Shown: in pieces, positions 1 to 64,000 of the stretch | How the letters are laid out: each line of letters begins with the position of its first letter | Position numbering within the stretch: position 1 is the first letter of the stretch | Origin: Saprospiraceae bacterium | GTDB lineage: Bacteria; Bacteroidota; Bacteroidia; Chitinophagales; Saprospiraceae | DNA length: 64,000 bases | Reading direction: 5' to 3' | NCBI GenBank assembly: GCA_047629355.1 | Contig: JBLHWU010000002.1 | Span: forward strand, 948-64,947 | Notes under the pieces: generated by a model | What the model was told of the DNA's origin: nothing | Seen by the model: the letters and a program-made list of their open reading frames with translations, nothing else | The model's database searches: none | Translations under genes and position numbers: made by a program

Positions 1-1
1 A

Positions 2-2929
2 TATTTTGTACGTGGATTGGGCTACGTTAAAAATATCGAGGATTTAGAGCAAAGCGTCGTCAAAGTAGACAATAATGTGCCTGTTCGGTTGAGTGATATT
101 GCTAAAATCAACATCGGCCCAGCTGCTCGTCGCGGTGTTTTAGATAAATCAGGAACAGAGGCAGTAGGCGGTGTCGTGGTCGCTCGTTATGGCGCGAATC
201 CATTGGAAGTCATTGAAAATGTGAAAGCCAAGATTGCAGAAATCGAACCCGGTTTAGCTACTAAAATTTTAGAAGATGGTACGGTCTCCCAAGTAAAAAT
301 AATTCCATTTTATGACCGTACCCAACTTATTAATGAAACCATCGGTACACTACAAGAAGCGCTGACTTTAGAAATACTGATTACCATTATGGTTGTCATT
401 CTAATGTTGTTCAATCTCAAATCTTCCATATTGATTGCGGGAACGCTACCCGTCGCGGTATTGATGTGCTTTATTGCGATGAAATATTTTGGGGTGGATG
501 CTAATATTGTCGCGCTATCAGGTATTGCGATTGCAATTGGAACAATGGTGGATATGGGCATTGTGTTGATTGAAAGTATTGTGAATCGGATGGAAGAAGT
601 GAAGAAGGCGGCTAGTCTACCCCCTGCCCCTGAAGGAGAGCATCCACACACTGAGGACATAGCGCAAAGTAGTTCCCATTCAGAAATTAGAAGTGATGAG
701 CCGCTTTTAGAAACCATTTATCAAGCAACCACCGAAGTCGCATCTGCGGTAATAACTGCCGTCGCAACAACGGTCATTAGTTTCATTCCTGTTTTTACAA
801 TGGAAGCCGCAGAAGGCAAGCTATTCAAACCGTTGGCTTACACCAAAACATTTGCCTTGGTCGCTTCCATTATGGTGGCAATTATGATTATTCCTCCGTT
901 AGCACATAGCCTGTTTTCTTTAAAATGGAAGTGGTCGGGCAAAAAGTTCACTAAACTTTCAAAGTTTAGTAAACCTGCAAAAATATTATTAAACCTCCTC
1001 TGCGCGCTCTGGATTACTTATTTTTTAGCAAGTCTTTGGATGCCATTAGGGGTTAATAAAAGTACATTTTCTAACTTCTTCTTTGTGGCATTGATTGCTG
1101 GATTATTACTTAGCTTTTTCTATTTAATCATCTACTTCTACGAAAACATTTTACGCTTTTTACTGCGCTTCAAAATCCTTTTTTTGCTACTGGTCGGTTT
1201 TATTGTTTATCAAGGAATTTTGGTTTTTCAAAATACAGGACAAGAATTTATGCCCTCTTTGGATGAAGGTTCATTTTTGCTCATGCCGACCTCTATGCCC
1301 CATGCAGGAATGGAGGAAAATGTCAAAAATCTGCGTTTGTTAGATATGGCGGTGACGGCGATTCCAGAGGTGGAAATGGTGGTTGGAAAAGCCGGACGAG
1401 TAAATAGTCCGCTCGACCCTGCGCCGATGTCGATGTACGAAAATGTGATTTTGTACAAATCGGAATATAAAACGGATAAAAATGGACATCGCATCCGCTA
1501 CCAATATGAAAATGGGGAATACATCAGAACAGCTAAAGGTGACTTAATACCTGATGAAAGCGGTCGCTACTTTCGACAATGGCGGGATGAAATTCAAAGT
1601 CCTGATGATATTTGGAACGAAATTACCAAAGCGACCAAATTGCCAGGTGTAACTTCCGCACCAAAGTTACAACCCATCGAAACCCGTTTGATTATGCTAC
1701 AAACAGGAATGCGTGCGCCAATGGGTATCAAGGTTCGTGGAGCAGATTTAGCGACTATCGAAGCATTTGGTTTGGAGCTGGAAAAACATTTGAAAGAAGT
1801 AGACGGCGTGAAGGATGCGGCTGTTTTTGCGGATAGAATTGTGGGCAAACCTTACCTATTATTAGACATCAACCGCGAAACCATTGCTCGTTATGGTTTG
1901 ACCATTGAGCAAGTGCAGCGGCACATTCAGGCAGCAATTGGTGGCATGACAATGACTTCAACAGTCGAAGGCAGAGAACGCTATGCTATCCGCATTCGCT
2001 ACCCTCGCGAATTGCGCAATGACCCAGAAATGCTGAAACAAATCTACATCCCAACGGCAACAGGGCAACAAATTCCATTAGGGCAATTGGTGGAAATCAA
2101 ATACGAACAAGGCGCGCAATCTATTAAAAGTGAAGATGGTTTTTTGATTGGTTTTGTACTCTTTGATAAAGAAAATGGAGAATCAGAAGTAGAAGTGGTT
2201 AATCGGGCGCAGCAATATCTAACGCAACAAATTGAGGAAGGAAATTTAGAAGTCCCTGCGGGTATTAACTACCGTTTTGCGGGAAGCTACGAACAGCAAG
2301 TGCGGGCTAACAAGCGATTAAATTTGGTGGTTCCCATTGCTTTAGCCATTATTTTCCTGATTTTATACTTTCAATTTAAATCCGTCACCATTTCCCTAAT
2401 GGTCTTTACAGGAGTCTTTATTGCCTTCGCGGGTGGCTTCATTATGATTGGCTTGTATGATACCGATTGGTTTTTAAACTTCGATTTTTTCGGTAAAAAT
2501 ATGCGCGACCTTTTCCAAATTCAAACCGTGAATTTGAGCGTTGCGGTCTGGGTTGGCTTTCTCGCTTTGTTTGGCATTGCGACAGATGATGGCGTTTTGG
2601 TCGCTACTTTCCTAAAAGATAGTTTTCAAAAAAATGAACCGCAATCTATCTCCGAAATCCGCGATGCCGTGGTAGCTGGTGGTTTGCGGCGAGTGCGCCC
2701 TGCCATGATGACAACGGCGACAACGATTTTGGCATTGTTGCCCGTGTTGGCATCGACGGGACGTGGTTCGGATATTATGTTGCCAATGGCAATTCCGTCT
2801 TTTGGGGGAATGACCTTGCAGATGATAACGATGTTTACGGTGCCGGTTTTGTATTCACTTTGGAAGGAATGGACATGGCGGTGGAGAAATCGAAATAAAA
2901 AAGAGGCATCGCCTCATCCCAATTTGTAA
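2..2929 (+). CDS. cusA: CusA/CzcA-family heavy-metal efflux RND permease, 5'-truncated by the window edge
   Basis: The frame is open from base 2 (YFVRGLGYVKNIEDLEQSVV...). Long multi-TM protein with RND-like segments (GIAIAIGTMVDMGIVLIESI, FGIATDDGVLVATF, C-terminal AIPSFGGMTLQMITMFTVPVLY). OMF and MFP genes follow. Confidence 0.9.
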   Translation, partial: YFVRGLGYVKNIEDLEQSVVKVDNNVPVRLSDIAKINIGPAARRGVLDKSGTEAVGGVVVARYGANPLEVIENVKAKIAEIEPGLATKILEDGTVSQVKIIPFYDRTQLINETIGTLQEALTLEILITIMVVILMLFNLKSSILIAGTLPVAVLMCFIAMKYFGVDANIVALSGIAIAIGTMVDMGIVLIESIVNRMEEVKKAASLPPAPEGEHPHTEDIAQSSSHSEIRSDEPLLETIYQATTEVASAVITAVATTVISFIPVFTMEAAEGKLFKPLAYTKTFALVASIMVAIMIIPPLAHSLFSLKWKWSGKKFTKLSKFSKPAKILLNLLCALWITYFLASLWMPLGVNKSTFSNFFFVALIAGLLLSFFYLIIYFYENILRFLLRFKILFLLLVGFIVYQGILVFQNTGQEFMPSLDEGSFLLMPTSMPHAGMEENVKNLRLLDMAVTAIPEVEMVVGKAGRVNSPLDPAPMSMYENVILYKSEYKTDKNGHRIRYQYENGEYIRTAKGDLIPDESGRYFRQWRDEIQSPDDIWNEITKATKLPGVTSAPKLQPIETRLIMLQTGMRAPMGIKVRGADLATIEAFGLELEKHLKEVDGVKDAAVFADRIVGKPYLLLDINRETIARYGLTIEQVQRHIQAAIGGMTMTSTVEGRERYAIRIRYPRELRNDPEMLKQIYIPTATGQQIPLGQLVEIKYEQGAQSIKSEDGFLIGFVLFDKENGESEVEVVNRAQQYLTQQIEEGNLEVPAGINYRFAGSYEQQVRANKRLNLVVPIALAIIFLILYFQFKSVTISLMVFTGVFIAFAGGFIMIGLYDTDWFLNFDFFGKNMRDLFQIQTVNLSVAVWVGFLALFGIATDDGVLVATFLKDSFQKNEPQSISEIRDAVVAGGLRRVRPAMMTTATTILALLPVLASTGRGSDIMLPMAIPSFGGMTLQMITMFTVPVLYSLWKEWTWRWRNRNKKEASPHPNL

Positions 2930-3204
2930 CGATGAATATTAGCAGATTACAAAAAGGCGTAGCCTTGACACCATTTGTAGAAATGGTCAATGGCAATTCC
3001 AAAAGTGGCGTAGCCACGATACCGTTTGTAACAACAAATGAATATCGATTGCAAAAGTGGCCTAGCCACGGCACTTTGCATACTTGACCGCTAATTTATA
3101 AATCGTCTTTAAATGAAAAAGTGATGTAAATGTGCCGTAGCGATGCTACTAATTTAACGTTTTAACCCCCATTCCTACAAACGGTATCGTGGCGATGCCA
3201 CTTT
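2897..3204. repeat. REP-like array: four direct copies (about 2897, 2951, 3001, 3053) then two inverted copies (about 3128, 3175)
   Basis: Unit is about 30 bp: AAAAG + 5-bp stem / 3-nt loop / 5-bp stem + spacer + TTTGTA. Stems co-vary (GTGGC..GCCAC, GAGGC..GCCTC, AAGGC..GCCTT). The first copy overlaps the cusA stop codon. Confidence 0.75.
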
Positions 3205-3222
3205 GAAATAACACCATTTATA

Positions 3223-3674
3223 TCAATCAATATCATAAACATCATCAAAAAAATCGAACAAATACTGGTCATCAAAATCAACATCAAATTTATTCAACAT
3301 ATCGAGATATTCTTCTCGAAATGTGCGCTTACAGTCGTGTTCCTCTTGATTCAAAACATATTTAACAACTGCGTCAATATGAGAACGAAAATAAGAAAAG
3401 GCATCCAATCTTGCTTTTTAATGAATTTAGTAGTGGCACTTTTGGTCTCTTGTACCAATTCGGAAAGACTTTGAGCAGGATGAAGACCAATAAAAAGATG
3501 GGTGTGGTCAGGCATACAATTAATTGCTAAAACCTTATGTTTTCGCTCTTGGACTACGCCTGTCATATAGCGTTGAACTTCCGATTTGTGAGCTTTTGGA
3601 ATTAAATGTTCACGACCAGTTACAAAGAACACAATTTGAATATACAATTGGGTGTAGGTGTTTGCCATTTTCAT
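3223..3674 (-). pseudogene. IS200/RAYT-like (REP-associated tyrosine transposase, Y1 HUH) gene, internally deleted and frameshifted
   Basis: ORF 3351..3674 carries MANTYTQLYIQIVFFVTGRE...MPDHTHLFIG (HUH = HTH). The C-terminal part (DAFSYFRSHIDAVVKYVLNQEEH..., carrying the expected catalytic Tyr region) lies in another frame (3223..3408). About 10 codons normally found between FIKKQ and GAFSY are missing. Confidence 0.75.
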
Positions 3675-3748
3675 GTAGTTTTTGTAAAAATAAAATAAAA
3701 ATGTTTGGACAAAAAAAAATAAAAATTAATAAAATATTGAGTGATTTA

Positions 3749-3820
3749 GTGCCGAAGCTACGCTTCTTTGAGCTATTCCGTAAATGTTTCTACAAACAGT
3801 ATCGAGGCGATGCCTCTTTT
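3749..3820 (-). repeat. Two more inverted REP-like copies on the other side of the RAYT remnant
   Basis: gtgccGAAGCtacGCTTCtttgag (about 3749-3773) and ctacaaacagtatcGAGGCgatGCCTCtttt (3790-3820). Same architecture as the 2897-3204 array. Confidence 0.65.
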
Positions 3821-3859
3821 ATTGACAGAAATATTGGAAAAATTAATAGGGTTTTTATA

Positions 3860-5074
3860 ATGTCAATTTTCGTACTAATTAAGATTAACGGATTATCCGC
3901 TCAATCTTTAAATGAATTATTGACAATCGCCAACACCAATAATTTAGACCTAAAAATCCTTGAATCCAACTACCGTGCTGCTTTAGAAAAAGCGCCGCAA
4001 GTCAGTCAACTACCTGACCCCGAAATTGGTCTTGGTGCTTTCCCTTTGCCGGTCGAAACACGGTTGGGAGCGCAAATTTTTCGGGCAAGTGCCACGCAGA
4101 TGTTTCCATGGAAAGGGGTTTTGGAGGGTAAAAATAATTTAGAATTAGCGAAAGCCAAAGCCATTTATGAAAAGATAGCAGTACGGCAGTTAACGCTACA
4201 TTTTCAAGTAAAAAAAGCCTGGTTGAAACTGTACGAATTGGAAAAAAGCAAAGCCATTATTGAGCGCAATTTAATCTTGTTAGATGCACTGGATAAGCTG
4301 GCTTTAGCCAAAGTAGAAAGTGGAAAAGCAAGTGCTGCTGATGTCCTACGGGTTCAGCTAAAAACCACGGAATTAGAACAAGAATTAGCTATTTTGGAAA
4401 CGGCAAAAAGTAAACCGATTGCAAGTATCAACCAACTCTTAAACCGTCCGATTGATACACCCATTTTCATAAAAGACAGCCTTGATTTTGCCATCATTCC
4501 TTTTCAAAAAGATACCTTGATGGCGAATATTCAAGCCAATCATCCGATGATTAAAATGTTTGAATTGCAGCAAAAAATATCAGAAGAAGCCATTAAAGTG
4601 AATACTTTGAATAACAAACCGACTTTCGGCGTAGGACTTGATTACATCATGGTCAATGAAAGAAGCGATGCAAATCCATCAGGAAATGGGCGGGACATTG
4701 TACAACTTCGAGGAATGGTGAAAATACCGCTATATCGTCAAAAATATGAAGCTAAAGAACGGGAAGAACAGCTAAAGATAGCTGCTTTGGATGACCAAAA
4801 AGAAAACGTAATAGGAACTTATTTAGCAGAAATTGAAAAGGCGTATTCAGATTATAAATCTGCTCAATTGAGCGTAAATTTATATCAGCAACAAGTGGAA
4901 ACTACCAAGGCAGTCTTGAATATCTTGGAATCCAAATATAGTGCTGACGGTAATAATTTTGATGAATTGCTACGATTGGAAAAAGAATTAATTGACTATG
5001 ATTTAAAAACGCTAAAAGCGATTGTTCATAGTCATTTAGCGAAATATAAAATTGAACAATTTATAACACTTTAA
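3860..5074 (+). CDS. TolC/CusC-like outer-membrane efflux factor
   Basis: I take the start at ATG 3860 (MSIFVLIKINGLSAQ signal). The upstream part of track ORF 3524.. overlaps the RAYT remnant and REP copies. Sequence is typical of an OMF (SLNELLTIANTNNLDLKILESNYRAALEKA...PDPEIGLGAFPLPVETRLGAQ). Confidence 0.85.
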   Translation: MSIFVLIKINGLSAQSLNELLTIANTNNLDLKILESNYRAALEKAPQVSQLPDPEIGLGAFPLPVETRLGAQIFRASATQMFPWKGVLEGKNNLELAKAKAIYEKIAVRQLTLHFQVKKAWLKLYELEKSKAIIERNLILLDALDKLALAKVESGKASAADVLRVQLKTTELEQELAILETAKSKPIASINQLLNRPIDTPIFIKDSLDFAIIPFQKDTLMANIQANHPMIKMFELQQKISEEAIKVNTLNNKPTFGVGLDYIMVNERSDANPSGNGRDIVQLRGMVKIPLYRQKYEAKEREEQLKIAALDDQKENVIGTYLAEIEKAYSDYKSAQLSVNLYQQQVETTKAVLNILESKYSADGNNFDELLRLEKELIDYDLKTLKAIVHSHLAKYKIEQFITL

Positions 5075-5076
5075 CC

Positions 5077-5286
5077 ATGAGGTACAAGCGAAAAAAGAAA
5101 AAGCAACCACCTCAAAAGAAAACCAATCCGCAAGATAAACGGACAGAATGGATTGTCATTTTAGTTATTGCCATTTTGACAATTATTGGCCTATTGACTT
5201 CCTTTCTTTTTTTTAAAGGTTTTGAAGGAACGGAAAAAGACAAAAATTTTAACAAATTTGAAATTCAAGAAGATGCAAATAAATAA
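5077..5286 (+). CDS. Small Lys-rich single-pass membrane protein, hypothetical
   Basis: The ATG lies 2 nt after the OMF stop and the 3' end overlaps the cusB start by 14 nt, a translational-coupling geometry. It has one clear TM helix (WIVILVIAILTIIGLLTSFLFF). I recognise no family. Confidence 0.4.
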   Translation: MRYKRKKKKQPPQKKTNPQDKRTEWIVILVIAILTIIGLLTSFLFFKGFEGTEKDKNFNKFEIQEDANK

Positions 5287-7039
5287 AAAAATCATTGGGA
5301 CAGCTATCGTTGCGGTTATCATTGGCTTGGGATTAGGATATTTGATTTTTGGCAATCAAAACACCAGAAAACCACTTACTGAAAACCATCAACATGGGAT
5401 GGAAAAAGAAGCCTCGCCAATACCAAATGCTGAAGAAATTTGGACTTGTTCCATGCACCCCCAAATCCGACAACCAGAATCTGGGGATTGTGCGATTTGC
5501 GGAATGGATTTAATTTTGTTGGAGGAAAATACCTCTGACGACCCCTTAGTTTTGCAAATGACTAAATCTGCCGTAAAATTAGCAAATATTCAAACCACAA
5601 CGGTCGGTAAATCAACGATAGAAACTGGCTCAACGATGCGACTATCTGGCAAGGTACAAGCCGATGAACGACGGGCGTCTTCCCAAGTTGCGCATGTAGC
5701 AGGGCGCATTGAAAAACTCTATGTTACGTTCACCAGCGAACAAGTAAATAAAGGTCAAAAGCTGGCAGAAATTTACTCACCAGATTTGATTTCAGCACAA
5801 AGAGAATTGTTAGAAGCCTTGAAATTGCAAGACTTAAACCCTGACTTAGTAGAAGCCACAAGGAAAAAATTGCGGTATTTAAAAATCAGTAATTCCACCA
5901 TCCAAAACATCGAAGATAAAGGAAGTATTCAAGAAACCTTTACCCTTTATGCGGATGCATCGGGCATTGTGAGTGACCGTAAAGTTTCCGTTGGTGACTA
6001 TATAGCTAAAGGCGAACCGTTATTTCACCTGATGAATCTGTCTCAAGTTTGGGTACTGTTTGATGCTTATGAGGAAGCATTAGGGCACATAAAAAAAGGC
6101 GATAAAATTGAATTTACGACCCCTTCCATCTCTAATAAAACGTTTACGACAAGCATCACTTTTATTGACCCAATTATTGACCCAATGACGCGAGTCGTTT
6201 CGTTGAGAACGGAAGTCAGAAATTCCAGTCGTTTACTAAAACCTGAAATGTTGGTGTATGGCATTTTAAAAAATAAAGGGCTGCAAAATAAAACCTTGAC
6301 CGTGCCAAAATCTGCCGTTTTGTGGACGGGTAAACGCTCGGTGGTTTATGTTAAAGTACCGGATACAGAGATTCCTTCTTACCAATTTCGGGAAGTGCAA
6401 TTGGGCGAAGGAACGGGTAATGGATATCCAATAATGAGTGGTTTGGAAGCAGGCGAACAAGTGGTTACCAATGGAAGTTTCACCATTGATGCGGCGGCAC
6501 AACTCAACAATCAGGCAAGTATGATGAACCGAAATGTGACCATAAAGAAGGAGAAAGTAGGCATTCCTAATTTTCAAAAGGAAACACCTGATGTATTCAA
6601 AAAACAGTTGAATGAAGTTACCAACGCCTACATCCAACTGAAGGATGCTTTAGTTGCAACGGATGGAAGAAAAGCCATTCCTACTGCTGAAATAGTAGTG
6701 GCGAGAATCGACATGGTGGATATGAAATTGCTAAAAGGTGATGCCCATATTTATTGGATGGAGCAATTGGACGCCCTGCAAGCACACAGTCAAAAAATAA
6801 CCAAAATAGAAGATATCGAGGAGCAACGCAAGCAATTTGGGTTCCTTTCTACCGCGTTAATCAATTCAATTGAAGCCTTTGGAACAATAGGTAATGCCTT
6901 TTATGTACAACATTGTCCCATGGCATTTGGCAATGAAGGAGCGGATTGGTTGGCGGTGGAAGAAGCGATTCAAAATCCTTATTTTGGAGATAAAATGATG
7001 AAGTGTGGTTTGGTAAAGAAGACATTTTCGAACGAATAA
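5273..7039 (+). CDS. cusB: CusB-like RND periplasmic adaptor with N-terminal HMBD (CxMH...CxxCGM) and C-terminal DUF3347-like domain
   Basis: Start chosen at MQINKKIIGTAIVAVIIGLG (TM anchor). It contains WTCSMHPQIRQPESGDCAICGMDL and an MFP core (LSGKVQADERRASSQVAHVAGRIEKLYV...). The C-terminus matches my memory of DUF3347 (FYVQHCPMAF...ADWL...NPYFG). Confidence 0.85.
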   Translation: MQINKKIIGTAIVAVIIGLGLGYLIFGNQNTRKPLTENHQHGMEKEASPIPNAEEIWTCSMHPQIRQPESGDCAICGMDLILLEENTSDDPLVLQMTKSAVKLANIQTTTVGKSTIETGSTMRLSGKVQADERRASSQVAHVAGRIEKLYVTFTSEQVNKGQKLAEIYSPDLISAQRELLEALKLQDLNPDLVEATRKKLRYLKISNSTIQNIEDKGSIQETFTLYADASGIVSDRKVSVGDYIAKGEPLFHLMNLSQVWVLFDAYEEALGHIKKGDKIEFTTPSISNKTFTTSITFIDPIIDPMTRVVSLRTEVRNSSRLLKPEMLVYGILKNKGLQNKTLTVPKSAVLWTGKRSVVYVKVPDTEIPSYQFREVQLGEGTGNGYPIMSGLEAGEQVVTNGSFTIDAAAQLNNQASMMNRNVTIKKEKVGIPNFQKETPDVFKKQLNEVTNAYIQLKDALVATDGRKAIPTAEIVVARIDMVDMKLLKGDAHIYWMEQLDALQAHSQKITKIEDIEEQRKQFGFLSTALINSIEAFGTIGNAFYVQHCPMAFGNEGADWLAVEEAIQNPYFGDKMMKCGLVKKTFSNE

Positions 7040-7060
7040 ACTTGTTTATAATTCTACCTT

Positions 7061-7220
7061 AGTAACGATAAAATAATAAGTCTGACAAGTTAGACAGTGG
7101 ATAATTTTTCTCAGTTTTTACTTGAAAGAAGGATAATTGTTGATACTTTGACTAATTTCAAGTGAAAAATGAGGGAAATTTGCCCTGTCTAAATGGCGGA
7201 GTTATTTTTTTATCGTTACT
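7061..7220 (+). mobile_element. MITE family A, copy 1 (160 bp)
   Basis: Imperfect terminal inverted repeats of about 35 bp: AGTAACGATAAAATAATAAGTC...GGAGTTATTTTTTTATCGTTACT. A full reverse-complement copy lies at 15684-15841. Confidence 0.85.
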
Positions 7221-7348
7221 TAAGACTCTTGTTTCATTATTTATCAATGAGGAGTTTGAGGGAAAAAATTGGGCATTAATCCCGATTTTTTTCCTCAAAA
7301 CACCCGCCCCGTCGCCTTTGGCGGTTTGCATCAGATTTAAGAGTCTTA
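7221..7348 (+). repeat. Three-hairpin core repeat, copy a
   Basis: TTGAGGGAAAAAA..TTTTTTCCTCAAAA hairpin, then the GC palindrome region (cgccccgtcgcctttggcgg). Bounded by the inverted repeat TAAGACTCTT / AAGAGTCTTA. Confidence 0.7.
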
Positions 7349-7373
7349 AAGTAGAAATAAATACCAGAGAACT

Positions 7374-8342
7374 ATGGATAGTTTAACTCAAGCCGCTTTA
7401 GGTGCAGCCGTTGGAGAGGCAATTTTAGGTAAAAATATTGGGAATAAAGCTGCCATAATAGGTGCTGTCTTAGCAACTATTCCTGACTTGGATGTATTAC
7501 TTACACCATTTTTTTCTGCTTTTGAAAAGATTAGCGTACATCGTGGGTATAGCCATTCCATTTTATTTTGCTTGCTAGGTGGGTTATTATTTGCCTATAT
7601 TTTGAGTAAGATAAAATGGACAAAGTCGGTGCGTTTTCCTCGATTATTTTTGTTAAGTTTTCTGGCTTTGTTTACTCATGTTTTGCTCGATGCTTTTACT
7701 ACTTATGGAACACAATTATTTCTACCTTTTACAGATTGGCGAGTTAGTTTTGATAGCATCAATATTGTTGACCCTGTTTATACGATACCCTTATTGGTTG
7801 GTGTTTTGATGAGTGTTTTTTATTTTAAAAAAACAGCTACTAAAAGAGCGATGCCCAACAATATCGGCTTAATGATTAGTTCTTTATACCTTCTTTTCAC
7901 GCTTGCCAATAAGCAGCATATTGAGCAGGTTTTCAATGCTCAATTAGAAGCAAAGAATATCCCTTCTTTTCGATTGTTGACCGTTCCTGTTGGCATTGGA
8001 AATGTGAATTGGTATGGTGTGGCAAAAGACGAAACACATTTGTACATTGGAAAATACTCGGAGTTAGAACGCAATGAAATTGAATTGGACTCCTTTCCAA
8101 TTAATGACCAATTGTTAGCAGGTTTAGACCCCATTTTGGTAGATAGAATGAAATGGTTTGCGCAGGATTTCTACACGGTCGCTGAAAAAGATGGCAAGAT
8201 TCGGATTTATAATATGCAGTGTGATATGCAGGGCGTAAGAACTTACGGTGACTACAAAGCACCCACAGCTTTTTATTTTGAAATTGAACCGAAAGAGAAT
8301 GGAGCGTATGAATTGAAATCAGGGATGCATCCAAAGCAATAG
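7374..8342 (+). CDS. Membrane-bound metal-dependent hydrolase, YbcI/DUF457-like
   Basis: N-terminus is MDSLTQAALGAAVGEA...ATIPDLDVLL...HRGYSHSILF, with multiple TM segments. This matches my memory of DUF457. Confidence 0.65.
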   Translation: MDSLTQAALGAAVGEAILGKNIGNKAAIIGAVLATIPDLDVLLTPFFSAFEKISVHRGYSHSILFCLLGGLLFAYILSKIKWTKSVRFPRLFLLSFLALFTHVLLDAFTTYGTQLFLPFTDWRVSFDSINIVDPVYTIPLLVGVLMSVFYFKKTATKRAMPNNIGLMISSLYLLFTLANKQHIEQVFNAQLEAKNIPSFRLLTVPVGIGNVNWYGVAKDETHLYIGKYSELERNEIELDSFPINDQLLAGLDPILVDRMKWFAQDFYTVAEKDGKIRIYNMQCDMQGVRTYGDYKAPTAFYFEIEPKENGAYELKSGMHPKQ

Positions 8343-8363
8343 CATTTTGAAAAAAGCAGAATA

Positions 8364-8915
8364 ATGAAAAATGTAAAAATATTAATAAAAAACATGGTTT
8401 GCCCAAGATGTATTCGGGTAGTCAATGATGATTTAACGGCGTTGCAACTGCCTTTGGAAAGAGTAGAAATGGGTATTGTTTGGATGAAAAAGGAATTAAC
8501 CACAAAGCAAGCACAAGCCATGCAAGAAGTTCTGGAAGCCAGTGGTTTTGAAATTATTGAAAATCGGGAAGATGCCTTGGTTGAAGAAATTAAAAAGTTG
8601 ATAACGGAATATCTATTCGGGCAGACCCCAAAAGCAAACTCACTTAACTTCTCTGATTATTTGATGCAAAAAACCAATGTTAATTACGGGCAATTAAGTC
8701 GCTTATTTTCTACGACAACGAGGATGACGATTGAACAATTTATCATTATACAGAAAATTGAACGAGTGAAAGAGTTAATGAAAACTGGCGAAAAAAACTT
8801 ATCTGAAATTAGTTTAGAAATGCAATACAGCAGTCCGCAACATTTGTCTACTCAATTTAAGAAAGTGACGGGCATGACACCAACTGCTTATAAATTGAGA
8901 CAATTGGAAGATTAG
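8364..8915 (+). CDS. AraC/XylS-family transcription regulator with N-terminal HMA-like CxxC domain
   Basis: N-terminus IKNMVCPRCIRVVNDDL...VEMG is ferredoxin-fold HMA-like. The C-terminus is an AraC HTH (EISLEMQYSSPQHLSTQFKKVTGMTPTAYK). It sits directly upstream of copA. Confidence 0.8.
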   Translation: MKNVKILIKNMVCPRCIRVVNDDLTALQLPLERVEMGIVWMKKELTTKQAQAMQEVLEASGFEIIENREDALVEEIKKLITEYLFGQTPKANSLNFSDYLMQKTNVNYGQLSRLFSTTTRMTIEQFIIIQKIERVKELMKTGEKNLSEISLEMQYSSPQHLSTQFKKVTGMTPTAYKLRQLED

Positions 8916-8959
8916 AAAATCATAATCCTATACAATTCAATCAGAATTCTGTACATCGA

Positions 8960-9096
8960 AAAGGGCTGTTTATTTGTTTATCAAAGGGGTTTTAGGAGAG
9001 AGAAAAATTGAATTTTTATAGAAAATTGAATTTTTCTCTCCCCTAAGCCTCCTCCCCTGCCGCCGCAGGCAGCGGGCTGGGTGGTTTTGATCCGTA
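8960..9096 (+). repeat. Three-hairpin core repeat, copy b, filling the araC-copA gap
   Basis: ATCAAAGGGGTTTTAGGAGAGAGAAAAATT..AATTTTTCTCTCCCCTAAGCCTCC then ctgccgccgcaggcagcggg. It ends about 20 bp before the copA ATG. Confidence 0.7.
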
Positions 9097-9118
9097 CATT
9101 TTTAAAAAATAATTAGAC

Positions 9119-18765: not shown

Positions 18766-20946
18766 ATGAAAATTTTATTTACCATTTTCTCCTTTTTGTA
18801 TTGTTGCTCATTGCTACAAGCACAAATCATTTTTCAGGAAGATTTTGAAAATGGTGCCGTTCCCACAGACTGGACAATAACCACCAACGCAACTGATGCA
18901 GGTTGGAATGTTGGTACTGCTGCAAGCCTTTCCAGTCAGGCATTTCCTATTGTCAATAATGGTTCGACCAATGTAGCAGCAACCAATGATGATGCTTGTA
19001 ACTGTGATAAAAGTGAGGAATACTTTATTACTCCAAATATTGATTTAACCGACCAAACTGTCGTTGTTTTAAAATTCGATGCCTTTTACTTAGACAATAC
19101 TTATCAGGGAATTGATGAAGATGTAACTATTGAAATTTCTTTAGACGGTATTAACTGGACGGTTTTGGAAGACCTACACGGACATGGTTCGTGGGACACG
19201 CACATCATTAATTTAAGTGATTATGCGGGGGAATCCAGCGTGCAAATTGGCTTTCGCTACGACGATGGCGGCGGTTGGTTATACGGTTTTGCCATTGATA
19301 ATATTTCGGTAGAAGTTCCTCTAGGACTGGATGCCAATTTGGTAGAAATCAATCAACGAGCGTTTGGTGAAACGGATTTATCATTTCCATTGGGCGGCAT
19401 TATTTTGAATGACGGTGCAACTACTATCACTGATTTAGAAGTGACTTACATCTTAAATGGAGGAACACCTGTGGTTACTCAATTGACAGGCGTAAACATT
19501 GAGGCGTTTGATTATTATACTTTTGATTTATCGAATGCCTGGACACCGAACATGGCGGGAGAATACACGGTGGATATGGAAATTACTGCTGTCAATGGAG
19601 GTATGGATGAAAATCCAACTAACAATTCCGATTCCTTTGAAACAGAAATTTTCGCGCAAGTGACTGTACCTAATAAAATTGAGGAATTTTTGGTTGCTGA
19701 ACCAGTTATTACTGAATTAACCGCAGCTGGACCGTTTTTAAACAAACCAACAGATTTAGATTTCTTTCCCGTATTGGGAAAAGATGAATTGTGGGTAGTC
19801 AACCAGCGAACAGAAGGTGATGGTGGTAGCACTTTGACTATTGCGGATGCCACGGCTGACCCATCGGATTACACCAGTTTAGTAGATGGCAATGCTTGGC
19901 ATTTTATGTCTTTGCCTACAGCAATTGCTTTTAGCGACGATAATTACAATTTCGGAACTTCTCCGGGCGTACAAGATGCCAATCACAATGGCGGAACATT
20001 CACTGGTCCAACGTTATGGTCAAGTGACCTTGATATTTATGCGCAACCTTCGGGTGGGAATGGTAGCCATTTAGACATGTTGCACGGTAGCCCTTTTAGT
20101 ATGGGGATTGCGCACGAAGTGGACAATGTATTTTGGGTATACGACGATTGGAATAAAGACATTGTACGCTACGATTTTGTGGAAGACCACGGACCAGGAA
20201 ATGATGACCACGCAGATGGTATGGTTCGTCGATATGAAAATATTGGTATCAATGCAGATGCAGACATTCCAAATCACATGATTGTTGACAAAGCAACAGG
20301 TTGGTTGTATTTCGTAGATAATGGGAATGACCGAGTGCTGCGATTGGATATTAATTCAGCGACAGGCAGTAATGCATTACCTGGAATCAACGAGCCTTTG
20401 GCAGAGCATTCAAGTATGACAGGATTCAATTATGAAGTCATTATTGAAACAGATTTGGAGCGACCTTGTGGTATCGAAATTTTTGAAAATTATCTCTTGG
20501 TCGGTGATTATGACAATGGTGATATCGTGATTTATGATATGGAAGATGATTTTTTAGAACTCGGACGAATTGCAACTTTAGAAACTGGTTTAACTGGGAT
20601 TAAGGTTGGGCCAGATGGTAATATTTGGTACACCAATCGACTGAATAATACTTTGATGACGGCTGAACCTGGTGACCCAAGTAGCACGACCGATTTGCAA
20701 CAATTGCCAGTAACGATTTATCCAAACCCGACGAATGGTATTGTTTCTTTAAATATTCCTCAATTAGAAACGGGTAAATTATTTAACCTCCAAGTTAATA
20801 ATTCGATTGGACAAACGGTGTTGGTCAAAACTGCATTGAATGGTGTACAAGACTTGAATTTGGAAAATCTACCAAATGGTATTTATCTGCTGAATGTGCA
20901 GGGAGATGACTTTTTTGGGATAAAAAAGGTATTAATTAACCACTAA
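18766..20946 (+). CDS. Secreted protein: N-terminal choice-of-anchor-J/MAM-like domain, NHL-type beta-propeller region, T9SS CTD
   Basis: IFQEDFENGAVPTDWT...GWNVG. Propeller-like blades (WLYFVDNGNDRVLRLD, LLVGDYDNGDIVIYD, GNIWYTNRLNN). CTD: IYPNPTNGIVSLN...GIYLLNVQG. Confidence 0.7.
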   Translation: MKILFTIFSFLYCCSLLQAQIIFQEDFENGAVPTDWTITTNATDAGWNVGTAASLSSQAFPIVNNGSTNVAATNDDACNCDKSEEYFITPNIDLTDQTVVVLKFDAFYLDNTYQGIDEDVTIEISLDGINWTVLEDLHGHGSWDTHIINLSDYAGESSVQIGFRYDDGGGWLYGFAIDNISVEVPLGLDANLVEINQRAFGETDLSFPLGGIILNDGATTITDLEVTYILNGGTPVVTQLTGVNIEAFDYYTFDLSNAWTPNMAGEYTVDMEITAVNGGMDENPTNNSDSFETEIFAQVTVPNKIEEFLVAEPVITELTAAGPFLNKPTDLDFFPVLGKDELWVVNQRTEGDGGSTLTIADATADPSDYTSLVDGNAWHFMSLPTAIAFSDDNYNFGTSPGVQDANHNGGTFTGPTLWSSDLDIYAQPSGGNGSHLDMLHGSPFSMGIAHEVDNVFWVYDDWNKDIVRYDFVEDHGPGNDDHADGMVRRYENIGINADADIPNHMIVDKATGWLYFVDNGNDRVLRLDINSATGSNALPGINEPLAEHSSMTGFNYEVIIETDLERPCGIEIFENYLLVGDYDNGDIVIYDMEDDFLELGRIATLETGLTGIKVGPDGNIWYTNRLNNTLMTAEPGDPSSTTDLQQLPVTIYPNPTNGIVSLNIPQLETGKLFNLQVNNSIGQTVLVKTALNGVQDLNLENLPNGIYLLNVQGDDFFGIKKVLINH

Positions 20947-21026
20947 ATATTAATTCAGAAGCAGTTTTGTTAAGTAATTTTCAAGACTGCTTCCTTTTCT
21001 TTTTTTAACTTTTAAATATTATACAA

Positions 21027-21995
21027 ATGAAGAATTTTTTACTAACTTTTGTAGCAATTATTTGCTTTAGCGTTGGTTCAACCGCACAAAATAACATTCA
21101 ACTGGAAATCAATCATAAGTTAGGCACAGACGATTTCGCCATGAATCAGACTGCTACCAACAACATGGAAAACAATTACTATTACTCGCGTTTGCAATAT
21201 TACATTTCTCAAATTTCTATCGTTCACGATGGCGGTACAGAAACCTTGATGGAAAATACTTACATTTTAGTCAATGCTGCCAATGCCACCCAAGTGGACT
21301 TAGGCGACCACAGTATTGATGCAGTCGAAGGCATCAAATTTTCTATTGGTGTCGAGGAAGCAGTTAATCACAGTGACCCTGCTTCTTGGGCAAATGGGCA
21401 TCCATTAGCTCCAAGTTTCCCGTCAATGCATTGGGGTTGGAATGCAGGCTACCGTTTTATTGCCATTGAAGGCAAAGGTGGTTCGAATTTAGGGCAGACT
21501 TTTCAGTTACACGGTTTAGAAGACATCAACTATTTTCAGACCGAGATAGACTTAACTGCTACATCTGAAAATGGAGCAATTACCATTACTTTAGATGCAG
21601 ATTATGAAAGAGCTTTAGAAAATATTGATGTAGATGGTGGGGTGATTGTTCACGGTAGCACTGCGGAAGCGAAAACAGCTCTTGAAAATTTCCGCGACCA
21701 CGTTTTTAGCGCATCGGGTGTTACTTCAACCGTTGATTTCAGCGAGGTGAATGACTTCCAAATTTTCCCAAATCCAACCGCTAACGGACAAGCAAATTTC
21801 TTGGTCAACAGTACAGAAAATTTGACTTATGAAGTAGCCGTAACCGACGTTTTAGGGCGAAATATTCAGTATTTTCCAGCAGTTCAAAGTAATACTTCGG
21901 TAGTGATGAATTTGGAAAACACAGGCTTGTTTATCGTAAGTTTGATTAAAGAAGGCAAAGCGGTGATTACTAAAAAATTGATGGTCAACTTTTAA
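21027..21995 (+). CDS. MbnP-family (copper-binding, MbnH partner) protein with T9SS CTD
   Basis: The segments LQYYISQISIVHDGG and SMHWGWNAGYRFIAIEGKGG match my memory of MbnP-family sequences. It is followed by di-haem peroxidase genes. CTD: FQIFPNPTANGQANF...GLFIVSLIKEG. Confidence 0.6.
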   Translation: MKNFLLTFVAIICFSVGSTAQNNIQLEINHKLGTDDFAMNQTATNNMENNYYYSRLQYYISQISIVHDGGTETLMENTYILVNAANATQVDLGDHSIDAVEGIKFSIGVEEAVNHSDPASWANGHPLAPSFPSMHWGWNAGYRFIAIEGKGGSNLGQTFQLHGLEDINYFQTEIDLTATSENGAITITLDADYERALENIDVDGGVIVHGSTAEAKTALENFRDHVFSASGVTSTVDFSEVNDFQIFPNPTANGQANFLVNSTENLTYEVAVTDVLGRNIQYFPAVQSNTSVVMNLENTGLFIVSLIKEGKAVITKKLMVNF

Positions 21996-22079
21996 TAATG
22001 ATGAATGATAAATGTTGAATATTTGAAAGCATCGTTATTCATCTGAAATTTATCATTCAACATTTATCATTCAAAAATT

Positions 22080-23111
22080 ATGGCTTTATTAAATTACATA
22101 CGACGGTTTTGCTTTTGGCTACTCATTTTACTGGCGCTGTCCTGTCAAAATGAAAAGAAGGTAATCCCCTCGTATGTACCTTCATTGATGGAAATTCCGC
22201 AAGGGTTTCCATCAATTGATTTTCCTGAAGGGAATGCGTTTTCAGAAACCCGTTGGGCATTGGGAAAGAAACTATTTTTTGACCCCGTAATGTCAGCAAA
22301 TAGTTCGATTAGTTGCGCCACTTGTCACCTTCCCGAATTGGCATTTAGTGACAATCAGGCATTTAGTCCAGGCGTAGAAAATCGACCAGGAACACGCAAT
22401 GCTTCACCACTATTCAACTTGGCATATCATCCTTATTTTACCAGAGAAGGAGGCGTACCAACCTTGGAAATGCAGATTTTAGTCCCTATCCAAGAACACA
22501 ACGAATTTGATTTCAACATTGTCCTAATTGCCGAACGGTTGGCACAAGATAGCACCTACCAAACGATGGCACAATTGGCGTATGACCGCGAACCGGATGC
22601 TTTTGTAATTACCCGTGCCTTAGCGAATTTTGAAAGAAGTTTGCTAAGTGGATATAGCCGATATGACCAGCATTTTAACTATGATTTAGATAAAATCTTG
22701 ACCGCTTCTGAGCTTCGAGGACGCGATTTATTTTTTAGCAAAAAAACGGATTGTGCGAACTGTCACGGTGATTCTAACTTCACCAATTATGATTTTCAAA
22801 ACAATGGTTTGTACGAAAGCTATGAAGATGTCGGACGATTTCGGCTAACGGGATTGGAAGCAGACCGGGCTTTATTCAAAGTCCCAAGTTTGCGAAATAT
22901 TGAATTGACTGCGCCGTATATGCACGATGGTTCAATGGTTTCTTTGGAGGAAATTGTTGACCATTATAATTCCGGCGGTAAAAACAACCCACAAAAAAGC
23001 AATTTGATTCGTCCTCTAAATTTAACTGATTCAGATAAGAATGACCTTGTAAATTTTTTAAAAACGCTAACCGACGAGGCATTTGTTAGCAATCCAATTT
23101 TTCAAAATTAG
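22080..23111 (+). CDS. Di-haem cytochrome c peroxidase family (CCP/MauG/MbnH-like), copy 1
   Basis: Two CxxCH motifs (CATCH, CANCH) and VPSLRNIELTAPYMHDGS. Confidence 0.85.
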   Translation: MALLNYIRRFCFWLLILLALSCQNEKKVIPSYVPSLMEIPQGFPSIDFPEGNAFSETRWALGKKLFFDPVMSANSSISCATCHLPELAFSDNQAFSPGVENRPGTRNASPLFNLAYHPYFTREGGVPTLEMQILVPIQEHNEFDFNIVLIAERLAQDSTYQTMAQLAYDREPDAFVITRALANFERSLLSGYSRYDQHFNYDLDKILTASELRGRDLFFSKKTDCANCHGDSNFTNYDFQNNGLYESYEDVGRFRLTGLEADRALFKVPSLRNIELTAPYMHDGSMVSLEEIVDHYNSGGKNNPQKSNLIRPLNLTDSDKNDLVNFLKTLTDEAFVSNPIFQN

Positions 23112-23128
23112 CTTTTAAATATACCTAT

Positions 23129-24217
23129 ATGTGTAAACTAAAATACTTATTCATTTTCCTATTGAGCACCCTGTTTTTTATTGCTTGTAGTGACGATGAT
23201 ACGTCCGAGGAAGTTATTCTCATTGACGAAACGCCTTATAATTTGGAATATGGCGCATTGCCTGCTCCTACCCTTCCTGCCGATAATCCTTTAACAATAC
23301 AAGGGGTACAATTGGGCAAAATGTTATTTTTTGAAAAACTAATGTCTAAAGATGGTACACAGGCTTGTGCGGATTGTCACCGTCAACCCGATGGTTTTTC
23401 AGATAGCACTCGTTTTTCAATTGGCATAGAAGGATTGCCAGGCAAACGACAGGCGATGCCGATTTTCAACATGGCTTATCATTCGAATGAATTTTTCTGG
23501 GACGGACGGGCTGAATTGCTGCGTGACCAAAGTTTGATGCCGATACAAGACCCCTTAGAAATGAACGAAACTTTAGAAAACGTAATTGCCAAATTGGCGA
23601 ATGAAAAAATGTACCGTAATCAGTTTACACGTGTTTTTGGGTCAGAAGAAATAACGTCAGTAAAGATGTCTTTGGCAATGGAGCAATTCATGTTGAGCAT
23701 CGTTTCTTATGATTCTAAATACGATCAGTATTTGGCTGGAGCAGCAGAATTGACGGAAAGTGAAGCGCGAGGGTTGGCCTTATTTGAGACAGAATACAAT
23801 CCTTTCTTTCCAGAATTTTCGGGAGCAGACTGTGCTCATTGTCACGGTGGAGCTAATTTTGAAAATGACCAATATATGAATAATGGCTTAGATACCGATG
23901 CCAATTTCATGGATATGGGGCGCGAAAATGCTACAGAAGCGGCGGCAGACCGTGCAAAATTTAAAGTCCCTACTTTGAGAAATATAGCGGTTACTGCTCC
24001 ATATATGCACGATGGGCGTTTTCAAACATTAGAGGAGGTTGTTGACCATTATAACGAAGGTATTCAAGAATCTTCTACGGTTGACCCTGCTATTTTAAAT
24101 ACTAAGGATTCAGGATTATTTTTGACGGATGCCGATAAAGTGGATTTGGTTAATTTTTTAAAGACGCTCACGGATGAGACGTTTTTGGGGAATGAGGAGT
24201 ATCGGTCGCCGTTTTAG
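23129..24217 (+). CDS. Di-haem cytochrome c peroxidase family (CCP/MauG/MbnH-like), copy 2, lipoprotein
   Basis: Lipobox FFIACS, two CxxCH motifs (CADCH, CAHCH) and VPTLRNIAVTAPYMHDGR. Confidence 0.85.
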   Translation: MCKLKYLFIFLLSTLFFIACSDDDTSEEVILIDETPYNLEYGALPAPTLPADNPLTIQGVQLGKMLFFEKLMSKDGTQACADCHRQPDGFSDSTRFSIGIEGLPGKRQAMPIFNMAYHSNEFFWDGRAELLRDQSLMPIQDPLEMNETLENVIAKLANEKMYRNQFTRVFGSEEITSVKMSLAMEQFMLSIVSYDSKYDQYLAGAAELTESEARGLALFETEYNPFFPEFSGADCAHCHGGANFENDQYMNNGLDTDANFMDMGRENATEAAADRAKFKVPTLRNIAVTAPYMHDGRFQTLEEVVDHYNEGIQESSTVDPAILNTKDSGLFLTDADKVDLVNFLKTLTDETFLGNEEYRSPF

Positions 24218-24455
24218 TTTTTCTATTAAACGCTAACTTTTCAATCAATATTAACCATAAATTACTGAAAATAATACTATTTATTTTCGCCAGACCACAA
24301 GAGCAATTCATTGAGCTGCTCTTATTTTTAATAAAAAAGAACTATTTTTCTTCCTAAATTTCTCCACTACGGTCAAAAGAATAATTCCTATTTTTCAATT
24401 TGAAAATACTAATTTGCGAAACGCTACTTTGTTTTCATAAAAGAGATAACTAAAA

Positions 24456-24492
24456 GGCTGTATCAAATCATCTTTTGATACAGCCTTTTTTT
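24456..24492 (-). terminator. Hairpin just downstream of the ATP-grasp gene
   Basis: GGCTGTATCAAA..TTTGATACAGCC with T/A runs on both sides. Confidence 0.55.
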
Positions 24493-25466
24493 TAGAATGC
24501 TACTTGCAAAACTTCAAATTCTCGCACAACCTCCGCCTTCAATTCTCCTCCCAAAAAGCGAGCAATTTCCAGCATTCCCTGCCGATGATTACCGAAGACA
24601 GTTTCTGCACCGCTATTATAATTAGTATTGGTATTCACATCATAAACAAAGCGATTGCCTGCCTCATCTTCTGCATATTCCAATGCGCCTATACCAATGT
24701 GGTTTGCAGTTAAAAATTGGGCATATTTTTCTAAGTCTTCATTTTCGTAATCGTCCAAAATAACAAATTTGGACGTATTTTCTGAGTGACCTACGGGGCA
24801 ATGTGCATCTGAAATTTGGCAAGCATCCGCTGGACACAATTCAAACCCTTTACTTGCATCAATGCTGACGGCATATAAAAATTTACCACCCACAAATTCC
24901 GCGCGGACAATGCGTCCGGTGGCTGGTTTAACGTAAGATTGAACCAACCAAATGCCATCCAGCGATTCGCCAATTTGCTGGTTATCAATAGTCTGTTGTA
25001 AACTTTTCAAACTGTGAAATAGTTGAACTCCAGCGCCTTTTCCACCCCGATTGGGCTTTAATATAAACGGAAATTCATTCAGCTGACCGGCCGCTTTCGG
25101 TAGCAATTCGATGTTATTAGCGATGATGGTTTTAGGATATGCAATGTTGAGTTCTTGTAAAGCAAGATACTGCTCGGATTTTCGCAATTCCAATTGCAAA
25201 GCTCGCCGTCCATTGATGACGATGCGCCCGTGTCGTTCTAACCACGCTAAAATATTGGCGGTAAACTCAGGGGCAAAACGATGGTCACGTATGTGAGCGG
25301 AAGCACTCATTCGATTGTAGAAAATACCTTCGGGCGGAATGGAATTCAAATCCAATGTCAGATTATCCACAAACCATTCTTCGTAAGGTAAATTCAATTG
25401 ATTAAAAGCAGCGCGCAGGGGCAATACCCAGTCTTCATTCTCGTGAATGACATAAATTTTTTTCAT
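24492..25466 (-). CDS. ATP-grasp (RimK/glutathione-synthetase-like) ligase, substrate unknown
   Basis: MKKIYVIHENEDW...FILKPNRGGKGAGVQLF...WLVQSYV...VRAEFVGGKFLYAV...ALEYAEDEAGNRFVYDVN is an ATP-grasp fold pattern. Confidence 0.75.
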   Translation of the reverse strand: MKKIYVIHENEDWVLPLRAAFNQLNLPYEEWFVDNLTLDLNSIPPEGIFYNRMSASAHIRDHRFAPEFTANILAWLERHGRIVINGRRALQLELRKSEQYLALQELNIAYPKTIIANNIELLPKAAGQLNEFPFILKPNRGGKGAGVQLFHSLKSLQQTIDNQQIGESLDGIWLVQSYVKPATGRIVRAEFVGGKFLYAVSIDASKGFELCPADACQISDAHCPVGHSENTSKFVILDDYENEDLEKYAQFLTANHIGIGALEYAEDEAGNRFVYDVNTNTNYNSGAETVFGNHRQGMLEIARFLGGELKAEVVREFEVLQVAF

Positions 25467-25496
25467 TGTTTTACGTTTATAAAGTCTAAAAAAAGC

Positions 25497-25530
25497 AAAA
25501 AAAAAGAGCCTATTCGCAACGAATAGGCTC
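25497..25530 (-). terminator. Intrinsic terminator between the Cys5 mini-ORF and the ATP-grasp gene
   Basis: Perfect 11-bp stem GAGCCTATTCG / CGAATAGGCTC with a 3-nt loop (25506-25530). On the minus strand it is followed by nine T (plus-strand A run 25497-25505). Confidence 0.75.
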
Positions 25531-25559
25531 TTTTTTTGATATTTAAAATAAAAAAAATA

Positions 25560-25634
25560 TCAGATAGGCTGTTCGTTAGGAACGGTGGGTTCACAACAAC
25601 AGCAACAAATCACAATATTTGAATATTTTTTCAT
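25560..25634 (-). CDS. Unannotated 24-codon ORF MKKYSNIVICCCCCEPTVPNEQPI (candidate leader peptide or Cys-rich micropeptide)
   Basis: Hand translation of the minus strand: atg aaa aaa tat tca aat att gtg att tgt tgc tgt tgt tgt gaa ccc acc gtt cct aac gaa cag cct atc tga. It is too short for the supplied ORF track. Confidence 0.45.
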   Translation of the reverse strand: MKKYSNIVICCCCCEPTVPNEQPI

Positions 25635-26275
25635 TAAATACGTTTGGTGCAAATTTATAGCCAATTATTGAATAAAGCAATAGCACCGCGAAAAATAATT
25701 TTGCTTTCATCCTTAGTAACGATAAAAAATTCTACTTTTTCAAATGATACTAACTCAACCCGTTGCAAAAAAGGAAAACCAAAAAAACGAGACCCTTCCG
25801 ACTATGATTGGCATTCTAATGCTGAAATGCCTGAGTCTGTAAAAGTCTTTTTGAATAATATGACCGTTGATTTTGACAATAAGATAAGTGCCCCTAAATA
25901 ATCGACACTTTTCGACAGGACTATTTTCCGTTTAAAAAAAAAATATCCTCTGTCAAAAGTGTCGATTATTTAAGGTCACCTACTTAGTGAACTCGGCGGC
26001 TCAACAAAAATCAGCTTAATTTATATTTTAGGGAATATCTCAAGAATTGATAATTTCAACACCATGACCATCGGTATCGAAGCTAAAGGAAAAGAACGCG
26101 ACCGTTTAAGTCAGCCCTTTTTAAAATTTATGCAAGAATTTGGGATTTCAGAAGAACGGATAAAATTTGAAAAAATAAAGTCAGCAGAAGATGAAGACTG
26201 GATTGCTGAAAAAATATGGTATCAAATCAATGTAGAACAACCTGTTTCAAAAAATAGATTTATAAAACCACAAAA

Positions 26276-26314
26276 GCACCAGTCTCTACTTCAACATAGA
26301 AACTGGTGCTTTTT
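26276..26314. terminator. Hairpin downstream of rpmH
   Basis: GCACCAGT..(loop)..ACTGGTGC, flanked by an A run and a T run. Confidence 0.55.
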
Positions 26315-26356
26315 TGTGACCACCCCATCACTCTCCACTAAAACCTAATCACGATA

Positions 26357-26512
26357 CTACTTAGAGTAACGCTCATCAGAAACAGTCAATTTCTTACGAC
26401 CTTTAGCACGACGCTTCGCTATTGTTCGACGACCGTTTTTGCTACTCATACGAGTACGGAATCCATGCTTGTTTGCTCTTTTTCGTTTCGATGGTTGAAA
26501 AGTCCTTTTCAT
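26357..26512 (-). CDS. rpmH: 50S ribosomal protein L34
   Basis: Hand translation gives [51 protein letters not shown], the canonical L34 sequence. It is absent from the ORF track because it is 51 aa. Confidence 0.95.
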
Positions 26513-26526
26513 TATGCTTATTTTTA

Positions 26527-26612
26527 GAAGCCAGAGGTCAGAAGTCAGGAGTCAGATAAGCTATAAAAATTAATTTATACCGTTTTTCTGACTCCTGACT
26601 CCTCGCTCCGGA
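26527..26612. repeat. Inverted repeat built from GTCAG(A/G)AGTCAGGAGTCAGA-type units
   Basis: Arms AGTCAGGAGTCAGA / TCTGACTCCTGACT around an AT-rich loop. A solo arm recurs at about 62278-62308. Confidence 0.7.
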
Positions 26613-26770
26613 CACCTTAGTTTATCAATTTGTGGTGCAAAACGCAGGGTTTGCGCTAAGCGGCTGCAAAAGTAATGCGATTTATTTAAAATCCCAACTA
26701 TTTTTAAACGAATTTTGAATTTAATCTTCACCAAACTTTATACAAGAGTCAGCTATTCAAATCTTTGTTC

Positions 26771-27349
26771 TTAAAATTCAATCACATCAACCTCTAAACT
26801 CAACCGTTGAAAAATCATTTCCAACTCTCCAACGCCCCAAACTTTGACGGACTTACTGGAAATGAAATAATAATCAAAAACAGGCGATGTTTCATTTTCA
26901 TAGACCTTAATTCGTTTGCGAATAACGTCATCGTTGGCATCATCTGCCCGTCCTGAAGACTTCCCGCGTTCCAACAATCTACCAACCAATTCTTCTTCGG
27001 GTACATCTAACAGGACCAATTTAGAAACCTCGTCCTTTCGCTCTGCCAACAAGGCATCTAAGGCTTCACATTGTGGAATCGTACGTGGAAATCCATCAAA
27101 AATATAACCTTTGACATTAGGGTTCTCTTCGACTTTTGTGCGCAACATGCTAATCGTTACGGTATCTGGTACGAGTTCGCCTTTGTCAATATATTTCCGT
27201 GCTTCTAAACCCAATGGCGTGCTGTTTTTCAAATTAAATCGAAACAAATCACCTGTGGAAATGTGCAACAAATCGTATTTGTTGACCAACTTTTCTGCCT
27301 GCGTACCTTTGCCAGAACCTGGAGGGCCGAATAAAATCAGGTTTATCAT
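26771..27349 (-). CDS. adk: Adenylate kinase
   Basis: MINLILFGPPGSGKGTQAEKL...HISTGDLFR...GFPRTIPQ. Confidence 0.95.
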   Translation of the reverse strand: MINLILFGPPGSGKGTQAEKLVNKYDLLHISTGDLFRFNLKNSTPLGLEARKYIDKGELVPDTVTISMLRTKVEENPNVKGYIFDGFPRTIPQCEALDALLAERKDEVSKLVLLDVPEEELVGRLLERGKSSGRADDANDDVIRKRIKVYENETSPVFDYYFISSKSVKVWGVGELEMIFQRLSLEVDVIEF

Positions 27350-27543
27350 AATGTCTTATTATTCATATTTTGAAAATGGAAGTGGCGAAAGTACGGCTTT
27401 TTAAAGGAATTTTTATCGAAAAAATCACCACATTTACGATTTGTAACACTCTTTTGACTTTTCATTAAAAAAGAAAACAAAATTTAAATCAAAAAAACAA
27501 GTTCTTTTTCAATTTAAATTTTGATTCCTATCCTCCATTTTAA

Positions 27544-28779
27544 TTAAGCCCCCATCAACTTATTCAAGGACAACTCCAAGGCCGCCGTTGAAATGTTTGT
27601 CAAATTTGGGCTATAATCGTATACTTTTTGCAATGCTTCTCTAATCGTTTCCGATACATCGCCAAAAATCGCTTCGTCCGTCATCTTCGCATCCGGCTTC
27701 ATCAAATAAGCAAATACCCGCGCCATTCCACAATTGGCAATAAAATCTGGTACGATACTCATCTGCGCATCCGCAAATTTTGCTGTCGGTCCAAAAAATA
27801 TTTTATCGCCCACAAACGGAACGTTAGCACCACAAGAAATCACCTCCATACCGCCTGCAATCATCGCATCGACTTGTCCACGCGTCACCAACTTAGAAGC
27901 AGCACCAGGAATAAAAATATCTGCACCTAAGCTCCAGATTTTTTCGTTAACTTCTTCAAAAGATAGCATATTTTCAAATGCCAATTTATTGCCTTTCTTA
28001 TTGACAAACAAAGCCTTAACTTCTTCTACTCCCAAACCTTCTTCTGAAATAATGCCACCTTCTCTGTCAATAATTCCTATTACTTTTGCACCGAATAAAG
28101 TCAAATAAGAAGCTGCCGCCGAAGCTACATTTCCCCAACCTTGAATGATAATTTTCTTTCCTTCCATTGATTCCTTTCGATAAATATCATAAAAATGCTT
28201 CACCGATTCCGATACACCATAGCCTGTAATCAAATCCGCAACTGCCATTTTATGTTCACCATCTGGAACGTATTTTGGGTCTTCCACAATCTTCGCACAA
28301 CCATATCGCAATTGCCCCAATATCCGAACCGCGGCCCCACTATCTGATTTAAGGTGTCCGCGCACGATACCTTCTTGTGGATGCCACAAGCCAAGGTCTT
28401 CCGTGATTGGAATGACATCTTTTAATTCGTCAACATTTAAATCGCCACCCGTTCCATAGTAATTTTTCAACAATGGAATAACTGCTTTGTACCAACGTTT
28501 CAATACTTCTTCACGGCGTGGGTCACGCGGGTCGAAGTCAATACCTGATTTTGCACCACCGATATCTGGACCACAGACGGAAAATTTAATTTCCATCACT
28601 TTCGCCAATGATACGACTTCGTCTTTGGTCAAGCCTTTTCGCATCCGTGTTCCGCCACCTGCTGCGCCTCCGCGTAAGGAATTGATGACCACCCAACCAC
28701 GAGCATCTGTTTCAGAATCGCTCCATTCGAATACGATTTCTGGTCTTTTTTCTTTATACTTGTTTAATAGATCTTCCAT
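27544..28779 (-). CDS. gdh: Glu/Leu/Phe/Val-family (glutamate) dehydrogenase
   Basis: Start taken at MEDLLNKYKEK. Contains GGAAGGGTRMRKG and KSGIDFDP plus a Rossmann-like GWGNVASAAA. The upstream NRINRINRINRI extension is a translated tandem repeat. Confidence 0.85.
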   Translation of the reverse strand: MEDLLNKYKEKRPEIVFEWSDSETDARGWVVINSLRGGAAGGGTRMRKGLTKDEVVSLAKVMEIKFSVCGPDIGGAKSGIDFDPRDPRREEVLKRWYKAVIPLLKNYYGTGGDLNVDELKDVIPITEDLGLWHPQEGIVRGHLKSDSGAAVRILGQLRYGCAKIVEDPKYVPDGEHKMAVADLITGYGVSESVKHFYDIYRKESMEGKKIIIQGWGNVASAAASYLTLFGAKVIGIIDREGGIISEEGLGVEEVKALFVNKKGNKLAFENMLSFEEVNEKIWSLGADIFIPGAASKLVTRGQVDAMIAGGMEVISCGANVPFVGDKIFFGPTAKFADAQMSIVPDFIANCGMARVFAYLMKPDAKMTDEAIFGDVSETIREALQKVYDYSPNLTNISTAALELSLNKLMGA

Positions 28780-28824
28780 AATTCGATTAATTCGATTAAT
28801 TCGATTAATTCGATTAACTCGATT
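28780..28824. repeat. 9-bp tandem repeat x5 abutting the gdh start codon
   Basis: Plus strand aattcgatt x4 then aactcgatt. Partial inverted copies lie at about 28834-28870. Confidence 0.9.
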
Positions 28825-29023
28825 AGTTTGGACAATCGAAATAATCGAATTAATCCATTTAATCGTGTCAATCAATTTGGTGGTGCGAAATTAATATTTC
28901 TAAAATTCTTATTTACATCCTTTCGTGGGAAATTTTAATGTTTAAATTTGCTGCAATTAAGGATTTCTAAAAATGGTAATCTATATTAACCATTAATCCC
29001 TAATCATTAAACATTCATTTACT

Positions 29024-30133
29024 ATGTTAGAGAACTGGTTAAGACCTATCAATACGGAAAAGTTCGATGCGCTTTCGCTAAATAAATATCAATTAGGCAG
29101 TAGAATCAAACGATTTGAAAATGAGTTGCCTGATGTAAAAAATGTAAAAGTAGCAATAATTGGCATTGGCGAAGCAGCGGCGAATGCCGTTAGAGAAGAA
29201 TTGTATCAAATGAGTTGCTCATTTCGGCGATTAAAAATTGCAGATTTAGGAAATATTCGCAAACAAGACCATTCCTTTATCATTCCATTGATTAAGGAAT
29301 TGGTCGATGGAAAAATTTTACCCATCATCATCGGTCACAGCAATTCTTTGACGCAAGCTCAATATCAGGCGCATCAGTCCTTTCAAAAATCGTTAAATAT
29401 GACGATTGTGGATGAGAAAATTCATTATCACCCTCGGGTTGAAAACGAAGATGATACGTTGTTTTTAAATCCAATTTTGAAAAAAGCAACTTCCGATTTG
29501 TTTAATCTGAGCATCATTGGTTGTCAGTCGCATTTTGTGGATGACAATGTTTTTGATGCATTAGAAGAACGACATTTTGAGTGTGTCCGATTGGGAAAAG
29601 CACGAACGGATTTGCCAGAATTAGAACCGATTATTAGAGATGCTGATTTGATGAGCTTTAACTTGGCAGCTTTAAAACGGTTGGAAGTTCCTGGTGTAGA
29701 CGGTGCGACTCCAAGTGGCTTTTTTACGGAAGAAGCAGCGCAAATTGCCCGTTATGCAGGCTTGAGTGACAAACTAAAATCTATTGGTTTTTATGGTGTC
29801 AATCCAGATTTAGACCGTGATAATGCTTCCGCAAAAGTGACGGCGCAATTGATTTGGTACTTTTTGGATGGGGTATTTAATCGAAAAAGCGACTTCCCAG
29901 TTTCGACACAAGGATTGACGGAATACATTGTTGATTTTAAATCGTATAATTATCAAATTACATTTTGGAATAGCTCCAAAAGCAATCGTTGGTGGATGCA
30001 AATTCCTGTAAAAACAGATAAAAATAAACGGCGGCACCGGTTGATTCCTTGTTCGTATGCGGATTATCAGAAGGCGTGTGAAGAAGAAATGCCAGAACGA
30101 CTGTTAAAAGCGCATCGGCGATTTGGCAACTAA
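29024..30133 (+). CDS. Arginase/formimidoylglutamase-family-like protein
   Basis: VAIIGIGE...ILPIIIGHSNSLT...IGCQSHF...DADLMSFNLAALK...GATPSGF resembles the ureohydrolase fold. The metal ligands were not verified. Confidence 0.5.
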   Translation: MLENWLRPINTEKFDALSLNKYQLGSRIKRFENELPDVKNVKVAIIGIGEAAANAVREELYQMSCSFRRLKIADLGNIRKQDHSFIIPLIKELVDGKILPIIIGHSNSLTQAQYQAHQSFQKSLNMTIVDEKIHYHPRVENEDDTLFLNPILKKATSDLFNLSIIGCQSHFVDDNVFDALEERHFECVRLGKARTDLPELEPIIRDADLMSFNLAALKRLEVPGVDGATPSGFFTEEAAQIARYAGLSDKLKSIGFYGVNPDLDRDNASAKVTAQLIWYFLDGVFNRKSDFPVSTQGLTEYIVDFKSYNYQITFWNSSKSNRWWMQIPVKTDKNKRRHRLIPCSYADYQKACEEEMPERLLKAHRRFGN

Positions 30134-30146
30134 GTAACAGTCAAAA

Positions 30147-30292
30147 AGTAACTCGGTTTTGTAAACCGAGTAGCCCGTCCTTCGAGTTTCCAGCTCGAAG
30201 CAAACAACATAGTATCAAAATATTCAAAAAGCATTACAGCATCGGATTGGAAATCCGATAGACACTTGCTCGGTTTGCAAAACCGAGTTACT
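30147..30292. repeat. Multi-hairpin palindromic element (family F)
   Basis: Termini AGTAACTCGGTTTTGTAAACCGAG / CTCGGTTTGCAAAACCGAGTTACT. Internal hairpins cttcgag..ctcgaag and atcggattggaaatccgat. Confidence 0.7.
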
Positions 30293-30301
30293 TATATTCT
30301 T

Positions 30302-31390
30302 ATGGCTAAGAAAAATCAAATTCTCCGTCCCCACGCTGAAGACCTTTTTGCAAAGGAATTAAAAATCCTCGCAAAAATCGACACGAAACCACGACCTACG
30401 AATTGGAAGTTGTCCCCATGGGCAGTTGTCACTTATATTTTAGGCGGTACATTAGAAGATGGAACAGAAATAGAAGCTAAGTATTTTGGCAATCGTCGCT
30501 TGATTGAAGTAGCAGTAGCGACTTTGGCAACCGACCGTGCGCTGCTACTTTTGGGCATTCCTGGTACGGCAAAAACGTGGGTTTCAGAACATTTATCTGC
30601 TGCAATTTCGGGCACGTCTACCCTACTCGTTCAAGGTACAGCGGGTATGAATGAAGATTCGCTTCGCTACAGTTGGAATTATGCCAAGTTACTCGCCGAA
30701 GGCCCAACTGCCAGTGCGATGGTCGCCAGCCCTATCATGAATGCGATGCAAAAAGGGCAGATTGCACGAGTCGAGGAACTCACACGAATTCCATCAGATG
30801 TACAAGATACGTTGATTACCATTTTGTCGGAAAAAATATTGCCAGTGCCGGAATTGAGTACAGAAATTCAGGCGCAACGAGGTTTCAATATCATTGCAAC
30901 GGCAAATAATCGGGATAAAGGCGTGAATGAATTGTCTAGTGCCTTGCGCCGTCGTTTTAATACGGTAGTGATGCCCTTACCAAAGTCTATTGAGGAAGAG
31001 GTGAAAATTGTCAAGACACGGGTCGATAAATTGGGACAGTCCTTAGAATTGCCGCCCGAAGCTGCACCGATTAAAGAGATTCAGCGATTGGTGACGATTT
31101 TTCGAGAATTGCGCAATGGGAAGACGGATGATGGGCGGACTAAATTGAAATCGCCAAGTAGTACTTTGAGTACTGCCGAAGCGATTTCTGTAATTAATAG
31201 TGGTCAGGCATTGGCGACGCATTTTGGGGATGGAACGATAAAAGCGGATGATTTGGCAGCGGGAATTACGGGTGCAATTGTGAAAGACCCAGTGCAGGAT
31301 AAGGTCGTTTGGCAAGAATATTTGGAGACAGTGGTGAAGGAACGGAAGGAGTGGGCGGATTTGTATCGGGCTTGTAAGGAGATGCTGTGA
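30302..31390 (+). CDS. AAA_5/MoxR-like ATPase (YehL-like by my recollection)
   Basis: Start at MAKKNQILRP. Walker A LLLLGIPGTAKT, Walker B IARVEELTR and ATANNRD...ALRRRF. Confidence 0.7.
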   Translation: MAKKNQILRPHAEDLFAKELKILAKIDTKPRPTNWKLSPWAVVTYILGGTLEDGTEIEAKYFGNRRLIEVAVATLATDRALLLLGIPGTAKTWVSEHLSAAISGTSTLLVQGTAGMNEDSLRYSWNYAKLLAEGPTASAMVASPIMNAMQKGQIARVEELTRIPSDVQDTLITILSEKILPVPELSTEIQAQRGFNIIATANNRDKGVNELSSALRRRFNTVVMPLPKSIEEEVKIVKTRVDKLGQSLELPPEAAPIKEIQRLVTIFRELRNGKTDDGRTKLKSPSSTLSTAEAISVINSGQALATHFGDGTIKADDLAAGITGAIVKDPVQDKVVWQEYLETVVKERKEWADLYRACKEML

Positions 31391-31454
31391 CGGCGCACGG
31401 AACACGGGAAATCGCGTTTTTACAAAAAAAGCATTCTTAAAACTTCTGGATTCT

Positions 31455-32720
31455 TTACTTAAAAAGCGGAACAAACTTAGTCAAAATCGCCTCAATTTCC
31501 TTCGTTTCAAAATCGGCTAATTTGTCAAATTTGTCAAAATAAGCAGTTTTCTTTGCTTTTTTGGCACTTCCTCCTTGAAATCCTTTTTGCAATTTTTTAA
31601 GAAAATCTATTTCAACAGATGCTAATTCTGCTATTTTTTCAATAGACCATTCAGGAAGTTGGGTCATTAGCGTGAGTGAAAAATTGATACTTTTAATCAA
31701 AGATTCAATTTCTTTGCCTTCTATCTTACCCTGTGATTTGATATAGTCATAGCCTGAAACAAATCTTTCTGCTACTTCTTCTGGCAATTGCGTGGTTACT
31801 TGATTCGGTAGTGCTACAAATGTGCACCACCATTTATTGAAAAAGTGATTTATTACCGTGTAAACAAAGGTTCTTTTAAGTTTGAGCAGCGAGAAAATCG
31901 TAAGATTATCGAGCTTCCAAAAACACAGTGCGCGTTGCCTACGGCAACGCGGGAGGGGTATTAAGGGACAAAAGCACCTAAACTGTAAAGTGGTGCACAT
32001 TTGTGGCACTACCCTTGATTCATATCTTCTTGATTTAATTTTAATAAATACATAAAATAGCTGACCAACTATTTCGTTAAGAATGTCTCTCTTTTCTTTA
32101 TTTTCTTCTTTGTCTATTCCCACGAATATCTGCCCTGCATCTGTTTTTAAATAATCTTCATCATCTGAATGTTTAAAAATAAGCAGCACATTTTTTAAAA
32201 AACCTGCGTCCATGTTGAGAATGAATTCATCTGATATAGTCAGCCAAATTTACTAAAATATATTCACTCGTGGAAATGTATTGGTGAAAAATCTTTGGCA
32301 GATTAGTAAAACTATCTGTAAAAGGGCGCTTCGTCCAACGCTTACTTCCATGATAAAACAAAATTGGCAACACTGGAATTAACGGTTGACTATTGATGAT
32401 GTTTTGTTGATGAATACTCGAAATATAGTGCTGTATCTGTGCATGAGGATGAACAGAAGGATTACTTTTATGCTCCAATAAAATGGCAATCTGGATTGGA
32501 ATATCAGTTTTTAAATGAGCAGAAAAAATCAAATCAGATTCCGTTTTCCGCAAAGCTTCGTTGATATGCGATTTTTCGAGGATAGCTAATTCACTTAAAT
32601 CTAAGTAATCCCTAATTTCTTTTGGCGGTATTTGTGACAAAAAGTCGTGTGTAACCTCCAACATTGAGAAGGTCTTTTCAAAAAAATTATTGTGTGGATG
32701 GTGAGTTTTTTTTTGCTCAT
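31455..32720 (-). pseudogene. Rpn-family (PD-(D/E)XK, YhgA-like) recombination-promoting nuclease / putative transposase, multiply disrupted
   Basis: N-terminal domain: PHNNFFEKTFSMLEVTHDFLSQ...SDLIFSA...ILLEHKS...PILFYHGSKRW. The ATG at 32720 is out of frame across a 9-nt homopolymer (32706-32714). There is a stop at 32227 with a frame change, and MITE-D1 is inserted at 31807-32013. Confidence 0.7.
31807..32013 (+). mobile_element. MITE family D, copy 1 (207 bp), 8-bp TSD CTTGATTC
   Basis: Termini GGTAGTGCTACAAATGTGCAC / GTGCACATTTGTGGCACTACC. Direct repeats at 31799-31806 and 32014-32021. The interior holds the hairpin-2 and hairpin-3 core but lacks hairpin 1. Confidence 0.85.
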
Positions 32721-32848
32721 TTTGTTTAGTTGGTTATTGGTCAAACTGTTCGGCACACAAAATAACAACAATATTTTTATAAATATATGTACTTAAAACA
32801 ATTAATTTATTTGTGAGAAATTTTACTTACCTTTGTCTATCATGCGGG

Positions 32849-33106
32849 GGTAGTGTAACAAATGTGCACCACCATTTATTGAAAAAGTGATTTATTACCG
32901 TGTAAACAAAGGTTCTTTTAAGTTTGAGAAGCTCGAAAACCGTAAGGCTTTCGAGCTTCAAAAAACACAGTGCGCGTTGCCTGCGGCAACGCGGGAGAGG
33001 TATTAAGGGACAAAAACGATTTTTGCAAAGTCGTTTTTGTCCCTTAAAAACCCCTTTGATAAACAAAAGCACCTAAACTGTAAAAGTGCACATTTGTGGC
33101 ACTACC
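32849..33106 (+). mobile_element. MITE family D, copy 2 (258 bp), 8-bp TSD CATGCGGG
   Basis: Same termini as copy 1. Direct repeats at 32841-32848 and 33107-33114. It contains the complete three-hairpin core. Confidence 0.85.
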
Positions 33107-33178
33107 CATGCGGGAATTGGTCAACATTCGGAATGCTTATTTTAGAAGTGCGATGGTGGCAATGGGAAATAAACACAG

Positions 33179-33718
33179 TTGGGAGTTGCTAAAACAGAAT
33201 TTTCCCATTATTTTTTTGATGTTGACGGGACGGATGAGGATATGTTAATTACCTTGGGCTATTATATTTTAGGACTTTACGAACGATTGCCTAAGGAACT
33301 TCAACAAGAAACAGAAGGTTTTGATGCTCAAATTAAATCGAATATTATGACGACATCAGCAATTTTAGAACAACGAGAAGAGAAAAGAGGTAAAAAAATA
33401 GATGAGAAAATTGGCAAAAAGCGAGGTATGCTTTTCACCAAAAGAATCGTACAAATAGAACTCATTCTGAAAGGTTTAACGCAAAATCCGAATTTAGATA
33501 TTCCAACAATCAAATTGATTACGGGACAAACAGCAACAGATATTAAAGCCATTCAAAAGAGTTTTGAAAGAAATGACCTTGAAAAAACACGGCAGTTTAT
33601 TTCTGGAAAATTTAAAGATTTTGGAGCATTGACAGAATTGGAGGTAGCTGAAATTGAGAAACTGCTCAACGAATTTCTACCAAAATTTAAAAAGAAAAAA
33701 TCAGCTAAGCAACAGTAA
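33179..33718 (+). pseudogene. 5'-truncated Rpn-family paralogue (C-terminal half only)
   Basis: The C-terminus (ELEVAEIEKLLNEFLPKFKKKK) parallels the C-terminus of the minus-strand copy (TKEIEAILTKFVPLFK). There is no nuclease domain upstream, and MITE-D2 abuts it. Confidence 0.5.
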
Positions 33719-33765
33719 AAAAATAATCAATTAATTTTTAAACCAACAGAGAAAACCTATCAACC

Positions 33766-35145
33766 TTGGCAAAAATAAGAACAGTATTCGCCTGCACCAA
33801 ATGCGGACAAACCTCTCCCAAATGGATGGGGAAATGCAACGGCTGTGGCGAATGGAATACCTATCAAGAAGAAGTCGTCGTCAAAGAAACGGGTCGTGAA
33901 GCTCGCGATAAAGCATGGAAAAGTGGGATGCCCACCAAGAATACGGCGCCTGTCGCTCTACCAGATATCAAAGCAGGAAATACCCGCCGATTGGTGACGC
34001 CTGATGCAGAACTAAATCGTGTTTTAGGAGGTGGAATCGTAGCAGGTTCCCTAGTTTTAATTGGTGGTCAACCTGGGATTGGAAAATCAACTTTGCTGCT
34101 ACAATTAGCTTTAGGTATTGACGCCAAAATCCTTTACGTTTCTGGTGAAGAAAGTGAAGAACAGATTAAAATGCGCGCCGACCGCCTCGGTAATCATAAG
34201 TCGGATTGCTACATTTTAACAGAAACCAATTCTGGAAAAATATTGAATCACGCACAATCCATGATGCCTGATTTGATGATTATTGATTCGATTCAGACCT
34301 TGTCATCGCCGCATATTGATTCGACGCCTGGAAGCATTTCACAGGTGCGGGAGACGGCTGGAGAGTTGCAGCGATTTGCAAAAGAGACGAATATTCCAGT
34401 GTTTATTATTGGGCATATTAATAAGGAAGGGTCAATTGCTGGTCCGAAATTATTAGAGCATATTGTTGATGCTGTTTTGCAATTTGAGGGCGATAGAAAT
34501 TATACCTATCGGATTTTACGGACTATCAAAAATCGGTTTGGCTCAACTGATGAATTAGGGATTTATGAAATGCAAGCCGATGGTTTGCGCGAAGTTTCCA
34601 ATCCTTCAGAATTAATGTTATCCCAGACGGAAGAAGACCTCAGTGGTTCGGCAGTGGCAGCCACGATGGAAGGTATGCGTCCAATGTTGATTGAGTCGCA
34701 AGCATTAGTGAGTACTGCCGTTTATGGTACGCCTCAGCGGTCGGCAACGGGTTTTGACTTGCGGAGATTGAGTATGTTATTGGCAGTTTTGGAGAAGCGA
34801 GTGGGTTTTCCATTTGCACAAAATGATGTCTTTTTGAATATTGCAGGTGGTATCAAAGTGGATGACCCTGCGATTGATTTAGCGATTGTAAGTGCCCTGA
34901 TTTCTTCCTTGATGGATGTGTCGATTCCAAATGATGTTTGCTTTGCGGGCGAGGTTGGTTTATCGGGAGAGATTCGGTCAGTGAATCGAGTTGACCAACG
35001 AATTGCGGAAGCGGATAGACTGGGTTTTAAACGAATTTTTATTTCAAAATACAATATTAAAGGTTTGGATACGTCGCGGTATACAATGGAGATTACGACA
35101 GTTGGGAAAGTGGAGGAATTGTATAAAATTTTGTTTGAGACCTAA
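33766..35145 (+). CDS. radA: DNA repair protein RadA
   Basis: Zn-ribbon CTKCGQTSPKWMGKCNGCGEWNT, Walker A GGQPGIGKST, KNRFG, and a Lon-like C-terminal domain. TTG start. Confidence 0.95.
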   Translation: MAKIRTVFACTKCGQTSPKWMGKCNGCGEWNTYQEEVVVKETGREARDKAWKSGMPTKNTAPVALPDIKAGNTRRLVTPDAELNRVLGGGIVAGSLVLIGGQPGIGKSTLLLQLALGIDAKILYVSGEESEEQIKMRADRLGNHKSDCYILTETNSGKILNHAQSMMPDLMIIDSIQTLSSPHIDSTPGSISQVRETAGELQRFAKETNIPVFIIGHINKEGSIAGPKLLEHIVDAVLQFEGDRNYTYRILRTIKNRFGSTDELGIYEMQADGLREVSNPSELMLSQTEEDLSGSAVAATMEGMRPMLIESQALVSTAVYGTPQRSATGFDLRRLSMLLAVLEKRVGFPFAQNDVFLNIAGGIKVDDPAIDLAIVSALISSLMDVSIPNDVCFAGEVGLSGEIRSVNRVDQRIAEADRLGFKRIFISKYNIKGLDTSRYTMEITTVGKVEELYKILFET

Positions 35146-35172
35146 GTTCAAAACAATTTTCAGACAAAAAAA

Positions 35173-35207
35173 AAGGCGATTTTTACTATAAAATCGCCTT
35201 TCTTTTT
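35173..35207. terminator. Bidirectional hairpin between convergent radA and the cupin gene
   Basis: AAGGCGATTTT..AAAATCGCCTT with flanking A and T runs. Confidence 0.7.
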
Positions 35208-35225
35208 ATCCGAATAATTTCAAAA

Positions 35226-36101
35226 TCAAGCACTAACCAACGCCTTGTTAGCCCGTTCATCCGCTAAATTCTTCTTATAATCAAACCACTTATCTTTCAA
35301 AAAGAACCGCGCCACTTCATCCACATGCGTCAAAAAGCCAACCTGATACAAACCTCGCAACAAAATACTTGTTTTAGGACTAACCGACCGCATCGAAAAA
35401 CCAATACCTGCCGTGCGGTATTCAACATGATGCCACCAACCTGACGGCATAAAAATCGTGTCCCCCGCTTCAATCGTGCAATCGTAGCCAACTACTTTAT
35501 CCAATGCTGGGTATTTTTCATAATCTGGATTGTTAATATCAATCGACGTATGCGTGCCGTATGGGTAACGATACAACATATCAGAGTATTTTGGGTCAAA
35601 TAAAACCACTCGCTTATTGCCATGCAATTCCGTCAAATAAACATTGCTATTGTCCATATCTCGGTGAATTCGAGTAACAGCACCTTCCCCTCCAAAAAAC
35701 GCAAAAGGCAATTTTTTCAATACTCTATCCGCCACTTTGGGAAAAGCAAAATCCTTAAACAACTCTGGCTTATACTTAAAAACATTGAATAGAAACAAGC
35801 GCCGACTTGTCGGACCCGCTTGCACCATATCCAAATAATCGCCAAATTTCATGGTATCTGGCGCACCTTTATAAGAACGGTCATCTTGTCGCTTCGTCCC
35901 TTCCGCATCGTAAATCCCCACTTCAATATCGCCCAATTCATCTTTAAAATAGTCGAAATTCCACTTTTTATAAAGCGGCGCATCTTCTCCATAAAAATGC
36001 TTAACAATCACCGGACGCTGCGGCTTCATATATTTTTCCTGAAATTCTTCACGCGTAATTCCGTCCACACGGTCAACGCCGTCTATCAGTTGCAATGGCA
36101 T
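35226..36101 (-). CDS. JmjC/cupin-like domain protein
   Basis: FGGEGAVTRIHRDMDNSNVYLTELHGNKRVVLF...GDTIFMPSGWWHHVEY. Confidence 0.75.
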   Translation of the reverse strand: MPLQLIDGVDRVDGITREEFQEKYMKPQRPVIVKHFYGEDAPLYKKWNFDYFKDELGDIEVGIYDAEGTKRQDDRSYKGAPDTMKFGDYLDMVQAGPTSRRLFLFNVFKYKPELFKDFAFPKVADRVLKKLPFAFFGGEGAVTRIHRDMDNSNVYLTELHGNKRVVLFDPKYSDMLYRYPYGTHTSIDINNPDYEKYPALDKVVGYDCTIEAGDTIFMPSGWWHHVEYRTAGIGFSMRSVSPKTSILLRGLYQVGFLTHVDEVARFFLKDKWFDYKKNLADERANKALVSA

Positions 36102-36290
36102 AGGTTGAAAATTTTAATCGTTTTCAAATTTTGAATTGCAAATTTAGAAGAAAATTCGATTGAATTAAAGGATTTTAACAATTTGAATTAGAAAATTGCG
36201 GGTATTTGACACAGGAATACTTTTGAGTTAACGTCTTACTTACAATTACAATGATGCTACACATTAAACAACTACGAAGTAGTTAAATAT

Positions 36291-36480
36291 GAATAACCTC
36301 GGATGAAATCCGAGAGATAGCGAAAAAAGGCGTAACAACTCTGAAGGCGTTGAATGTAACAAGTAGATATTCAACTCCTTCAGAGTTATTGCATGCTGTG
36401 CCATTTTCCGCAGATTGCATCTGCGGTTATTCCTATTCAATCTCTCCGAGATTACTGCGAATGTCAGTTGATAACTGACA
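36291..36480. repeat. Multi-hairpin element related to family F
   Basis: cctcggatgaaatccgagag, aactctgaagg..ccttcagagtt, ccgcagattgcatctgcgg and gtcagttgataactgac. Outer pairing is gaataacc / ggttattc. Confidence 0.6.
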
Positions 36481-36530
36481 CGTAATGATTAATCAGGTAA
36501 AATCTTTAGTCAAGATTTTTTCGATAGTTT
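36478..36530 (-). mobile_element. MITE family C, partial copy
   Basis: gattaatcaggtaaaatctttagtcaagattttttcgatagttt matches the reverse complement of the right third of 62513-62668. Confidence 0.7.
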
Positions 36531-36542
36531 ATGTTGAGGTAC

Positions 36543-37975
36543 CATAGCCGTCAGGCTAACAGCTTAATAATTTGCCACGATGATAATTCTGGCGGTTGTC
36601 CTTTAAGTTTTCGGACATCCTTTTTAGCTCTTTTTATCAAAGAATTAGCTATTCTATCTACCCACCGCATTAATTTATTCCCTTTTTGCAAAAGAGCATC
36701 TGCTAATTCAGAAAGTTTATTCTTAACGATTTTTGCCACTTTCATTGGACTTAATTCAAACTCACTTTCATCCCACAAAACTGTCCAAATTTATTGTGAA
36801 TATGTAAAGACAACAAAATCGCAATTAATTTGTAATAGATATAGCATTCAAATCTAAAAATGCTCATCTTTTTTACCTTGTCTATTTCAAATACTGATTT
36901 CCATATTTTGAAAATTAATTCTATTTGCCAACGCAAAGTATAGACGATTCTTACCATTGATGCGGGAAGCATTTCCTGAGTGGCATTAGTGATATACATA
37001 TTGAAAAAGCACATTGCTTTTCTTTGCTCACTGATGGTTAAATTCTTGTGTTTACTAGCATATTGTTCCAGCTTCTTTAGCCTTTTTATTGCTACTTCTT
37101 CTGGTACGGCTTGCATAATAAGCCGAGTTTTAACCTTTGTTCGTCCCCATCCAATATAAACGTCGGTTAATTCTTTGGTTTGCCCCTTTTTTGGAAGATG
37201 TTCGGATATATCTAAACGAACAAATTCTCCTTTTTCATTTAATTGACTATAAACAGCATTAGTTTTACTTCTACTTAAAAAGTATGCATTATTCTCTGCT
37301 ACGCTATTTAAATAATTCAAATCTAAGTAACCTAAATCTCTGATATAAAAACCATTGGCTTGTATCGTCTCTGTTTTACCTAATTTATATAAATTGTCAT
37401 GAGCTACTCCGTCGGTTAGTGCTAAATCAACCACTTCTCCGTTGAGTAAATTATAATTAAAGTGCATTTTTATAATTGCCGCACCTCCATTGCCAGTATA
37501 GCCTGTATAAAAGCAGATAACGAGGCAGGAATTTGAAAAGAGGTTGAATCCGTTAATTGTATTCTACTAAACGGTAATTTCAAATCTCTATCAATTACTC
37601 CTTCATTAACGATTTGCAAAATTCTATTGAAACAACTTTGCATAAATTTAACTGCATCTGTATTGTATCTCTCATCTAAAGACTGCTTAGTCATATCTAT
37701 ATCAAAGTGGTCTACTAACCAATCACAGCAGTCATTTAGGCTTCTTTCTTGACCATCAGCAGAATCAAAAACGTTCATCATCAAAAATGACTGCCCAGTT
37801 AACCCAGACCTAACTCCTTTGAATAAAATTAGTTTGACGAGCAAGTTTCTCAAGACTTTCCTCATCAAAGCAGCTTCTTAATTCTCTCATTAATGTTCTT
37901 TGTTCAAATTTTTCTATTTGCATAGCGTTTTTATACAAATTTACTACTTTTGATATTCTTAGCCTGACGGCTATG
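36543..37975 (-). mobile_element. IS4-family insertion sequence (1433 bp) with 17-bp terminal inverted repeats and a perfect 10-bp target-site duplication
   Basis: IRs CATAGCCGTCAGGCTAA (36543-36559) and TTAGCCTGACGGCTATG (37959-37975). Flanking direct repeats GTTGAGGTAC at 36533-36542 and 37976-37985. Confidence 0.9.
36551..37923 (-). pseudogene. IS4-family DDE transposase split into four frames
   Basis: Pieces 37923-37810, 37868-37470, 37467-36751 and 36778-36551. YREK signature YTLRWQIELIFKIWK. An alternate frame near 37500 reads FYTGYTGNGGGAAIIKMHF, showing an indel. Confidence 0.85.
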
Positions 37976-37995
37976 GTTGAGGTACTTAAAATATT

Positions 37996-38238
37996 GGTAG
38001 TGCCACAAATGTGCACTTTTACAGTTTAGGTGCTTTTGTTTATCAAAGGGGTTTTTAAGGGATAAAAACGATTTTATCCCTTAATACCCCTCCCGCGTTG
38101 CCGCAGGCAACGCGCACGGTGTTTTTTGAAGCTCGAAAGCCTTGCAGTTTTCTCGCTTCTCAAACTTAAAAGAACCTTCGTTTACACGGTAATCAATCAC
38201 TTTTTCAATAAATGATGGTGCACATTTGCTACAGTACC
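37996..38238 (-). mobile_element. MITE family D, copy 3 (inverted), 8-bp TSD AAAATATT
   Basis: Same termini as copies 1 and 2. Direct repeats at 37988-37995 and 38239-38246. It contains the full three-hairpin core. Confidence 0.85.
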
Positions 38239-38325
38239 AAAATATTTTTGACCACCTTTGATAAACTAATTCACAAATCATTCGTCTCACAAATTTTGCA
38301 TTGCCCTTTTCAATAAAAAATATTC

Positions 38326-41130
38326 ATGAAAAATATTTACCTCATTCTGTTTCTATTTTCTTCAACTGCTGCTTTCGCGCAAAACTTCTCCATTTCTGGA
38401 AAAGTTGTTGCTAAAAAAACACAAGTCCCAATGTCCGTTGCCCTCATTGCTTTAGCGCATCCTTGGGGCGAAGTTTTTAAATCAGATGTGGCAAAAGCTA
38501 ATGGCAATTTTGAATTAACAGACATTGGAATGGGTGGCTATTTATTGAAAATATCGTTCCTCGGTTATCAAGATTTCCAGCAAGAGGTGACTATTTCTAA
38601 TGAAAATATTACGCTGGGTCAGATTGAATTAATTGAAAACGCTTTAGAACTGGAAGGCGTCGAAGTTACCGCAAAAATTCCCCTCGCAACCATAGACGGC
38701 GACACCACTTCTTATAATGCAGACGCCTACAAAACGCTGGCAGATGCGAGTGCCGAAGATTTGATTGAAAAAATGCCGGGCGTAGTCATCAAAGATGGAA
38801 AAGTACAAGCACAAGGCGAAGATATTACGGAAGTTTTAGTGGATGGCAAGCCATTTTTTGGCAATGACCCAACGGCGGCTTTGCGTAATTTACCCGCCGA
38901 GGTGATTGATAAAATCCAAGTATTTGACCAAAAAAGTGAACAAGCGCAATTCAGTGGTTTCGATGACGGCGAGACTTCTAAAACCATCAATATCATCACC
39001 AAAACCAATCGAAGGAATGGGCAATTCGGTAAAGTTTACGCAGGTTACGGCACGGACGACCGCTATCAGATAGGCGGCAATGCCAGTTTGTTTGATGGCA
39101 ATCGACGCATTTCTATCATCGGACAAAGCAACAATATCAATCAACAAAATTTTTCTACGGAAGACTTATTAGGCGTCGTTGGTTCGGGGGGCAAAAACAG
39201 GCGCGGAGATAGAAGTGGACGTGGTCGCGGCAGACGAGGCGGTAGTTCGGGCGGCAACGTCAATGATTTCTTAGTGCAACAATCAGGCGGCATCACGCAA
39301 ACGCATGCTTTTGGATTGAATTATTCAGATAAATGGGGCGAGAAATTCAATGTTTCTGGTAGCTATTTCTTCAATTATTCTGACAATGAATCAGATGGGT
39401 TTGCCAATACTGAATACGTTGATAGTGAATCCGTCAGCGAATTTTATACAGAAAATAGTACGTCTGAAAGTCAAAATACCAATCATCGAATCAATCTACG
39501 TTTGGAGTATCAAATTGATTCGACCAATTCGATTTCCATACGCCCGCGCATTACTTGGCAGCTGAATGATGGTTTCGCATTAACTGACAATCAAGGTCTT
39601 TTGGGAACAGATATTTTAAGCCAAGCAAATAGTGATTTTCGGTCAGATTTGACGGGTTTGGATTTTAGCAATAGTCTTTTATTTCGACATAAATTCAAGA
39701 AGCGAGGACGGACTTTTTCCATCAATTTAAAGACGGGCTATAAAGACCAATCAGGCGAAAGTTTTTTAAATTCAAAAACTGCCTTTTTTACGCCACCTGA
39801 ATCTTTAGATACGCTTGACCAATTCGCTAATTTGAACGTTACTGGTGGTAATTTATCCACCAATTTATCTTACACCGAACCGTTGAGTGAAAAGAGTAGT
39901 TTGCTATTCAATTATCGGACAAGTATGCAGCAGGACCAATCCGAAAAATCAACTTTTGACCTCGAAAACCAATCAGATGAATACGTACTTTTCAACGAAG
40001 AATTGAGTAGCGATTTTGATAATTATTACTATAAGCAGCAGATTGGTGGTGGTTATAATTTCCGGGAAGGACGCGACCTTTTTATTCTCGCACGTGCCAA
40101 TTTGCAATGGTCAAAATTAGAGAGTAAGGAAACCTTTCCAACCATAAACAACCTTAGTCGAACATACTATAATGTACTCCCATTTTTCATGATTAAACGA
40201 AGTTTTTCCAAACAAGAAAACCTTCGTTTCTTCTATCGTTCCAATACACAATCACCAAGTATCGAACAAGTCCAAAACGTACTGGACAACAGCAATCCGC
40301 TACAATTATCGATTGGAAACCCAGCACTTGACCAAACTTATTCGCATCAATTGAATGCTCGATATTCTAAAACCAATACCGATAAGGCGACCATTTTATA
40401 TGCGATGATTGGCGCAACTTATACCGATGATTTTATTTCAAATGCAACCTATTTAGAAAATACGAATGCCGCTGTTTTTAATCAAATTATGTTGCAACCT
40501 GGCACGCAATTATCACAGCCCGTCAATTTAGATAAATACTGGAATTTCCGTACTTATTTTACTTATGGAATGCCCTTGGGGAAACTTAAAACCAACCTCA
40601 ATTTGGACGCAAATGCCAACTATACCCGCACGCCAGGTTTGATAAACGATGTTTTAAATTATTCTAAAAATGCAACGGCAGGATTGGGCATTACTTTCAG
40701 TAGCAATATTAATGAAAAAATAGATTTTACCTTTTCGACTCGAACGACTTATAATGTGGTTGAGAATACCGTACAAGCCAATGGTAATTCTAAATATTGG
40801 CAGCAAAAATCAAGACTAAAATTAGGTTGGATTTTGCCAAAAGGCATTATCATTCGGACGGATTTGACGCATCAATTTTACAATGGTTTATCCGATGGTT
40901 TCAACCAAAATTATACACTTTGGAATGCTGCGATTGGTAAAAAATTATTTAACAATGAAAGAGGAGAAATTGCGCTAACGGCTTTTGATTTGCTCTCAGA
41001 AAATCAGTCAATCACTCGAAATGTAACCGAAATAGCGATTGAAGATGTACAAACGACCGTTTTACAGCGTTATTTTATGCTAAAATTCACGTATAATTTT
41101 AGAAATTGGAATACTGGAGGAGGACGATAA
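38326..41130 (+). CDS. Outer-membrane beta-barrel / TonB-dependent-receptor-like protein with carboxypeptidase-regulatory-like N-domain
   Basis: Signal peptide, FSISGKVV...LKISFLGYQ (CarbopepD_reg-like), a plug-like region, a Gly/Arg-rich loop, a long beta-strand-rich body and C-terminal ...LKFTYNF. Confidence 0.75.
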   Translation: MKNIYLILFLFSSTAAFAQNFSISGKVVAKKTQVPMSVALIALAHPWGEVFKSDVAKANGNFELTDIGMGGYLLKISFLGYQDFQQEVTISNENITLGQIELIENALELEGVEVTAKIPLATIDGDTTSYNADAYKTLADASAEDLIEKMPGVVIKDGKVQAQGEDITEVLVDGKPFFGNDPTAALRNLPAEVIDKIQVFDQKSEQAQFSGFDDGETSKTINIITKTNRRNGQFGKVYAGYGTDDRYQIGGNASLFDGNRRISIIGQSNNINQQNFSTEDLLGVVGSGGKNRRGDRSGRGRGRRGGSSGGNVNDFLVQQSGGITQTHAFGLNYSDKWGEKFNVSGSYFFNYSDNESDGFANTEYVDSESVSEFYTENSTSESQNTNHRINLRLEYQIDSTNSISIRPRITWQLNDGFALTDNQGLLGTDILSQANSDFRSDLTGLDFSNSLLFRHKFKKRGRTFSINLKTGYKDQSGESFLNSKTAFFTPPESLDTLDQFANLNVTGGNLSTNLSYTEPLSEKSSLLFNYRTSMQQDQSEKSTFDLENQSDEYVLFNEELSSDFDNYYYKQQIGGGYNFREGRDLFILARANLQWSKLESKETFPTINNLSRTYYNVLPFFMIKRSFSKQENLRFFYRSNTQSPSIEQVQNVLDNSNPLQLSIGNPALDQTYSHQLNARYSKTNTDKATILYAMIGATYTDDFISNATYLENTNAAVFNQIMLQPGTQLSQPVNLDKYWNFRTYFTYGMPLGKLKTNLNLDANANYTRTPGLINDVLNYSKNATAGLGITFSSNINEKIDFTFSTRTTYNVVENTVQANGNSKYWQQKSRLKLGWILPKGIIIRTDLTHQFYNGLSDGFNQNYTLWNAAIGKKLFNNERGEIALTAFDLLSENQSITRNVTEIAIEDVQTTVLQRYFMLKFTYNFRNWNTGGGR

Positions 41131-41133
41131 AGT

Positions 41134-41466
41134 CTAATTCTGCGTCACCACTCGTTCCATCAAAACCACATAACCCGCATCTAAAATATTAATCAACTCT
41201 TCCCCACTCTCTTCTAAAGAGGTCAAGAAACCCCGCAACAATTCGCCATAATCTTCGGGTTGAATGGTAAAACCTGCCTCTTCATTAGCAATTGCCAAAA
41301 AAGTTGCCCAATGTTTCATTTGCACGCTGAGATTGTTCATTTTATACAATTCTTCACTGGGATTTACAAAATCTGGGCGGTCGGTCAAAGCAGAAATACT
41401 ATAAAATTTGTCGAACATCGTGTTCAATGCCACCTTCATTTGGTGGTTGATAATAACCTCTTGCAT
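41134..41466 (-). CDS. Hypothetical protein, 110 aa
   Basis: Clean ORF downstream of the GT2 gene on the same strand. I recognise no family. Confidence 0.45.
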   Translation of the reverse strand: MQEVIINHQMKVALNTMFDKFYSISALTDRPDFVNPSEELYKMNNLSVQMKHWATFLAIANEEAGFTIQPEDYGELLRGFLTSLEESGEELINILDAGYVVLMERVVTQN

Positions 41467-41563
41467 GAATTATAATTTTAGGTAAAACAAGGGAGCTAAT
41501 CTAATAATTGCAAAAAGGAAGCCAAGTCAGTCTAAAAGCATTTTTTTAAGTAACGCGCGGTAA

Positions 41564-42253
41564 TTAATTCAACATACCCTTGTAAAGTTTTGACAAAAAA
41601 TTAGGCGAAATGCCAATTCGAAAAAGAAAAAATACCAAAACATTCGCCACTTGTACCCGCAAATAACTATTGTTTTTAAACTTCCGTGCCGACACCGTCG
41701 CGTTCTTTTTAACCACGTGCATTTTGTACTTTTTCTTGGCGCGCCATACGAAATCGAAGTCTTCCATAATGGGTAAATCTTCTTTAAATCGATTCAATTC
41801 ATAAAAAGTATCCCGTCCGATAAACATTGTTTGGTCACCACCTCCAGCAACCATCCAATCGAACTTATTCAGCAGCGCATTAAACTTTAAGGACTTTTTT
41901 TCTGAGTCAAAATTGTAGCAGAAACAACCAAATTTATGCCCCGCCTCCAACGATTGCACAATATCCGCCAAGCAACTCACCGGTGGCAGCACATCCGCAT
42001 GAACAAAATACAGCACCTCGCCCGTCGAATTCTTCACCGCATAATTCATTTGTACCGCACGCCCACACTCCGGTGATTGCAGCACGGTCGCGCCTGCTTC
42101 CCGCGCCAATTTTTGCGTAGTATCTTGACTACCCGCATCACAAACAATAATTTCTTCCAAGTAATTTTGATGAGACAATACCTTTAAATGATTGACTAAA
42201 CGACCAATATTTTTCTCTTCGTTCAGCGTCGGAATGATGATGCTAATTTTCAT
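41564..42253 (-). CDS. Family-2 glycosyltransferase (TIGR04283-like by recollection)
   Basis: Start at MKISIIIPTLNEEKNI. Also ...IVCDAGSQD...YFVHADV. Confidence 0.7.
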   Translation of the reverse strand: MKISIIIPTLNEEKNIGRLVNHLKVLSHQNYLEEIIVCDAGSQDTTQKLAREAGATVLQSPECGRAVQMNYAVKNSTGEVLYFVHADVLPPVSCLADIVQSLEAGHKFGCFCYNFDSEKKSLKFNALLNKFDWMVAGGGDQTMFIGRDTFYELNRFKEDLPIMEDFDFVWRAKKKYKMHVVKKNATVSARKFKNNSYLRVQVANVLVFFLFRIGISPNFLSKLYKGMLN

Positions 42254-42484
42254 GCAATAATTATTCTTGGATATTCTTTTTATATTAGATACGGTGAAGA
42301 GCATATTTTAGGTATCATAAAGGTCTAAAAATTCAAGAGAAGCGAGAACAAGGAAGTATAAAATTTAAAAATTTGTTATAGGTTTGATTTAAAAATTTGA
42401 GAAGAAGTCTCTGAAAAGACCTTTATTGTTGAGCAAATATGAATTTCAAGTGTTTATTAGGAAAAGTTAAATCAATTAAAATTT

Positions 42485-43255
42485 ATGAAAATTCAAACAT
42501 TTTCCATCCTTATAGCTCTTTTTCTAATAAACGGAAAATCTCTTTTTGGACAAGTAAAAACTTACGCCAATCTATCTTATCGACTCGTTCAAGACATTCG
42601 CGACGAAAAAGATGTTTCTAAAATATTGGACAGTTTGCAAAATGTCCAACCCGATATTTTAGCTAAAGAATTAGATAACGATGAAGCGAAACTCGCATTT
42701 TGGATAAATGTTTACAATGCGCACATTCAGATTATTTTAGTTAAAAATCCTGAGAAATTTGATGACCGAGGTACGTTTTTTAAAATCCCTCAGTTTTATA
42801 TTGCTTGCCAACAGCTTAGTTTTGAAGATGTCGAACACGGCATTATTCGGCACACGAAAGCACCGTTAGGATTGGGTTATTTGCCTGCATGGTTTCCTGG
42901 GAAGTACGAACGAAAAATGCGTGCCAGCAAAGCAGACGGTCGCGTACATTTTGCCTTGAATTGTGGCGCAAAATCTTGTCCACCCCTCGCTGCCTACGAT
43001 TATCGGCGAATGAATAAGCAGTTGGACTTGATTTCTGAGCAGTATTTAAATAATTATTCGACTTATAATGAAACCAAAAATGTAGTCTATATTCCTCGTT
43101 TTTTGCAGTGGTTTAGTGCAGATTTTGGTTGGTTCAAAAGTGGAAAAAGGAAATTTCTAGTGAAGCATGGCGCAATCCCAAAAGGGACAAAACCGAAAAT
43201 GAAACTTAATGAGTATGATTGGACGTTGTTGCTAGATAATTTTACAGAAGTCTAA
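42485..43255 (+). CDS. DUF547 domain protein
   Basis: LAFWINVYNAHI...VHFALNCGAKSCPPL matches my memory of DUF547. Confidence 0.7.
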   Translation: MKIQTFSILIALFLINGKSLFGQVKTYANLSYRLVQDIRDEKDVSKILDSLQNVQPDILAKELDNDEAKLAFWINVYNAHIQIILVKNPEKFDDRGTFFKIPQFYIACQQLSFEDVEHGIIRHTKAPLGLGYLPAWFPGKYERKMRASKADGRVHFALNCGAKSCPPLAAYDYRRMNKQLDLISEQYLNNYSTYNETKNVVYIPRFLQWFSADFGWFKSGKRKFLVKHGAIPKGTKPKMKLNEYDWTLLLDNFTEV

Positions 43256-43454
43256 ATGATTTTCTACTGACAAAAACAGTTATTTTTATTAAATTTGCAC
43301 CCATTTTAAAGCAATAACCTCCTGTGTTTTATGTTTTAAAAAGGTCAAATTGCTATAATATTTTTTACAATTGATTTATGTGCCTAATCTTTGTGATTAG
43401 TTTTGTAGTTACTACGCGTTACTTATCATCATGCTCTTTTAAAAATTTAAAACT

Positions 43455-44099
43455 ATGTTTAAAAAAACGTTTAAAAAAAACAGCGGCATTTACATTATTA
43501 TAATGTTTTGTGTCATTTTCACAACTGACTTAAGTGCCCAAAACCGATTTAAAGCTGGTGTAGTGGCAGGCATTAATGTCGCTCAGATTCGCGGTGACGA
43601 CACGGGCGGTTTTAATAAAGCTGGCCTTGTTGCTGGAATTCGAGCCATTACCATTTTGCAAGAAAAAATGGATGTGAGCCTTGAACTATTGTATAGCCAA
43701 CGTGGTAGTCGCACGAATAAAGCCGAGGAAAATCTCTTTCGAGATGTTGAGATTGACCTCAATTATATCGAAGTGCCGGTCTTGTTTAACTACAAAGATT
43801 GGCTCAATGAAGAAGATAATTTTTACCATGTTCAAGCCAGTATTGGCTTTGCATATTCGCGCCTAATCAGTGCGGCAGCGGCGGGTTTTACAAATGAACA
43901 CGAAAATGAAATAGAAAACTTCAACGACGATGATTTTAGTTTTGTGGTTGGGGCAGAGTATTTTATCACTCCAAAATTTAGCATCAGTGGTCGATGGGCT
44001 ACCTCTATTAATTTATTATACGATAATGAAAAACACAATCCAAATATCAATGGATTGCGCGGACATTTCTTATCTTTCCGAACGAATTATCTCTTTTAA
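43455..44099 (+). CDS. Small outer-membrane beta-barrel (porin-family/OMP_b-brl-like) protein
   Basis: Signal peptide, alternating-strand pattern, C-terminal ...FLSFRTNYLF. Confidence 0.7.
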   Translation: MFKKTFKKNSGIYIIIMFCVIFTTDLSAQNRFKAGVVAGINVAQIRGDDTGGFNKAGLVAGIRAITILQEKMDVSLELLYSQRGSRTNKAEENLFRDVEIDLNYIEVPVLFNYKDWLNEEDNFYHVQASIGFAYSRLISAAAAGFTNEHENEIENFNDDDFSFVVGAEYFITPKFSISGRWATSINLLYDNEKHNPNINGLRGHFLSFRTNYLF

Positions 44100-44102
44100 C
44101 GT

Positions 44103-44200
44103 GCGAGTTACGGGTTGCGGGTTACGAGCTGCGGGTTGCTAATAGAAGTAGGTATACTTCTGTTGGCAACTCGCAACTCGTAACCCACAACTCGCAACCC
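44103..44200. repeat. Long imperfect hairpin built from GGGTTGCG/GGGTTACGAG-type units; probable terminator
   Basis: Arms gggttacgagctgcgggttgc / gcaactcgcaactcgtaaccc around an inner hairpin agaagta..tacttct. Confidence 0.6.
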
Positions 44201-44217
44201 ATCTAACTTTACACAAT

Positions 44218-44742
44218 ATGCGTTTTTTACCTTTGTTGTTGCTGACCTTTTTGTGGTCTTGTACGGATTCAACTAATCAAGAACCTACAACAGAAACGAC
44301 TCCAGCTACCAATCCAGCACCTGTTCCAGCGGCAAAATTGGAAGCGATTTATCCTGCTTATCCTGTAGAAAAACTCCAGTATTTATTTGAAAATTCTGAT
44401 TACATAGATTATGTTTTCTACGAATTGCCGATGAGTATGAGTTTGAGTGAAAAAGCAAGTATCCAATATTCCATTAGCCATGTTTCGGCGGAACAAGCAC
44501 CAATTAACGCCAATTGTAAATCGCTTGGACGTATTTTTTATCAATTAAAAGGGGAGAATGTTGCAGAAGCGGAAATTGTTTTCAATGCGCCAGAACAGTG
44601 TTCTTATTTCGTTTTTTATGACAATGGTAAAAAGACCTATGCCAATCAAATGACAGAAGCAGGGATAAAATATTTGCAGCAAAATATTATGAATGCCGTT
44701 AAAAGTATGCAGCAGGCGCAAGGACAAGGACAAGGACAATAA
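44218..44742 (+). CDS. Hypothetical lipoprotein
   Basis: Lipobox FLWSCTD, Thr/Pro-rich linker, C-terminal GQGQGQGQ. Confidence 0.55.
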   Translation: MRFLPLLLLTFLWSCTDSTNQEPTTETTPATNPAPVPAAKLEAIYPAYPVEKLQYLFENSDYIDYVFYELPMSMSLSEKASIQYSISHVSAEQAPINANCKSLGRIFYQLKGENVAEAEIVFNAPEQCSYFVFYDNGKKTYANQMTEAGIKYLQQNIMNAVKSMQQAQGQGQGQ

Positions 44743-44859
44743 ATTCCAGTTTTAGAAAGTAAATACGAATCATCCCGAATTTTAAACTGTAGAAATTCGG
44801 AACAATTAAGTTCAATTTTTTACTGCAAACTCAATAGATTTTTCAGATTGATTGTGACT

Positions 44860-44988
44860 AAAGGGAGTTTGAGGGATAAAAGTGGTTTACAAAACCGCTT
44901 TTATCCCTCAAAACCCCACTCGCGATGCCGCAGGCAGCGCGCATTGTATTTTTTAAAGCTCGAAAATCTTGCGATTTTCTCGCTGCTT
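44860..44988 (+). repeat. Three-hairpin core repeat, copy f
   Basis: AAAGGGAGTTTGAGGGATAAAAGTGG..CCGCTTTTATCCCTCAAAACCCC, cgcgatgccgcaggcagcgcg, gctcgaaaatcttgcgattttctcgc. Confidence 0.8.
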
Positions 44989-45060
44989 AATTTTTTAGCA
45001 ACCTCTTGTTGCCATTTACTACTTCATGCTGATTTTTTTTATTAAAATTCTGCTGTGTTC

Positions 45061-45124
45061 CTATGGAATTTAAAAGGGGGAATAAATTTTTTTTTAAATT
45101 TATTCCCCCTTTTAAATTCCATAG
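45061..45124. terminator. Long perfect palindrome (29-bp arms) downstream of gcvT
   Basis: CTATGGAATTTAAAAGGGGGAATAAATTT / AAATTTATTCCCCCTTTTAAATTCCATAG. Confidence 0.6.
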
Positions 45125-45222
45125 CGGCGACTTGTATTTTATATAAAAACTAAATTTTTACGCCGCGAAATGCGCCAATCCTCTATTAATGAACGCTAAG
45201 GAATGCTAAACAGGCAATCCAC

Positions 45223-46329
45223 CTACCCTTTATAAAAGGGTGGTTTCACTACCTTGGCAGCCAATAGCTTCTTCCGCGCAACTATCTGTATTTCTGTTCC
45301 TTCTGTCGCAAATTCTACCGGTACGTAACCCATACCAATTGGTTTCTCCAAGGACGGAGACATCGTTCCAGAAGTGACAATTCCGATTTCGTTGCCGTAC
45401 ATATCTTCGATTGGATAATCGTGACGCGGTACTCGGCGGTCCGTTACTTCAAAGCCAACCAACTTTCGTTTGACACCTTCTGCTCGTTGTTTTTGAAAAA
45501 TTTCGACCGAGTTAAAGTCCCCTTTTTTCGTTTTGGTAATCCAACCCAAACCCGCTTCAATTGGCGAAGTCGTATCGCTAATGTCATTGCCGTACAACGC
45601 AAACCCCATTTCCAAACGCAACGTATCACGCGCGCCTAATCCAACAGGTTCGATGCCTTCTTCTTTTCCAGCTTCAAAAATAGCGTCCCATAAGGCAGCC
45701 AAATCCTTGGAACCGACATACAATTCAAATCCACCTGCACCTGTGTAGCCCGTTGCGGATAGGATGATATTTTCTAAACCTGCGATGCTTCCTTTTGTAA
45801 ATTTATAATATTTGATGGCAGACAAATCAACATCTGTCAATTTTTGTAAAACCTTCACGGCATTCGGTCCTTGTACCGCCAATAAGCCTGTGAAATCAGA
45901 AATGTTCGTCATTTCCGCCTCAAAATCGTTGTGTTGACTAATCCAATTCCAGTCTTTTTCGATGTTCGATGCGTTAACAACCAACATGAATGCTTTCTCG
46001 CCTTCTGAACATTTATCTTCGGGCAAACGATAGACTAAAAGGTCATCAACGACCCCGCCTTCATGGTTTGGCAAACACGAATATTGTGCATCTCCAATTT
46101 CTAATTTTGACGCATTATTGGAAGTTACTTTTTGAATTAAATCCAATGCCCCCTTTCCTTTAATGATGAATTCACCCATATGGGAAACATCAAAAACGCC
46201 AACATTTTGTCGAACGGCAGCGTGTTCTTCATTAATTCCCTTGTAAGAAATCGGCATGTTGTAGCCTGCGAATTCTGCCATTTTTGCACCGAGAGCGAGG
46301 TGTTTTTCTGTAAGTGGAGTGGTTTTCAT
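45223..46329 (-). CDS. gcvT: Glycine cleavage system aminomethyltransferase T
   Basis: [29 protein letters not shown]...[12 protein letters not shown]...GYTGAGGFE. Confidence 0.95.
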
Positions 46330-46421
46330 TACTTTCTTAAATTTATAATTTGATTCTTATTTATCAAAAATTGTTCTTCATCTCCAAACAACCAATCAAC
46401 TAATAATCGGTCAATCGGTCC

Positions 46422-48434
46422 TTAATCCAAGGTCACCTCTTCTATCACATCCCCCACCGAAATATTCTGCACGACCTCCATTCCTTTCGACACTTTTCCA
46501 AAAATCGTATATTTTCCATCCAAATGCGGTGCTGGTGAGTGCGTAATAAAAAACTGCGTTCCTTCCGTATTATTTCCAGCGGAAGCCATGCCGACATAGC
46601 CACCTTCATCATAATGCAAATACGGCAATTCCGACCGAATCGTATAGTCCAAACTTCCGTAACCATCTCCACGCGGGCAGCCGGTTTGAATAACAAAATT
46701 AGGCACAACTCGATGAAAAGGTTTATTTTTATAAAAGCCATTTTTGACCAAACGCACAAAATTTACAACCGTTCCAGGCGCGAGGTCAGGCATCAAATCA
46801 ATCACAATTTCACCTTGATTCGTTTTTAAAGTTGCCGTTCCATCTTTTTTAATGGTATTGAAAGTAATCCAGTCGATTGGATGGTTAAATTTAGGTTTTA
46901 TTTCCTCCAAATCTTTACCACTTTTCAAATAATTCAGCGTTTTTATAACTTCGTTATAAGTTTCGATTTCGCGTGGCAAGTCCATTTTAGTCAACGCATT
47001 TTCTAAAAAACTTAGACTATCTAAACCAACTTTAAACCCTTGCAGTTTATCCCGCAGTAAGCCCGCAGCGACTGCAACCATTCCTGGGTCACCATTTTCG
47101 ACTGCTTCTACAATATAGAAGGTCAATTCAGCTCGAATTCGTCGGGCACTCAATCCAAAAGTCCTATCAAAATTACTATCTCGTAAAATCTGAGACAAAG
47201 CCTCAATACTTGCCGTCCGAATCACAGGAACATCCGACGGAAATGCCATACGTTTTATCCACGCATAATTCCAACCATAATTGCCCAAGGAGCGCACAAT
47301 TTCTGCTCTTTCATAATTATTCTCAGAGGTTTCAAAACGGCGTTTCAATTCCCAATTGATGAATTTTTTATTTTCTCCAAAATAAATGGGCAAGTGTTTA
47401 TTGGCAGCCGTGTATAAATTAATTTGTGTTTGCCAATTCAAAGAAGTATCTTTTGCCATTCGCCAATAAGCGGTAGCCGATTGTGAAACCCCATTTTTAA
47501 TAAAGAAAGCAGAGGCACTCGTTGCGACCTGTGGATTTTCATCTTTCAACGCTTTTATAATAGTCGGTTCAACTTTCGCATAATCAAAATTACCCAATGC
47601 TCGAATGATATTCGCTTTCACCCCTGGGTCGCGTTCGAGGCTAGTTTGTTTTATCAGTGCCGCTTCAGCCGCTTCAGATTTCGTTTTCCCAAGCGCAATT
47701 GCAAGCGTCATGCGCACTCGCGGGTCGTCATCTTTAGCAAATGCTTCCGCAATAATTTTATCGTAGTCGTTCAATTTAATTTTCTTCGCACGGTATAAAT
47801 AATTAGCAGCAATCGTGCGCACTGAAGCTGGATATCCACTCGTCGTTGCCAGTGCAACCATGCGCTCTGTGCCTTGCGGAGAAGTTATATCTCGCAGTGC
47901 ATATCGGTAAATCGCCCATGCCTGTCCTTCCAAAAGTAAGGTATCTGTTGGCTGATAAGTACTCACAGAACTCAATGGATTTAGATATTTTTTGGAACTA
48001 CTCTTCCCTATGGCTTCCAAAATCGCCGCATTGGAACGCCGGTGTACACCCGAAGAATCCATTTGGTCAAACGCTGCCAACAACTTTTCTTCTGACGCTG
48101 TTTCTCCAATCTGACCAATCGCATAGGCCGCCGCAACTTTCACATCATCAGACGGGTCTTGTAATAAAACTTCTAAGCTATCCAACGCTCGCGGGTCTTG
48201 CAAGGAACCAAAAGCCATCGCTGACATATGACGAAATGTAGGATCTTTATCCCGCAAAAATTGAAACAAGCTGTCCGATTTCTGTTGGTCTTGAAATAAA
48301 TAAAGCCGCTGCAATTTCTTTACTTTAAAATCAACATTAATATCCGTAATGACCTCTTCCGTCGGTGGGATGCATTGTGTAAAAACTGTTACACTAATAA
48401 ATAATAAAAATATGTGTAGCCTATTCATCGTCAA
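46422..48434 (-). CDS. HEAT-repeat protein fused to a C-terminal cyclophilin-type peptidyl-prolyl isomerase
   Basis: HEAT-like repeats (DPRVRMTLAIALGK, DENPQVATSASAF). The C-terminus has FHRVVPNFVIQTGCPRGDGYGS...GTQFFITH. Confidence 0.8.
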   Translation of the reverse strand: MTMNRLHIFLLFISVTVFTQCIPPTEEVITDINVDFKVKKLQRLYLFQDQQKSDSLFQFLRDKDPTFRHMSAMAFGSLQDPRALDSLEVLLQDPSDDVKVAAAYAIGQIGETASEEKLLAAFDQMDSSGVHRRSNAAILEAIGKSSSKKYLNPLSSVSTYQPTDTLLLEGQAWAIYRYALRDITSPQGTERMVALATTSGYPASVRTIAANYLYRAKKIKLNDYDKIIAEAFAKDDDPRVRMTLAIALGKTKSEAAEAALIKQTSLERDPGVKANIIRALGNFDYAKVEPTIIKALKDENPQVATSASAFFIKNGVSQSATAYWRMAKDTSLNWQTQINLYTAANKHLPIYFGENKKFINWELKRRFETSENNYERAEIVRSLGNYGWNYAWIKRMAFPSDVPVIRTASIEALSQILRDSNFDRTFGLSARRIRAELTFYIVEAVENGDPGMVAVAAGLLRDKLQGFKVGLDSLSFLENALTKMDLPREIETYNEVIKTLNYLKSGKDLEEIKPKFNHPIDWITFNTIKKDGTATLKTNQGEIVIDLMPDLAPGTVVNFVRLVKNGFYKNKPFHRVVPNFVIQTGCPRGDGYGSLDYTIRSELPYLHYDEGGYVGMASAGNNTEGTQFFITHSPAPHLDGKYTIFGKVSKGMEVVQNISVGDVIEEVTLD

Positions 48435-48496
48435 CCTTTTTTGTTTTTTTTTTGCAAAAATAGCGTTTTATTTTAATGAAAAATTAAGAATGGAGA

Positions 48497-48662
48497 ATTA
48501 GTACCGCGAAATAAATAGATTCAGATTCTTGACAGGATATTTTGTCCTCATTTTTTACTTTAAAAATGCTCATTATGTCAACATAAATCACAGTTTCAAA
48601 GCAAAAAGAGAAAACAAAACCTCACTCCCAAGAATCTGAATTTATTTATTTCGTGTTCCTTA
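48497..48662 (+). mobile_element. MITE family B, copy 1
   Basis: About 38-bp TIRs (..CGAAATAAATAGATTCAGATTCTTGACAG / ..CAAGAATCTGAATTTATTTATTTCG..). It is colinear with 59784-59948. Confidence 0.85.
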
Positions 48663-48718
48663 AGAATGTTGAAACGGGCATTTTTAATGATAATTAAGGT
48701 TTTTAAATCTTCATTTCT

Positions 48719-48759
48719 AAAAAAAATGCCCACGACTAGTTCCTAATCGTGAGCATTTT
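48719..48759 (-). terminator. Intrinsic terminator after the C1-like gene (shared module with 49801-49838)
   Basis: Minus-strand RNA AUGCUCACGA..UCGUGGGCAU followed by a U run. Confidence 0.7.
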
Positions 48760-48779
48760 AATTGTTCATTACTAATTGT

Positions 48780-49610
48780 TCATTCTTTATTCGGCATCAT
48801 CACATATCCATTTTCTACCAATTTGCCAAAATCATCATATTCAATCCACAAATAGCCATTGTCCGCCCATCCATTCCCCCAAAAACCGGCCACTTCAAAA
48901 GCCTCTAAATCTTGGTCATAGCCCACGACAATAAACGGCTGTAATTTGGTGTTTTTCGATTTTCCTGACACCCAATATCGGGTATCTGATAAGTCTTCAA
49001 AGTCTTCTGGAACATTAATAATTGCCAACATTGGATTACCCCGCATCAAGGCTTTTTTGGTTTCAAAAATCCGTTGCTGTGCCCTCATTTCTGGACGTAC
49101 GACGCGTAAATAATTGGCAATTGTAAACTTTTCCGTCGCATATACACTCCTCGGAATCGACATAGCATCATATGCCATAATCGCTGCGCTAACGGTCCCT
49201 TCGCTGATTAAAAATTCAAAAGCACTTTTTAGGTCGTATTTTTCCTTTTGTGCTAAGTTCAGCGCAATGTAATCCGGACTTAAATTGACTTTATAATTAT
49301 TGTCAAAATTAACATAAAATTCCAGTAACGTTGCCAACGCGTAACTTTCCATCGAACTCCGCTCGCTTACTTTTCGAGGTGGCATCATGTACGATTTAAT
49401 GCTTTGTTCGGTCAACATTTCACGCGAACTGCTCCCCAAACCTGGCATCAATGGCATCAATTCCTCAATCAAAGCATCGTTGCTGATACCGATTTCTTCG
49501 ATGCCTTTAGAATGCGTATTTTGAGGATTTATCCCATCGGTTATTTGAGCAAATAAGATGGTTTGGCAGAAAATAAATAGAATGGCGATTATTCCTTGAA
49601 TCAATTTCAT
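48780..49610 (-). CDS. Secreted papain-fold (C1-like) protein with substituted catalytic residues
   Basis: Start at MKLIQGIIAILFIFCQTILFAQ. FIVVGYD...GFWGNGWADNGYLWIEY aligns by eye with papain DHAVAAVGYG...NSWGTGWGENGYIRIK. Confidence 0.55.
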   Translation of the reverse strand: MKLIQGIIAILFIFCQTILFAQITDGINPQNTHSKGIEEIGISNDALIEELMPLMPGLGSSSREMLTEQSIKSYMMPPRKVSERSSMESYALATLLEFYVNFDNNYKVNLSPDYIALNLAQKEKYDLKSAFEFLISEGTVSAAIMAYDAMSIPRSVYATEKFTIANYLRVVRPEMRAQQRIFETKKALMRGNPMLAIINVPEDFEDLSDTRYWVSGKSKNTKLQPFIVVGYDQDLEAFEVAGFWGNGWADNGYLWIEYDDFGKLVENGYVMMPNKE

Positions 49611-49636
49611 AGAATGAATTTTATTTAGCAATTTTT

Positions 49637-49710
49637 TGTAGCGGCGACTTTAATTCCCAAGCTTTTTTTAAAATATGAAAGCAGCTTGGCGACTAAAGTC
49701 GCCGCTACAG
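49637..49710. repeat. Nested palindrome TGTAGCGGCGACTTTA...TAAAGTCGCCGCTACA
   Basis: Read directly. Inner pairing is ccaagct/agcttgg. Confidence 0.7.
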
Positions 49711-49800
49711 AAAAGAACGCAAAGGAACGGGTTTTTCTTTTTCAGATGAGTATTTTTTTAAATATTATTTTAAATATTGGAAAAATCAGAAAGGAAATTT

Positions 49801-49838
49801 AATAAAAACGCCCTCGACTATTTACTAATCGTGAGCAT
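49801..49838 (-). terminator. Intrinsic terminator after guaB (paralogue of 48719-48759)
   Basis: The minus-strand RNA stem has 9 of 10 pairs only when two G-U pairs are allowed, and is followed by UUUUUAUU. Confidence 0.65.
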
Positions 49839-49881
49839 TTTTATTCTTAATTCTACATTTTTTAATTCTTCATTACAAAAA

Positions 49882-51459
<1,578 letters not shown>

Positions 51460-51514
51460 TTACTATATTGCGGTTCTAATTGGGTAAAACACCGAAATAC
51501 ACCATGCTTTCTTA

Positions 51515-52795
51515 ATGCAAGACAATAAAAAATATATCCTTCTTGGCATCGCCATTTTACTAATGACCGTCTTTTTCGCCTATTTCTTTGGCAATCCTAA
51601 AAAGCAGGTCAATTGGCGAGAAGACTATAAAGAAATCAATAAAGGACCATTCGGGACTTTTTTATCCTTGAAATTATTGGAGGAATATTTTCCTAATAAT
51701 GGAGTGACTATTTTAAAAGATAGCATCGCACAGACTTTAGAAAAAGAAGAAAATCCAGCCAATTACGTTTTCGTTGGTGGCAATATGTACATGGATTCCT
51801 TAGGGGAAAGTGCCTTATTGAAATTTGTCGAAAGAGGAAACAAGGCGCTCATTGCTTCCAAATCGCCGCCGAGTGATTTGATGCAGCTTGTTTTTGAAGA
51901 TTATTGTGGGACATTTTATTGGGATTACTATCCAGTCGTTCAAGATTCAAGTGCCTATTTTAATTTAAAACACCCTGATTTGTCTTTGGGTGATAGTTTA
52001 CTGCATGTAGCTTTTGAAGAAGAGTTTGATACGACAACGTATCACTGGCACCATTTTCCCGAAGATTTTTTTTGTGAAGAAAATGAGCATTTAGTGGCAC
52101 TGGGTTCCTTTGATAGCTGGGCGATTAATTTTATAAAGGTCAATTACGGCAAAGGCAGTTTTTATTTTCATACCAATCCCATTTTATATACCAATTCTGT
52201 TTTAAAACAAGAAGATGGTTTTGAATATGCGCACCGAAGTTTTGCGCATTTACAAGAAGGCGAGACGTATTGGGACCAACGCAGTCGTATTTGGTATTCT
52301 GAAAATTCGCAAGATGATTGGTTTAGAGGTAAAAAAACGTTTGAAAGTGAAGGTCCATTGAAATACATCTTGGCGCAGCCGTCCTTAGCTTGGGCATGGT
52401 ATTTATCCTTGGCTTTGGGCTTATTGTACTTGTTATTTCGTGCTAAACGACAGCAGCGGGTCATCCCAGTTACTGAGCCGAATCGGAATACTTCACTGGA
52501 ATTTATTTCGACCATTGGACGGATGTATTTTGTGCAAAACGACCATCGAAAATTGGCGAAAGATAAGGCGAGATTGTTCTTGGCTTATGTTCGAGACAAC
52601 TATAAAATACAGACGAAAAAGATAGATAATTCATTCATTCAAACCTTGGCAAATAAAGCAGAAATTTCGCCTGATTTAATTAAAAAAATCGTTGAAATAA
52701 AGCAGAAAATCAATCTACCTGGTGGACTTTTCACGGAAGAGATGCTGATTGATTTCCACCAAGCGTTAGACCAGTTTTATAAAAATTGCAAATAG
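51515..52795 (+). CDS. DUF4350-like membrane-associated protein preceding moxR
   Basis: N-terminal TM helix, a late TM (LAWAWYLSLALGLLYLLF), and its position upstream of a MoxR ATPase. The family assignment is from memory. Confidence 0.5.
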   Translation: MQDNKKYILLGIAILLMTVFFAYFFGNPKKQVNWREDYKEINKGPFGTFLSLKLLEEYFPNNGVTILKDSIAQTLEKEENPANYVFVGGNMYMDSLGESALLKFVERGNKALIASKSPPSDLMQLVFEDYCGTFYWDYYPVVQDSSAYFNLKHPDLSLGDSLLHVAFEEEFDTTTYHWHHFPEDFFCEENEHLVALGSFDSWAINFIKVNYGKGSFYFHTNPILYTNSVLKQEDGFEYAHRSFAHLQEGETYWDQRSRIWYSENSQDDWFRGKKTFESEGPLKYILAQPSLAWAWYLSLALGLLYLLFRAKRQQRVIPVTEPNRNTSLEFISTIGRMYFVQNDHRKLAKDKARLFLAYVRDNYKIQTKKIDNSFIQTLANKAEISPDLIKKIVEIKQKINLPGGLFTEEMLIDFHQALDQFYKNCK

Positions 52796-52866
52796 CTATT
52801 CAAAGGTCAGACCGTTTTACTGTCAGAGCTCAGAAAATCAACGAATTACGAAACAATTAACTCAAT

Positions 52867-53982
52867 ATGGAAGAATTTAATAAAAACCAAAATCCTGAAG
52901 ATATCATTCGACAAATGAATGAAATCGACCTCACTAAATCTGAAAAAACAACACCTGAACAACCTGAACCAACCGAGCTTGTTCCTGAGCAAAAAACGCC
53001 AGTGGAAGATTCTGTTTGGGGGCGCAATCGCTTGGACTTATCCAAAGTGACTGCTGCTGCGAAGCGCGTCAAAACGGAACTTAAGAAAGTCATTATTGGG
53101 CAAGAGGAACTGATGGATTTATTACTCGTGGCAATTTTTACGAATGGACATGTGCTGATTGAAGGCGTACCAGGAGTTGCCAAAACCTTGACGGCAAAAT
53201 TGCTTGCACGAACCTTAGATGTTGGCTTTTCGCGGATTCAGTTTACGCCCGATTTGATGCCGAGTGATGTCATTGGGACGACGGTATATAATATGAAAAC
53301 GGCGGAATTCACCTTTAGTGAGGGTCCCGTTTTTTCTAACCTCATTCTAATTGATGAAATTAATCGTGCGCCAGCAAAAACACAAGCAGCACTATTTGAA
53401 GTAATGGAAGAATATCAGGTGACGGTTGATGGGGAGACGTATCCGATGTCGCAACCGTTTTTTGTGATGGGCACGCAGAATCCGATTGAACAGGAGGGAA
53501 CTTATAAATTACCAGAGGCGCAATTAGACCGTTTTATTTTTAAAATCAATATTGACTATCCGAGTTTAGAAGAAGAGAAAGCGATTTTGCGACGATTCAA
53601 AAGTGATTTTGAAAAAGAAGTGACGGAAGATGTCAAATCTGTTTTTTCTGCAGAAGGCATTAGGGAATGTCGCGCATTGGTGGAACAAGTGGTTATTCGC
53701 GATGAATTGCTGGATTATATAGCTCGTATTATCCACGATACACGCAGCAATGGCGATTTATTTTTAGGTGCTTCTCCACGAGCTTCTTTGTCGATTATGA
53801 AAGCGAGTAAAGCGATTGCAGCGATGAACGGACGGGATTTTGTGACGCCAGATGACATTCAATATGTGGCATATCCGGTGTTAAATCATCGAATAATTTT
53901 GACACCAGAACGAGAGATGGAAGGCGTAGAATCGAAGGAGGTGATTGAGAATATTTTGAAGAAAATTGAGGTGCCAAGGTAG
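52867..53982 (+). CDS. moxR: MoxR-family AAA+ ATPase (AAA_3)
   Basis: GHVLIEGVPGVAKT...RIQFTPDLMPSDVIGT...LIDEINRAPAKTQAALFEVMEE...ASPRAS. Confidence 0.9.
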   Translation: MEEFNKNQNPEDIIRQMNEIDLTKSEKTTPEQPEPTELVPEQKTPVEDSVWGRNRLDLSKVTAAAKRVKTELKKVIIGQEELMDLLLVAIFTNGHVLIEGVPGVAKTLTAKLLARTLDVGFSRIQFTPDLMPSDVIGTTVYNMKTAEFTFSEGPVFSNLILIDEINRAPAKTQAALFEVMEEYQVTVDGETYPMSQPFFVMGTQNPIEQEGTYKLPEAQLDRFIFKINIDYPSLEEEKAILRRFKSDFEKEVTEDVKSVFSAEGIRECRALVEQVVIRDELLDYIARIIHDTRSNGDLFLGASPRASLSIMKASKAIAAMNGRDFVTPDDIQYVAYPVLNHRIILTPEREMEGVESKEVIENILKKIEVPR

Positions 53983-54221
53983 AATCAATGCAATGCAGTT
54001 ATTTTTTGGTGTTTTATTTGTACGTTTTTTACTTTGATATAAAAACAAGTACTTTTGTGCACACCTTTATTTTACGGTTTTTTAAAAGAAAATCGCTTCT
54101 ATATTAAATTCGATGCTAAATTTAATTTTAGCATCGAATAAAAAAAATACTCGGACATATTTATTAGTTAGTTTTTTAGCTAAAAAAACATGTCCGAATA
54201 CTCATATAAATCTACCTAAAC

Positions 54222-55088
54222 ATGAAAGGAATTATTCTCGCCGGAGGACTCGGCACTCGATTATATCCACTGACGCTTGCCGTGAGTAAGCAACTGATGC
54301 CAGTCTATGACAAACCAATGATTTATTACCCATTGAGTACCTTGATGCAAGCCGGAATTAAAGATATTTTGATTATTTCGACACCGCATGATTTGCCGCA
54401 CTTTCAAAAGCTATTGAGAGATGGCAGCGATATTGGCGTCAACTTTTCGTACATCGCACAGCATGAACCCAACGGTTTGGCGCAAGCCTTCGTACTCGGT
54501 GAAAAATTCATTGATGGCGATAGTGCTGCATTGGTTTTGGGCGATAATATTTTCTATGGACAAGGGCTAAAAGAGTCTTTACAAAATAGTTTTAACCCAA
54601 AAGGAGGAATCATTTTCGCTTATCAAGTAGCTGACCCAGAACGATATGGCGTAGTTGAATTTGATGATGATTTCAACGCCGTTTCTATCGAAGAAAAACC
54701 AGTAAAACCAAAGTCAAATTTCGCTGTACCTGGACTTTATTTCTACGATAATAATGTGGTAGAAATTGCGAAAAACTTAAAACCGTCGGCTCGTGGCGAA
54801 TACGAAATTACGGACGTCAACCGCGTTTATCTCGAACAAAATAACCTCAGCGTTGAGGTGCTTGGACGCGGTACGGCTTGGTTGGATACGGGAACGCATA
54901 CATCGTTGATTCAAGCAGGACAGTTCATTCAAGTGATTGAAGAACGGCAAGGTTTGAAAATTGGATGTATCGAAGAGATTGCGCACGAGATGGGTTTTAT
55001 TGATGATGCACAACTCGAAATGCTCGGTCAACGCTATATTAAAAGCGGCTATGGCGAGTATTTACTGAATTTACTGAAAAAAAACTAA
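54222..55088 (+). CDS. rfbA: Glucose-1-phosphate thymidylyltransferase
   Basis: [18 protein letters not shown]...[21 protein letters not shown]...[19 protein letters not shown]. Confidence 0.95.
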
Positions 55089-55260
55089 GCAAGTTTGGTT
55101 TTACGGTGAAGGATTGGCGACTTTTGCGCTGCTAATTTATTGAACCCCCAGCCCCTAAAGGGGAGCAAATCCGAAATTAATAATTTAGATTTCGTCATTA
55201 ACTTGGATTTGCTCCCCCTTCTTAGGGACTAGGGCTTTGCATTTGTAAAATCCAATTAAT

Positions 55261-56487
55261 ATGTCAACCACCGCTTTAATTTTTGCCAACCAATCAAAAA
55301 CGCAGGAGTTTCATCCTGTCTTCACTAAAGTTTATCAAATGACCGTGATTGAGCGCACGTTGCATGCTCTCGAACGGGCAGGCGTAAAAAAAGCAGTGCT
55401 GATTTGCGGTGAAAACGAAGCACAGTTGAAGCAGCTTTTGGCGAAGAAAAAGCCACCAGTTATTGCCCTTGATTATTTTCAAAATATAACAGATACTTCC
55501 TTTAAACGAGAAGATGCTTTTCTGATTACAGAGCCAATTGTGGTCTCGATTGATGTTTTAAAAAAGCTAAAAGCGGCGACGGAAGATGGGAAAATTCATT
55601 CCGTGACAACGCACAATGCAACGGTTGCTTATATTGCAAAAAGCGAGTGGTCGCAGTCTGATAAAAAGCGACAATCTCAGAATGTTGGTGGGACAGAATT
55701 TGATTTAATCATTGATATGTCTAAGGAAATTTGCACAACGATTCATACCAAAGCTCAATTAAAACCTACCAAAAAAGCCCTCATTAAAAGCCTCACCAAA
55801 TCGACCGACGGCTGGGTGGCTAGCAATCTGAATCGTCCGATTTCTACCAGTTTTAGCCGCATCCTTGCGCATACGTTGATTACACCGAATCAATTTACTG
55901 TTTTTACTGGAATTATCGCCTTGGTGACGGGCTATTTCATGGTCATGGGTGGCTATTGGAATTGGTTGATTGCCGCGGGATTGTTTCATTTGACCTCGGT
56001 CATGGACGGCGTGGATGGGGAGTTGGCGCGACTCAAATTTAAGTCTTCGCCTTTCGGTCAGTGGCTTGATACCGTAGTGGATAATTTATCTTATATCGTT
56101 GGTTTGGGTGGCTTGATTGTCGGCGTTTATTTAAATGGCGTACTAACTGAAATGCCTATGGTAAAATGGGCGGGAATTTTCGCAGTCATTTTCTCCGTAC
56201 TAGCATTGGGAAGTTTGTACTTGTATTTGCTGCGTTTTGGTAAAGGCGGCACCTTATTGAATGTAGAATATGGGTATCAAAATCAAACGGGTTGGTATCC
56301 TAAAATGATGGAAGTTGCGGCGGCATTTGGTAAACGTGATTTGTTTGCTTTGTTATTTTTAATCTTGGCTATTTTTGGGCAATTGCCGATGGCTTTGGGG
56401 TATGTGGCGATTATGGCGGCGGCGGTTTTTGGGTTTTCGTTGCAGGCGCATTTGATAGCGGGGAGGAAGGCGAAGGAGGCTGCTTGA
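55261..56487 (+). CDS. Fusion: nucleotidyltransferase-like N-domain plus CDP-alcohol phosphatidyltransferase membrane domain
   Basis: C-domain motif DGVDGELAR(x8)G(x3)D(x3)D read in MDGVDGELARLKFKSSPFGQWLDTVVDNL, followed by multiple TM helices. The N-domain resembles the NTP-transferase fold but lacks the GxGxR loop. Confidence 0.7.
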   Translation: MSTTALIFANQSKTQEFHPVFTKVYQMTVIERTLHALERAGVKKAVLICGENEAQLKQLLAKKKPPVIALDYFQNITDTSFKREDAFLITEPIVVSIDVLKKLKAATEDGKIHSVTTHNATVAYIAKSEWSQSDKKRQSQNVGGTEFDLIIDMSKEICTTIHTKAQLKPTKKALIKSLTKSTDGWVASNLNRPISTSFSRILAHTLITPNQFTVFTGIIALVTGYFMVMGGYWNWLIAAGLFHLTSVMDGVDGELARLKFKSSPFGQWLDTVVDNLSYIVGLGGLIVGVYLNGVLTEMPMVKWAGIFAVIFSVLALGSLYLYLLRFGKGGTLLNVEYGYQNQTGWYPKMMEVAAAFGKRDLFALLFLILAIFGQLPMALGYVAIMAAAVFGFSLQAHLIAGRKAKEAA

Positions 56488-56645
56488 TTTCTCAATACAT
56501 AATCGCTTATGGCAAGAAAAGAAAAGAGCAAAATGATAAAAAATACATTTATTCTAATCATTATAATATTTTTGATTCAATGCCAATTCTTTGAATCAAA
56601 ACCCAAAGTTGACCCAAGAAGTCTTTATGAAATTAATTTTAACAA

Positions 56646-56737
56646 TAGACTTTATGAATGGCGACTCTGGATAATTCGCAAACTATTGATTATCAATTAT
56701 TTGCAATTCTAAAAAAGCTACTCATTCATAAAGTCTA
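56646..56737 (+). mobile_element. MITE family E, copy 2
   Basis: Near-identical to 13848-13939. TA dinucleotides at both ends. Confidence 0.85.
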
Positions 56738-56786
56738 ATGAAATAAAAAAAAGAGGAATTCCATTAATTGGGAAGGAATACAAAAA

Positions 56787-57269
56787 ATGGGGAGACCACC
56801 CAATGGCATATCAACTTTGGGTAAATATGAAAGATACCATACCTCGTCATTGGAAAAAAGAGTAAATTGTGATTCGGAAGATTGGGTAAAAATAATAACT
56901 GAAGTAGATGATTTTTTAGTAAAATTGGAAGAAGATATAGTAATCCTAAGTTTTATTTATAATCTTGAAGATGAAAGAAATGGCAAATATTCATGGGGTA
57001 TAAACTTACATGAATTTATATCTCCTAAAAAAATAATCAAGCTAGATTCTTTGAAGACTGAAACAGAACAAAGTAAGAGAACAATAGATTCAGTTATGAA
57101 AATAATATCAAAAAAAATGGCGCAGGATTTATTTCGTAGCGAAACAAAAAATGAGAATTTACATTATTTTGAAATTGAAAATATTTCTGGAGAAATAGGT
57201 AATCTGATAAAAAATTTAAATATGGTTGAGGCAGATAGCATATTAAAAATAAATAATTTAAAAAAATGA
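56787..57269 (+). CDS. Hypothetical protein, 160 aa
   Basis: ORF only. Very AT-rich, no recognised family. Confidence 0.35.
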   Translation: MGRPPNGISTLGKYERYHTSSLEKRVNCDSEDWVKIITEVDDFLVKLEEDIVILSFIYNLEDERNGKYSWGINLHEFISPKKIIKLDSLKTETEQSKRTIDSVMKIISKKMAQDLFRSETKNENLHYFEIENISGEIGNLIKNLNMVEADSILKINNLKK

Positions 57270-57299
57270 ACAGCCTGTGGTGAATATCCTTATTATATT

Positions 57300-59543
57300 T
57301 CACTCCAACAATTCCCTCAACCTTTCCATACTCCTCAAATTTTCCTCCCCTTCCACCGCCTGCAAAATATCCCTCCGTTGCCGTTCCGTAATATAAAACG
57401 AAATCGGCGCATCCTCCATCACATTACTCGGTCGATAAGTAAACCGAACGATCTCAAACTTATCTTTTCCCAATTTATCATAAATAAAACCCAGATTGGT
57501 ATCGTGTTCAAAATCTTGGAGCGTCAGAATTTTTCCAGCAATGCCCAGCGGATTCAGTAAAGCTTCGATTGCGCCTTCATTTTCACTTGACTTAATTTCT
57601 TTATCACGGTCAAATGCACGCACCACGACCAGCACTACCCCACTCGTATTTTCCTGAATCCAATCTTCAAAAACATGGATGAAGCGAATCGCGGATTTCA
57701 GCCCATAATTATCACGAAAACCAGCATCCAAAACCTCTATCTGCGGCTGCGTCGGCAAGGATACATTCGGGAGCACATACGGATAAGTCGCATTCATCCG
57801 AATCGCCGTGGTGAACGCCATATTATAGGCATCTTGCTCGGCAAATAGTCGCCCAAAATCAATCGCATCCACCTCTGCCGAAGCAGGAATATCAAGGCTC
57901 GAAGGTGATGCCATCATATAACTCACGCCTTGCGAAGAAATAATCATGCGCCGACCGTCATTGACAATCGAAGGGGTCACAAACATCATCGGAACGGTTG
58001 CATTTTGCTCGACTTCCGCGTAATCTTTTAGGGTTTTATCAAAAACAAAATTGGTATTTTCGTTGAGTGATTTTTCAAAAATATAACCTCGGTCTTTGCG
58101 ATAAGTATAGCCATTTTTTTGAAATTTTGCCCAGGGCACAAACAAGTCATTCGTGACAAGTGTAAACGAAACAGGATTCAGTAAATCTTTGGAAACATTG
58201 TCCACATACCTTTCATCATACAAGTTTTTAATCTCGCCCTGCTGTTGCCGCAAATACAATTCTCGAAAATATGCCGACCCAATCATTCCGCCCGATGCGC
58301 CCGACATTAAAACGGTATTTTGCATCAATTTTCCATTGGTCAACTTGTCTGTTTGTTGCAAAACGTGCATGGACCAAGTCGTTGCTTTCAGTCCACCGCC
58401 GCTGACGCAATACAATACCATTTTCGGTTTTTTATCTTTAGAAACACTGGCTTTGGCTTTCCAATTATTTAAAATTTGAGTCGTCTTTTCAACGTCCATT
58501 TCGACATTTTCACGGCTACAGATATTTTCTAAATTCTCGTAGGCATAGGCTGATTTTTCGACATTATAATTCAGACCATACGCTTGATTGTGATGGTGAA
58601 AAGCGTCAAATTTTGTTACTGTATTTATCACAATCGCTATCATCAGCAACACCATCATTCGCCATTTGCCAAACCAATACGTCACCGCCCCAGTCAATCC
58701 AACTACGATGCTTCCCAATAAAAATATACTCGCACCCGTCGGAATCCGAAATGCTGGATTGTCAATCATAATGCCCAATAAAACCAAGACAATCAAGCTC
58801 AAAAGCTGCATCACCAAAGCGTTCGTATGGTTTTGTTTGAAAACACGCAGCAGGATGCTTTTATCATAATGTGCCACACTCCGAACAATTCTCGGCTGAA
58901 ATTTTTCGGTTAAATAAGTATCCACTCGCCACTGGTTTTTATTGGTTTTTATGTTTTCAAAATCAGGTAAGTTGCGCTGCCCCGGTCGGTTTCGAACAAG
59001 ATTAGGCGGTCGATTTTTAACGTATTTTATATAATTTAAAATGTCCTTATTCGTCATTTGAAAATAGGCAGAAACAAGAAGAACAAACAATAAAATTCCC
59101 GCTAAAAAGCCAAAGGCATGAACAGCAATTGTCGCCGCTGGCAGTAATTCAAATTGAGATTCAAAATGAATTAAATTACCTAAAAATAAGGTGACAAAAA
59201 AGGCGGGTACCAAAATATTATTGAGACAAAATTTAGTGAACGGTCGCGCCAAAGATGCTAAAAATGGGAAGTAGCGCGCACCTAATAAATAAGTCGTCAA
59301 ATTCCAACTCATTGCAAAAGCACCGAAGCCCACGCCTACATAAAAGAAGCTCCAAAATCCAACTTCGTGCAAGTATTCGGGAGAGAGGAAAAGGTAGCGC
59401 AAACCGTATTTTAAGGCCAATCCGCCCGTGACGAATAAACCTAATAGTATCCAAATAACCAACAAAATCGAGTTGCTGCGCAAATGCAGCACGAGCAATT
59501 GGCAGGGGAAAGAGTAATAGATATTGGTTAGTGTTTTCTTCAT
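57300..59543 (-). CDS. Patatin-like phospholipase with an N-terminal polytopic membrane domain
   Basis: About 300 aa containing multiple TM helices, then CVSGGGLKAT (oxyanion), GASGGM (GxSxG) and LDAGFRDNYG (catalytic Asp). Confidence 0.8.
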   Translation of the reverse strand: MKKTLTNIYYSFPCQLLVLHLRSNSILLVIWILLGLFVTGGLALKYGLRYLFLSPEYLHEVGFWSFFYVGVGFGAFAMSWNLTTYLLGARYFPFLASLARPFTKFCLNNILVPAFFVTLFLGNLIHFESQFELLPAATIAVHAFGFLAGILLFVLLVSAYFQMTNKDILNYIKYVKNRPPNLVRNRPGQRNLPDFENIKTNKNQWRVDTYLTEKFQPRIVRSVAHYDKSILLRVFKQNHTNALVMQLLSLIVLVLLGIMIDNPAFRIPTGASIFLLGSIVVGLTGAVTYWFGKWRMMVLLMIAIVINTVTKFDAFHHHNQAYGLNYNVEKSAYAYENLENICSRENVEMDVEKTTQILNNWKAKASVSKDKKPKMVLYCVSGGGLKATTWSMHVLQQTDKLTNGKLMQNTVLMSGASGGMIGSAYFRELYLRQQQGEIKNLYDERYVDNVSKDLLNPVSFTLVTNDLFVPWAKFQKNGYTYRKDRGYIFEKSLNENTNFVFDKTLKDYAEVEQNATVPMMFVTPSIVNDGRRMIISSQGVSYMMASPSSLDIPASAEVDAIDFGRLFAEQDAYNMAFTTAIRMNATYPYVLPNVSLPTQPQIEVLDAGFRDNYGLKSAIRFIHVFEDWIQENTSGVVLVVVRAFDRDKEIKSSENEGAIEALLNPLGIAGKILTLQDFEHDTNLGFIYDKLGKDKFEIVRFTYRPSNVMEDAPISFYITERQRRDILQAVEGEENLRSMERLRELLE

Positions 59544-59783
59544 TTAGATTTAATTTCCATCCTTTAAAAATCAGACTACTTTGCTGCCAGAAGATAAAAA
59601 TCAGAGAACACAATGACTTCTGACAGCAAATCGGTCTGGCTTCTAATATCTGCTAAAGAATGCAATGTCTGATTATTTTTCAAAAAATAAAAAATTTAAT
59701 AGAAAAAACCTCAGGTGAACGATTCTTTTTACTTTTGCGTTCTAAAGATGGTCTTTGGCTAATTAATCTTTGGTTTTTAGCCA

Positions 59784-59948
59784 TTAGGAATGCGAATTAA
59801 ATAAACTCAGACTCTTGAGAGGATATTTTGCCCTCATTTTTTACTTTAAAAATGCTCATTATATCAACATAAATCGCACTTTCAAAGCAAAAAGGAAGCA
59901 CAAAACCGCTCTCTCAAGAATCTAACTTTATTTATTTCGCATTCCTTA
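59784..59948 (+). mobile_element. MITE family B, copy 2
   Basis: Colinear with 48497-48662. Confidence 0.85.
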
Positions 59949-59980
59949 TAAACCAAAGACCAATAAAACATTAGTAAACG

Positions 59981-60619
59981 ATGAACCAATTTTTTAAAAA
60001 AATAACAAACTGGTTATTTCCGAAAGGAGAAAACCAAGCAATCGAATCTGACCCAATGAAGTATTTAATTATCGGTCTCGGCAATACCGGCGCAAAATAT
60101 GATGACACGCGCCACAATGTCGGCTTTGAAATCGTGGACTCCCTTGCCAAAGAATTTAAGACGGAATGGAAGAATGACAACCTCGCCTACATCGCGGAAA
60201 TTAAGCACAAAGGGCGCACTTTTGTTTTAATAAAGCCAACGACGTTTATGAATTTGAGCGGAAAAGCAGCTCGGTATTGGATGCAAAAACATAAAATCCC
60301 GAAGCAAAATATTCTAGTGATTTTGGATGATTTGAATCTACCTTTTGGAAAACAACGCTTGCGTGGGAAGGGCAACGACGGCGGTCACAACGGCTTGAAA
60401 GACATTGATGCAATGACGGGCGGCAACAATTATGCGCGACTTCGCATCGGTATTGGTGGTGATTTTGATAAAGGACAACAGGTAGATTTTGTGCTGGGAA
60501 AATGGTCGAAGGAAGAGACGGATGGCTTGCCTGATATTTTGAAAAACGCGACGGAGACGATAAAGGCGTTTGGGACGATTGGGTTGCAGTTTACGATGAA
60601 TCAGTTTAATAAAAAGTAG
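59981..60619 (+). CDS. pth: Peptidyl-tRNA hydrolase
   Basis: MKYLIIGLGNTGAKYDDTRHNVGF...LDDLNLPFGKQRLRGKGNDGGHNGLK. The conserved core starts at internal Met 60056, so the true start is uncertain. Confidence 0.9.
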   Translation: MNQFFKKITNWLFPKGENQAIESDPMKYLIIGLGNTGAKYDDTRHNVGFEIVDSLAKEFKTEWKNDNLAYIAEIKHKGRTFVLIKPTTFMNLSGKAARYWMQKHKIPKQNILVILDDLNLPFGKQRLRGKGNDGGHNGLKDIDAMTGGNNYARLRIGIGGDFDKGQQVDFVLGKWSKEETDGLPDILKNATETIKAFGTIGLQFTMNQFNKK

Positions 60620-60639
60620 TGAGGCTGTTTAAAAAGTTG

Positions 60640-60832
60640 GTAACTACTCCGGTAGCGGACACGTTGATTGCTTCAGTACGATTAGATAAAAATCACCTCG
60701 AAAATTAAGTAAGAGCCGTGTCCGCTACCTATTTCTCCTGTTAGGTAACAGATACGGCTCTTACTTAATTTCGTGGGTATTTGAAAGATTCATTCGCTTG
60801 TAAACTGACGTGTCCGCTACCTGAGTAGTTAC
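60640..60832. repeat. Nested palindromic element with three copies of CGTGTCCGCTACC
   Basis: Outer arms GTAACTACTCCGGTAGCGGACACG / CGTGTCCGCTACCTGAGTAGTTAC. Inner arms AAATTAAGTAAGAGCCGT / ACGGCTCTTACTTAATTT. Confidence 0.8.
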
Positions 60833-60852
60833 AAAAGTTGACTGATATTTTA

Positions 60853-60912
60853 GGGAAGGGATTTTGAGGGACAAAAATGGTTTGCAAACCGTTTTTGTCC
60901 CTCAAAATCCCT
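60853..60912 (+). repeat. Solo hairpin-1 module of the three-hairpin repeat
   Basis: GGGATTTTGAGGGACAAAAATGG..CCGTTTTTGTCCCTCAAAATCCC. Confidence 0.75.
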
Positions 60913-61089
60913 ATTGGTACGCCCCTATCGAGTCCGTTGAAGTAGCCACTACTTCATAATCATACAACGATTTACCAATTTAAATAGCCACATTTGGACT
61001 ATAATTAGTGCGACATTAGGGGGAGAGTAAATTACTAAAGCAACGGTAAATACATCGTTTAATTAAGTGCAATACATAAGCCGACTTTT

Positions 61090-61140
61090 AAAATAGAGAA
61101 GCCTTGATAAATATAGATTTATCAAGGCTTCTCTATTTTA
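61090..61140. terminator. Hairpin downstream of the glucosaminidase gene
   Basis: AAAATAGAGAAGCCTTGATAAA / TTTATCAAGGCTTCTCTATTTT. Confidence 0.7.
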
Positions 61141-61193
61141 ATTCGAAATCATTTTACAAATGAAGCTGTTTAAACACCTCTCAATCGAATAAA

Positions 61194-62000
61194 TTATCGC
61201 GCATTCACACCATGTCGCATAGGTCGGTCAGCAGCACGAACTTGCTTTTTCGCAAATTTAAAACACAACTTTTTTCGTCGTTTTGGTTCTTTTTTGGGTG
61301 TATTCGTCAACTGATAAGTCGGTGTTTCTAAAACGGCCTCATTCATTGCAATAAATTGATTGTCAGTATTTTGAATATTCTGTGGCATTGGTTGTGCCAT
61401 AGGAATCATTTCGTTATTCAATCGCTGTGGAACAGGTGGATTCATGCTCACAAAATGCGGATTTGGCGTATCATAAATATACAACATGTAGTCGTCAATA
61501 ATTTTAATCACGATATCAGCATACTCTGGATTCGTTGCATAACCGCTTTTTTTTAAGCCACGCGCCCATGCTTTATAGTCGGTACGATTGAGGTCAAAAA
61601 GCCATCGGTAACGCTCTCCCTGTAACAAAAACTTGGAGTGATCAGCGTAAGAATCCAAGACATCATCGTAGGCACGGAAACAAGACTTAATCAACTTTCC
61701 GTTTTTGTAGTCGTCGTCTTCATAATATACTTTTCGACCTTCCCAATCTTTGCATTTGATGCCAAAATGGTTTTTTGAATCCAGTGCCAATTGGCTATTT
61801 CCAGAGTTGGATTCAATGACGCCTTGCGCTAAAATGATGCTTGCAGGCACACCACTTCGTTGCATTTCTTCCATGGCAACGTTGGAAAATTGGTCGATAT
61901 AATTTTGTCGAGCTTCTGCCGCAGGATTTGTTGCGGACAAAGGAATGGATAATGATAAAGTACTAAAAATGAGTAAAATAAGGATGTTTGTGAATTTCAT
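61194..62000 (-). CDS. Secreted glucosaminidase-domain (GH73-like) peptidoglycan hydrolase
   Basis: Start at MKFTNILILLIFSTLSLS. ...GVPASIILAQGVIESNSGNSQLALDSKNHFGIKC... Confidence 0.8.
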   Translation of the reverse strand: MKFTNILILLIFSTLSLSIPLSATNPAAEARQNYIDQFSNVAMEEMQRSGVPASIILAQGVIESNSGNSQLALDSKNHFGIKCKDWEGRKVYYEDDDYKNGKLIKSCFRAYDDVLDSYADHSKFLLQGERYRWLFDLNRTDYKAWARGLKKSGYATNPEYADIVIKIIDDYMLYIYDTPNPHFVSMNPPVPQRLNNEMIPMAQPMPQNIQNTDNQFIAMNEAVLETPTYQLTNTPKKEPKRRKKLCFKFAKKQVRAADRPMRHGVNAR

Positions 62001-62512
62001 GTTCAAGGATATTAATAAGAGGAACACAAGGATGGCGAGATTTTTTGTGCGAAAAATCATCGTCGTTTTCTCATAGTTAACCTCCGTTTTAGAATAAATG
62101 TTTCAAAACGGGATGTGTAGACTGAATGTAAAATTGTGTAGATTCGAATATAAAAATTTCAATAAAAAGTCTTCTAAAAATGTATGTGTGTGTGTAAAAG
62201 AGAAATTAACCTGTCAGATTTTTAGTAGAAAAAAATTAAAATAGTGCTGTAGAAGTTTCAATTTCGTCGGGGTCAATCTGACTCCTGACTTCTCGCTTCT
62301 GACATCTTTTTTTCGCCTGACAGGTATTTCCTTTTTTAAAATAGTCTCATAGTAAAATTAAAAGTGCTCAAAATATCTTAATGCCTTTTCATTTTTTAAT
62401 TTATTATACATTAAGATATTTTACCATAAACCAATAACAATACCAAAATTTTCCATTGCCTTATTTTTTTTGAAAAAAGAAACGTTGGTAGCCTATGTTA
62501 TATAAGTAACGC

Positions 62513-62668
62513 GTAGTAATTAATCAGGTAATTTTATAAACATCTTTTTCCACTATTTTCCCTTAAAAATTTCTTCAAGAACACTGGCTATTCAAGAATT
62601 TTTAAAGAAAAACTATCGAAAAAATCTTGTCTAAAAATTTTACCTGATTAATTACTACGCGTTACTTA
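62513..62668 (+). mobile_element. MITE family C, copy 2 (complete, 156 bp)
   Basis: TAAGTAACGCGTAGTAATTAATCAGGTAA...TTACCTGATTAATTACTACGCGTTACTTA. Confidence 0.85.
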
Positions 62669-62972
62669 ACAATGAAAAATTCGTTGAAAGAAAACTTATT
62701 TTTCATTATAAATGGCTGATTTTAAAAGCTTTTTTCACAAAAACTGGCTATCTTAAATTAAGAAAATAAAAATAAATAAATAAATTTTAAAAAATCAAAT
62801 TACAAAAATATTTTATTTGTAAAACAATGATTAAAAGCTAATTGGCAAAGTAATTGTAATATTCCAAGCAATGAACATTCCCGTCTTACACGTCTTCGAA
62901 TCGAATCGAAACTACACCACAAAAGAAAATATTAGAGAAACTTATTTTTTTACGTTAGAACATACTTATCCC

Positions 62973-64000
62973 ATGAAAAATTTATCTCGGTTATTGATGG
63001 CGTTAGCTGTCTTGTTTTCCTGTAATTTATTGGCACAACCTGGCGATTATGAAAGTAGTCAATACAAAGCTATGGCTGTCGCTGACTACATCGGACACCG
63101 TGGCATCACAAACGAAAGTGCGCACCAACTTTATCAAAAAGCATATCAGCAAGAAGTTTTGGGCGATTACGAGAACGCGATTGACTTTTATTCTCAGACT
63201 TTAATGGTTAATGAAATGCACCAACAAGCTCGCTTCAACCGCGCTCGTTTGTGCTACGAATTGGGTCGTTTTGCCTTGGCAGAATCTGAATTTAGTTATG
63301 TTATTGAGCAAAATAATATGGATGCAGAAGCTTTTGAAATGCGCGGCTTGTCTCGTTTTTACAATCAAAAATATGAGGACGCAATCGGCGATTTCAATCA
63401 AGCATTTCGATTGTCTGGCAAAGAAGATATTTTGTTGCAGCGAGGCATTGCTTTGACAAAAATGGGCTTCTACGAAGATGCATTTTTAGACTTTGATAAA
63501 TTGCTAAAAAGCAGTCCCAATAACGCGGCGGCAATGGCTGCGAGAGGTGATGTTTTATTGGCATTGCGACGGTATCAGTCTGCGTTGCACTGGTTTGACA
63601 AGGCATTGAACTTGGATGAAATTGATGCTTATACTTACTGCAATCGTGGCATTGCCAACATGAATTTAGAAAATTACGAAGCAGCATTGTACGACTTCGA
63701 TCGTGCGATTCAGTTAGATGCCAATTGCCGTATGTTTTTAAATTTGGCGTACTGCTATTTTGAAATGGGCGAAGTGAAATTGGCAAGAAGATACGGTATT
63801 TTGGCGATGAATGATGACCCCGATAATGCGGAAGTTTATTACCTCATTGGCTTGGCAGAATTGGATTTGAATATGCCTGATTTGGCGAAGGAAAGTTTCA
63901 GTATTGCGCTGGATGCTGAACCAGAAAATGTAGCGTATTTACTGGGACAAGCGGAATCACTTTTGGACATAAATGACTATTACGCCGCTATCGAAAATTG
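62973..64000 (+). CDS. TPR-repeat protein, 3'-truncated by the window edge
   Basis: Hand translation from ATG 62973 stays open to the end of the window: MKNLSRLLMALAVLFSCNLLAQ...GDYENAIDFYSQTL...AEAFEMRGLSRFYNQKYEDAIGDFNQAF... It is not in the track because it has no stop codon. Confidence 0.8.
   Translation, partial: MKNLSRLLMALAVLFSCNLLAQPGDYESSQYKAMAVADYIGHRGITNESAHQLYQKAYQQEVLGDYENAIDFYSQTLMVNEMHQQARFNRARLCYELGRFALAESEFSYVIEQNNMDAEAFEMRGLSRFYNQKYEDAIGDFNQAFRLSGKEDILLQRGIALTKMGFYEDAFLDFDKLLKSSPNNAAAMAARGDVLLALRRYQSALHWFDKALNLDEIDAYTYCNRGIANMNLENYEAALYDFDRAIQLDANCRMFLNLAYCYFEMGEVKLARRYGILAMNDDPDNAEVYYLIGLAELDLNMPDLAKESFSIALDAEPENVAYLLGQAESLLDINDYYAAIEN

Follow-up and report, generated by a model that had tools for sequence, protein, structure and literature searches.

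We propose that an ATP-grasp ligase gene in the 64,000-nucleotide stretch of Saprospiraceae DNA analysed here (the window) is controlled by a transcription attenuator of the ribosome-mediated, leader-peptide type that responds to charged tRNA-Cys, a reading to which we give a probability of about 0.8 from sequence comparison and RNA folding models. A mini-ORF with a run of cysteine codons precedes an intrinsic terminator and the ATP-grasp start codon (Table 1), and the same order of elements recurs upstream of the orthologous gene in two phyla. An earlier interpretation made from the DNA alone (the sequence-only reading) had described the mini-ORF with its five Cys codons, the 29-nt spacer, the 11-bp hairpin with nine U, and the ATG 30 nt further on, and all of these proved exact to the base. 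It had left two alternatives for the mini-ORF, a leader-peptide attenuator or a genuine micropeptide; conservation at 26 loci, the reading frame, and the alternative helices favour the attenuator. On this reading, the unannotated mini-ORF is to be annotated as a leader peptide rather than as a small protein.

Table 1. Features of the proposed leader and of the ATP-grasp transcription unit (positions are those of the window).
Feature	Position	Strand	Remarks
Promoter-like Bacteroidota -7 box	25650..25657	minus	TAAATTTG (consensus TAnnTTTG); 15 nt ahead of the mini-ORF start codon
Predicted transcription start	near 25645-25642	minus	predicted from the TAAATTTG box
Putative leader-peptide ORF	25634..25560	minus	24 codons and stop; product MKKYSNIVICCCCCEPTVPNEQPI; ATG AAA AAA TAT TCA AAT ATT GTG ATT TGT TGC TGT TGT TGT GAA CCC ACC GTT CCT AAC GAA CAG CCT ATC TGA
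Regulatory codons	25607..25593	minus	5 consecutive Cys (TGT TGC TGT TGT TGT), codons 10-14; proposed stall site when Cys-tRNA is scarce
Predicted 1:2 hairpin (anti-antiterminator)	25568..25603	minus	minimum-energy structure of the leader, z = -3.1; 5' strand 25603..25589 (Cys codons 11-14 and GAAC), 3' strand 25583..25568 (GUUCCUAACGAACAGC)
Segment 2 (antiterminator strand)	25566..25578	minus	UAACGAAcAGCCU; codons 19-23 of the leader ORF
Stop codon of the leader ORF	25562..25560	minus	UGA
AT-rich spacer	25559..25531	minus	29 nt from stop codon to stem, A7 at its end
AGCCTAT heptamer	25570..25564 and 25529..25523	minus	second copy inside the terminator 5' arm
Intrinsic terminator (segments 3 and 4)	25499..25537	minus	A7, GAGCCTATTCG, loop TTG, CGAATAGGCTC, T9
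Terminator core	25530..25506	minus	perfect 11 bp; 25530..25520 (GAGCCTATTCG) with 25516..25506 (CGAATAGGCTC), loop TTG
U run	25505..25497	minus	nine T
17-nt block	25472..25488	minus	TAGACTTTATAAACGTA; between terminator and ATP-grasp ATG; identical in the window, L161, and L163
ATP-grasp gene (proposed regulated gene)	24492..25466	minus	324-aa ligase, RimK-like (PF08443); starts at 25466 (ATG), 30 nt beyond the T run
Terminator of the ATP-grasp gene	24452..24489	minus	

The motif (TGY)4 has a single match in the 64-kb window, in the mini-ORF, against an expectation of 0.16. No other poly-Cys leader was found elsewhere in the window, nor were cysteine biosynthesis genes, which we looked for as a comparison. 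The full leader folds with an energy of -44.7 kcal/mol (z = -8.8 against dinucleotide shuffles). Its terminator is very strong, having an 11-bp GC core, A:U pairs that lengthen the stem to 18 pairs (25537..25499), and a run of nine U, and this strength counts against the attenuation reading. The presence of a second terminator after the ATP-grasp gene indicates that the unit is monocistronic. Copper genes adjoin it in the window (MbnP and two di-haem peroxidases, 21027..24217), and heavy-metal efflux domains are located further left.

Upstream of the mini-ORF, the TAAATTTG box has a TTG 20 nt further upstream and is identical in L161, the closest relative. A perfect TAnnTTTG precedes the leader ATG by 12-25 nt in six of 22 leaders. 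This motif is not enriched in the window (91 observed versus 85 expected) and, because a single match to an unenriched motif is weak, we refer to the box as promoter-like, a candidate consistent with a promoter rather than a proven one. A Sigma-70 promoter scan, the consensus of which is unsuited to Bacteroidota, returned sites no more commonly than in shuffled sequences.

Under the proposed attenuator, transcription would start approximately 10 nt upstream of the mini-ORF from a Bacteroidota-type promoter, and a ribosome would move along the 24-codon leader as RNA polymerase proceeds. When Cys-tRNA is plentiful, the ribosome would reach the stop codon and mask segment 2, the terminator hairpin would form, and transcription would end approximately 30 nt short of the ATP-grasp start codon. 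If Cys-tRNA runs low, the ribosome would instead stall on the Cys codons, occupying segment 1 and leaving segment 2 free; segment 2 and the terminator 5' arm would then pair before the 3' arm is made, the polymerase would read through, and the enzyme would be produced. Were the leader to go untranslated, the Cys codons and segment 2 would pair as the 1:2 hairpin and the terminator would form. This model would make the ATP-grasp gene a cysteine-starvation gene.

A mini-ORF with a run of 3-7 Cys codons, followed by a terminator with a GC stem and a T run, immediately precedes the orthologous ATP-grasp gene at 26 loci (25 and the window). The hosts are Saprospiraceae, Balneola/Balneolaceae, Flavobacteriales, and Chitinophagaceae, which represent two phyla. 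The unit accompanies the gene through wholly different gene neighbourhoods, and in 1.9 Mb of fetched loci all CCC mini-ORFs with a following terminator were located upstream of the ATP-grasp gene. The occurrence of the Cys-run leader at this position is not due to chance. Four loci with Bacteroidota-type homologues have no leader (L010, L011, L086, and L019). Approximately 130 ATP-grasp loci from Firmicutes and Proteobacteria also have no Cys-run leader, the two apparent matches among them being chance occurrences inside upstream coding sequences.

We tabulated 22 of these leaders (L161, which has three Cys, lies outside the table). They contain 4-7 Cys within 7 codons, with the run starting at codons 10-19 and spanning codons 10-25. 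The Cys frame is open in all 22 leaders, while stop codons interrupt the +1 frame in all 22 and the +2 frame in 15. Interruptions within the Cys runs consist of whole codons only, and the runs use TGT (83 codons) and TGC (41 codons). The encoded peptides are 23-39 aa long, cannot be aligned outside the Cys run, and end in various ways (...EQPI, ...ERSM, ...PNLN, ...MRVRN, ...NELE). Six to 16 codons follow the Cys run, 23-36 nt separate the stop codon from the stem, and the distance from the end of the stem to the ATP-grasp ATG has a median of 27 nt (21-27 nt in most loci), a spacing from which we infer that the terminator and the ATP-grasp gene are carried on one transcript. All tabulated leaders have the terminator, with compensatory changes. 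The residual conservation of the leaders, ACAUAU before the Cys run and AUGUAA at the end, is attributable to an RNA helix (84% paired). Conservation is confined to the Cys run, the reading frame, and the RNA pairings and does not extend to the peptide; this pattern is the signature of a leader peptide and not that of a functional micropeptide.

From an alignment of 10 related leaders, RNAalifold predicted the terminator as well as the 1:2 helix between the Cys codons and segment 2; in this alignment, 10 pairs are doubly changed but kept, mostly in the terminator helix. In the window, segment 2 is predicted to pair with the terminator 5' arm through UAACGAA (with 25523..25517) and GCCU (with 25531..25527). 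With the 5' part of the leader masked and the 3' arm absent, this antiterminator is the minimum-energy fold (-10.4 kcal/mol, z = -2.4). The antiterminator helix of the family is 79% paired, compared to 35-52% in slid controls, with three doubly changed pairs, although the structure behind the 79% came from a member of the alignment itself, which biases this test in its favour. Segment 2 must pair with the UGY-repeat codons as well as with the terminator 5' arm, which accounts for the conservation of the terminator sequence AGCCUUCYC / GRGAAGGCU across families.

The effect of ribosome position was modelled by three-state folding of the 22 leaders, in which the ribosome was placed on the Cys run or on the stop codon and the sequestration of the terminator 5' arm was scored. 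With the ribosome on the Cys run, at least half of the arm was sequestered in 22 of 22 leaders; with the ribosome on the stop codon, this was so in none (0 of 22). This is the behaviour anticipated by the sequence-only reading, in which stalling at the Cys codons would favour read-through, and termination would be favoured once the ribosome has reached the stop codon; the folds of the window leader follow the same scheme. Over the 22 leaders the sequestered fraction was 0.64, compared to 0.40 in dinucleotide shuffles (Wilcoxon p = 1.2e-5), and the antiterminator duplex energies had a mean z of -1.8, with p < 0.05 in 11 leaders. Only about half of the 22 leaders were predicted to form the 1:2 hairpin. 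The antiterminator of the window taken alone was indistinguishable from shuffles (-7.7 versus -5.8 kcal/mol, p = 0.18; arm paired 0.57 versus 0.47), and about half of the leaders, the window among them, could not be separated individually from shuffles in this respect. The antiterminator signal is solid at the level of the family only, and the window's own antiterminator is weak.

The promoter-like box, mini-ORF, and terminator could instead constitute an independent gene for an sRNA or a small protein, kept in synteny without attenuation, with the ATP-grasp gene transcribed from its own promoter at or after the hairpin, for example at the 17-nt block TAGACTTTATAAACGTA. We consider this improbable. 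In its favour, the terminator is strong and symmetric, with an A run and a T run, and the window, L161, and L163 all retain the block near the ATP-grasp ATG. The block may be a translation-initiation region or a weak internal promoter giving leader-independent expression. However, the block contains neither a TAnnTTTG match nor a TTTG at the spacing expected for a -33 element, and the 21-27 nt available in most loci are too short for a -33/-7 promoter and a 5' UTR. An independent gene would have no need for a segment 2 that can pair with the Cys codons and also with the terminator 5' arm, and the tracking of this one gene by the unit through differing neighbourhoods also argues against it. Likeness to terminator-containing sRNAs was seen in an Rfam scan of positions 23500..27500 at E <= 1, which returned nothing at the gathering threshold; the best scores, to leader and sRNA families, were 25-37 bits against cut-offs of 48-80. 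These sub-threshold matches (ncr1015; BTnc231, 31.6 bits against an 80.4-bit cut-off; Thr_leader and Phe_leader, 25-30 bits against 55) were rejected as family assignments since both strands matched and the palindromic terminator drives the scores.

The second alternative of the sequence-only reading, that the mini-ORF encodes a genuine thiol-rich micropeptide that binds metal or serves as a substrate or carrier for the ATP-grasp ligase, with the hairpin as its terminator or as a setter of stoichiometry, appears more improbable still. The Cys run is kept across the 26 loci, and the closest structural relatives of the enzyme (ArgX, LysX, RimK, and PsnB) all work on small proteins or peptides: LysW is the partner of LysX and ArgX, and graspetide ligases act on a RiPP precursor. 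LysX and RimK-type ligases require a defined C-terminal Glu, and graspetide ligases require conserved Thr/Ser/Lys and Asp/Glu core motifs. Against this, the sequence, length (23-39 aa), and C-terminus of the mini-ORF product all vary outside the Cys run, and the helix accounts for the residual conservation of the RNA. Moreover, orthologues in Firmicutes and Proteobacteria, which are 50-56% identical and have invariant active-site columns, occur without such an ORF, so the peptide cannot be the substrate of the enzyme. A graspetide or RiPP precursor with its ligase was likewise rejected as a class, as there is no motif beyond the Cys run and the ligase occurs without the ORF in approximately 130 loci. 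The copper island to which the micropeptide had been connected, with its MbnP/MbnH-like genes, is present in the window, but in other genomes the ATP-grasp gene has different neighbours and shows no linkage to it.

For the attenuator itself, the sequence-only reading had rightly placed the switch segment in the last codons of the mini-ORF, but it took the AGCCTAT there for a copy of the terminator 5' arm that pairs with the 3' arm; in the family, the segment instead resembles the 3' arm and pairs with the 5' arm, as in a classical 2:3 antiterminator. In the comparison of orthologous loci that the sequence-only reading had proposed, the short upstream ORF with its Cys run is conserved, but the AGCCTAT pairing is not. 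A pairing of the first AGCCTAT with ATAGGCT of the 3' arm (25513..25507), in competition with the 5' arm, is the least credible of the alternatives considered: the 7-nt repeat does exist, but it was seen only in the window and L161, with an 8-nt equivalent in L014 that matches in part; most leaders carry GGC at this position, which resembles the 3' arm and can pair with the 5' arm, the pairing is never chosen in minimum-energy folds, and the 3' arm emerges beside its own 5' arm, where a distant competitor would presumably lose unless the 5' arm were occupied.

The proposed cysteine attenuator resembles the classical attenuators of Proteobacteria (trp, his, pheA, thr, leu, and ilv) in having a short ORF in which codons for the sensed amino acid form a run, a predicted four-segment RNA with mutually exclusive 1:2, 2:3, and 3:4 helices, a terminator just upstream of the gene, and a stop codon placed such that a terminating ribosome would mask segment 2. 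It differs in that cysteine would be sensed, that a single ATP-grasp gene rather than a biosynthetic operon is downstream, and that it matches no Rfam leader family above the gathering score. The Bacteroid-trp leader of Bacteroidales is also a classical leader-peptide attenuator. A cysteine-sensing member of terminator/antiterminator design would add to the small number of leader-peptide attenuators known from Bacteroidota and Balneolota, in which regulation is poorly mapped and initiation is not led by Shine-Dalgarno sequences.

Cys-codon leaders have been described before, contrary to the sequence-only reading, which knew of none. For Actinobacteria, leader ORFs containing runs of Cys codons have been predicted (PMC1262725), poly-Cys leader ORFs were shown experimentally to be Cys-responsive attenuators in mycobacteria (bioRxiv 10.1101/834739), and a Cys-codon uORF with a terminator, uORFC-8-2, lies upstream of cysS in Rhodobacterales (PMC8632094). 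Our literature search did not find a Cys-codon leader described for Bacteroidota or for this ATP-grasp enzyme. The leaders studied here have in common with uORFC-8-2 the Cys-codon uORF, the predicted placement of Cys codons in the first stem, the terminator with a U run, and the proposed logic by which a stall leads to read-through (PMC8632094). However, uORFC-8-2 belongs to Alphaproteobacteria, precedes the cysteinyl-tRNA synthetase gene cysS, and has two tandem Cys codons at positions 14-15, compared to 3-7 Cys starting at codons 10-19 here; judged by description rather than by direct comparison, no common sequence with the window leader was noticed. The ATP-grasp ligase downstream and the run of 3-7 Cys set the present leaders apart from this class.

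The mycobacterial 'Cys ribulon' (10.1101/834739) likewise has a Cys run in a very short first ORF, senses Cys-tRNA by ribosome pausing, and raises the expression of downstream Cys-related genes. The one mycobacterial leader studied in detail, Ms5788A, is translational, with the stalled ribosome opening a structure that hides a downstream ribosome-binding site. No conserved terminator hairpin was found in mycobacterial cys leader regions (PMC1262725), whereas the leaders here have a canonical terminator with a U run and a predicted antiterminator. Mycobacterial poly-Cys mRNAs are leaderless, while a short 5' UTR is predicted here from the -7 box 15 nt upstream of the ATG. With a terminator and a predicted 5' UTR, the present leaders do not belong to the mycobacterial class of leaderless translational attenuators. 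Further operons in Bacteroidota may likewise be Cys-responsive and sensed by the ribosome, the poly-Cys leader then being a single example of a larger group.

Orthologues of the ATP-grasp gene in Firmicutes give an independent view of its regulation. In Bacilli (19 loci), the operon consists of a SAM riboswitch, a gene for an SfnG/SsuD-like, sulfonate-type monooxygenase, and the ATP-grasp orthologue as second gene, and at two Clostridium loci it consists of a T-box, a DAACS symporter gene (TcyP-like), and the ATP-grasp gene. In the Clostridium T-box, the specifier is UGC, a Cys codon, and the bulge is UGGA, which fits the U73 discriminator base of tRNA-Cys. No riboswitch was found by Rfam in the leaderless Bacteroidota loci or in the Proteobacteria loci. 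The Firmicutes Cys T-box and S-box (SAM-I) elements share with the poly-Cys leader the regulated enzyme family, a signal of Cys-tRNA charging or SAM shortage, and the relief of premature termination, but in Firmicutes the RNA binds tRNA or SAM directly, whereas here ribosome stalling would be the sensor. All three RNA sensors, the poly-Cys leader as modelled here included, switch on under sulfur amino-acid shortage. The position of the Firmicutes orthologues behind a SAM riboswitch or a Cys-type T-box places the enzyme in sulfur amino-acid starvation regulons. The ATP-grasp enzyme probably acts in cysteine or sulfur salvage, its link to cysteine being one of regulatory association rather than biochemistry. 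Tentatively, and with the odds somewhat against it, the subfamily could represent a new step in cysteine or organosulfur salvage that has come under three unrelated RNA sensors. The convergence of three independent sulfur amino-acid sensors in three phyla provides a regulatory function call for this very widespread subfamily, and makes it a well-defined enzymology target for cysteine or sulfur scavenging.

More than 7,600 homologues of the ATP-grasp protein were detected at E <= 1e-10, and across Bacteroidota, Firmicutes, and Proteobacteria the subfamily keeps an identity of approximately 50% or above. The HMM search that had been suggested as a way to name the subfamily assigned the protein to the RimK-like family PF08443, but the NCBIfam models for named subfamilies fell below their cut-offs (rimK_fam, 61 bits against 143; LysX, 44 against 276). 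A literature search returned nothing on this enzyme, and a sequence search of the PDB gave no match. In the AlphaFold model (pLDDT 82.8), the best Foldseek matches were ArgX, LysX, and RimK (TM 0.65-0.72, 17-18% identity, E = 1e-15 to 1e-18). By these comparisons, the protein is a distinct, highly conserved subfamily with a predicted RimK/LysX/ArgX-type fold, and it carries an insert with the conserved residues Cys211, Cys216, and Cys223.

Reading of the minus strand matched every detail of the leader described in the sequence-only reading, namely the mini-ORF, its five Cys codons, the spacer, the 11-bp hairpin and the distance to the ATP-grasp ATG. (TGY)4 occurs at a single site within the 64-kb window (0.16 matches expected), and the 147-nt leader fold has an energy of −44.7 kcal/mol (z = −8.8). 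We consider the element to be a leader-peptide attenuator with a probability of about 80%, with a helix corrected from the one first proposed.

Features of the leader and the flanking genes in the window
Feature	Position	Strand	Basis or remark
rpmH (ribosomal protein L34)	26357-26512	minus	
Mini-ORF, 24 codons, MKKYSNIVICCCCCEPTVPNEQPI then stop	25634..25560	minus	sequence reading
Cys codons TGT TGC TGT TGT TGT	25607..25593	minus	sequence reading
AT-rich spacer, 29 nt, between mini-ORF and hairpin		minus	sequence reading
Perfect 11-bp hairpin: GAGCCTATTCG, loop TTG, CGAATAGGCTC	25530..25506	minus	
Hairpin extended by flanking A7 and T9	25537..25499	minus	
ATP-grasp ATG, 30 nt past the T run	25466	minus	product of 324 aa, RimK-like, PF08443

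Homologues of the ATP-grasp protein number in the thousands. We drew 160 loci from collections of genomes and metagenomes, and exact protein look-up added 5 more (L handles denote fetched loci). The gene is immediately preceded by a Cys-run mini-ORF, a GC-rich hairpin and a T run, in that order, in the window and in L001-L008, L012-L015, L017, L020, L081-L085, L088, L089, L161 and L163. The sources are Saprospiraceae, Balneola/Balneolaceae, Flavobacteriales and Chitinophagaceae (phyla Bacteroidota and Balneolota). The leader is missing from four Bacteroidota-type loci (L010, L011, L086 and L019), and no Cys-run leader was found in about 130 Firmicutes and Proteobacteria loci, where two apparent matches were rejected as out-of-frame stretches within upstream coding sequence. 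Throughout 1.9 Mb scanned (both strands counted), a CCC mini-ORF followed by a terminator was always the one preceding the ATP-grasp gene.

Alternative RNA structures were examined with the Cys codons as segment 1, the antiterminator strand as segment 2 and the terminator arms as segments 3 (5') and 4 (3'). In the minimum-energy fold of the window leader without a ribosome, Cys codons 11-14 and GAAC (25603..25589) pair with GUUCCUAACGAACAGC (25583..25568), and the terminator is also present. With the 5' part masked and the 3' arm absent, UAACGAA (25578..25572) pairs with UUCGUUG (25523..25517) and GCCU (25569..25566) with A-G/G-C (25531..25527), and this minimum-energy fold (−10.4 kcal/mol, z = −2.4) takes up the terminator 5' arm as a predicted antiterminator. 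A ribosome placed at the stop codon leaves the 5' arm unpaired in the remaining RNA, and the terminator is free to form. We infer a switch in which a ribosome stalled at the Cys codons would mask the 5' part and let the antiterminator take the 5' arm, while a ribosome that had translated the leader to its stop codon, or the absence of any ribosome (with the 1:2 hairpin formed), would allow termination.

RNAalifold of 10 alignable leaders recovered both the 1:2 hairpin and the terminator; in 10 pairs, most of them in the terminator, both bases had changed and pairing was retained. The antiterminator helix, which we specified, is 79% paired versus 35-52% for slid controls, and three of its pairs are doubly changed. 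When 22 tabulated leaders were folded in a three-state model, half or more of the 5' arm was sequestered in 22/22 when stalled and 0/22 when at the stop codon. The sequestered share of the arm was 64%, versus a mean of 40% in dinucleotide shuffles of the post-Cys segment (Wilcoxon p = 1.2e-5), and duplex energies had a mean z of −1.8 (p < 0.05 in 11/22 leaders). The window leader alone is not significant (p = 0.18 and 0.42), nor are several other individual leaders; at the family level the antiterminator signal is solid. The terminator sequence AGCCUUCYC / GRGAAGGCU is strikingly kept across families, because segment 2 must complement both the UGY repeats and the terminator 5' arm. The attenuation proposed from sequence keeps its regulatory logic but loses its pairing of AGCCTAT with the 3' arm. 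Both the window and L161 have the AGCCTAT repeat, and L014 has part of it, but the segment of most leaders has GGC, resembling the 3' arm and complementary to the 5' arm, and none of the folds uses the original pairing. That helix was rejected as drawn to the wrong arm.

Transcription presumably starts ahead of the leader, where a promoter-like box, TAAATTTG, precedes the leader ATG by 15 nt and is itself preceded by a TTG at a distance of 20 nt. The box matches the Bacteroidota −7 consensus, TAnnTTTG. A perfect TAnnTTTG occurs at −12 to −25 in 6/22 leaders, and since it shows no enrichment over the window as a whole we grade the box as promoter-like only. The stem ends a median of 27 nt before the ATP-grasp ATG, and because this interval is only 21-27 nt in most loci, the earlier argument that it leaves no room for a separate promoter holds for them. 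The main caveat is a 17-nt block in the interval, TAGACTTTATAAACGTA (25488..25472, minus strand), which is identical in the window, L161:313-329 and L163:1479-1495 (enzymes 87% and 78% identical to that of the window, respectively), the L163 leader being otherwise diverged. The block may serve translation initiation, or it may be a weak internal promoter. Two Saprospiraceae loci carry 100-160 nt palindromic REP-like inserts in the interval (L014:2851-3000 and L002:2902-3000), so spacing there is not strictly constrained.

The mini-ORF had alternatively been read as encoding a Cys-rich micropeptide. The Cys frame is open in 22/22 leaders, with stops in the +1 frame in 22/22 and in the +2 frame in 15/22; interruptions of the run are whole codons only (e.g., CTCCCYCCC, CCTCCC, CCNSCCC), and Cys is encoded by TGT (83) and TGC (41). 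Only the Cys run can be aligned, peptide length ranges from 23 to 39 codons and C-termini vary, which disfavours a micropeptide. Weak conservation of the form HIA...M before the stop is explained by an outer RNA helix (84% paired) between ACAUAU, immediately 5' of the run, and AUAUGU/AA, which includes the stop codon. The geometry is constant: the run starts at codons 10-19 and is followed by 6-16 codons, with 23-36 nt from stop codon to stem. In L161, the closest relative, the peptide is MKKYSNIMICCCYELTVPNEQPI, and the promoter-like box, segment 2 and terminator stem are all unchanged. These comparisons favour a leader peptide. The suggested link of the peptide to a copper island fails, as the metal genes, convergent with the ATP-grasp unit in the window, are unlinked to it in other genomes.

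Cys-codon leaders, said earlier to be undescribed, are in fact known. In Actinobacteria such leaders were predicted ahead of cys operons (PMC1262725), without conserved terminators, whereas the window leader is terminator-based. In mycobacteria they are experimentally Cys-responsive attenuators, and the one analysed closely works at the level of translation, its mRNA being leaderless (10.1101/834739), unlike the classical terminator-based arrangement here. The Rhodobacterales motif uORFC-8-2 shares Cys codons and a terminator but precedes cysS (PMC8632094). We found no Cys leader described for Bacteroidota or upstream of this ATP-grasp enzyme, and no matching Rfam family. The kind of element is therefore known; a terminator-based leader-peptide attenuator for cysteine in this lineage, preceding this target, is new.

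The AlphaFold model is a confident ATP-grasp fold (pLDDT 82.8), and the structures nearest to it are ArgX, LysX and RimK (TM 0.65-0.72, identity 17-18%). For each of these families the protein falls short of the NCBIfam cut-off, and no relative was detectable by sequence in the PDB. A subfamily-specific insert of very low model confidence (residues 207-230; window 24777-24848) has invariant Cys211, Cys216 and Cys223 (C-P-A-D-x-C ... C-P); in an enzyme regulated by Cys, this loop may bind metal or respond to redox state. In Bacilli, the gene comes second in an operon headed by a SAM riboswitch and overlaps the first gene, which encodes an SfnG/SsuD-like luciferase-type monooxygenase (riboswitch in 19 loci; monooxygenase in 28/83 upstream neighbours). 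Two Clostridium loci have a T-box and a DAACS-family symporter before the gene; the specifier position UGC and tRNA-acceptor bulge UGGA fit tRNA-Cys (discriminator base U73). The SAM riboswitch and the T-box turn on under sulfur amino acid shortage, as the Cys leader is proposed to do, consistent with a presumed Cys-starvation role of the enzyme and with the proposed direction of leader regulation. In three Bacillaceae loci (L044:1502-1842, L055:1232-1625 and L073:1179-1530), a pair of SAM riboswitches is arranged back to back on opposite strands, serving the operon of monooxygenase and ATP-grasp genes on one side and a divergent gene on the other, which looks like a small sulfur-regulated divergon.

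The metal-related neighbourhood (18766-24217 and 17-12921) includes a T9SS-tailed protein, an MbnP with a T9SS tail and two di-haem cytochrome c peroxidase (MbnH-like) genes. A joint scan of 39 large ORFs had CusB/HlyD, outer-membrane efflux, HMA/HMBD and P-type ATPase domains among its matches, with positions mapped only for an AcrB-type match (17-2929). A stretch of about 720 nt without a recognisable gene, reaching from the rpmH terminator to the leader promoter, holds a 28-nt inverted repeat (25885-25912 / 25955-25982; 89% complementary, 42-nt spacer); its plus-strand ORFs 25644-25901 and 26064-26348 had no Pfam or NCBIfam match. Immediately downstream of rpmH, a symmetric 20-bp hairpin with an A-run and a T-run (26269-26316) is probably a bidirectional terminator. 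Read at its greatest length, the glutamate-dehydrogenase-like ORF (27544-28875) begins with an N-terminal tandem repeat (28760-28830, minus strand; NRVNRINRINRINRI); the true start is probably a downstream Met, and the repeat is probably intergenic.

Follow-up and report, generated by a model that had tools for sequence, protein, structure and literature searches.

The three-hairpin repeats that recur across the window, meaning the whole 64-kb stretch of DNA analysed, probably belong to an undescribed family of selfish, MITE-like, modular palindromic DNA elements, in which a cassette of three hairpins (H1, H2 and H3) keeps its stems paired at the DNA level. We place the probability of this reading at about 0.68. 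The evidence shows that the core spreads through intergenic DNA when enclosed by terminal inverted repeats, on which a transposase provided in trans can act. Three frameworks (TIR-A/B, MITE-D and one recovered from metagenomes, ACTCGACCCGACAAAAAAT) serve as its carriers, and insertions are marked by target-site duplications.

To delimit the family, we searched the window with two kinds of model built from its own copies. A profile HMM made from eight copies detected ten loci by nhmmer, with E-values ranging from 7e-39 to 2e-10 (Table 1). A covariance model (R1), a check that the earlier sequence-only reading of this DNA had proposed, ranked the same ten loci at the top of an unfiltered run over the window, with scores from 148.5 down to 48.7 bits. 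Below the family members came unrelated long hairpins scoring at most 40.6 bits, for example at 45061-45124. Overall, the two models agreed well with the sequence-only reading: all ten copies it had listed are present, either exactly where it placed them or a few bases off, and its description of a modular, multi-copy family was borne out. The three-module architecture it described holds for the full copies, but the copies at 7242-7356 and 8978-9112 lack H3, and the copy at 13017 lacks H1. The core is non-coding and about 140 nt long (195-260 nt including its framework), and its boundaries are constant, running from CAAAGGG... to ...TTCTCAWAWTTMAA, a right end that can also be written ...TTCTCAWAW. 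The motif of the H1 arms turns up 12 times in the window, where chance would give 0.39, and every pair of H1 arms is adjacent there. We rejected the possibility that the H1 arms are the two ends of a full insertion sequence, since they are always adjacent and never separated by a gene. An Rfam search over the 64 kb returned no matches at the gathering score, and in E-value mode it returned nothing but sub-threshold matches to miRNA-type hairpins. Our literature search likewise found no published description of a three-hairpin repeat, in Saprospiraceae or elsewhere. The earlier inability to match the family to any named repeat or RNA family thus persists.

Table 1. Copies of the three-hairpin family in the window, with the hairpins of the reference copy
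Feature	Position	Strand	nhmmer match (strand)	Score (bits)	E-value	Composition
Partial copy	7242..7356	+	7251-7348 (+)	54.9	4e-18 (nhmmer)	H1 and degenerate H2, without H3
Partial copy	8978..9112	+	8986-9103 (+)	59.3	3e-17	Divergent long H1 (GGAGAGAGAAAAATTGAATTTT) and H2, without H3
5'-truncated copy	13017..13133	+	13017-13109 (+)		2e-14 (nhmmer)	H2 remnant and H3
Full-length copy	15475..15616	+	15483-15613 (+)	112.9 (covariance model)		
Full-length copy	17483..17628	-	17620-17486 (-)	124.4 (covariance model)		Degenerate H3 3' arm
MITE-D copy 1	31807..32013	-	31979-31878 (-)			Core 31875-31989, H1 5' arm deleted; target-site duplication CTTGATTC
MITE-D copy 2	32849..33106	-	33053-32920 (-)	148.5		Complete core 32917-33061; target-site duplication CATGCGGG
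MITE-D copy 3	37996..38238	+	38049-38167 (+)	119.8		Core 38041-38170, H1 apex deleted; target-site duplication AAAATATT
Full-length reference copy	44855..44997	+	44863-44994 (+)	139.6 (covariance model)	3e-38 (nhmmer)	
Reference copy, H1	44863-44917					26-bp arms
Reference copy, H2	44921-44941					
Reference copy, H3	44955-44986					
Solo H1 module	60857..60912	.	60858-60914 (both strands, equal score)			Without H2 and H3; 56-bp palindrome, 28-bp arms, 96% complementary

Folding of the reference copy gives three hairpins with an energy of -60.5 kcal/mol (z = -7.7 relative to dinucleotide shuffles). Its H2 is GC-rich with the loop GCA, and its H3 contains a conserved TC/TC internal mismatch. 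It sits between two convergent genes, an ORF at 44218-44742 and gcvT at 45223-46329. The first copy in the window is flanked by short inverted repeats (ACTTAAGACTCTT) and lies between a CusB-like gene and a YdjM gene, and the second stops 7-16 bp upstream of the copA ATG at 9119; its flanking genes were identified by Pfam searches. The 5'-truncated copy at 13017 retains a right type-A terminal inverted repeat (AAACTTACTTTACAGCGTA) at 13113-13133. The copy at 15475 is bordered on the left by (CCAT)n and on the right by (ATATCAA)n, a microsatellite expanded out of the 3' end of the element. The minus-strand full-length copy sits within a pair of 32-nt inverted repeats (17457-17488 and 17632-17663), and the H3 of MITE-D copy 2 is a perfect palindrome.

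The genes of the window include Por_Secre_tail (T9SS sorting) domains, Cus-type efflux, CopA, adk, gdh, radA, guaB, gcvT and pth. On the strength of this gene content (T9SS, Cus, CopA and housekeeping genes), the window is chromosomal Bacteroidota DNA, with 38% G+C. GC skew follows gene strand in the window and was uninformative as a guide to the replication arm. The sequence-only reading had drawn attention to a copper island with copies in nearly all of its intergenic gaps, and had suggested that they might regulate its genes. The density is real, with five of the ten copies located there, but the region is also packed with other MITE families, so that the copies look like tolerated insertions and regulation is unsupported. 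Single copies may nevertheless have regulatory side-effects, a candidate being the copy that stops 7-16 bp short of the copA ATG. A separate family of GTAG-tagged, REP-like palindromes also occurs in the window, at 49632-49714 and 60637-60835, as well as at loci L052 and L074.

Outside the window, we recovered more than 60 copies in all. We scanned one genome per species with the H3 pattern; among the matches listed, the true family members came from two uncultured Saprospiraceae MAGs, namely CAYUNA01, with at least about 40 loci holding more than 40 copies, many of them at contig ends, and CAZQTE01, with one. The listed matches in other taxa are chance matches to the short H3 pattern. Because the window and CAYUNA01 match each other in repeats only, the window does not come from that MAG. 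Too few genes are shared with the loci of the Saprospiraceae MAGs for orthologues to place the window's organism, and its assignment to Saprospiraceae is based on the repeat family they have in common and on the T9SS sorting domains. A metagenome scan with the linker pattern yielded 22 contigs, mostly marine, carrying 21 further copies, and the viral contigs contained no family matches, so no phage carriage was seen. Across the collection, 74 of 76 copies lie outside ORFs of at least 110 aa.

Metagenomes from sea ice and seawater contain the window's gcvT and the adjoining DNA, 99.8-100% identical. In an ice metagenome, the summed contig depth of the repeat reached about 6,000-15,800, versus about 160 for the unique flanks (a ratio of about 40-100x). 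This suggests tens to about 100 copies with at least 90% identity per genome equivalent, a rough figure because related species in the ice sample may contribute to it. The carriers are Bacteroidota of the sea and of sea ice, either relatives of Saprospiraceae or sharing mobile elements with them. Neither an empty site nor an insertion polymorphism came to light: a second metagenome sample has an identical copy at 44855-44997, and the ice metagenome contigs contained no joint that skips the whole element.

In CAYUNA01, the core lies between 21-bp terminal inverted repeats of type A (TACAGTGTAAAGTAAGTTTCT) or type B (TACCGTGTAACAAAAGTTTCT), and the left and right ends of a copy may differ in type. 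Thirteen TIR-A/B copies could be read at both ends: in four, the flanks contain direct repeats of 4-5 nt that match exactly (ATAG, CTAAG, TTTAA and TATTA), two have near-exact ones, and three have inverted flanks instead. By a rough estimate rather than a computation, about 0.1 copies with flank repeats would be expected by chance. The duplication at these ends may consist of TA only, the junction reading TA and then CAGTG. All three MITE-D copies are flanked by perfect 8-bp target-site duplications, and the MITE-D inverted repeats (GGTAGTGCCACAAATGTGCAC; given as GGTAGTGCYACAAATGTGCAC for copy 1) have no other occurrence in the window. Since MITE-D contains an inner B-like end, it looks like an outer MITE with a three-hairpin MITE nested inside it. 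The third framework, labelled ACTCGACCCGACAAAAAAT, consists of five marine metagenome copies that share unrelated 34-nt inverted repeats (ACTCGACCCGACAAAAAATAT..., also written ACTCGACCCG...) and have different outer flanks. Single copies lie between yet other inverted repeats, at 17457/17632 of the window and at L085. Elements often abut or are nested in one another; at L083 and L098, the H2 loop holds another MITE, with the inverted repeat CAGGCTGACCGA, whose insertion duplicated CGCAG.

Terminal inverted repeats are thus present in the MAG, MITE-D and metagenome copies and around the copy at 17457/17632; two full-length copies, the reference and that at 15475, are flanked by neither terminal inverted repeats nor target-site duplications that we could recognise. 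In the window and about 350 kb of loci, no autonomous transposase was flanked by TIR-A/B, MITE-D repeats or H1 arms, and no autonomous insertion sequence had matching ends. Searching the window, the loci and the viral contigs with the TIR-A/B or MITE-D inverted repeats likewise gave no parent insertion sequence. The window does carry a DDE_Tnp_1 insertion sequence (36751-37868) and a Transposase_31 gene, whose ends are unlike the family frameworks. Several observations count against the preferred reading: this lack of a matching transposase and the lack of an empty site; copies that are not demonstrably MITEs, such as those at 15475 and 44855; flank duplications in only about half of the TIR-A/B copies; and a divergence of stems slower than that of unpaired positions, reported below.

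We then turned to the pairing of the stems. RNAalifold recovered only H1 from the MAFFT alignment, because of gaps in H2 and H3; the structure was therefore written by hand and checked by controls in which the pairing partners were slid. In the MAFFT alignment of 38 copies, 91.9% of the stem cells are paired, and 22 of 42 pairs have changed on both sides (162 cells), a level reached in 0 of 500 shuffles, while pairing with slid partners was at most 54%. A covariance-model alignment of 49 copies gave 93.3% paired cells and 25 pairs changed on both sides. The largest set comprised 55 copies, including copies found by a pattern that leaves H1, H2 and the 3' arm of H3 unfixed. Fitted to the covariance model, it showed 93.7% of stem cells paired and both-side changes at 24 of 42 pairs; its 231 cells with both-side changes were equalled in 0 of 500 shuffles, and the slid controls were at most 56% paired. 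In pairwise comparisons of copies, compensatory double changes exceeded independence 7- to 10-fold at every level of divergence (for example, 0.134 per pair position observed versus 0.015 expected), and about 88% of double changes retain a Watson-Crick pair. For example, the H1 of copy L013 differs from its subfamily by two private compensated changes, G>A with C>T and A>C with T>G. Between close copies, divergence amounts to 0.048 per site in stems versus 0.084 per site at unpaired positions, a slower pace that may be explained by arm-to-arm repair or by selection on each copy. That the stems differ between copies and yet stay paired, the central observation of the sequence-only reading, was thus reproduced far above chance in the MAFFT alignment and in both covariance-model alignments.

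The sequence-only reading took this pairing as selection on structure and named terminators, attenuators, RNA-stability elements and promoter donors as possible roles. We consider it unlikely that the repeats are cis-acting RNA or transcription elements recruited by the host, such as terminators, insulators, 3' stabilisers or RNase sites, with the palindromes working in both directions. The strong covariation and the slower evolution of stems relative to linkers fit such a role, as does the precedent of REP, BOX and Correia elements, which affect co-transcribed genes (PMC3049150). Pieces of the repeat are also present in two metatranscriptomes, whose contigs are unstranded, of low depth and uninformative on transcript ends. 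However, the covariation does not demonstrate selection for a regulatory RNA, and the family behaves alike on both strands. Mismatches in the stems are equally often G:T (46) and A:C (41), which argues against a sense-strand RNA, because such an RNA tolerates G:U but not A:C. Both strands of the reference copy fold equally well (-60.5 versus -59.6 kcal/mol). In tandem gene contexts, judged from crude ORF calls, 14 copies are co-oriented with the flanking genes and 12 anti-oriented, so the strand bias that the sequence-only reading had suggested looking for is not there; the apparently perfect co-orientation within the window rests on three informative copies. Nor are gene 3' ends preferred, with 26 tandem, 8 convergent and 9 divergent contexts. 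On the sense strand, the GC-rich H2 followed by a T-run resembles a terminator in three copies. Yet the T-run begins about 6 nt past the stem, a terminator scan flagged only 3 of 9 copies, and those weakly, and co-orientation is absent, on which grounds we rejected a Rho-independent terminator. Moreover, modules are freely deleted or flipped. The H1 apex reads TTTGCAAAAA in most copies and is reverse-complemented (TTTTTGCAAA) in L021 and L006; in the H2 loop, 17 copies read GCA and 4 read TGC; and in L047 the whole of H3 is inverted, its asymmetric internal mismatch included. H2 has been cleanly lost in L001:17, L021, L033 and L065, and the H1 apex is deleted at position 38041 of the window and in L064. 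Such flipped loops and hairpins and lost modules are known behaviours of DNA palindromes. Together with the lack of any Rfam match and the travel of copies inside MITEs with target-site duplications, the evidence points away from a sense-strand regulatory RNA and to the strand-symmetric behaviour expected of DNA.

A DNA-level explanation could also take other forms. Similarly improbable, in our judgement, is that the core is itself mobile through an HUH/Y1 single-strand-DNA transposase that reads its hairpins and lands it in the centres of palindromes. The core keeps constant boundaries in at least three unrelated inverted-repeat frameworks and also without any, its hairpins lie just inside both of its ends, and structure is conserved rather than sequence. 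Y1 transposases read imperfect palindromes, which the asymmetric TC/TC mismatch of H3 resembles, and GTAG-tagged REP-like palindromes are found in the same genomes. Against this stand several features of the copies themselves. H1 is unlike H3, whereas the ends of IS200/IS605 elements bear near-identical hairpins; on the 5' side of the core, the flanks we read have no target tetra- or pentanucleotide in common; and orientation in the window is mixed, with 6 plus-strand versus 3 minus-strand copies, where strand-specific insertion would produce a bias. A Pfam scan of 30 window ORFs revealed no Y1 transposase and no cognate RAYT/Y1_Tnp, and the target-site duplications and terminal inverted repeats indicate DDE-type movement of at least some copies. 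An origin among IS200/IS605-derived elements was rejected on the same observations, namely unlike H1 and H3, no fixed left target, the 6 versus 3 orientation and some target-site duplications. With an equally small chance, the core might move on its own, as a hairpin-dependent cassette of an undescribed kind that homes into the centres or loops of palindromic elements or is repeatedly captured by them. Such a cassette would explain why one core occurs with identical boundaries in at least three unrelated frameworks and without any, and its stems would owe their continued pairing to the use of folded DNA as the substrate of transposition. Least probable of all is that the copies are sites of chromosomal architecture that bind nucleoid proteins, gyrase or similar factors, as proposed for the BIMEs of E. 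coli. Their high density (10 copies in 64 kb), their strictly intergenic location and a structure that is both strand-symmetric and conserved would suit that role, but it accords poorly with a copy content so variable in its lost, flipped and truncated modules, with copies nested in and carried by other MITEs, and with a distribution limited to two Saprospiraceae MAGs among the matches listed; no protein partner is known.

For the preferred reading, a selfish MITE-like family, the drift of stem sequences with complementarity kept would reflect DNA processes and not RNA. Two candidates present themselves. Replication template switching between the arms of a quasi-palindrome could equalise the arms and invert the spacer between them; both effects of template switching have been described (PMC8604942), and it can create or repair stems in one event (PMC8794818). 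Alternatively, master copies might be under selection for a hairpin that the transposition machinery needs. Palindrome instability would then plausibly account for the modules that are flipped, deprived of their apex, lost or left solo, and any effects on neighbouring genes would be by-products of insertion instead of the family's raison d'être.

These results carry a warning for non-coding RNA discovery pipelines in which covariation counts as proof of a functional RNA. A palindrome of selfish DNA that gives no hint of an RNA function on the sense strand can show covariation of textbook quality, here at 24 of 42 pairs, and covariation by itself is no proof that an RNA is functional. In addition, nature has replicated these three unlike hairpins many times over, with drift, flips, loss of the apex or loss of the whole hairpin, and the family could be used as a dataset for measuring template-switch repair of quasi-palindromes in a little-studied bacterial lineage. 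On the practical side, assemblies of Saprospiraceae-like MAGs from sea ice and the sea break at the repeat, and masking or modelling it would aid their binning and annotation. Single insertions may matter locally, as with the copy upstream of copA.

The closest analogues of the family are the BOX, bcr1 and REPIN/BIME repeats. The BOX elements of Streptococcus pneumoniae, which have the form boxA-boxB(n)-boxC and are treated together with RUP and SPRITE, were judged parasitic, can affect co-transcribed genes and are restricted to close relatives (Croucher et al. 2011, PMC3049150). Like BOX, the present family is short, intergenic, non-coding, multi-copy, structured and modular, with a variable number of modules and a narrow taxonomic range. 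Unlike BOX, with which it shares no sequence similarity and which belongs to another phylum, it combines three distinct hairpins where BOX repeats boxB, and its core lies inside several unrelated terminal-inverted-repeat frameworks. To our knowledge, flipping of single hairpins has not been reported for BOX.

The bcr1 element of the Bacillus cereus group comes close in another respect. According to the work of Klevan 2007 and Kristoffersen 2011, summarised in PMC3184786, it is a MITE-like element of about 155 bp with 5-bp direct repeats, in which compensatory changes keep a cruciform-like structure whose stability varies among copies. The MITE-like size, the direct flank repeats and the compensatory changes that keep structure are common to both. 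However, transcription of bcr1 has been reported, and pairing in bcr1 is read at the RNA level, whereas here the G:T/A:C symmetry together with random orientation favours upkeep of the pairing in DNA; neither the sequences nor the hosts are related.

With REP, BIME and REPIN elements the family shares extragenic palindromes, high copy number, a mosaic modular make-up and loops that serve as insertion targets (PMC3116915; Di Nocera 2013, PMC3733652), and REPINs, too, preserve a long hairpin through compensatory changes (Bertels and Rainey 2011, PMC3116915). The family lacks the GTAG/CGTC tag, and its unit of about 140 nt with three unlike hairpins differs from an inverted pair of REPs; unlike REPINs, many of its copies are surrounded by terminal inverted repeats and target-site duplications. 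Although H2 is a GC-rich palindrome, in the alignment it is preceded by CCCACY/CCTCC and not by GTAG, and we rejected a REP or REPIN identity on that basis. Integron attC sites were also rejected: the core ends CAAAGGG/TTCTCAWAW differ from RYYYAAC...GTTRRRY, copies occur on both strands among genes such as pth, gcvT and radA, and no integrase was seen. By sequence and by defining features, the family is not a member of BOX, bcr1 or REPIN/BIME.

The family also resembles classical MITEs, such as Correia/NEMIS and those of the Bacteroidota catalogue (PMC11602168, PMC10969869), which are small, non-coding and intergenic, have inverted repeats and duplications, and nest or cluster. The present family is likewise small, non-coding and multi-copy, and has target-site duplications, though not in every copy. 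It differs in what is conserved: most classical MITEs conserve their inverted-repeat ends, whereas here the internal cassette is conserved and the ends vary by framework.

A distinct MITE, about 140 nt long and with the inverted repeat CAGGCTGACCGA, sits exactly within the H2 loop of the three-hairpin element, the modular palindromic repeat built from H1, H2 and H3, and its insertion is accompanied by a 5-bp CGCAG duplication. This exact placement, together with the duplication, indicates that some element in these genomes targets hairpin loops.

At least five distinct short-repeat families occur in the window. A second family, MITE-like and about 164 bp long, is itself palindromic (arms at 7061-7087 and 7194-7220), and the copper-resistance segment at 7.2 to 15.7 kb is bracketed by two of its near-identical copies in inverted orientation. 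The inverted pair could be the signature of a composite mobile unit; alternatively, the arrangement could reflect mere MITE density. A further palindromic family, about 166 bp long, has the arms ATTAGGAATGCGAATTAAATAAACTCAGACTCTTGAGAG. Between convergent genes, 64 bp downstream of the full-length reference copy of the three-hairpin element, lies a perfect palindrome with 29-bp arms (CTATGGAATTTAAAAGGGGGAATAAATTT and its complement), which is possibly one more solo palindromic module, or else a terminator that works in both directions. Microsatellites were observed on both sides of the three-hairpin copy at 15475, and a tandem 9-mer array, (AATTCGATT)n, which forms an imperfect inverted repeat, is located at the 5' end of a glutamate dehydrogenase-like ORF (27544-28875, - strand).

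Positions of repeats and mobile-element features. Positions refer to the window; L-numbers denote loci on Saprospiraceae MAG or marine metagenome contigs.
Feature	Position	Strand or orientation	Remark
~140-nt MITE in H2 loop	L083:6155-6290; L098:3080-3162		
Same, remnant	L096:1362-1506		
~164-bp MITE-like family, copy 1	7059-7222		
Same, copy 2	15681-15843	inverted	96-98% identical
Same, partial copy	17296-17465		
~166-bp palindromic family	48497-48662; 59783-59948		86% identical to each other
Same, partial match	17340-17421		
Perfect palindrome	45061-45124		
(CCAT)n	15455-15474		left flank of copy at 15475
(ATATCAA)n	15617-15650		right flank of copy at 15475; outgrowth of the element's 3' end
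9-mer array	28780-28878		
Transposase_31 (YhgA/Rpn-like) ORF	32227-32664	-	region 31455-32664
IS4/IS5-type insertion sequence	36468-37990		DDE_Tnp_1
Short elements with its end sequence	13668-13823; 62500-62672		~155-170 bp
GTAG-tagged REP-like palindromes	49632-49714; 60637-60835; 45121-45135		
Same, outside window	L052:2725; L074:2456		

The IS4/IS5-type insertion sequence is apparently split into two ORFs (36751-37467 and 37470-37868). Its end sequence, TAAGTAAYRCGTA...TTAATCAGGTAA, was found again in two short elements, which look like MITEs derived from it. The Transposase_31 ORF covers only positions 15-153 of the 203 in the profile; the 252-aa ORF after it had no Pfam match and reads through copy 1 of MITE-D, which carries the three-hairpin core. 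The Transposase_31 gene may have been disrupted or extended through MITE insertion.

The GTAG-tagged REP-like palindromes include GTAGCGGCGACTT... and GGTAGCGGACACG...; in two MAG copies of the three-hairpin element, H1 is replaced by a palindrome of this kind, a hint that these genomes have a RAYT-type system.
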